Shown in pieces: positions 1 to 24,000 of a DNA stretch of 24,000 nucleotides (positions are counted from its first letter, which is position 1; each line of letters starts with the position of its first letter). The notes below the pieces were generated by a model. The model had not been told where the DNA came from. It made no database searches and worked only from the letters and a program-made list of their open reading frames with translations. Origin of the DNA: Acidimicrobiales bacterium. GTDB taxonomy: Bacteria > Actinomycetota > Acidimicrobiia > Acidimicrobiales > CATQHL01. The position numbers and the translations under genes were made by a program. Location of the stretch: the NCBI GenBank assembly GCA_963668565.2, contig CAXXMX010000006.1, positions 1 to 24,000 of the forward strand. The letters run 5' to 3'.

Positions 1-330
1 CCGCTCCTAGAGTCGTTCGTCGCCAACGAGATGCACCGCCAAGCCTCGTGGCTCGACGAGGAGGTCCGACTCCATCACTTCCGCGACCGGGGCGGCGCCG
101 AGATCGACATGATCGCCGAGGCTGCCGACGGCCGCTTCGTGGCCGTGGAGGTCAAGTCCGCGCCGCTCGTGGATCGGCGCGACGCCCGCCACCTCGAATG
201 GCTCCGCAACAGGGCACCAGACGACTTCGTGTGCGGCGTCGTCCTGCACACCGGCGATCGTGCCTACCGCCTGGGAGACCGCCTGCTGGCATTACCCATA
301 TCCCGCCTGTGGACCGCCCCAGCGGACTGA
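1..330 (+). CDS. DUF4143-domain protein, C-terminal part of an AAA-type ATP-binding protein; 5' end lies outside the window
   Basis: Frame 1 is open from base 1 (PLLESFVANEMHRQASWLDEEVRLHHFRDRGGAEIDMI...VAVEVKS...) to TGA at 328-330. The LxxxFVANE, HFRD..G.EID and VxVEVK pattern is what I recognise from DUF4143 family C-termini. GC3 is high. Confidence 0.7.
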   Translation, partial: PLLESFVANEMHRQASWLDEEVRLHHFRDRGGAEIDMIAEAADGRFVAVEVKSAPLVDRRDARHLEWLRNRAPDDFVCGVVLHTGDRAYRLGDRLLALPISRLWTAPAD

Positions 331-735
331 GTCGCACTGATCGTGTCGACCAGCCGCTCGGCGCGTTGGCCGCGCACAGTCGCCCTGGCCCGTGTTCCGC
401 CCTGAATCGCGCTGGCTTCGTTGGAGGCTCCCGAGCCTGGTGGCGAGAATGGAGCTGTGGCTGCAAGCGGCAGGTCGGGAAAGTCGTCGTTGCGTCACTA
501 CTGAGAGTCGCTTCGGTCAGTTCGCGATTGTGAGTCTCCCTAAATCGTGATCAGAGAGGCTCGGAAATCGCGATTGAAGTGCGGACAATATCGCGAGTAG
601 CGGCTGCGGTAAGACGTGGACCGGCAGGCACCATGCCCGTAGCGAGGTGCCGTTCGACGCCGTCTTCGAGAACCGCCTCGCCGCGCAGATCGCCCCGAGG
701 GAACTTGTGGGTGCCGAAAACTGTGTCGTGGCTGG

Positions 736-1786
736 TCAGGCGGCATTTCGGTACTCGTTGATGAGTCCACCACAGCGGGCCGTTCTAACGACTTGGAGGT
801 GTCTATCTGGCTGGTCTGGTGGGTCGGTGGCGACGGGTGGTCGCTGATCGAGCGAACGGTGGGGCCGGTGCGTGTTGTAATGATCGATGTAGTCGACGAC
901 AAGCTTGTTGAGTTGGCGGCGGTTCCAGATGATGGTGCGGTCGAGGAGCTCGCGTCGCAGGGTGCCGATCCAGCGTTCGGCGAACGCGTTCGCCACGGGG
1001 GTGCGTACAGGTGTCTTGAGGATCTTCATACGTTCGGTTCTGAAGATCTCGTCGAAGGCGTCGATGAACTGGCTGGCGCGGTCGCGCACGAGCGCCTGGG
1101 CGTCGGCGAGTTGGTGGCCGTATTGGAGCAGCAGGTTCCGGGCGCCTTGGGTGACCCACACGCCGCTGGGGTGGTCCGTGACCCCTGCGAAGTACACGGT
1201 TCGGGTGGGGATGTCGATGCACAACAGCAGGTAGAACCTGCGCAGCGTGACGGTTTCGATGGTGGCGACGTCGCAGGCGACAGCGGCCTGGGACCGCAGG
1301 AACTGCGACCAGGTGACTTCGGAGCGTGTGGGGGCGGGGTCGATTCCGGCGTTGTTGAGGATCTCCCCAGACCGTGGACGCAGCGAGGCGGTGGCCGAGC
1401 CCGGCGAGTTCGCCCTGGACGCGGCGGTATCGCCAGGTTGGATTCTCGGCTGCGAGGCGCAGCGCGAGTCGGCGAAGCTTCGCTGAGGTCGATGGCCGGC
1501 CCGGCGGTCGCTGTGGTTGAGTCCAGTGCCCGGCGATGCGGCGCCGGTGCCAACGCAACAGCGTGTCGGGGGTGACCAGCCACCCGGCTCGGCTCGGTCG
1601 CGGTAGCGCGGCCGCGATCGCCCCGAGCAAGCTCCGGTCGGCGTCGGTGATCTCGGGTCGGTCGACCTGTCGGCGCAGCACGCCGAGTTGGTGGCGCAAC
1701 ACGATGATCTCGAGGTCCTTCGAGCGGCCTGACCGCACAGTGAGCCGAGCCAGTGACGCCAGGAATCGGTACAAGATTCGGTACAC
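736..1786 (-). pseudogene. rve-type DDE integrase/transposase gene broken by a single +1 frameshift
   Basis: The N-terminal 140 aa (GTG 1786; MYRILYRFLASLARL...DLEIIVLRHQLGVLRRQ...ENPTWRYRRVQGELAGLGHRLAASTVW) are in the frame of ORF 803..1786. The rest (EILNNAGIDPAPTRSEVTWSQFLRSQAAVACDVATIETVTLRRFYLLLCIDIPTR...HYNTHRPHRSL...) is in the frame of ORF 736..1809. The two join at ...TGG G GAG ATC..., meaning one extra C in the plus-strand C-run 1365-1368. Homologs are single-ORF proteins reading STVWEIL. Confidence 0.85.
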
Positions 1787-2115
1787 GACGAATCAGCATC
1801 GGCCCGCATCGCGGCAGGTCAACGACCACGGCCGAGTTTCCGGCACCCACGTGTGTCCTGAAGGGAAGTGATGACGATGTAGAAGATCGTCGGCACGATC
1901 CGTGCTGTGCCAGTGATGGAGGTAGGTCCTCCGGGGTCGCCGTGCAGGCGGAGATTCCAAACCACCGCAGGCTGCGTCGGTCAAGAGCCGGGGTGGTGAG
2001 CGCTGCGGTTGACGTCTCGCTGTGAGCGGGGCGGGTGTGCGATGAGAAGACGAACATGTGTGAACCACTGCTGACGCATCGAAACGAAATAACGATGGCA
2101 TCGAAACTGGGATCT

Positions 2116-2122
2116 GTGGGTG
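2116..2122 (+). other. Candidate EBS1 of the group II intron
   Basis: GTGGGTG sits in the loop of the hairpin CTGGGA-tctGTGGGTGg-TCCCGG (2107-2129). It is the exact complement of exon bases 1844-1850 (CACCCAC), directly 5' of the proposed splice site. Confidence 0.6.
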
Positions 2123-2381
2123 GTCCCGGGACAAAGGCTCGCTGCGGTGGGCCCTCAGTCGGGGAGCTGCCTGTATGTGGCCCCGGCGGTGCCCGGTGTA
2201 TAGGTGGCGTGAGCTCATCGCAGGCGCTGGCATGGAACAGGAGAACCTGTCGCCCCGATAGAGACGGCTGGTGTTATTGGCCGCGAGAGGGAGAACCACA
2301 AGCAGCGGACACTGCGAGTGCGAGAGTACCGATGCGGGGCACAGGGGCGGACCGGCCCGTAGTAGCGGTGAGGGCCCTGTA

Positions 2382-3728
2382 ATGGGGTCGGAGCGAAGGG
2401 GCCGGGCAGTTCACGGTCGTTTGGAGGTCAACCCTTCGGGGGAGGAGCCGACAGATCGACCGAGGCAGAAGAAGTTGAAGTCGTTTGAGATTCCGAAGCG
2501 TCTCGTTTTCGAGGCGTGGAAGAAGGTCCGAGCGAACAGTGGAGCGCCGGGCGTGGACGCTGTGAGCATCGACGATTTCGCAGCCGACGAGGTGAACAAC
2601 CTCTACAAGCTGTGGAATCGGATGTCTTCGGGGAGCTATTTCCCGGGGCCGGTGCGAGCGGTTGAGATACCGAAAGATCATGGGGCCGGGGTCAGGGTTC
2701 TCGGTGTGCCGAATGTGGCAGACCGGGTGGCTCAGACCGCGGCAGCGATGCTGCTGGAAGAGAAGCTTGAGCCGATCTTCCACCCCGACAGCTACGGATA
2801 CCGGCCTGGGCGAAGCGCCCACGACGCGTTGGCCGTGGCTCGTAAGCGTTGTTGGAACAAGGACTGGGTGCTCGATCTCGATGTCCGGGCCTTCTTCGAC
2901 AGCGTTCGCCATGATCTGCTCATGAAGGCGGTCGCTCACCACACCGACGAGCGTTGGGTGCTGCTCTACATCGAACGGTGGCTCAAAGCCCCCATGACGA
3001 TGCGAGACGGAACCACCGCGCCACGAGAGAGGGGAACCCCACAAGGATCTCCGATCTCGCCGCTGCTCGCGAACCTCTTCATGCACTATGCGTTCGACAA
3101 GTGGATGGACCGGGAAAACTCCCGCTGTCCGTTCGAGCGTTACGCGGATGATGTGGTCATCCACTGCGACACCGAGCAACAGGCCCAACAACTCTGCGCC
3201 GACCTCGCTGAGCGGCTCGGGTCCCTGGGCCTTGAGCTGCATCCCGACAAGACGAAGATCGTGTACTGCAAAGACACGAAGCGCCGTGATGAGGCGGAGC
3301 ACACCAGCTTCGACTTTCTCGGCTACACCTTCCGGGGTCGCCTGGCCCGTGGCCGACGAGGCTTCTTCGTGAGCTTCTCACCAGCCATGAGCCCCAAGGC
3401 GAAGAAGGCGATCGGCAAACAGATCAGGGACTGGCACCTCAACCGTCGCAGTGCAACGGACCTCGCCGGACTCGCCGGGGCCATCAACGCCCAGGTCCGA
3501 GGCTGGTTCAACTACTACGGGGCCTTCTACCGCTCCGAGTTGTATGCCATCGCAGCGCGCATCGACGAACATCTCGTCCGATGGGCGATGCAGAAGTTCA
3601 AACGATTGCGAGGCCAACCCACCAAAGCGTGGAGATGGCTCGACGCTGCCCGTCAGCGCGAGCCACAACTCTTCGCTCACTGGCACCTCGTTGCTTCAAC
3701 CCCACGCCGGACTGTGGGAGCCGTATGA
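2382..3728 (+). CDS. Group II intron reverse transcriptase/maturase (RT domains 0-7 plus X/maturase; no DNA-binding or endonuclease domain)
   Basis: Motifs present: GAPGVDAVSIDDF, RAVEIPKDHGAGVRVLGVPNVADRVAQ, SYGYRPGRSAHDAL, DLDVRAFFDSV, GTPQGSPISPLLANLFMH, the catalytic YADD (RYADDVVIHC), LHPDKTKIV, FLGYTF, and the X domain RGWFNYYG. ATG 2382 lies in a DIVa-like hairpin (ACAGGG...CCCTGT, 2341-2380). An alternative TTG start at 2475 would give MKSFEIPK... The 2271 start in the track is probably too far upstream. Confidence 0.9.
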   Translation: MGSERRGRAVHGRLEVNPSGEEPTDRPRQKKLKSFEIPKRLVFEAWKKVRANSGAPGVDAVSIDDFAADEVNNLYKLWNRMSSGSYFPGPVRAVEIPKDHGAGVRVLGVPNVADRVAQTAAAMLLEEKLEPIFHPDSYGYRPGRSAHDALAVARKRCWNKDWVLDLDVRAFFDSVRHDLLMKAVAHHTDERWVLLYIERWLKAPMTMRDGTTAPRERGTPQGSPISPLLANLFMHYAFDKWMDRENSRCPFERYADDVVIHCDTEQQAQQLCADLAERLGSLGLELHPDKTKIVYCKDTKRRDEAEHTSFDFLGYTFRGRLARGRRGFFVSFSPAMSPKAKKAIGKQIRDWHLNRRSATDLAGLAGAINAQVRGWFNYYGAFYRSELYAIAARIDEHLVRWAMQKFKRLRGQPTKAWRWLDAARQREPQLFAHWHLVASTPRRTVGAV

Positions 3729-3790
3729 CGGGAGACTGTCACGTACGGTTCTAAGAGAGCGGGAGGGGGAGGTTCCCTCCCGCCACTCAC
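3718..3790 (+). ncRNA. Group II intron catalytic domain V (3718-3751) and domain VI (about 3757-3788)
   Basis: Domain V is GAGCCGTATGACGG-GAGA-CTGTCACGTACGGTTC. It has the AGC triad, a two-helix 34-nt hairpin and a GNRA loop, matching the conserved domain V consensus. Domain VI is GAGCGGGAGGG-ggaggtt-CCCTCCCG-CCA-CTC, with an unpaired A at 3785 as the branch-point candidate. Confidence 0.85.
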
Positions 3791-3812
3791 CAAGGCGGGT
3801 AAGCGCCTGCGC

Positions 3813-4058
3813 GTGACTGCGACAGCCCGTGGCTCGACGGTGGAGGTGGAGTTCGCCAGCGGCCCAACCGGCGCGGAGAATCTGGAGGACCGGATCGCGC
3901 TCCTGGCCGACCCGGAGTCCGACATGTCCGAACTCGAGATCGAACGCGACGTGTCGCTGCGGCTTCTCCGGCACCACGCGACCACGGTGAACCACCGGCA
4001 GTACAACGAGGCCGAGATCATCACCGCCGTCGTCACCGTCGACGGGGACGGCAACTAG
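3813..4058 (+). CDS. Hypothetical small protein (81 aa), no family recognised
   Basis: GTG start. GC3 is very high through VTATARGSTVEVEFASGPTGAENLEDRIALLADPESDMSELEIERDVSLRLLRHHATTVNHRQYNEAEIITAVVTVDGDGN, ending at TAG 4056-4058. The frame stays open back to 3729, across the intron 3' end, so the true N-terminus is unclear. Confidence 0.45.
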   Translation: MTATARGSTVEVEFASGPTGAENLEDRIALLADPESDMSELEIERDVSLRLLRHHATTVNHRQYNEAEIITAVVTVDGDGN

Positions 4059-4142
4059 TCCGCCGCCTGCCGTGCCCGCTGAGCGGCGCCAACCGGCGCG
4101 GTGCGGCCGAGCACGGACGCGGCTCGGTGACCCCCGGTGCGT

Positions 4143-5000
4143 TCAGATCGTGGCGGTGAGGAGATCGGAGGCGACGACGACGGTCCCGGTGTAGCCACCG
4201 GAGCGAACGTCGGCGGCGAGCGCTGCGGTGTCGTCGGGTCCCTCGGGGGCCGGCATGAGGTGCGTGAGCACCAATTGCGCGACCCCGGCACGGGCGGCCA
4301 GCGCTCCGAGCGTCGGCGCCTCGGCGTGGAGTTGGGCGAGTTTCTCCACGCGCCGTGCCGGCAGCCCCAACTCGAGCAACTTGGCGCTGCGCAGCACCTC
4401 GTGCACCAAGATGTCGGCCCCGGTGGCGAGACGTTCGACGGCATCGCATGCCCGGGTGTCGCCGGAGATCACCACGACGCCGTCGGGAGTGGTGAATCGG
4501 TAGGCCACCGCAGGCCTGACGCCGCCGTGCTCGACGAGGACCGACTCGACGAGCACGGCGCCGAACGTTGCGACCTTCGTCGGCGTCTGCTGCGGCTCGA
4601 AGGGGTGCACGGCGGGATCGGGTCGATCGGGGAAGCCGGCCAGACCGATGCGCGCCTCGATGTCCGGTTGCAGGTTGTCGAACAGCGACTCGACGAAGTC
4701 GACGGCATGACCGGCGGGGCAATGGATCGGTAGTGCGGGGCAGGGACGCTCCCCGTTGCGAATCCACCGGGTCAGCACCAGATCAGCGATCCCCATGAGG
4801 TGGTCGCTGTGGTGATGGGTGATGACCAGGCCCGCCAACTCGGTGATGTCGACGCCGGCCTCAGTGAGGCGGAACGTGGTTGCGGGGCCGGCATCGACCT
4901 GGATCAGCGTTCCGTCGTGGCGCACCAGCGCGCCCGCCCCGGCGCGGCCCGGCGATGGCAGCGGAATGCCGCTGCCGGTGATCATCACGTCTGTCGCCAT
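4143..5000 (-). CDS. MBL-fold metallo-hydrolase (RNase Z/ElaC-like)
   Basis: MATDVMITGSGIPLPSPGRAGAGALV...LIQVDAG, the HxHxDH motif in LVITHHHSDHLMG, then ISGDT and LVLTHL. ATG 5000 is preferred over the track's GTG 5012, because the GTG would overlap the IS inverted repeat. Confidence 0.85.
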   Translation of the reverse strand: MATDVMITGSGIPLPSPGRAGAGALVRHDGTLIQVDAGPATTFRLTEAGVDITELAGLVITHHHSDHLMGIADLVLTRWIRNGERPCPALPIHCPAGHAVDFVESLFDNLQPDIEARIGLAGFPDRPDPAVHPFEPQQTPTKVATFGAVLVESVLVEHGGVRPAVAYRFTTPDGVVVISGDTRACDAVERLATGADILVHEVLRSAKLLELGLPARRVEKLAQLHAEAPTLGALAARAGVAQLVLTHLMPAPEGPDDTAALAADVRSGGYTGTVVVASDLLTATI

Positions 5001-5011
5001 GGCCAGTGACA

Positions 5012-5033
5012 CTAGATGATTAGTTCCAAGGGG
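5012..5033. repeat. IS982 terminal inverted repeat (end downstream of the transposase gene)
   Basis: Read directly from the sequence. Its reverse complement matches 6064-6085 at 21 of 22 positions. Confidence 0.85.
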
Positions 5034-5942
5034 TCAGTGGTCGTAGGCGAGTAGGGAGCGGGCGGGGCCTGGTTGTTGGGTGGTTTGGTTGTGCCAGATT
5101 GTGGCGGTGAGGGCGAGGAGTCGTTGTAGGACGCGCGCGGCGACGCCGGCGGGGGTGCGCCCGCCGTGGCGTTCGAGGCCGAGTTGGGCTTTGAGGGTCT
5201 GGTTGACCGATTCGATGATCTGGCGGAACGGCCGCAGGAACGCCCGGCCCGCTCGGGTGGGTTCTGTTTTGGTGGCGGGTCGGATGAGGGTGATGCCCGC
5301 GTTGTTGAGTTGGGCTTCGAAGGCGGCGCTGCGGTAGCCCACCTCGGCGATGAGGGTCTGGCCCCGCCGGGCGACGCCGGCGTGGGCGATCATGTCCCAA
5401 CAGACGTCGCGCTCGTCGGCTTTCGCGCCGGCGAGGGCGAAGGTGATGGGCAGGCCCGACGGGGTTGTTATGAGGTGCAGGCGCAGGCCCCAGAAATAGC
5501 GGGAGTGCGAGGCGCTGTAGCCGTAGGTGGCCCATCCGGGCCGCTCAGAGCGCTTTTGGGTCTCGCGGCTGCGCCCGCACTCCACGGGCGTGGAGTCCAC
5601 GAGCCAGACGTCGTCGTGCCAGGACGCGCAGGCGCGTGCGAGGCAGGCCATCACGTGCTTGATCAGTTCGCCGCTGCGGCGCAGACGCTTGTTGTAGCCG
5701 GGCCGCGGGGGCACGTAAGGAAACCACGGCGTCAGGTGTGCTTTGGCGTAGCGCACGAAACGGGCCTCAGAGTCGAACCCCAACAAAGCCTGCAACACCG
5801 CCAGAGAAACCAGCTCCGCATCAGACAGTTCCGGGGCGATACCCACCGCGGGCCGCGGCGGCGCCCACTGCGGGTGCGCCACCAACAAGTCATCAATCGT
5901 CACATAAAGTGCCGTCGCGAGGGTGTCCAAGTCCGGGTTCAT
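5034..5942 (-). CDS. IS982-family DDE transposase
   Basis: MNPDLDTLATALYVTIDDLL...LSDAELVSLAVLQALLGF...WLVDSTPVECGRS...YGYSASHSRYFWGLRLHLI...ADERDV...LIAEVGYRS...RQIIESVNQTLK. ATG 5942 is preceded by GGAGGA. The longer 6035 start in the track is unlikely. Confidence 0.85.
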   Translation of the reverse strand: MNPDLDTLATALYVTIDDLLVAHPQWAPPRPAVGIAPELSDAELVSLAVLQALLGFDSEARFVRYAKAHLTPWFPYVPPRPGYNKRLRRSGELIKHVMACLARACASWHDDVWLVDSTPVECGRSRETQKRSERPGWATYGYSASHSRYFWGLRLHLITTPSGLPITFALAGAKADERDVCWDMIAHAGVARRGQTLIAEVGYRSAAFEAQLNNAGITLIRPATKTEPTRAGRAFLRPFRQIIESVNQTLKAQLGLERHGGRTPAGVAARVLQRLLALTATIWHNQTTQQPGPARSLLAYDH

Positions 5943-6063
5943 GCCAAGGTCCTCCAGGATCGGGGGCGGTTTCACCTCCCGATCTTGGACACCCTCAACC
6001 ACCCAGCGGCGGACCCCCCGCTCGCACCACCACACCGCCGACTTGGCCGACCCCCCGCTCGCA

Positions 6064-6085
6064 CCCCTTGGAACTACTCATCTAG
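6064..6085. repeat. IS982 terminal inverted repeat (end upstream of the transposase gene)
   Basis: Partner of 5012-5033. It overlaps the second copy of a 17-bp subterminal direct repeat, GACCCCCCGCTCGCACC (6012-6028 and 6049-6065). Confidence 0.85.
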
Positions 6086-6165
6086 AAGACCGTCACGTGG
6101 CTGCGGCCGTGCCACGAGGTCGGATACCGCAGTCCGCTGAACACCGCGGCACTACCGTTAGCGCC

Positions 6166-7476
6166 ATGGCCGGTTCCGAGACGGCGGCGACTCAGGAACT
6201 CCGCGCGCTCGACCCGTCCCTCGAGCGCCGGTTCGTCCGTCTGACCGACCGGGTGTTCGTCGCCGCCGGGTACGGCGGGTCGACGTTCTCCTTCGTGGTC
6301 GGTGATACCGGCATCGTCGCCGTCGACGCGGGCAGCGCGCCGGGCCCGGCGGCGGAGGCGATCGCCGAGCTCAAGCGATACAGCGACCTGCCCATCGTTG
6401 GGCTCGTCTACACCCACGGGCACATCGACCACACCCACGGGGCGATCGCGTTCGTCGAAGAGAACCCCGACATCGAGATCTGGGCGATCAAGCCGTTCGG
6501 CACCGAGGCACGAACGCTGGCTCGAAACCGTGCCGAGATCGCGGCCACGCGGGCGCTCCGGCACTTCGGGATCATGCTCCCCCCTGACAAGACGATCAAC
6601 ACCGGGGTCGCCCCGCCTGCTGCACCCGAGGACATCCCCGCGTCGATCGATCTCGACCGACGGATACTCCCGACGAGGAGATTCAAGCGAAGCGCCACCA
6701 TCCGGCTGGGTGGGATCTCACTCGACGTGACGCACAACCCCGGCGAGACGGACGACCAGGTGCTCGTCTGGTTCGAGGCCGAACGGGTCGCCTTCGCCGG
6801 CGACAACATGTACCGCTCGTGGCCAAACCTGTACGCCATCCGGGGTACCCAGTACCGCGACGTCCGCACCTGGTGTGAGTCGATCGACCGGATCCGTGCT
6901 CTGCAGCCCGAACACCTCGTGCTCGGCCACACGTTGCCGTTCAGCGGAGCCGCCGAGGTCGACGAGGCGCTGGACGTTTACAGCCGGGGGCTGTGGCACG
7001 TGTACAACGCGACCATCGACGGAATGAACGCCGGGAAGACGCCCGATGAGCTGGTGCACGAGGTGCGGCTTCCCGACGAACTTGCCGCTCACCCGCTGCT
7101 GCGCGAGTACTACGGCAACGTCAGCTGGTCGGTGCGCGCCATCTTCGCCGGCGTGCTTGGCTGGTTCGACGGCAACCCCACGACCCTGAACCCGCTGCAT
7201 CCTGCCGACCGCGCAGGGCGGATCGCGGATCTCCTCGGAGGCCCCGATGTGCTGTTCACCGAAGCGGCGGCCGCTCTGGGTGCCGGCGAGGCGCAGTGGG
7301 CGGCCGAACTCTGCGACATGCTGGACGCGCTTGACTTCCGGCCGGCCGAGGTGGCTGCGCTGAAAGCCGAAGCCCTCGACGAGATCGCCTACAACCTCCT
7401 CACCACGTCCGGCCGCAACTACCTCCACACCTACGCACAGGAACTTCGCTCGTCTGTTGAAGGCGATGAGCGGTAG
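6166..7476 (+). CDS. Alkyl/aryl-sulfatase-like MBL hydrolase (MBL domain plus alkyl-sulfatase dimerisation domain; no SCP2 tail), paralog 1
   Basis: MAGSETAATQELRALDPSLERRF..., HxHxDH in VYTHGHIDHTHG, then NPGETDDQVLVWF, NMYRSWPNLYAIRG, VLGHTLP, YYGNVSWSVRAIFAGVLGWFDGNPTTLNPL and GEAQWAAELCDML. The 5923 start in the track lies inside the IS. ATG 6166 matches the N-terminus of paralog 2. Confidence 0.85.
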   Translation: MAGSETAATQELRALDPSLERRFVRLTDRVFVAAGYGGSTFSFVVGDTGIVAVDAGSAPGPAAEAIAELKRYSDLPIVGLVYTHGHIDHTHGAIAFVEENPDIEIWAIKPFGTEARTLARNRAEIAATRALRHFGIMLPPDKTINTGVAPPAAPEDIPASIDLDRRILPTRRFKRSATIRLGGISLDVTHNPGETDDQVLVWFEAERVAFAGDNMYRSWPNLYAIRGTQYRDVRTWCESIDRIRALQPEHLVLGHTLPFSGAAEVDEALDVYSRGLWHVYNATIDGMNAGKTPDELVHEVRLPDELAAHPLLREYYGNVSWSVRAIFAGVLGWFDGNPTTLNPLHPADRAGRIADLLGGPDVLFTEAAAALGAGEAQWAAELCDMLDALDFRPAEVAALKAEALDEIAYNLLTTSGRNYLHTYAQELRSSVEGDER

Positions 7477-8773
7477 CGAGACGGCGGCGACCCGCGAGCT
7501 GCGCTCGGTCAACCCCTCCCTGGAGCGCGCGTTCGTTCAGCTGACCGACCGCGTGTTCGTCGCTGCCGGCTACGGCATGTCGACGTTTGCCTTCGTGGTC
7601 GGTCAAACCGGCATCGTCGCCGTCGACGCCGGCAGTACACCCCGCGCATCGGCCGAGGCGATCGCCGAACTGCGGCGCCACAGCGACCTGCCGATCCTCG
7701 GGCTCGTCTACACCCATCACCACTTCGACCACACCTACGGGGCGGTGGCGCTCGTCGACGAGAACCCCGATATCGAGATCTGGGCCATCGAGCCGTTCGG
7801 CAACGAGACGCTGCACCTCTTCTGTGTCGCCACGGTCGCCAGGCAACGCGCCCTGGGGCAATTCGGCCACCTGCTCCCAGCCGAACTGCATATCAACAGC
7901 GGCTTCGCATCAGCGTCGGCGACGCGCGACTTCCGTATCGGCGAACTCCCCGACCCGCGGATCGGCCCCACCAGGACGTTCGAGGGGGCCACGACCGTAC
8001 GGCTGGGCGGCGTCACGCTGGAGGTGTCGCACAACCCCGGCGAGACCGATGATCAGGTTCTCGTCTGGTTCGAGGACGAGCGGGTCGCCTTCGTCGGCGA
8101 CAACATGTACCGGTCGTGGCCGAACCTGTATGCCATCCGGGGCTCGCGGTACCGGAACGTGCGCGACTGGTGCGAGTCGATCGACCGCATCCGTGCCCTG
8201 CAGCCCGACCATCTCGTGCTCGGCCACACGCTGCCGATCAGCGGCGCCGCCGGGGTGGCCGAAGCGCTGGAGGTCTACAGCCGGGGACTGTGGCACGTCT
8301 ACAACGCCACGATCGAGGGGATGAATGCGGGGAAGACGCCCGATGAGCTTGTGCATGAGGTGCGGCTTCCCGACGACCTCGCAGACCATCCGCTGCTGCG
8401 CGAGTACTACGGCACCGTCGCCTGGTCGGTGCGCTCGATCTTCAACGGTGTGCTCGGCTGGTTCGACGGCAACCCGACGACCCTGAACCCGCTCGATCCC
8501 GCCGACCGTGCCCGGCGGATCGCCGGTCTCGCCGGAGGTGCAGGCGTGCTGGCGGAGCGGGCCCGTGCGGCGCTGGCCGGCGGCGAGGCGCAGTGGGCCG
8601 CCGAGTTGTGCGACATGCTCCTGGCGCTGGATGTCCGCCGGGCCGAGGTGACGGCGCTGAAGGCTGACGCCCTCGACGAGCTGGCCTACAACTCCGTCAC
8701 GGCGACCGGCCGCAACTACCTGCACACCAGCGCGCAGCAACTCCGCGAGGCCATTGACACCGCAGGCGGCTAG
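7466..8773 (+). CDS. Alkyl/aryl-sulfatase-like MBL hydrolase, paralog 2 (tandem duplicate)
   Basis: MSGSETAATRELRSVNPSLERAF..., VYTHHHFDHTYG, NPGETDDQVLVWF, VLGHTLP, WFDGNPTTLNPL. ATG 7466 overlaps the 3' end of paralog 1 (its TAG is at 7474-7476). By eye it is about 80% identical to paralog 1, except for one divergent central block. Confidence 0.85.
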   Translation: MSGSETAATRELRSVNPSLERAFVQLTDRVFVAAGYGMSTFAFVVGQTGIVAVDAGSTPRASAEAIAELRRHSDLPILGLVYTHHHFDHTYGAVALVDENPDIEIWAIEPFGNETLHLFCVATVARQRALGQFGHLLPAELHINSGFASASATRDFRIGELPDPRIGPTRTFEGATTVRLGGVTLEVSHNPGETDDQVLVWFEDERVAFVGDNMYRSWPNLYAIRGSRYRNVRDWCESIDRIRALQPDHLVLGHTLPISGAAGVAEALEVYSRGLWHVYNATIEGMNAGKTPDELVHEVRLPDDLADHPLLREYYGTVAWSVRSIFNGVLGWFDGNPTTLNPLDPADRARRIAGLAGGAGVLAERARAALAGGEAQWAAELCDMLLALDVRRAEVTALKADALDELAYNSVTATGRNYLHTSAQQLREAIDTAGG

Positions 8774-8812
8774 TCGGCAGGACCGGCGGAGGCCCGCCAT
8801 CGCGATGGGCCG

Positions 8813-9535
8813 TCAGCCCTGCGCCGGCGCCTGCAGTACGCGCAGGAGGTCGTTTGCCGAGACCTCTATGAGTTCGGTCATGACCCGGGCGGCCTCGTCC
8901 TCGTCCCGTCGGCGTATGGCATGAGCAACCTCGGCGTGTAGCCCGAGGGTGGTGGCCGGACCGCCGGGCACTTGCACGGTGAGACGGCGGCTCCCCTCCA
9001 GTGCGATCCGGATCGTCTCGGCCATCTGCGCCAGTACGGGATTCGCCGCCGCCCGGAACACTGCGTTGTGGAATTCCAGGTCGGCTGCGATGTACCGGCT
9101 GAAGTTGGAGACCGCGTCGGCCATCGCCCCATACAGGTCGACAAGCATGTCCGCCGCCTCGTCGCTCCGCCGGCGCGCTGCCAACCTTGCCGCCTCCGGC
9201 TCGATCACCAGGCGCACCTCGGCAACGTGACTGAGCGTCGTCGGCGCTGATCGGGCGGCGATGCTCCAGCGCAGGACGTCTGGATCGAGCAGGTTCCACG
9301 ATCGGTGGTTTGCGACGACGGTGCCCGCCTTCGGGCGGGACTCGATCAGTCCCTTGTCCCGGAGAAGCCCCAAGGCTTCCCGAACCACGGTGCGTGAGAC
9401 TCCCAACTCCACCGAGAGGTCGTCCTGGTTCGCAAACCTGTGCCCAGGCGGATAGGTGCTGTCGATGATGCTGTAGCCGATTCTCTCGACAGTGCGCTGA
9501 CGCAGACCAGTGCCGGTCCGGGTGTCGAAGTCCAC
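8813..9535 (-). CDS. GntR-family transcriptional regulator, FadR subfamily (winged HTH plus FCD domain)
   Basis: LRQRTVERIGYSIIDSTYPPGHRFANQDDLSVELGVSRTVVREALGLLRDKGLIESRPKAGTVV, followed by an all-helical FCD-like C-terminus (RLVIEPEAARLAA...DLEFHNAVFRAAANPVL). GTG start at 9535. Confidence 0.9.
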   Translation of the reverse strand: MDFDTRTGTGLRQRTVERIGYSIIDSTYPPGHRFANQDDLSVELGVSRTVVREALGLLRDKGLIESRPKAGTVVANHRSWNLLDPDVLRWSIAARSAPTTLSHVAEVRLVIEPEAARLAARRRSDEAADMLVDLYGAMADAVSNFSRYIAADLEFHNAVFRAAANPVLAQMAETIRIALEGSRRLTVQVPGGPATTLGLHAEVAHAIRRRDEDEAARVMTELIEVSANDLLRVLQAPAQG

Positions 9536-9570
9536 GGGCGGCAGTCTAGCGAGCCCCTTGTGCAGATGAT

Positions 9571-9592
9571 CAATAGTATGATATTACTATTG
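9571..9592. promoter_or_regulatory. Candidate GntR operator in the divergent promoter region
   Basis: Perfect palindrome CAATAGTA-TGATAT-TACTATTG inside a sharply AT-rich island (about 9561-9600). It lies between the GntR start (9535) and the dehydratase start (9619). It contains the GT...AC core typical of FadR-type GntR boxes. Confidence 0.55.
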
Positions 9593-9618
9593 TACGATCC
9601 TCTGCTCGGAGTAGCGCC

Positions 9619-10875
9619 ATGAAGATCACCGGCATCACCTCCCACGTCGTCGCCAATACCTGGAAGGACTGGCTCTGGGTTCGGGTCGACACCGACGAGG
9701 GGATCCAAGGAGTTGGCGAGGGGACCGTCAACGTGTTCACGCGCACGGTCGAGACCGCCATACGTGACCTCCACGAGAGGTTCGCGGGCCATGACCCGTT
9801 CGAGATCGAAGCGCTACTGGTCGCCACCCAGCGCGATGTCTACACCGATGGCGGGCAGATCCACGGGGCCGCCGTGGCGGCAATCGAGATGGCTTGCTGG
9901 GACATCATGGGCAAGGCGTTGAACGTTCCTGCACACAGGCTGCTCGGCGGGCGGATCCGCGACCGGGTCAGGGCCTACGCCAACGGGTGGTACACGGTGG
10001 AACGCACCCCGGAGGCGTTTGCCGGGGCGGCCCGCCGTGTTGTGGACCTCGGCTTCACCGCCATGAAGTTCGACCCCTTCGGCGATGCGTGGCAGGTTCA
10101 GAGCGGCTACGAGGAGGACATCGCCATCTCCCTGGTGGAGGCCGTTCGCGACGAGGTCGGCCCCGGCTCGGACCTGATGATCGAGGCCCACGGCCGCTTC
10201 GGCATGTCCGCGGCTCTGCGCATCGCCGAGAGACTCGCTCCGTTCCGGCCGGCCTGGTTCGAGGAGCCGGTCTCCCATCACAACATCCCGGTGCTGGCGG
10301 ACGTTGCGCGGCGGTCGCCCGTGCCCGTCGCAGCAGGCGAGTCGTTCTCGGCCCTTCACCAGTTCGCCGAGCTGCTTGCCACCGGAGCGGTGGGAATACT
10401 GCAGCCCGAGCCGGTCCACCTCGGGGGACTCTGGCGCACGAGGCAAGCGGCGGCACTCGCTGAAGCGGGTCACGCCGTGGTGGCGCCCCACAATGCTCAG
10501 GGCCCCATCTGCTCGGCGGTCAGCGCGCAGCTCGCGGCCTGCGTGCCGAACTTCTACGTCCAGGAGTCCTTCGACAGCTTCAACGAGGACTGGACGCGCG
10601 ACCTGGTTGATCCGCCCATCAGCGTGGTCGACGGCTACATCGACATACCCAAAGGGCCCGGACTCGGCATCGAGGTCGACTGGGCACGCGTCGAGAGCCA
10701 TGCCGGCGGCAAGCGCCACTCCCTGGAGTTGTTCTCCCGTGGTTGGGAGTTGCGCGGCGCGGACCAAGCGCCAAGCGGCCGAGGCATCGGCGTCTCGGGA
10801 ACGCAGGCCGCCGACCCATCCCAGCCGTCGTCGCGGAGTGATGAGAACCCAACCAACCCGACTACTGAAAGGTAG
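9619..10875 (+). CDS. Enolase-superfamily sugar-acid dehydratase (mandelate racemase/muconate lactonizing family, DgoD-like)
   Basis: MKITGITSHVV...VRVDTDEGIQGVGEG, AIEMACWDIMGKALNVPAHRLLGG, MIEAHGRF, WFEEP, AAGES, ILQPEPVHLGG and APHNAQGPI. GGAG lies 7 nt upstream of the ATG. The last ~35 aa or so (ADQAPSGRGIGVSGTQAADPSQPSSRSDENPTNPTTER) are low-complexity with lower GC3. Confidence 0.85.
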   Translation: MKITGITSHVVANTWKDWLWVRVDTDEGIQGVGEGTVNVFTRTVETAIRDLHERFAGHDPFEIEALLVATQRDVYTDGGQIHGAAVAAIEMACWDIMGKALNVPAHRLLGGRIRDRVRAYANGWYTVERTPEAFAGAARRVVDLGFTAMKFDPFGDAWQVQSGYEEDIAISLVEAVRDEVGPGSDLMIEAHGRFGMSAALRIAERLAPFRPAWFEEPVSHHNIPVLADVARRSPVPVAAGESFSALHQFAELLATGAVGILQPEPVHLGGLWRTRQAAALAEAGHAVVAPHNAQGPICSAVSAQLAACVPNFYVQESFDSFNEDWTRDLVDPPISVVDGYIDIPKGPGLGIEVDWARVESHAGGKRHSLELFSRGWELRGADQAPSGRGIGVSGTQAADPSQPSSRSDENPTNPTTER

Positions 10876-10880
10876 GGAGA

Positions 10881-12044
10881 ATGAGAAAGAGAATGACGCT
10901 GCTCGCAGGAGCGGCACTGGCTGTGGTGCTGGTCGCCGCCGCATGCGGGGGTGGAGACGAGGCCTGACCGGCAGCAACTCCACCCCCACCGGAGCCGGCA
11001 GCACCCGCACCGGCGCCGGAGCCGGCGCCCCCCGAGCCCGCCCCCGCACCAACGCCGGAGTCGGAGCCGGCAGCACCCGCCCCCGCACCGACGCCGGAGC
11101 CGGCACCGGCGGAGGCGGTTCTGTCCAACGTCCTACGCACGTCGGACAACCTCTGCGATTCGACGCTCGACAAGGAGATGGGCGAGTTGGTCGTCGGGTT
11201 TAGCCAGATGGAGTCCGAGGGCGCGTGGCGCATCGCGGAAACGCAGTCGATGGAGGACCAGGAGGGCCGCGTTTCGAACGTGATCACTACGGACGCGCAG
11301 GGCGACCTGGCGAAGCAGATCACTGACATCCAGGATCTTGTGAACCAGGGCGTCGACGTGATCCTGCTGGCGCCGCGCGAAGCGGACGGGCTCGACGAGG
11401 GCCTCGACACCGCCCGCGACGCCGGGATTCCGGTCCTGTTCGTCGACCGCTCGCACGAAGGCGCGCCGTGCGAGGATTTCGTGACATTCATGTCGTCGGA
11501 CTTCGTGGAGCAGGGACGCATCGCCGGCCGGCGCCTCGCGGAGGCGACCGGCGGCGAGGCCAGGATCATCCAGCTCGAGGGAACAGCGGGATCCGATGTT
11601 GCCCGAGACCGCAAGTCCGGCTTCGACGAGATCGTTGACGAGAATCCCGGTATGGAATTGCTGGCCTCACAGACGGCTGACTTCAGCCGCGCCCAGGGCC
11701 AGAACGTCGCCAGCCAGCTCGTGCAGTCGCATCCCGACGTGACGGCCATCTACGCTCATAACGACGAGATGGCGCTCGGGGCGATAGCGGCGCTGGAGGC
11801 GGCCGGAATGACACCGGGCGAGGATCTACTCGTGGTCTCAATTGACGGCGTCCGCGACGCCTTCGATGCCATCAAGGAAGGCAAGATGCTGGTGACCGTC
11901 GAGTCGAACCCACGCTTCGGCACGATGGCCTTCGACACGATCGAGCAGATGACGCTCGGCCGCTCGGTCCCCGACCGGATCGTCATCGAGGACCGGGTGT
12001 ACGACGCAGGCAACGTCGACCAGTACTACGAGCTGGGGTACTAG
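10881..12044 (+). pseudogene. ytfQ: YtfQ-like (galactofuranose-type, CUT2) sugar-binding lipoprotein gene with one in-frame TGA
   Basis: ATG 10881 follows AGGTAGGGAGA. The signal peptide is MRKRMTLLAGAALAVVLVAAAC with lipobox VAAAC, then GGGDEA, then TGA at 10965-10967. The same frame continues without shift into a Pro/Ala/Glu linker (PAATPPPPEPAAPAPAPEP...) and the mature domain. That domain reads VVGFSQMESEGAWRIAETQS...AHNDEMALGAIAALEAAG...SIDGVRDAFDAIKEGK...YELGY, which aligns with my recollection of E. coli YtfQ (VGFSQVGSESGWR...AHNDDM..GAI...SIDGV...MGY). Confidence 0.8.
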
Positions 12045-12073
12045 GCACCGAGCGGCACCGCGCCTCGGCCGGT

Positions 12074-12136
12074 CCGCAGCCCCTCCGTGCTCGGTTTCCA
12101 GTCCCCCCCTGGAAGCCGAGCACGGAGGGGCTGCGG
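12074..12136 (+). promoter_or_regulatory. Long intercistronic hairpin between the binding-protein and ATPase genes
   Basis: Arms 12074-12101 (CCGCAGCCCCTCCGTGCTCGGTTTCCAG) and 12109-12136 (CTGGAAGCCGAGCACGGAGGGGCTGCGG) form 28 bp, with a single position that would be a U-G pair in the plus-strand RNA. The loop is 7 nt (TCCCCCC). No U-tract follows, so it looks like an mRNA-stability or attenuation element rather than a classic terminator. Confidence 0.6.
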
Positions 12137-12173
12137 CCCATGGCCCTGGCCCAACGAGGAGGAACAGGTCGCG

Positions 12174-13724
12174 ATGGACGGAGCGCTCATCCCTAACGTC
12201 GAGGCTGTCGGCGTGAGCAAGAGGTTCCCCGGCGTGTTGGCGGTCGACGGTGTCGACATGGCGGTGCGCCCCGGTGAGGCGCGCGCCCTCGCCAGCCAGA
12301 ACGGCTCCGGCAAGTCGACGCTGATCAAGATCGTCGCCGGTGTTTACCGCCCCGATGCCGGCACCGTGAAGGTAGGCGAGACCCCCGTCGCGTTCCGTTC
12401 CCCGCCGGAGGCGGTGGCCGCCGGGATCAGCACCATCCATCAGGAGGTCAACCTGATCCCCCCGCGCTCGGTCGCCGAGAACCTCTTCCTGGCCCGCGAG
12501 CCGAAACGGGGACCGTTCATCGACCAGCGGCGTCTGGTCCGCGATAGCGAGGAGATCCTCGCTCGCTACGGCCTCGAGAGCGTCGATCCCAACGCAGAAG
12601 TCGGTCGCTTGAGCATCGCGGTCCGGCAGATGGTTGCCATCGTGCGCGCGGTGTCGCAGGACGCCCGGCTCGTCATCATGGACGAGCCCACCTCATCGCT
12701 GGAGACCGCCGAAGTGGAACGGCTCTTCGGCATCATCGGGCGGCTTCTGGCCGAGCAGCGCTCGGTGCTGTTCGTCAGCCACAGGCTCGAGGAACTCTAC
12801 GAGGTGTGCGAGACGCTGACCGTCCTGCGTGACGGGCGGGTCGTGTTCGACGGTCCGGTTGCCGAGTTGGACCGCGAGAGCCTCGTGACGAGAATGATCG
12901 GCCGCCGTCAGACCGGCTCGACCGGGCGCAGCACCGGGTTCCGTCCGATCATGGCGACCGACGCGCCAACGGTGCTCGAGGCCGACAGCGTGAGCAGCGC
13001 GGACGTGGAGGAGGCGTCGGTGAGCGTGCGTGCCGGAGAGATCGTCGGCCTCGCGGGTTTGCTCGGCGCTGGGCGTACCGAACTCGCGGAGATCCTCTTC
13101 GGGGTGGCGCGGCGCACCGGTGGGGACGGCTTTGTGAGCGACAGCGGCCGCCTGCCGGATTCGCCGGGCGAGGCGCTTGCCAGCGGCATGTCGCTGGTGC
13201 CCGAGGACCGGCGAGCGCAGGGCATTTTCCCCGGGCAGTCTGTTCGCGAGAACGTCATCGCCGCGGCGCTGCCAAAGCTCACCCGCCGCGGTCTCATCGA
13301 TCGAGCCGCCGTCGACGCACTAGTAGGTGATCTCGTCGACATGCTCGATATTCAGCTCGCGTCACTCGACCAACCGATCGAGTAGCTGTCGGGCGGCAAC
13401 CAGCAGAAGGTGATCCTGGCTCGCAGCCTGAGTCTCTCGCCCCTGGTGCTGATCACCGACGAACCGACCCGAGGCATCGACGTCGGCAAGTTCGAGATCG
13501 GCCTCACACGCGTCAAGTTCGAGATCCAGGCCCGCCTCAGTGACCTCGCTGCGAACGGTATGGCCATCCTGATCATCTCCTCGGAACTGGAGGAGTTGCT
13601 CGAGGGCACGCATCGCACCGTCGTCATGCGCGACGGCCGCACCGTGGCCACATTGAGTGGAGAGGACCTCTGCGAGCAGAGCCTCGTGGCACTCATGTCG
13701 ACGGACGCTTCGCCGGAGCGATGA
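12174..13724 (+). pseudogene. ytfR: CUT2-type sugar ABC transporter ATPase (two fused NBDs) with one in-frame TAG
   Basis: GAGGAGG precedes ATG 12174. NBD1 has an atypical Walker A (ASQNGSGKST, where the family has GENGAGKST) and Walker B LVIMDEPTSSL. NBD2 has Walker A GLLGAGRTE. ...LDQPIE is followed by TAG at 13383-13385, and the same frame goes straight into the signature LSGGNQQKVILARSL, then ITDEPTRGIDVG... and ends at TGA 13722-13724. It also carries a 27-bp in-frame insertion (13487-13513). Confidence 0.8.
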
Positions 13725-14722
13725 CGATTCTGCGCACGGCGCGTCCAGCCGGCGCGTCGGCGTCGGGCGAGTTGGGCGCACTGCTTCGCCGGCACGGGAT
13801 CTTCCTGGGTTTGGCGGGCCTCATCGTGCTCAACACGATCATCACACCGCACTTCTGGGCGTGGACCACCCTTCGCCTGCAACTCCAGCAGGTGACACCC
13901 CTCGTCTTCACGTCCCTGGGCATGGCATTCGTGGTGGCCACCAAGGGGATCGACATATCCGTCGGCGCGATCATGGCGGTCGCCTCGGTGGTGATCGCCA
14001 TGACAATCGCACCGCTGGGCTTGCCGCTCGCCGTCCTTCTGGCCCTGCTGGCGGCCGCCGGGTGCGGGCTGCTCAACGGGTCGCTCGTCGCGTTCCTGCG
14101 CATCCAGCCGATCGTTGCCACCCTCGGCTTCCTCGTGGGCGGACGCGGTCTGGCGTCCGTGATCGTCGACGGCAAGTCCAGATCGCTATACGACGACACG
14201 TTCATTCGCTTCGGGCGCAAGTACTACGAGCTTCCGTTCGGCGCAAGCGTGCCCCTCGCCGCCGTGGTCTGGGCGGCACTCGCTGTCGGCATCTGGTGGC
14301 TCATGCGGTCCACGCGTTTCGGGTTCCGCATCCGCGCCGCCGGCGCCAACCCGGTGGCTGCGGGCCTCAGCGGCTAGAGCGTGCGCCGGACGATCCTGGC
14401 GGTCTACGTGGTGAGCGGCGTACTCGCCGGAATCGCCGGAATGTACGTGACCGCTCTCGCTGCGCACAGCGATGCCACCCAGGTCGGACTGCTGATGGAA
14501 CTCGACGCCATCGCCGCCGTCGTGGTGGGCGGTACCAGCCTGCAGGGTGGTGAATTCTCGGTCCCTCGCACCGTCGCCGGAGCTAACTTCGTGCTTCTCA
14601 CCGAGACGACACTGCTCCGCAACAACGTCGATACGGCCTTGACCCAGTTGGTCTCCGGTCTCATAATCCTCGCCGCCGTGTTCGTGGCAGTCCGTGTCTC
14701 GCACCGTGTCGAGCGGATGTGA
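13721..14722 (+). pseudogene. ytfT: Sugar ABC transporter permease 1 (RbsC/YtfT-like) with one in-frame TAG
   Basis: ATG 13721 overlaps the ATPase stop (ATGA). The sequence is hydrophobic with a multi-TM pattern and GIDISVGAIMAV. ...RIRAAGANPVAAGLSG is followed by TAG at 14375-14377, then SVRRTILAVYVVSGVLAGIAG... in the same frame to TGA 14720-14722. The stop falls in the conserved (A)ARLSGI.V.. loop of this permease family. Confidence 0.8.
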
Positions 14723-15768
14723 CCGGTATGTCGGGCGACCGTGGGCCGGCAGCCGTCCCCGGGCGGGGCCGGTCGCTCGTGGTCCTCCTGAGGTTCCGTG
14801 CGAGGCAGCAACCCGGCCAGATCCTCGGTCCGCCACTCGCCCTGCTGTTGGGTCTGGTCGCGGCAAGTCTTGCCTTCGACGGCTTCCTGAGCGGGCCCAA
14901 CCTGTCCAGCGTGCTGGAGCGCTCGGCCTTCGTCGGGATCATCGTGGTGGGCATGACGTACCTCATCATCGCCGGGGGGATTGACCTCTCGGTGGGCTCG
15001 GTAGCGGCGCTCGCCGGAGTGGTGGTGGCGAAGTTCGTGGAGGCCGGGATAAACCCTCTGCTAGCGCTGCTGGCCACGATGGCCGTCGGCGCGGTGATCG
15101 GCCTCGCTCAGGGTTTGGCGATAGCCCGCGGAAATCTGGAGCCGTTCATCGTGACACTTGCCGGACTGCTGTCGGTGCGTGGGTTGGCGCTACTGCTGTC
15201 CGACGAGCAGAACGTGGCTCTGCCCAACGAGGGTCTGGCGCGGACGATCGGCACGGGAACGGTGTTCTCCGTCGGCGAGTACCGCCTCGCCTCGCCGGCG
15301 GCGATCATGCTCGCGGCGTTCGCGGTGGGCGCCATCGTGCTGCGCAGAACAACATTCGGGCGTTCACTGTTCGCCATCGGCGGCGACGAGAAGTCGGCCC
15401 GGCTGCTCGGCGTGAAGGTGGTGAGCGTCAAGATCAGGGCGTACACCGTGTGCGCGAGCCTGGCGGCGTTGGCGGGAGTTCTCCTGGCCTACCGCCAGAC
15501 GTTGGGGAGACCGTTCGCCGCGGAGACCTACGAGTTGTTCGCGATCGGCGCCGTCGTCGTGGGCGGCACCCTGCTGACCGGCGGCCGCGGCTCGATGATC
15601 GGCAGCCTCTCCGGCACGCTCCTGCTGTTCGTCATCCAGGTCTCTATCAACCGGATGGGCCTCAACGCCTTCTGGCAACAACTCGTGTCGGGCATGTTCC
15701 TGCTACTGGCTGTGGCGGCCCAGAGCCTCCTGCAGCGCCTTCCCAAGCCGGCCGCCGCGAAACGCTGA
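14719..15768 (+). CDS. yjfF: Sugar ABC transporter permease 2 (YjfF-like), intact
   Basis: GTG 14719 overlaps the stop of permease 1 (GTGA); ATG 14728 is an alternative start. Motifs: GGIDLSVGSVAALAG, FAIGGDEKSARLLGVKVVSVKIRAYTVCASLAALAG and VVGGTLLTGGRGS. It is uninterrupted over 349 codons. The gene order (SBP, ATPase, permease, permease) is that of ytfQRT-yjfF. Confidence 0.8.
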   Translation: MTGMSGDRGPAAVPGRGRSLVVLLRFRARQQPGQILGPPLALLLGLVAASLAFDGFLSGPNLSSVLERSAFVGIIVVGMTYLIIAGGIDLSVGSVAALAGVVVAKFVEAGINPLLALLATMAVGAVIGLAQGLAIARGNLEPFIVTLAGLLSVRGLALLLSDEQNVALPNEGLARTIGTGTVFSVGEYRLASPAAIMLAAFAVGAIVLRRTTFGRSLFAIGGDEKSARLLGVKVVSVKIRAYTVCASLAALAGVLLAYRQTLGRPFAAETYELFAIGAVVVGGTLLTGGRGSMIGSLSGTLLLFVIQVSINRMGLNAFWQQLVSGMFLLLAVAAQSLLQRLPKPAAAKR

Positions 15769-15835
15769 CCCCCTCGACCCGCGAGTCCGGCGTACCGCCG
15801 GCCGGTGATCGAGCGAGTCCATGACACGGCCGCCG

Positions 15836-16144
15836 TCAGCAGCCGAGTGCGTGGGCCACGGAGCGGCAGACGTCGCGCATGGTCCGTTCGTCCAACTCGC
15901 CGGCTCGCCGCGTTAGCGACGAGCGCCGCACGGTGTGCAGACCGTCGCAGTTCACGACCGAGGTCTCCGCCGTGCCTGCCTCGGGCACCCCGATGGGGAC
16001 TTCGACCGCCAGTCCACGGATGGTGGTGGTGATCTCTGCAACGGTGACCATCGCGCGCACGTCGATGACCTCGGGCCGGGTGAGCACTACGACCGGTCGC
16101 CGTTTCCGGCCGACCTCGGCCCACCACACATCCCCGCGGTTCAC
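15836..16144 (-). CDS. mazF: Type II toxin, PemK/MazF-family endoribonuclease
   Basis: MNRGDVWWAEVGRKRRPVVVLTRPEVI...AEITTTIRGLAVEVPIG...SVVNCDGLHTV. The GTG start overlaps the antitoxin stop (GTGA at 16141-16144). Confidence 0.85.
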   Translation of the reverse strand: MNRGDVWWAEVGRKRRPVVVLTRPEVIDVRAMVTVAEITTTIRGLAVEVPIGVPEAGTAETSVVNCDGLHTVRRSSLTRRAGELDERTMRDVCRSVAHALGC

Positions 16145-16350
16145 CGGTCACTCCATGCTTCGGCGCCGTCCCAGAAGTCGTCGGGCTGCTCGGGGTTTCG
16201 CTGGTATGCAACGCGATCGGCCATGGCCATGGCGCGTCGCACAGCCTCTGCAACGCCCTCGCGGGCTGCAGCGGAGAGGTTGATGTCGAGCCGCCGCGCC
16301 TGTTCGGCCAGAGTCTCGTCCAGGGTGAAAGTGGTGCGCATCGTTGCCAT
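16141..16350 (-). CDS. Type II antitoxin (ribbon-helix-helix type) partner of MazF
   Basis: 69 aa, MATMRTTFTLDETLAEQARRLDINLSAAAREGVAEAVRRA..., with an acidic C-terminus. It lies upstream of the toxin, overlaps it, and is preceded by a palindromic operator. Confidence 0.8.
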   Translation of the reverse strand: MATMRTTFTLDETLAEQARRLDINLSAAAREGVAEAVRRAMAMADRVAYQRNPEQPDDFWDGAEAWSDR

Positions 16351-16353
16351 GCC

Positions 16354-16390
16354 GTGATGCTATCACTAGTAATAGCATCACGTGCTATCA
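16354..16390. promoter_or_regulatory. Candidate operator/promoter of the toxin-antitoxin operon
   Basis: The 10-bp perfect inverted repeat GTGATGCTAT-cactagta-ATAGCATCAC (16354-16381) starts 4 bp upstream of the antitoxin ATG. A third half-site, GTGCTATCA, is at 16382-16390. The patch is locally AT-rich. Confidence 0.6.
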
Positions 16391-16398
16391 ATTCCCGG

Positions 16399-16513
16399 TG
16401 TCGGCGACGGCCTGCATCCACGGTCCCACGACAGTGCCGCCGCCGGTTGCGACGGCGCGGCGTGGCGTGATTCCGGCGGCCTCGATGTGGCGGCGCACGA
16501 CGAATCCGGCGGC
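16399..16513 (-). pseudogene. Fragment: partial duplicate of the FGGY kinase gene
   Basis: By my manual alignment, 115 bp align with 17317-17430 of the intact kinase gene at about 90% identity. The fragment encodes AAGFVVRRHIEAAGITPRRAVATGGGTVVGPWMQAVAD; the intact gene encodes AAGFVVRRHIEAAGITPRRIVATGGGTVVGPWMQALAD. Homology stops abruptly on both sides. Confidence 0.8.
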
Positions 16514-16539
16514 ATGACCGGCTCCCCGGGGACCGGCGG

Positions 16540-16850
16540 TCTCGCTCAGTCCGCGTGACGAGATCCGCGCCGAGCTGAACCCCATCGGGACGGTCTCGAC
16601 GAAGCTGCTGCACACCGCCGGCTGACGACTTCACCACGAGGGAGACTCGCCACCACGGGCGATGTCGATCCGCTGTCGCTTAAGCGAAGCTGAGGAAGCC
16701 GCTCGTCCCGTGGGCGCATCGACGGCGGCACCGGAATCGGCCTTTCCCTGGTCAGGGCGATCGCGCAACGGCACGGAGGCACTGTCCGCGTTGATGATTC
16801 GGGGAGTGTCGGCGGTGCTCCGTTTCACCCTCGAACTGCCGCGGTCCGGA
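16540..16850 (+). pseudogene. Remnant of a sensor histidine kinase C-terminus (HATPase_c), with multiple frame disruptions
   Basis: The best segment, 16709-16830, reads RGRIDGGTGIGLSLVRAIAQRHGGTVRVDDSGSVGGA. After a frameshift it continues RFTLELPR. Upstream pieces (..LLHTAG*RLHHEGDS.., ..GDVDPLSLKRS*) are in other frames. There is no start codon and no N-terminal domains. Confidence 0.5.
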
Positions 16851-17103
16851 GTCGAGTCGTCGAGTTCGGTCCATCGCCCGGCGTGGACCTCGCCGCGGGT
16901 GAGACGCTCGACCTTGTGTTACCGGCCGACCTGATCTCGCCAGATGCCTATGCCGTCCACCCCGAGTCTTCACCCTGTCCATGACAGCCGGCAAGGCCCG
17001 TTCTGGCAGCCGCCCACGCGCTGAAGTGGACTTGGCCCTGCATGTCGTCCGCACGAGCGGGGTTTCGCAAACGGGAAGTCGGCAGCTCGCCGGCCCGGTG
17101 GCT

Positions 17104-18459
17104 CTAGGCCTCAGCCAGCAGGCCTTCGAAGCGCCGGTAGCGCTGCTCGGCGGGGCCCGTCCACCGGGGGTCCGGCTCGACGATGCGGGCCGTGCGGGCC
17201 CAGCGGGCACCCTCGGCCAGGTCGGTTTCCAACCCGGCGACCAGGCGGGCGGCGAAGGCGGCGCCGAGTGCCGCGCTCTCGGGGGTGGCGCCGACGTGCA
17301 CGGGGAGGTTGCAGCAGTCGGCGAGGGCCTGCATCCACGGTCCCACGACGGTGCCGCCGCCGGTCGCCACGATGCGACGGGGCGTGATACCGGCGGCCTC
17401 GATGTGGCGTCGCACGACGAATCCGGCGGCCTCCAGGGCCGCCCGGTGGAGGTGCGTCTGGCGGTGTGTGGCCTCCAAGCCCAGGAGAGATGCCGTGCGG
17501 GCCTTTCCGGCAGTGGGAGTGCGTTCGGGGTGAATCGAGGGGATCCACACGGGCAGGTCCGCGGGATCGATGCCCGCCAGCAGCGCCGTGAATTCCTCGT
17601 CGCCCGGCGGGTCGCCCAGCATCGCCCGCACCCGGTCCCGGAAGAGCCCGCCGGCGTTGCTCGGGCCGCCCACGAGGAACCGATCGGCGGCCACGTGGGG
17701 AATCGTCCACAGGCCGTCGAGTTCCAGCCAAGTGTCGGTGACGGCCCAGCACAGCAGGGTGCTGCCGAGTGTGACGATGATGTCGCCCACGTCGAGAGCC
17801 CCGGCGACGGCCAGCTCCGCGAGGCCGTCCACGATGCCGGCGCCCAGCGGGATTCCCTCGATGTCGCCGGCCGGAACCCAGCCCGCCACGAGCGTCGGGA
17901 GCTGCTCGGAATCGACGCCGAGCTCGCCGCAGAGTGCCGGATCCCAGCCCGTGCCGTCGAAGACCGGCATCGCGGTCATCGCAGTGGCGGTGTCGAGGGC
18001 CGCCACCCCGCCGAGGGCGTGGTTGACCACGGTCTGCGCCGGCCAGAACCCGGCGGCGTCACGGTGGCGGCCTGCCAGGTGGCGAAGGAATCCGACCCAC
18101 TCCTCGTTGCCCACCGGTGGCAGGTCGGCGATGGCCTCGCCGCGGGCGTCGCCGTACAGGAGGCCCGCGCCGAGCGGCACGCCCCGGTCGTCGACGGCAG
18201 TGAGCGACGGCACCATGGCGGCCACGCACACCGCCTGCGGATCGCCCGCTCGGCGCACGTCGGCCCAGGCCGCCAGCGGTCCGGCGTGCCAGGCGCTCGC
18301 GGCGTCGTGCTCCAGCAGCCCCGGCGCCGGTACGCGCAACTCGTGCGGCCGCCGGGTGCGGGCCAGGATCCGGCCTTCGGCGTCGACGGCGACCGCTTTG
18401 ACCGACGTGGTGCCGACATCGATACCGATCGTGACGGGTGGCCCGCCGTTGCCGCTCAC
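17104..18459 (-). CDS. FGGY-family carbohydrate kinase (xylulokinase-like)
   Basis: VTIGIDVGTTSVKAVAVDAEGRIL..., ...GGPSNAGG..., ...IVATGGGTVVGPWMQALAD.... The GTG start at 18459 overlaps the lhr stop (GTGA at 18456-18459). Confidence 0.85.
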   Translation of the reverse strand: MSGNGGPPVTIGIDVGTTSVKAVAVDAEGRILARTRRPHELRVPAPGLLEHDAASAWHAGPLAAWADVRRAGDPQAVCVAAMVPSLTAVDDRGVPLGAGLLYGDARGEAIADLPPVGNEEWVGFLRHLAGRHRDAAGFWPAQTVVNHALGGVAALDTATAMTAMPVFDGTGWDPALCGELGVDSEQLPTLVAGWVPAGDIEGIPLGAGIVDGLAELAVAGALDVGDIIVTLGSTLLCWAVTDTWLELDGLWTIPHVAADRFLVGGPSNAGGLFRDRVRAMLGDPPGDEEFTALLAGIDPADLPVWIPSIHPERTPTAGKARTASLLGLEATHRQTHLHRAALEAAGFVVRRHIEAAGITPRRIVATGGGTVVGPWMQALADCCNLPVHVGATPESAALGAAFAARLVAGLETDLAEGARWARTARIVEPDPRWTGPAEQRYRRFEGLLAEA

Positions 18460-21400
18460 CGCAGCGACGCCCCCACGGGCGGCTCCGCGTGCTCGCCATC
18501 GGGCATCGGGCCCTCCAGGGTCTCCGGGGAGGGGAGGGGCAGACCGTCGATGTACGTGACCGTTCGGGTCGCGACGGCCGGGACTCGAGGGCCGGGCGTG
18601 ACGATTCCGGTGAGGTTCAGCGGATCGGTCGCCGAGATCTCCACCCGCTCACTGGTGCGCTCGCTGCGGCGCACGCGGCGCAACTCGTCGACGGCGGCCG
18701 GCAGCGCGAACTGCTCTCCGGTGAACCCGGTCACGAAGCGCCCGCCGCGGACGACGCCGCGAGCCTCCAGGCGGCGCAGCGCCCACAGCACCTCGCGCCA
18801 GGGCAAAGCCAGGGTCTCCATCGCCCGGAGGTCGCGGAAAACCACCCCCCAACGTGCCAGGAGTTGCTCGGCGACCGCCTCGGCCAGCTCGTCGGACTCG
18901 AACTCGCCGTCGGGAGCGACCAGCAGAGACCATCGTCCCACCGGGCCGGTCAGTCCCTGCGCCCCCCGGCGCAATCCTCGCCGCGGCTGCTGGCGGCTGC
19001 CGTAGACGCCCCGGCGCGGTCCCCCGAGCAGGGAACGCAGCGCGCCGAAGCTGTCGGCTGTCAGGAGGCCGCGGGCGACGCCGTCGGTGAGTCCCGATTC
19101 GATGTCGGTTAGGAGCCGCCCGCAATCTGCGGCCAGCTCGTTGGCGAAACGGGCGCCGTGGCGTTCGAGGGATTCGGCGATCTCTGCGGTCGCACCGGCG
19201 TCGGGCACCGCGGGCATCTCGGCGCCGCGGGCCGCCGCTGTCAGCCAGTCGAAGTCACCGCGCAGTCCAAGCGTCACCGGTGTAACGCGGGACGTGGCGG
19301 TTCCGGGGCGCCCCTCGTCGCCACGTCGCAGTCCCAGGCGACCCCAGGCAAGCTCGCCCGACAGACACAGGTCGTCCAGCCAGACGGGCAGGTAGCCGTC
19401 GATGCGCCGGGCGAGGATCTGCTTCTCCCAGGTTCCCGCAGCCGTCTCGAATCCCTGCAATTGCTCGATCACGGCGCTGAGCCCGGCGCGGCCCCGCACC
19501 TGCGTGCCGGGCGCCACATGCTGCCAACGGAACAGGAAGCGCATGAAGTCCTGTGCGGTGACCGGCTGGATGTCCTGGCGGCGCCGGCGCTGGGAGTAGA
19601 CGTGGATGCGTGCCAGCAGGCGGCGGCTGCACCACTCGGACTCGGCTGCGTCTGTTGAGGCCGGCGTCTGCGGGCGGAACTGACCGGAGAGGGCGAAACC
19701 CTCCGCCTGCAGTGCCGCAAGAGCGATCTTGGTGGTTCCGAGCCCCAGCGACGTGGCCGCCGCGAGCTCCGCGACGGTCACCGGCCCCATGACCTCGAGG
19801 TGACCGCGAATCGCCTCGATTGCCACGTCGGCAGGGTCGCCGATGTCGGTCGGCTCGTCCGCGCCGTCGCCTGCCGGTATGTCCTCGCCCAGCAGGGCAG
19901 CCACAGCCGGGCGCAACTCGGTCGTGCACCAGTAACCGCCGACGGTGCCCACCCGCCCGGCGGCGGCCAGCCGGCCGTACAGGCCCTCCCAGCCGGCCCG
20001 CGGCCGGCACAGCACCAGCTGTGCCAGCAGGTCGTGCAACTCGTCGGGGTCGCGCACGTCGGGCGCCACCTCGGCGCAGGTGCGTGCGATGGCGTCGGGG
20101 TGCAGCGCGCCGATCTCGCTGAGGTCCACGGGCAGCCCACGCGGTAGCCGCACCGCCCGGGTCCTCCGCTCCTCCAGCGGCGCCTCGTCGAGGAAGGTGA
20201 AGGGGCGGCCGTTGAGGATCTCGTGCGCGAGGGGGGAGGGCTCGGGGGTGTCGCGGAACTCGACGGCCACCTCGCCGGTCCGCAGCGCCTTGAGCAGTTC
20301 GACGAGCCCGTCGATGTCGGTGGCCTCGTGCAGGGCGTCGTGGAGGGTCTGGCGCACCAGCAGGTGGTCGGGGATGGGGATCGGCCCGGGATTGTTGTCC
20401 CCGCAGGCGGCGAGGCCGGGGAACACCGCGGCCATCACGTCGTCGGCCTCCATGCGCTGGATCGGCGGCGGGTTGCGCTTGCCGCCCTTGAAGCGCAGCA
20501 CGGTCAGCGCCCGGTTGAGGTTCCAGCGCCAGCGCACCCCGAACAGTGGTGACACGATGATGGCCTGCGTCAGCACGTCGGTCACGGAGCCGGGGTCCAA
20601 CATCCGCGGCACGTCGGAGAGCGGGAAGCTGTGCTGCGGGCCGAGCGACAGCACCACGGCGTCGTCGTTGGCCGCGGCCTGCAGTTCGAAGTCGAACGTG
20701 CGGCAGAAGCGTTTGCGCAGCGCCAGACCCAGCCCGCGGTTCAGGCGCCCCCCGTGGGGGCTGTGGATCACGAGTTGCATGCCGCCGGTCTCGTCGAAGA
20801 AGCGCTCGATAATCAGCCGCCGCCGCGTGGGCAGCGAGCCCAGAGCGGCCCGGGCGGCGGCGAGGTACGACACGACGGCCTCGGCGGCAACATCGGAGAC
20901 GCCGCAGCGCTCGGCGGTGGCGGCGCGGGCGCCGTCGGGGTCACCGGCGGCGAGGAACTCCTCGACCAAGCTGCGCAGGTCGCTGACCTCGTTGCTCAAC
21001 TCCGCGGTGCGGGAGGGAGCCTCGCCCAGCCAGAACGGCACCGTGGGCGGCGCACCCTCGGCGTCGACCACCCGCACCACTCCGGACTCGATGCGCCTGA
21101 TCCGCCAACTGTGCGACCCCAGGAGGAACACGTCGCCGGCCATGGATTCGATGGCCCAGTCCTCGTTGACCGTCCCCAGGAACGTGTCGTCGGGGTCGAG
21201 CAGCACGCGGTAGTCGGCCACGTCCGGGATCGCTCCGCCGGAGGTCAGCGCTGCCAGGCGTGCGCCACGGCGCCCCGCGGCCTCGCCGGCCGCGGTGTCC
21301 ACGTGGACGTAGTCGCCGCGGCGACCGCGCCCGGTGGTGACGCCGGTGTTCACGAAGCGGAGCGTCTCGTCGAAGTCGGTGCGCGTCAGGTCCGCGTAGG

Positions 21401-22796
21401 GAGCCGCCCGGCGTACCAGCTCGAACAGGGGCTCGATCTCCCAGCGCTCTGCGGCGCACTCGGCGGTGATCTGCTGCGCCAGCACGTCGAGGGGAGCGAC
21501 GGGTGGGGACACCGCATCGAGCCGCCCGGCCCGCACCCCGGCCAGCAACGCGGCGCACTCCACGAGCTGGTCGCGGGTCGTGGGGAACAGCCGACCCTTG
21601 GGCACGGCACCCACCGAGTGGCCGGAGCGGCCGACCCGCTGCAGGAACGTGGCCATGCTGCGGGGACTGCCGATCTGGCACGCCAGATCGATCGGGCCGA
21701 TGTCGATTCCCAGCTCCAGCGAGGCGGTGGCCACGAGCGCGCGCAGGTCGCCGGCCCGGAGCCGGGTCTCCACCCTCAGGCGGCGTTCCTTGGAGAGCGA
21801 GCCGTGGTGGGAGGCCACCTCGCTGTCGCCCAGCCGTTCGGCCAGCAGGTGGGCGATGCGCTCGGCCTCGCGCCGGGTGTTGACGAATACCAGCGTTGTG
21901 TGGTGGGCCTCGATCAACTCCGCGATCCTGTCGAGGATCTCAGCGGTCTGTTCGGCCGGCGCCACGGCCTCCAGCTCGCTCGGCGGCAGCTCGAGGGCAA
22001 GATCCAACTCCCGCCGGTGCCCGACATCGATCACCGCCGATCCGGCCCCGGCTCTGCTCCCGTTGCCGCCGGCGACATCCGGAGTGCCCGCGCCGACGAG
22101 CAGTCGCTGGATCGTCGCGATGGGGCGCTGCGTGGCCGACAGTCCGATCCGCAACGGCCTCTGCTCGCAGACGTGCTCCAGCCGTTCCAGGCTCAGCGCC
22201 AGGTGGGACCCGCGCTTGTCGCGGGCCACCGCGTGGATCTCGTCCACGATCACCCATCGGGCCGTCCGCAGCATCTCCCGGCTGCGCGCCGCGGTCAGCA
22301 GGAGGTACAAGGACTCGGGCGTGGTGATGACGAAGTTGGGCGGGTTGCGCAGCATCGCGGCCCGGGCCGACGGGGTGGTGTCGCCGGAGCGGACGGCCAC
22401 ACGCAGTGGCGGAGGTTCGTAGCCCATCTCGCGGGCGATCTTCTCGATCTCGGCGAGCGGGCGGGTGAGGTTCTCGCTGATGTCGGTGGCGAGGGCCTTT
22501 AGAGGCGACACGTAGACCACCTGGGTCTGCCCGGCCACCGGCTCGCCCCGCTCGTGGGCCTGCCAGAGGGCGTCGATGGCCACGAAGAACGCCGACAGGG
22601 TCTTGCCCGACCCGGTGGGGGCGCTCACGAGCGTGTCGACGCCGGAAGCGATGGCAGGCCAGGCGCCGGCCTGCGCGGGCGTCGGCCCGGCCGGGAAGCG
22701 CTGCTCGAACCAGGCGCGGACCGCGGGATGGAAGCCGGCCAGGGCGTCGGCGGCATCGGGTCCGGGGGTGTGCGAAGTGACGGCGACGGCGGTCAA
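18456..22796 (-). CDS. lhr: Lhr-type large ATP-dependent DNA helicase (superfamily 2, DEAH)
   Basis: 1446 aa. Motifs: PTPAQAGAWPAI, motif I SAPTGSGKTL, motif II VIVDEIHAV, SATQ, HHGSLSKERR and LELGIDIG, followed by the long Lhr-specific C-terminal extension. TTG start at 22796, preceded by AGGAA. Confidence 0.9.
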   Translation of the reverse strand: MTAVAVTSHTPGPDAADALAGFHPAVRAWFEQRFPAGPTPAQAGAWPAIASGVDTLVSAPTGSGKTLSAFFVAIDALWQAHERGEPVAGQTQVVYVSPLKALATDISENLTRPLAEIEKIAREMGYEPPPLRVAVRSGDTTPSARAAMLRNPPNFVITTPESLYLLLTAARSREMLRTARWVIVDEIHAVARDKRGSHLALSLERLEHVCEQRPLRIGLSATQRPIATIQRLLVGAGTPDVAGGNGSRAGAGSAVIDVGHRRELDLALELPPSELEAVAPAEQTAEILDRIAELIEAHHTTLVFVNTRREAERIAHLLAERLGDSEVASHHGSLSKERRLRVETRLRAGDLRALVATASLELGIDIGPIDLACQIGSPRSMATFLQRVGRSGHSVGAVPKGRLFPTTRDQLVECAALLAGVRAGRLDAVSPPVAPLDVLAQQITAECAAERWEIEPLFELVRRAAPYADLTRTDFDETLRFVNTGVTTGRGRRGDYVHVDTAAGEAAGRRGARLAALTSGGAIPDVADYRVLLDPDDTFLGTVNEDWAIESMAGDVFLLGSHSWRIRRIESGVVRVVDAEGAPPTVPFWLGEAPSRTAELSNEVSDLRSLVEEFLAAGDPDGARAATAERCGVSDVAAEAVVSYLAAARAALGSLPTRRRLIIERFFDETGGMQLVIHSPHGGRLNRGLGLALRKRFCRTFDFELQAAANDDAVVLSLGPQHSFPLSDVPRMLDPGSVTDVLTQAIIVSPLFGVRWRWNLNRALTVLRFKGGKRNPPPIQRMEADDVMAAVFPGLAACGDNNPGPIPIPDHLLVRQTLHDALHEATDIDGLVELLKALRTGEVAVEFRDTPEPSPLAHEILNGRPFTFLDEAPLEERRTRAVRLPRGLPVDLSEIGALHPDAIARTCAEVAPDVRDPDELHDLLAQLVLCRPRAGWEGLYGRLAAAGRVGTVGGYWCTTELRPAVAALLGEDIPAGDGADEPTDIGDPADVAIEAIRGHLEVMGPVTVAELAAATSLGLGTTKIALAALQAEGFALSGQFRPQTPASTDAAESEWCSRRLLARIHVYSQRRRRQDIQPVTAQDFMRFLFRWQHVAPGTQVRGRAGLSAVIEQLQGFETAAGTWEKQILARRIDGYLPVWLDDLCLSGELAWGRLGLRRGDEGRPGTATSRVTPVTLGLRGDFDWLTAAARGAEMPAVPDAGATAEIAESLERHGARFANELAADCGRLLTDIESGLTDGVARGLLTADSFGALRSLLGGPRRGVYGSRQQPRRGLRRGAQGLTGPVGRWSLLVAPDGEFESDELAEAVAEQLLARWGVVFRDLRAMETLALPWREVLWALRRLEARGVVRGGRFVTGFTGEQFALPAAVDELRRVRRSERTSERVEISATDPLNLTGIVTPGPRVPAVATRTVTYIDGLPLPSPETLEGPMPDGEHAEPPVGASLR

Positions 22797-22937
22797 GGTG
22801 ATTCCTGGGTTCGTCCGGCTCCGGGCGGTCCGCCGGGGATCCGGACGAACGCATCGGTTAGAACTGTTGTTCGTATCAGGCTAGCGCGCGGCGCCTGCCC
22901 ACAGGGCGAACGATAGGCGCACTCGGGTGGCGGCGGG

Positions 22938-22964
22938 CGGTGCCGGGGCGGTGCCGGGGCGGTG
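22938..22964. repeat. Short tandem repeat (11 bp x about 2.5) in the lhr/livF intergenic region
   Basis: CGGTGCCGGGG CGGTGCCGGGG CGGTG, read directly from the sequence. Confidence 0.6.
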
Positions 22965-23021
22965 TGGCGGGCGCTGGTACGGTGCGGCGCGATGATGGGG
23001 GATGCAGCTGGTGGGGCGCCC

Positions 23022-23789
23022 ATGCTCGAGGTGTCGGGACTGAGCGTCCGCTACGGCCACGCCCTGTCGGTGCTGCACGGCGTGGACATGCAAGTACTGC
23101 CCGGCACGGTGGTTGCCCTGCTGGGGGCCAACGGCGCCGGCAAGACAACCCTGCTCCGCGCCCTCACGGGGCTGCTGTCGTTCCACGACGGGCGCATCAC
23201 CGCGGGCGAGGTGCTGTTCGAGGGGGTGCCGGTCGGGCGAGCCTCCGCCACGGCCCTGGTGCGTCGGGGCATGGCGCAGGTCATGGAGGGTCGACGGATC
23301 TTCGCCGAGCTCACTGTGGAGGAGAATCTGCGGGCGGGCGCGGTCACGGTACGGGACCGCCGCAGCGTGGCCGCCACGACCAGGGAGGTCCTGGAGGGGT
23401 TCCCGCTGCTCGCCGAGCGGCGTGGTAACCAGGCCGGATATCTCTCCGGCGGTGAGCAGCAGATGTTGGCCATCGGGCGGGCGCTGATGAGTTCCCCTCG
23501 CCTGCTGCTGCTCGATGAGCCCTCCCTGGGGCTGGCGCCGCTGATCGTGGCGCAGATCGCAGAGAGGATCGGCGCCCTCAACGCCGCCGGCACCACCGTC
23601 CTGCTGGTGGAACAGAACGCCGCCATGGCACTGGCCTCATCGCCCCGAGTTGCTGGAGTTCCCCGAGTCGGCGGCGGGTTGGATCACGATCGATGGCTTG
23701 CGGACTGGTGGGATGTGCGGGATCCATACCGACGGGGCGCTGCAGTGTTGGGGAGGGGAGGACTTCCACCTGGGTGGCCCGCCGGATGA
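23022..23789 (+). pseudogene. livF: LivF/BraG-like branched-chain amino-acid ABC ATPase gene, 3'-truncated and reading into unrelated sequence
   Basis: MLEVSGLSVRYG..., Walker A GANGAGKTT, MEGRRIFAELTVEENL, signature YLSGGEQQMLAIGRAL, Walker B LLLLDEPSLGLAP and VLLVEQNA. Family similarity ends at about 23637. The remaining ~50 codons (SSPRVAGVPRVGGGLDHDRW...) are an off-frame reading of RCC1-repeat DNA. No livG, livH or livM partners are adjacent. Confidence 0.65.
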
Positions 23790-24000
23790 TCCGTATCTGA
23801 GCTATGAGGAGTTCCCGTTTCCTGGCCGGCGGTTCACGGCGCTCAGCGGGGGATATGAGCTTGCGTGCGCCATCGACATTGACCGGAGCCTGGCATGCAC
23901 GCTCTACGGCTATGTGATCGACTTGGCCCGCCATTTACCCGAGGGTGAGTTCGTGTCGGTGTCGGCGGGGCATGCGCAGGTGTGCGGGGTGCGGGTGGAT
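23650..24000 (+). CDS. RCC1-like repeat protein coding sequence, without a recognisable N-terminus, continuing past the window end
   Basis: Frame 1 is open from 23545 to the window end. It reads ...PESAAGWITIDGLRTGGMCGIHTDGALQCWGGEDFHLGGPP...FTALSGGYELACAIDIDRSLACTLYG...EGEFVSVSAGHAQVCGVRVD, which shows the repeated S.G..H.CG...DG.L.CWG pattern of RCC1/beta-propeller repeats. It is absent from the ORF track because there is no stop inside the window. Confidence 0.6.
   Translation, partial: MLEFPESAAGWITIDGLRTGGMCGIHTDGALQCWGGEDFHLGGPPDDPYLSYEEFPFPGRRFTALSGGYELACAIDIDRSLACTLYGYVIDLARHLPEGEFVSVSAGHAQVCGVRVD

Follow-up and report, generated by a model that had tools for sequence, protein, structure and literature searches.

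Introduction

A 24,000-nucleotide stretch of contig CAXXMX010000006.1 from an uncultured Acidimicrobiales bacterium (Actinomycetota), referred to here as the window, carries an apparent retroelement upstream of a disrupted integrase gene and on the opposite strand to it. This raises the question of what the element is, where exactly it begins and ends, and which sequence served as its target. A preliminary description had proposed a complete group II intron at this position and had left the host target open. It had named as suitable checks a covariance-model or folding analysis of both ends, a phylogeny of the intron-encoded protein, and a search for further copies and for the empty target site, all of which are reported here. 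Taken together, the results very probably describe a class D intron encoding a reverse transcriptase (RT)/maturase without endonuclease, which retrohomed into the right inverted repeat (IR) of an IS481/IS3-like insertion sequence (IS).

Results and Discussion

Sequence features and homologs identify the forward-strand segment 1851-3791 (1,941 nt) as a complete bacterial group II intron whose RNA is of structural type IIB and whose ORF belongs to class D (IIB3). Two Rfam models are matched over their full length, the domain I model RF01999 with 97.5 bits at 1918-2036 and the domain V-domain VI model RF00029 with 56.4 bits (gathering score 40) at 3716-3791. The splice boundaries 1850|1851 and 3791|3792 have three independent lines of support: eight other copies of the host IS in the same genome run through GTTTCCGGCACCCAC-A uninterrupted, about 50 homologous introns begin and end at 1851 and 3791 and diverge beyond these points, and a second contig of the same genome (C10) is identical to the window up to 705 and again from 3793. 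Covariation also fixes both boundaries, and domain I proved complete from 1851, in agreement with the intron start originally proposed at the GTGTG motif. The intron RNA begins with GUGUG at 1851-1855, where aligned homologs have GUGUG, GUGCG or GUGAG, and ends in ...CUCACC, the final two bases being CC instead of the textbook AY. This CC end is common to the close homologs, while other family members end in GAC; notwithstanding it, the 3' splice site is fixed by the covariation of exon-binding site (EBS) 3 and by the IS sequence.

Domain I of the ribozyme extends from 1856 to 2242 and is closed by the helix TCCTG 1856-1860 / CAGGA 2238-2242. An RNAalifold consensus of 26 introns contains 138 pairs, 67 of them with compensatory changes, and no helix-breaking change is evident in this fold. 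Domains II and III together with the start of domain IV occupy 2246-2381, as placed by the consensus fold and by colinearity with the class D introns Pa.de.I1 and BpOF4 D152; the long-range helix 2246-2257 / 2335-2345 within this segment shows covariation. Domain V lies at 3718-3751 with the AGC triad at 3719-3721, as seen in the RF00029 alignment and in the sequence, and domain VI at 3755-3788, where the bulged branch-point A occupies 3785 (position -7 relative to the 3' splice site) and stands in an ACTC context that is conserved in all homologs. The RF00029 alignment thereby bears out both the domain V and the bulged A in domain VI that had been recognized by eye.

To the exon-binding sites we applied covariation across 39-42 distinct intron/exon combinations. 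EBS1 (GTGGGTG, 2116-2122) is located in the loop of the hairpin 2108-2130 and is a perfect 7-bp complement of IBS1 (CACCCAC, 1844-1850; exon positions -7 to -1). Over 39 combinations this pairing reaches a mean of 6.41 of 7 pairs compared to 4.80 +/- 0.13 for shuffled partners (maximum over 1000 shuffles 5.18), which confirms the pairing suggested in the preliminary description. EBS2 resides in the terminal loop 2082-2092, most likely as GAAAT at 2086-2090, the best register, facing IBS2 (GTTTC, 1836-1840; exon positions -15 to -11). The homologous loop of other introns covaries with the IBS2 part of their exons, giving 4.40 of 5 pairs against 3.50 +/- 0.09 for shuffled partners; the window intron attains 5/5 only by counting one G-U pair, and its closest relative (L031) has GAAAC in place of GAAAT. 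Two GAAAC(T) motifs had initially been considered for EBS2. The one at 2081-2086 overlaps the loop now assigned, with G2081 closing the stem, whereas the one at 2103-2108 was rejected, since every homolog has the same GAAAC at 2103-2107 regardless of its exon sequence.

IBS3 is A3792, the first base of the 3' exon and at the same time the final base of the IS, the A of its terminal CA; it pairs with T2201 (EBS3). Of all alignment columns, that of T2201 shares the most mutual information with exon +1 (1.27 bits), with T:A in 21/21, A:T in 15/15 and G:C in 7/10 cases. This EBS3 pairing assigns the RNA to type IIB. Recognition of the 3' exon by a delta-delta' contact, as in type IIA, was likewise considered and discarded, because the base 5' of EBS1 fails to track exon position +1 (e.g. 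in L080, L043 and L046) while T2201 does.

The intron encodes an uninterrupted RT/maturase ORF at 2382-3728 on the forward strand (448 aa from ATG 2382) containing the YADD motif, with its stop codon falling inside domain V. Going by the reading frame, a later start such as TTG 2474 (about 417 aa) might conceivably be the one used. The protein scores 407 bits against NCBIfam TIGR04416 (cut-off 300), and its only Pfam domains are RVT_1 (E 1e-42) and GIIM (E 1.4e-13). No HNH or other nuclease match and no DNA-binding domain was found with Pfam and NCBIfam, and the ORF ends about 30 residues past GIIM, so the first reading of an intact RT/maturase with YADD and X domain and without endonuclease domain is upheld. 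Its best solved relatives are group II RTs. Identity to class D references (Pa.de.I1, BpOF4 D152, Sh.dy.I1 and one Sinorhizobium meliloti intron) amounts to 47-59 %, compared to 30-33 % for g1, g3/F and unclassified references, the class D members being mutually 41 % identical. In a tree whose references comprise D, g1, g3/F and one unclassified intron, and none of classes A, B, C, E, CL and ML nor g2 (B.th.I3), the protein falls among the class D references, in a 100/100-supported clade in which all four of them are interleaved, separated by a long branch from g1, g3/F and the unclassified reference. The RNA follows the same division: the window intron, its homologs and each of the four class D references match RF01999, RF02003 is the model matched by g3/F and by the unclassified type, and the g1 references give no match. 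A class-specific C-terminal tail motif has been described for class D (Molina-Sanchez et al. 2010, cited in PMC3552965). In the tree alignment, the tail ...REPQLFAHWHL... of the window protein lines up with those of the class D references.

The disrupted gene next to the intron belongs to an IS of 1,146 bp on the reverse strand, composed of 706-1850 plus A3792 and ending in TG...CA. Its imperfect 16-bp IRs are TGTGGGTGCCGAAAAC (706-721) and GTTTCCGGCACCCAC-A (1836-1850 plus 3792). This span is matched exactly by at least eight further IS copies elsewhere in the genome, and homology to contig C10 breaks at precisely its edges (705|706 and 3792|3793). What had been called a dead integrase gene does carry a frameshift and is, more exactly, the DDE (rve) transposase gene of the IS, located at 736-1786 on the reverse strand with its N-terminal frame at 803-1786 and its C-terminal frame at 736 to about 1365. 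Mapping against an intact 351-aa copy (L009) attributes the frameshift to one extra base in a C-run at about 1365-1368. Pfam matches are rve_3 (significant) and HTH_32, and the intact copy scores 114 bits on the NCBIfam IS481 model (cut-off 224) and 92 bits on the IS3 model (cut-off 160), both under cut-off. The transposase ORF starts at 1786, leaving 64 bp to the oppositely oriented intron, just as first described, and mobile elements are indeed nested at this locus, the intron being inserted inside the terminal IR of the IS. No direct target duplication was found at any of the at least nine IS copies, whose flanks often read CCC|IS|GG.

The intron separates the last base of the right IR from the penultimate one, which puts it one base from the tip of the IS. 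The terminal 16 bases of the IS contain IBS2, IBS1 and IBS3 alike, and the target sequence reads GTTTCCGGCACCCACA. With the intron placed inside the IR, and with intron-less IS copies available for comparison, the host target is thus settled as the end of the IS. The same genome holds 16 unoccupied matching sites, so that one of about 17 is occupied; a search of it and of 17 genomes of the same genus detected no further intron copies. Elsewhere, close relatives of the intron from other genomes (L031, L032 and L014) sit at the same IS-end target, each with a different 3' flank. The junction also occurs on six metagenome contigs, at either end of the IS, and the transposases of these host ISs are only 40-44 % identical. 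The 3' ends of these metagenome copies could not be located; the copies are cut by the contig end, deleted, or split by a 3.1-kb insert.

On the far side of the intron, the 81-aa ORF 3813-4058 had been taken for a possible 3' exon frame. This does not hold up against contig C10, which contains 9,975 bp in place of IS plus intron and on which the full membrane-protein gene (an open frame of up to 592 codons) is intact. The ORF is the tail of this gene, cut short by an IS-associated 10-kb deletion, and not a gene interrupted by the intron. The remnant, which includes the 81-aa ORF, occupies 3793-4058 on the forward strand and comprises the last ~88 codons, entirely outside intron and IS.

As for the mechanism of insertion, recognition would be achieved by pairing of EBS2 (GAAAU) with GUUUC, of EBS1 (GUGGGUG) with CACCCAC and of EBS3 (U2201) with the terminal A of the IS, upon which the intron RNA would reverse-splice between the penultimate and the last IS base. 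By analogy with RmInt1 and RmInt2, cDNA synthesis could be primed by the nascent lagging strand at the replication fork. The dnaA gene and the GC-skew minimum map to 0.91 Mb, and the locus is located at 3.2 Mb, on the opposite strand; the orientation of the intron fits a lagging-strand template with its sense strand co-directional with the fork, an observation on one locus for which either orientation was equally likely beforehand. The insertion probably disables this IS end for transposition.

The sequence further suggests that the intron is active or was so recently, and that this copy would still splice and move. A relative found twice in another genome shares 96.7 % identity with the window copy in the ORF and 97.6 % in the 5' ribozyme, and comparison with the closest relative gives a pN/pS of 0.47. 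A scan for sigma-70-like promoters upstream of the intron returned none, and its 5' exon is antisense to the transposase gene. The single copy facing 16 empty sites may reflect a recent arrival, poor mobility or inactivity.

Several other explanations were weighed against a class D intron homed into the IS end. The 5' splice site might lie elsewhere, for instance at the GTGCG motif at 2037, which would leave domain I incomplete. This motif, however, is found inside domain I directly after the RF01999 match, all of the about 50 homologs align from 1851, the closing helix of domain I covaries, the IS sequence ends at 1850, and the pre-ORF length of 531 nt compares with 537 and 551 nt in class D references. 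The comparative data, that is Rfam match, homolog alignment and consensus fold, refute a start at 2037, and the chance that the site lies anywhere but 1851 is negligible. Only marginally more credible is an accidental adjacency, whereby the IS transposed beside a pre-existing intron or a rearrangement joined the two. This IS copy lacks a target-site duplication and is associated with the 10-kb deletion, so a rearrangement did happen at the locus. Against adjacency stand the last IS base, A3792, on the far side of the intron, the complementarity of the IS end to EBS1, EBS2 and EBS3, and the recurrence of the junction in six metagenome contigs and three further genomic copies, all with differing outer flanks. 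The position of A3792 and the recurring junctions effectively refute an IS landing beside a resident intron. Assignment to another endonuclease-less lineage (class E, F/g1-g4 or unclassified) is improbable as well. The tree has no class E reference, D and E are sister clades as reported (PMC3552965), and with 448 aa and 1,941 nt protein and intron slightly exceed the size of most listed class D members, which measure about 401-439 aa (outliers 375 and 469) and about 1,805-2,001 nt. Yet the class D references are interleaved with the clade of the intron rather than sister to it, protein identity is far higher to D members than to g1, g3 and unclassified introns, the RF01999 domain I submodel is common to all D references, and a start at TTG 2474 would bring the protein to about 417 aa.

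The alternative that deserves most attention, unlikely though we consider it, accepts both the class D intron and its homing site as genuine and regards this particular copy as an immobile or splicing-defective relic. The genome contains one copy only, with its 16 further target sites empty, no promoter-like site was found upstream, EBS2 forms a G-U pair at a position that is G-C in the closest relative, the IS copy hosting the intron carries a frameshift of its own, and the intron copy is found on a minor allele contig beside a deletion. Conversely, the 448-codon ORF with YADD and X domain is uninterrupted, domains V and VI and all three EBS-IBS pairings are intact, the consensus fold is free of evident helix-breaking change, and the high identity in ORF and 5' ribozyme to a relative present twice elsewhere, together with the pN/pS value, speaks for a functional intron.

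The find leaves our knowledge of how class D introns work unchanged: class D introns targeting IS inverted repeats have already been described (RmInt2 in ISRm17), and the window intron is a well-documented, ordinary case. Its value lies in being a cleanly delimited class D intron for which all three exon-binding sites are backed by natural covariation and empty sites are available in the same genome, demonstrating that the whole RNA-recognised target can fit in the 16 terminal bases of an IS. On the annotation side, it accounts for the antisense "upstream" position, the orphan 81-aa ORF and the 10 kb missing relative to the sister contig. More tentatively, and with the odds rather against it, the copies might belong to an Actinomycetota class D lineage specialised on the conserved 16-base terminus of an IS481/IS3-like family, inserting at the transposase cleavage point of either IS end without need for flanking DNA, a lineage that would have switched from an IS630-type transposase-gene target with the same IBS1 and IBS3 mainly by a change of EBS2. 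If true, such introns would be general, sequence-programmed inactivators of IS ends and thereby a natural brake on an IS family across distantly related hosts.

Comparison with Known Systems

Among the class D references, Pa.de.I1 resides in an IS66 transposase gene on plasmid 1 of Paracoccus denitrificans, and a further class D intron is known from Bacillus pseudofirmus pBpOF4-01 (PMC3552965 Table S1). The window protein is 56 % and 51 % identical to theirs, respectively. Their 5' ribozymes are colinear with that of the window intron at 56-59 % identity, all three matching RF01999, while their exon-binding sequences and targets differ from those of the window intron, and domain II of the window intron has an additional hairpin of about 23 nt that sets it apart from both.

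RmInt1, a class D intron of S. meliloti, homes into the transposase gene of ISRm2011-2 (PMC4075523, PMC5894124). It shares with the window intron the recognition scheme of 7-bp EBS1/IBS1, 5-bp EBS2/IBS2 and 1-bp EBS3/IBS3 pairings as well as an RT-X protein with C-terminal tail and without endonuclease domain, and an IS serves both introns as a safe haven. RmInt1, however, lies inside the transposase ORF in sense orientation, whereas the window intron occupies a non-coding IS terminus antisense to the transposase, and the EBS3/IBS3 pair of RmInt1 is G-C, unlike that of the window intron.

Closest in strategy is RmInt2 (class D, S. meliloti GR4), which homes into both inverted repeats of ISRm17, pairs EBS3 with IBS3 as U-A and is biased towards the lagging strand (PMC4615759; PMC3552965 Table S1). 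Like RmInt2, the window intron belongs to class D, is devoid of an endonuclease and has as its natural target a terminal IR, which provides two sites per IS in opposite orientation. Both introns use a U-A EBS3/IBS3 pair, compared to RmInt1 both have a displaced EBS2 with a longer linker and tolerate imperfection in it, and the orientations of both are consistent with a lagging-strand template, for the window intron as a single case. The linker measures 3 nt in the window intron compared to 1-2 nt in RmInt1/2, and the window protein is 59 % identical to that of the S. meliloti class D intron among the references. Differing from RmInt2, the window intron inserts between the penultimate and the last IS base and occupies only one of about 17 sites in its genome. 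With an Actinomycetota host in place of an alphaproteobacterium and an IS481/IS3-like rve element in place of ISRm17, it extends the strategy of RmInt2 to another phylum and another IS family.

Results and Discussion

The predicted limits of the group II intron are 1851–3791 on the forward strand, and they are fixed by three independent lines of comparison. At least eight further copies of the 1,146-bp insertion sequence (IS) are found in the same genome, which align with window positions 706–1850 and then carry one extra base, A; at the right end they have ...GTTTCCGGCACCCAC-A with no intron in it, each such copy being an empty target site. A search with the reverse transcriptase (RT) furthermore returned 80 related loci, mainly from Actinomycetota MAGs, about 50 of which hold a full-length intron (1.93–1.97 kb) whose start, aligned to 1851, is GTGTG, GTGCG or GTGAG and whose end, aligned to 3791, is ...ACTCACC or ...ACTCGAC, the flanks outside these limits being unrelated. 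The main contig of the source genome, C10, bears another allele of the region that is 100% identical to window 1–705 and 99.6% identical to 3793–10552, with homology stopping precisely at 705|706 and 3792|3793. Taken together, the IS copies, the relatives and the C10 allele define the IS as 706–1850 plus A3792, and the intron sits between its penultimate and last base. The intron ends in CC, as do its close relatives; the textbook 3′ terminus of group II introns is AY.

Both Rfam group II models match the + strand at full length, the domain I model RF01999 at 1918–2036 (97.5 bits) and the domain V–VI model RF00029 at 3716–3791 (56.4 bits), in line with the preliminary description, whose GTGTG at 1851, domain V at 3718–3751 and domain VI with a bulged A (3785) are all present in the sequence. 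Between the two matches lies an unbroken ORF of 448 codons from ATG (2382–3728, +) with the Pfam domains RVT_1 and GIIM, in which a Pfam search found no nuclease domain; the RT/maturase without endonuclease proposed earlier is further borne out by 407 bits against NCBIfam TIGR04416, "group II intron reverse transcriptase/maturase" (cut-off 300 bits), and by closest solved relatives that are group II intron RTs. Translation from an alternative start, TTG 2474, would yield about 417 aa, a length usual for class D. Around ATG 2382, the motif CTGTAATGG...GAGCGAAGGGG (2376–2400) is shared even with distant class D references that have their start codons annotated 60–70 nt farther downstream, and it may be the DIVa protein-binding structure, instead of or besides a start codon.

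The hairpin loop 2115–2122 covaries with the last six to seven bases of the 5′ exon across many targets, examples being TGTGCGTG with ...CACGCAC, GCACGCCCG with ...CGGGCGTG and GGAGGTGG with ...CCACCTC. Mean pairing over 39 distinct intron/exon combinations is 6.41/7, compared with 4.80 ± 0.13 for shuffled partners (maximum 5.18 in 1000 shuffles), so that the exon-binding site EBS1 had been placed correctly at GTGGGTG (2116–2122), opposite CACCCAC (1844–1850), both found at these positions. Loop 2082–2092 of the preceding hairpin covaries with exon positions of about −15 to −8 (GAATGTG with CACATTC; CGTAG with CTACG) at 4.40/5 pairs versus 3.50 ± 0.09 after shuffling. The best EBS2 register in the window is GAAAU 2086–2090 with GUUUC 1836–1840, where L031, the closest relative, reads GAAAC in the loop. 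Two EBS2 candidates had been put forward before: 2081–2085 overlaps the EBS2 loop, but its G closes the stem, and 2103–2107 is dismissed because its sequence is invariant in every homolog whatever the exon. When every alignment column was scanned against the first base of the 3′ exon, position 2201 was singled out with 1.27 bits of mutual information (T:A 21/21, A:T 15/15, G:C 7/10). This covariation identifies 2201 as the predicted EBS3, which makes the RNA type IIB; the 3′ splice site at 3791|3792 is confirmed by it as well.

RNAalifold analysis of 26 diverse members gave a consensus of 138 pairs, and 67 of these show compensatory double changes; among the pairs are the domain I closing helix (1856–1860/2238–2242) and, in the region of domain II, a long-range helix (2246–2257/2335–2345). 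The 531 nt preceding the ORF are colinear with those of two reference class D introns (537 and 551 nt). Eight reference loci were compared in all, drawing on the plasmid-borne introns listed by Toro and Martinez-Abarca (Tables S1 and S2, PMC3552965): the listed class D introns Pa.de.I1, Bacillus pseudofirmus D152 and Sh.dy.I1, one S. meliloti intron from a plasmid search that grouped with class D, and the non-D introns Rh.js.I1 and Sr.me.I2 (g1), Ni.ha.I1 (g3/F) and Rh.sp.I1 (unclassified). The window protein is 47–59% identical to class D proteins, which are 41% identical among themselves, and 30–33% identical to the other references. Maximum-likelihood analysis interleaves the D references with the window protein and its relatives, in one clade with 100/100 support that a long branch sets apart from the remaining references. 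RF01999 is matched by the window, its relatives and all D references, RF02003 by the g3/F and unclassified references, and neither model by the g1 references. By sequence, the intron is assigned to class D (IIB3) in a comparison that covered D, g1, g3/F and one unclassified reference.

The integrase gene previously called dead is the transposase gene of the IS, and its lesion was mapped to one extra base in a C-run near 1365 (about 1365–1368). The same frameshift is present in the four closest sibling copies (L003–L006), the five copies being 96–98% identical, and the only intact transposase ORF, of 351 codons, belongs to the 83% identical copy L009. As five copies have the lesion in common, a broken IS subfamily has multiplied; an intact relative, for instance L009, may mobilise its members in trans, or the C/G run may alternatively undergo programmed frameshifting. 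In sibling L005 a second, compensating deletion reopens the frame, with the middle section still out of frame. Inspection of the flanks of copies L003–L009 revealed no direct target-site duplication at any of them; they often read ...CCC|TGTGGG...CCCACA|GG(G/C)..., which suggests either a preferred CCC/GGG target or IS ends longer by two bases.

The allele on C10 (G000:C10:3200000-3217437) has 9,975 bp where the window contig has IS and intron. The 81-aa ORF (3813–4058), noted earlier for its 3′ exon frame, turned out to be the C-terminal end of a gene for a membrane protein, with up to 592 codons, that is whole on C10. The window allele therefore carries an IS-associated deletion, which truncates this gene and accounts for the missing target duplication at this IS copy. 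The two alleles also indicate that the bin mixes two strain variants, a mixture that may contribute to its 7.7% "contamination".

All three exon partners, IBS2, IBS1 and IBS3, fall within the terminal 16 bases of the IS (GTTTC-CGG-CACCCAC|A); on the opposite strand, the left inverted repeat has nearly the same sequence, GTTTTCGGCACCCACA. The genome holds 13 perfect and three one-mismatch unoccupied copies of this 16-mer, the window copy being the sole occupied one. Close relatives occupy this IS-end sequence elsewhere, their outer flanks being different: two copies (94% protein identity) in a Candidatus Aldehydirespirator MAG and one (87% nucleotide identity) in genome G044. A junction scan of metagenomes added six contigs, in two of which the intron is antisense and precedes the transposase start by about 90 bp, the arrangement found in the window, and in one of which it is sense, directly after the transposase stop, at the other IS end; the transposases on these contigs are only 40–44% identical to the type of the source genome. 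Recurrence at either end, with such divergent transposases, marks the conserved IS terminus as the predicted homing site of the sub-lineage. The metagenomic IS-end copies L130 and L127 (81% identical) are interrupted within the RT ORF at about intron position 860, the insert in L130 measuring about 3.1 kb, and locus L129 has an internal deletion.

Other targets of the wider family are mobile DNA as well. Sister introns with 75% protein identity (L053–L056, L061), four copies of which occur in one MAG, sit in an IS630-like transposase gene at ...CDNYATH|K..., a target that shares IBS1 (CACCCAC) and IBS3 (A) with the window and differs in IBS2 (CTACG); this comparison suggests that target switching could proceed chiefly via EBS2. 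The introns at loci L065, L067, L071 and L074 (5′ exon ...SPLLANVYLH|YVFD...) interrupt the RT ORF of a second group II intron where it encodes a conserved RT motif, and two of the class D references (L112, L113) are likewise nested. One RT of the family (L087, 60% identical) is on a contig in the bin of a Thermoplasmata archaeon; horizontal transfer or misbinning may explain its presence there.

By analogy with RmInt1 and RmInt2 of Sinorhizobium meliloti (PMC4075523, PMC4615759, PMC5894124), the excised RNA with its bound protein would pair with the target through EBS1, EBS2 and EBS3 and then reverse-splice into the DNA strand, and the nascent lagging strand would be the primer in place of an endonuclease cut. 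dnaA at C10:912,768 coincides with the cumulative GC-skew minimum, the maximum lies at 2.73 Mb, and the locus is on the reverse strand at 3.20–3.22 Mb; hence the intron sense strand runs with the fork, in the lagging-strand template. This orientation fits the lagging-strand model, as a single case with even prior odds. Since the intron parts the terminal base from the inverted repeat in DNA, it probably disables that IS end, spliced or not. A promoter scan found no promoter-like site upstream of the intron, and its transcription must come from upstream, via the antisense strand of the IS.

Intact catalytic motifs and ORF, three intact pairings with its own exons, 96.7% (ORF) and 97.6% (5′ ribozyme) identity to a relative occurring twice in another genome and a pN/pS of 0.47 speak for function; against it count the one intron copy versus 16 empty sites in the genome and the absence of the intron from 17 searched genomes of the same genus. 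Weighing these sequence features, we consider it reasonably likely that the intron is functional, and recent horizontal arrival would be the simplest reason for its low copy number.

Conclusion

The intron is well supported and useful for annotation, if unsurprising to the specialist. Among described systems, RmInt2 of S. meliloti GR4 comes nearest: this class D intron has the two inverted repeats of ISRm17 as its natural targets, pairs EBS3 with IBS3 as U-A, has an EBS2 that is shifted and tolerates mismatches, and shows a bias towards the lagging strand (PMC4615759; PMC3552965 Table S1). The window intron shares this strategy, with a host from another phylum and an IS of another family.

Follow-up and report, generated by a model that had tools for sequence, protein, structure and literature searches.

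Three in-frame stop codons in a Ytf-like sugar importer operon of an uncultured Acidimicrobiales bacterium: probable progressive pseudogenisation within a strain population

How can an operon carry one in-frame stop codon in each of three consecutive genes and yet keep its reading frames and family motifs past every one of them? This question was raised by a stretch of 24,000 nucleotides (the window) from an uncultured Acidimicrobiales bacterium. In-frame translation bore out the first-pass annotation on the basic facts: the binding-protein, ATPase and permease 1 genes each contain a single internal stop (Table 1), the phase is the same across each stop (between points 297, 1236 and 660 nt apart), Pfam domains run across each one, GC3 stays high past every stop (0.78-0.90), the ATGA (13721) and GTGA (14719) gene overlaps are present, and the fourth gene, permease 2, is an uninterrupted ORF. 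Three explanations had been offered: a ytfQRT-yjfF-like importer that turned into pseudogenes very recently, read-through or suppression of the stops, and base-call or consensus error. In a comparison with about a dozen near-identical strains, ancestral sense codons, nested lesions and a relaxed dN/dS all speak for the first, and it is very probable that the importer has recently undergone progressive pseudogenisation, a neutral decay within one lineage of the strain population.

The importer operon and its surroundings

As judged from its translated products, the operon is a predicted four-gene CUT2-type sugar ABC importer, similar to YtfQRT-YjfF, with a lipoprotein binding protein, a fused double ATPase and two permeases. 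The bacterium belongs to a natural strain population whose closest relatives are sponge-associated, and its genome has a GC content of 68%. The binding protein consists of a signal peptide with lipobox, a Pro/Ala-rich linker and a mature domain; its predicted lipoprotein export signal reads MRKRMTLLAGAALAVVLVAAAC. It groups with the cluster-B Peripla_BP_4 proteins (PF13407, E = 1.6e-46) and matches the YtfQ structures 6hbd (E ~1e-63) and 2vk2 (E ~1e-52). The ATPase gene of the window retains both NBDs, laid out as for a single double-NBD polypeptide and separated by stop 2, which directly precedes the NBD2 signature LSGGNQQK. Both permeases carry PF02653, so that the pair of BPD_transp_2 permeases is complete. 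For permease 2, the GTG at 14719 that forms the GTGA overlap is an alternative start, while gene callers use the ATG at 14728; the 346-aa form begun at the ATG is on record, and the protein begun at the GTG found no exact match.

The architecture in four parts and the gene order are like those of the galactofuranose system YtfQ-YtfR-YtfT-YjfF of E. coli (CUT2), and a Ytf/YjfF model is the best NCBIfam match for each of the four proteins, just as the YtfQ structures are the best matches in the PDB. The scores nevertheless remain far below the cut-offs of the Ytf/YjfF equivalog models (233/510, 476/850, 169/535 and 235/363 bits), and on this NCBIfam measure of orthology the importer is to be classed as Ytf-like, not Ytf. 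It also differs from the E. coli system in that its binding protein is a predicted lipoprotein with a long Pro/Ala linker, and in its context of an MR_MLE dehydratase and a GntR/FCD regulator.

The regulator gene is divergent from the dehydratase-transporter cluster. The best NCBIfam matches of the dehydratase are gluconate and galactonate dehydratase, both under cut-off; its protein is identical in all strains, the exact sequence being present on at least 20 contigs, and the polymorphisms among strains comprise 0 nonsynonymous and 10 synonymous changes, the mark of a gene still under constraint. This genomic context suggests a putative sugar or sugar-acid substrate for the importer. In seven of nine related species the importer is absent beside the GntR and MR_MLE genes, and it appears to have been dispensable in the clade that carries the broken operon, as the presence of broken beside intact strains in the same samples also suggests. 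The locus also adjoins a defence and mobile-element hot spot. By its GIIM domain and the Rfam intron domains, a nearby reverse transcriptase is the maturase of a group II intron. DGR mutagenesis targets adenines, and considering the identity of the reverse transcriptase and the fact that the mutated bases are G and C, DGR-type mutagenesis was rejected as a source of the stops.

Table 1. Coordinates of the features in the window
Feature	Position	Strand	Basis or remark
GntR/FCD-family regulator	8813..9535	-	Pfam GntR + FCD; intact, 240 aa in every related locus
Enolase-superfamily (MR_MLE) sugar-acid dehydratase	9619..10875	+	Pfam MR_MLE_N/C; intact
Lipoprotein sugar-binding protein pseudogene, YtfQ-like (Peripla_BP_4)	10881..12044	+	Translation, Pfam, structure matches
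Stop 1, TGA from GGA (Gly) by G>T	10965..10967	+	Strain alignment; Gly in outgroups L012, L013
Perfect 28-bp stem-loop in binding-protein/ATPase spacer	12074..12136	+	RNA fold, alignments
Fused double-NBD ABC ATPase pseudogene, YtfR/AraG/RbsA-like	12174..13724	+	Translation, Pfam ABC_tran x2, NCBIfam
NBD1 Walker A first glycine change, GGC>AGC	12294..12296	+	Window and L004 only
Stop 2, TAG from CAG (Gln) by C>T	13383..13385	+	Alignment; common to all broken haplotypes
24-nt in-frame insertion, partial duplication of CAAGTTCGAGATC	13486..13509	+	Window only
Permease 1 pseudogene, BPD_transp_2, YtfT-like	13721..14722	+	Translation, Pfam
Stop 3, TAG from CAG (Gln) by C>T	14375..14377	+	Window and L004 only; youngest stop
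Permease 2, YjfF-like	14728..15768	+	ORF open in window, 346 aa from ATG 14728

Distribution of the lesions among strains

An intact operon is present in seven co-occurring, near-identical strains (98-99% identity), in which the binding protein measures 383-387 aa and the ATPase homologue, with two ABC_tran domains, 508 aa; permease 1 is intact (333 aa) in all haplotypes other than the carriers of stop 3. Alignment recovered the ancestral codons, a check that had been proposed at the outset: the three sites read GGA, CAG and CAG in the seven strains, the two outgroup species (L012 and L013) keep Gly, Gln and Gln, and the site of stop 3 is also Gln in P0018 and P0016. Reassignment of TGA and/or TAG to sense, for which nothing speaks other than the in-frame stops themselves, can be virtually discounted: two different stop codons would have to be reassigned at once, the relatives have Gly or Gln at the three sites (as GGA or CAG in the strain loci), and TGA (nine times) and TAG (five times) end intact genes of the window where their homologues predict.

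The lesions are nested. Stops 1 and 2 occur in every broken haplotype found, i.e. the window, L004, L003, L008 and two contigs of 3.29 and 3.77 Mb, the latter two compared at protein level. Stop 3 is shared by the window and L004 together with a change that the first-pass annotation had overlooked, the Gly-to-Ser replacement that turns the Walker A motif GQNGSGKST into SQNGSGKST; the Gly is still present in the 3.29-Mb haplotype (P0005). The 24-nt insertion, which adds eight residues just past the NBD2 Walker B motif (DEPTRGIDVG), is missing from all ten related loci (L001-L010), and the 104-aa product that bears it was found on one contig only, of 64,101 bp. The sister haplotypes have lesions of their own: a 477-nt deletion, costing the ATPase 159 codons, and a 1-nt deletion in the same gene (L003, L008 and the 3.77-Mb contig), deletions of 84 and 170 nt in the binding-protein gene (L008), and a frameshift that splits permease 2 into fragments of 282 and 77 aa (P0024-P0027; 3.29-Mb and 3.77-Mb contigs). 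Having stops 1 and 2 in common, these lineages and that of the window went on to gather the additional lesions expected of a recent pseudogene. The stops had been described as a substitution-only pattern, unusual for its lack of indels. Neither description could be upheld: the window itself contains the 24-nt insertion and a binding-protein/ATPase spacer that is 11 nt shorter than in the intact strains (an alignment indel), and within the broken clade indels and nonsense changes stand at 6:3.

The source is a metagenome assembly, and internal stops can be assembly artefacts, notably at low coverage (PMC11017572). Against assembly or base-calling errors, all three stops return in L004, which was assembled separately from another sample (ERZ28669063) and differs from the window by 21 substitutions and 10 indels, while stops 1 and 2 are found again in ERZ25074053 and ERZ28763718 contigs as well as on the two contigs of 3.29 and 3.77 Mb. 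Moreover, their distribution is nested, phylogenetically coherent and linked to other variants, and the lesions are confined to the operon, since the 3,072 codons of the remaining conserved genes in the window contain no stop (p ~6e-4 if errors fell at random and at equal rate). Error, one of the original suggestions, is for practical purposes excluded.

Recombination is evident from the haplotype block in permease 1 and from the permease 2 frameshift, the distribution of which is incongruent with that of the 477-nt deletion, and the tree-like order of events is therefore only approximate. The block comprises 13 clustered differences at 14165-14527. It could be taken for a mutation burst, an idea that we rejected: about half of the window alleles match the outgroups, indicating an old recombinant haplotype. 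When the JGI metagenome collection was searched with a degenerate 30-mer across stop 2, no single-stop haplotypes came up, the only match being a distant homologue with the CAG allele (~81% identity over ~130 nt).

The distribution of the lesions shows that in an ancestor of the broken lineage the binding-protein gene suffered GGA>TGA and the ATPase gene CAG>TAG, in either order. The sub-lineage of the window then gained missense changes, including the loss of the Walker A glycine, as well as CAG>TAG in permease 1, and last of all the 24-nt insertion; deletions and frameshifts arose independently in the sister sub-lineages. Either early stop should disable the whole transporter, the parts of which are obligate partners, and stop 1, at codon 29 of the first operon gene, may in addition lower downstream expression by polarity. 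All four genes would in this way be freed from selection together, and it is presumably for this reason that lesions accumulate in adjacent genes. Behind the stops are G:C>A:T transitions and a single G:C>T:A transversion, types that as a rule predominate among spontaneous bacterial mutations. When inspected by eye, neither of the C>T sites matched the Dcm motif CCWGG or a DddA-type TC motif.

Selection after the stops

The changes that postdate the stem of the broken clade number 14 nonsynonymous against 5 synonymous in the broken genes (dN/dS ~1.0), versus 17 against 27 among the intact strains (dN/dS ~0.22; Fisher p = 0.014). Polarisation by the outgroups gave 16:7 for broken and 8:14 for intact genes (p = 0.038), and p = 0.12 when the stops themselves were left out, the substitutions being few overall. 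Selection on the broken genes has been relaxed since the shared lesions, as far as such small numbers go. The comparison of dN/dS upstream and downstream of the stop within each gene, which had also been proposed, involves changes too few for any inference. Permease 2, with a V>L and an F>S replacement in the window, shows 3 nonsynonymous and 6 synonymous changes in the broken lineages, contrary to the neutral expectation; many of these changes may predate the inactivation or stem from recombination. The three-stop pattern in the window is not beyond chance. About 21-28 substitutions fall on its lineage, and a random substitution yields a stop in 1.9-2.9% of cases. With one stop taken as given, since it drew attention to the locus, at least two more have a probability of 0.06-0.19, and the absence of any frameshift one of 0.08-0.53.

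Low-level or conditional expression by read-through or a suppressor tRNA, as in the 'pseudo-pseudogenes' of Salmonella, would be in keeping with the frames and motifs preserved past each stop. Position -1 is C or G at each stop, and with the base that follows, the stops read TGA-C, TAG-C and TAG-A; in Salmonella low-level read-through concerns mostly UAG with an adjacent cytosine (PMC9122581). Such expression is nonetheless very unlikely here, although traces of read-through product may be made. Read-through would be needed simultaneously in three separate polypeptides, of which the ATPase has also suffered the Walker A change and the eight-residue insertion in the window; dN/dS is ~1 after the stops; and 14 intact genes of the window end in TGA or TAG, as ordinary terminators. 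Sisters with the same stops 1 and 2 subsequently lost 159 ATPase codons and gained frameshifts, and therefore nothing was being maintained. The stops are not conserved among relatives and are followed by neither purifying selection nor, in the sister haplotypes, intact sequence, in contrast to what marks recoding. No tRNA genes were found in the window or in L001-L010 (14-21 kb each), a weak test that covers ~0.2 Mb of a genome of ~3.3-3.8 Mb.

A further rival is a loss that was adaptive rather than neutral. Broken haplotypes make up ~10 of the ~36 contigs that carry the locus, roughly a quarter to a third, these being contig counts and not allele frequencies. At least two samples contain both broken and intact strains, the assembly coverage of the two being similar (in ERZ25074053, 15x for the broken versus 13x and 7x for the intact operon), and the broken haplotypes have had time to split into at least five sub-haplotypes. 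Taken with the adjoining hot spot and the absence of the transporter next to GntR-MR_MLE in most related species, these figures could point to adaptive loss, in which selection favoured inactivation of the importer or its surface lipoprotein; possible reasons are escape from phage or host recognition, cost saving, or a function shared among co-resident strains. Adaptive loss usually shows itself by repeated independent first hits. Here, stops 1 and 2 are common to all broken haplotypes and indicate a single origin, with no sign of such repetition, and neutral loss of a dispensable function fits the same data, so that adaptive loss appears unlikely. It is likewise rather improbable that the null allele is an old polymorphism kept by selection at intermediate frequency in symbionts, perhaps with trace read-through, and we are similarly doubtful of selection on it through, for instance, phage or host-factor escape via the surface lipoprotein or a division of labour among strains.

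Relation to other decaying operons

Neutral stepwise pseudogenisation places the locus among the unitary pseudogenes and decaying operons of Salmonella Typhi and Paratyphi A, Mycobacterium leprae, Sodalis and the leaf-nodule Burkholderia, with which it has in common mostly C>T nonsense changes followed by further lesions, a dN/dS that rises to ~1 and intact orthologs in close relatives. As in those bacteria, a fair part of the indels are multiples of three (477, 84 and 24 nt); a bias to 3n deletions has been described for bacterial pseudogenes (PMC6054270). Unlike the known cases, the decay is polymorphic within one metagenomic strain population, with both alleles in the same samples, and within the window it affects the importer operon only. 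The likeness to the Salmonella 'pseudo-pseudogenes' (Feng et al. 2022, PMC9122581) extends to UAG and UGA stops that arose by point mutation, an adjacent C and a preserved frame; what sets the operon apart are the further disruptive lesions and the dN/dS of ~1, which indicate that no function was maintained. In all probability this is ordinary pseudogenisation, without a special decoding mechanism.

For annotation this implies that, in the strain of the window, the four genes should bear the label of pseudogenes or of a transporter without function, and that in-frame stops in metagenome assemblies should by default be taken neither for errors nor for recoding. The locus provides a clean, small example of stepwise, polymorphic operon decay, from nonsense through catalytic-motif missense changes to deletions and frameshifts. 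As a neutral marker it could help to track strains or to calibrate mutation spectra in these uncultured Acidimicrobiales. Finally, the spacer between the binding-protein and ATPase genes (12045-12175), which holds the stem-loop of Table 1, folds with -89.3 kcal/mol (z = -7.6).

The importer operon and its internal stops

The best-matching models of the four proteins were YtfQ, YtfR, YtfT and YjfF, and the solved structures nearest to the binding protein were those of YtfQ. On this basis the operon is predicted to encode a CUT2 monosaccharide importer that is like the Ytf system in architecture, although its proteins all score far under the equivalog cut-offs. The importer genes lie in one cluster with those of a GntR/FCD regulator and of an enolase-superfamily dehydratase (MR_MLE); the best matches of the latter were gluconate/galactonate dehydratases, below cut-off. 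Translation in the own frame confirmed what the first-pass annotation had read: one stop without frameshift in each of three genes, an equal reading frame on either side of each stop, preserved ATGA and GTGA overlaps and an uninterrupted permease 2. The reported persistence of high GC3 and family motifs was likewise found, with a GC3 of 0.78-0.90 all along the operon genes and Pfam domains (Peripla_BP_4, two ABC_tran, BPD_transp_2) that continue past the stops. The region between the binding-protein and ATPase genes (12045-12175) folds at -89 kcal/mol (z = -7.6). In the intact strains, 11 more bases are present at the stem-loop that separates the two genes and the stem is less perfect; the outgroups form a compensated hairpin there, suggesting that an intercistronic RNA structure is conserved.

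Features of the window and its operon, in order of position
Feature	Position	Strand	Internal stops	Details
Group II intron	1918-3791			complete; Rfam D1-D4 domain 1918-2036, D5/D6 3716-3791
Intron RT/maturase ORF	2271-3728			RVT_1, GIIM
MBL protein	4143-5012	-		weak Apyc1 similarity
Alkylsulfatase-like gene, first	5923-7476			MBL-fold
Alkylsulfatase-like gene, second	7457-8773			MBL-fold
GntR/FCD regulator	8813-9535	-		
MR_MLE dehydratase	9619-10875	+		
Binding-protein gene (SBP)	10881-12044		1	stop 1, TGA at 10965
Stem-loop	12074-12136			perfect 28-bp stem
Fused ATPase gene	12174-13724		1	stop 2, TAG at 13383
Permease 1	13721-14722		1	stop 3, TAG at 14375
Permease 2	14719 or 14728 to 15768		0	
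Toxin-antitoxin pair	15836-16350	-		PemK/MazF-type toxin (102 aa), CcdA-type antitoxin (69 aa)
Lhr helicase gene	18456-22796	-		intact 1446-aa ORF

Origin and order of the lesions

Five assemblies in ENA were found by exact-protein look-up to contain the identical MR_MLE protein, on at least 20 metagenome contigs, and via such contigs ten related strain loci (L001-L010) were recovered, 98-99.6% identical to the window over the operon. The operon is intact in seven of them (L001, L002, L005, L006, L007, L009 and L010; SBP 382-387 aa, ATPase 508 aa, permeases 333 and 346 aa). In the alignment these strains carry GGA, CAG and CAG at stops 1, 2 and 3, where Gly, Gln and Gln are encoded by the syntenic operons of two outgroup species (L012 and L013, 85-92% amino-acid identity). 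Stop 1 arose by G>T and stops 2 and 3 by C>T. L004, from a separate sample, is fragmented in the same way as the window, from which 21 substitutions and 10 indels across 20 kb distinguish it; L003 and L008 are broken, but unlike the window.

Stops 1 and 2 are common to the window, L004, L003 and L008, and stop 3 is restricted to the window and L004. Both L003 and L008 have an in-frame 477-nt deletion (12569-13045) that joins the two nucleotide-binding domains (NBD1 to NBD2) and a 1-nt deletion at 13637; in L008 the binding-protein gene has lost 84 nt and 170 nt in two further deletions. By exact-sequence look-up, a 3.29-Mb contig carries the SBP fragment of the window and a 403-aa ATPase fragment (stop 2), with the Walker A glycine kept, Gln at the stop 3 site and permease 2 frameshifted (282 + 77 aa). 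This frameshift occurs together with the 477-nt deletion on a 3.77-Mb contig, and so in haplotypes with and without that deletion (proteins P0024-P0027). In the broken lineages permease 2 also carries 3 nonsynonymous against 6 synonymous changes, though constraint should be gone; the two observations together imply that pseudogene haplotypes recombined or that an indel recurred. From the nesting, the lineage of the window acquired stops 1 and 2 first, then V>L in SBP and V>I in the ATPase, next stop 3, Walker A G>S (12294) and a small number of other changes, and finally a 24-nt insertion (13486-13509) found in the window alone.

Consensus or base-call error, one of the options raised earlier, is excluded: the same stops return in independent assemblies of other samples, they show a nested distribution and linkage with other variants, and none of 3,072 other conserved codons in the window is a stop. 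All three stops are real. Reassignment of TGA and TAG is excluded as well, because they terminate intact genes of the window (9 and 5 times, respectively). The TGA-C and TAG-C contexts are similar to leaky ones reported for Salmonella pseudogenes (PMC9122581), and read-through may occur at trace level, but the functional read-through or suppression that had been proposed is not supported. The window ATPase also lacks a Walker A glycine and has gained eight residues in NBD2, and sisters with the same two early stops later deleted 159 codons and gained frameshifts; nothing is being maintained in the broken operon. Neither the window nor the ten related loci, together a small fraction of the genome, contain a tRNA gene. 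Very recent pseudogenisation, the leading option of the first-pass annotation, is therefore correct, given the sense codons in relatives, the nested further lesions and a dN/dS of ~1.0 (see below), and is a known kind of event.

The premise that the pattern is unusually indel-free did not hold, as the window itself has one coding and one intergenic indel, and the clade as a whole 3 nonsense mutations and 6 coding indels (3 in-frame, 3 frameshifting). Stop-creating changes make up 1.9-2.9% of all possible single-base substitutions in the intact operon, and 21-28 substitutions fell in the three genes on the lineage of the window. Conditioned on one attention-drawing stop, the probability of at least two further stops is 0.06-0.19; with an indel rate about an order of magnitude under the substitution rate, that of at most one indel is 0.08-0.72 and that of no frameshift 0.08-0.53. 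Deletions in bacterial pseudogenes favour multiples of three (PMC6054270). All four parts of such a transporter are obligate, and loss of any of them would free the rest from selection, so that lesions in neighbouring genes are to be expected. No special mechanism is needed.

Selection and probable dispensability

Since the shared stem, the three broken genes of the broken clade have accumulated 14 nonsynonymous (one a stop) and 5 synonymous changes (dN/dS ~1.0), versus 17 and 27 private to intact strains (dN/dS ~0.22; Fisher p = 0.014). Outgroup-polarised counts were 16:7 versus 8:14 (p = 0.038; p = 0.12 without stops). Strong constraint persists in the neighbourhood and relaxation is confined to the transporter, since the adjoining MR_MLE gene shows 10 synonymous and 0 nonsynonymous polymorphisms. 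In permease 1, 13 differences between 14165 and 14527 form a block common to the window, L004 and L003. This block was rejected as a burst of new mutations; around half of its alleles are outgroup alleles, and it represents an old recombinant haplotype.

The nearest species-level genomes are Acidimicrobiales MAGs (MR_MLE identity 74-82%), including 'Candidatus Aldehydirespirator' and bins (SB06xx, IRC4) that are presumably sponge-derived, judging from their names. Given these neighbours and the description of Aldehydirespiratoraceae in work on Actinobacteriota associated with sponges (PMC11706023), a sponge-symbiont origin is a reasonable inference. In 7 of 9 related species GntR and MR_MLE are kept without a trace of the transporter beside them, and the same samples hold broken and intact strains at similar coverage (broken form ~10/36 by contig counts), which fits the loss of a dispensable function. 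Selection may have favoured this loss, but all broken haplotypes have a single origin, without sign of repeated independent knock-outs.

Flanking elements

Immediately downstream of permease 2, the mixed PemK/MazF-CcdA pairing is kept in all strains. The block between this pair and an FGGY kinase (L002 16868-19803; FAA_hydrolase (MhpD-like hydratase), response regulator, histidine kinase) is missing from the window (about 16423-16653), L003 and L004 and retained in most other strains, broken L008 among them; with it, this catabolic neighbourhood may have lost one more part. The Lhr gene of L004/L091 (ERZ28669063 ctg65652) was annotated in two pieces, one of 837 aa and one of 218 aa in a different frame (about window 20940-20970), possibly owing to a frameshift or assembly indel private to L004.

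The flank before the GntR gene (0-9 kb upstream in L001-L010; window 1-5700) differs in nearly every strain and contains type I restriction HsdR, HipA, Fic, HNH, AAA_16/STAND-like ATPases and IS481 and DDE transposases, besides the MBL protein of the window; it resembles a hot spot for defence and mobile elements. Of the strain loci, only the window and L004 carry the group II intron, which is thus a recent insertion or strain-specific element. Both overlapping tandem alkylsulfatase-like genes stop directly past the Alkyl_sulf_dimr domain and miss the C-terminal SCP2-like domain. Other strains hold a single 409-435 aa copy or just 132-172 aa fragments at this spot, making it another structurally unstable, partly decayed locus.
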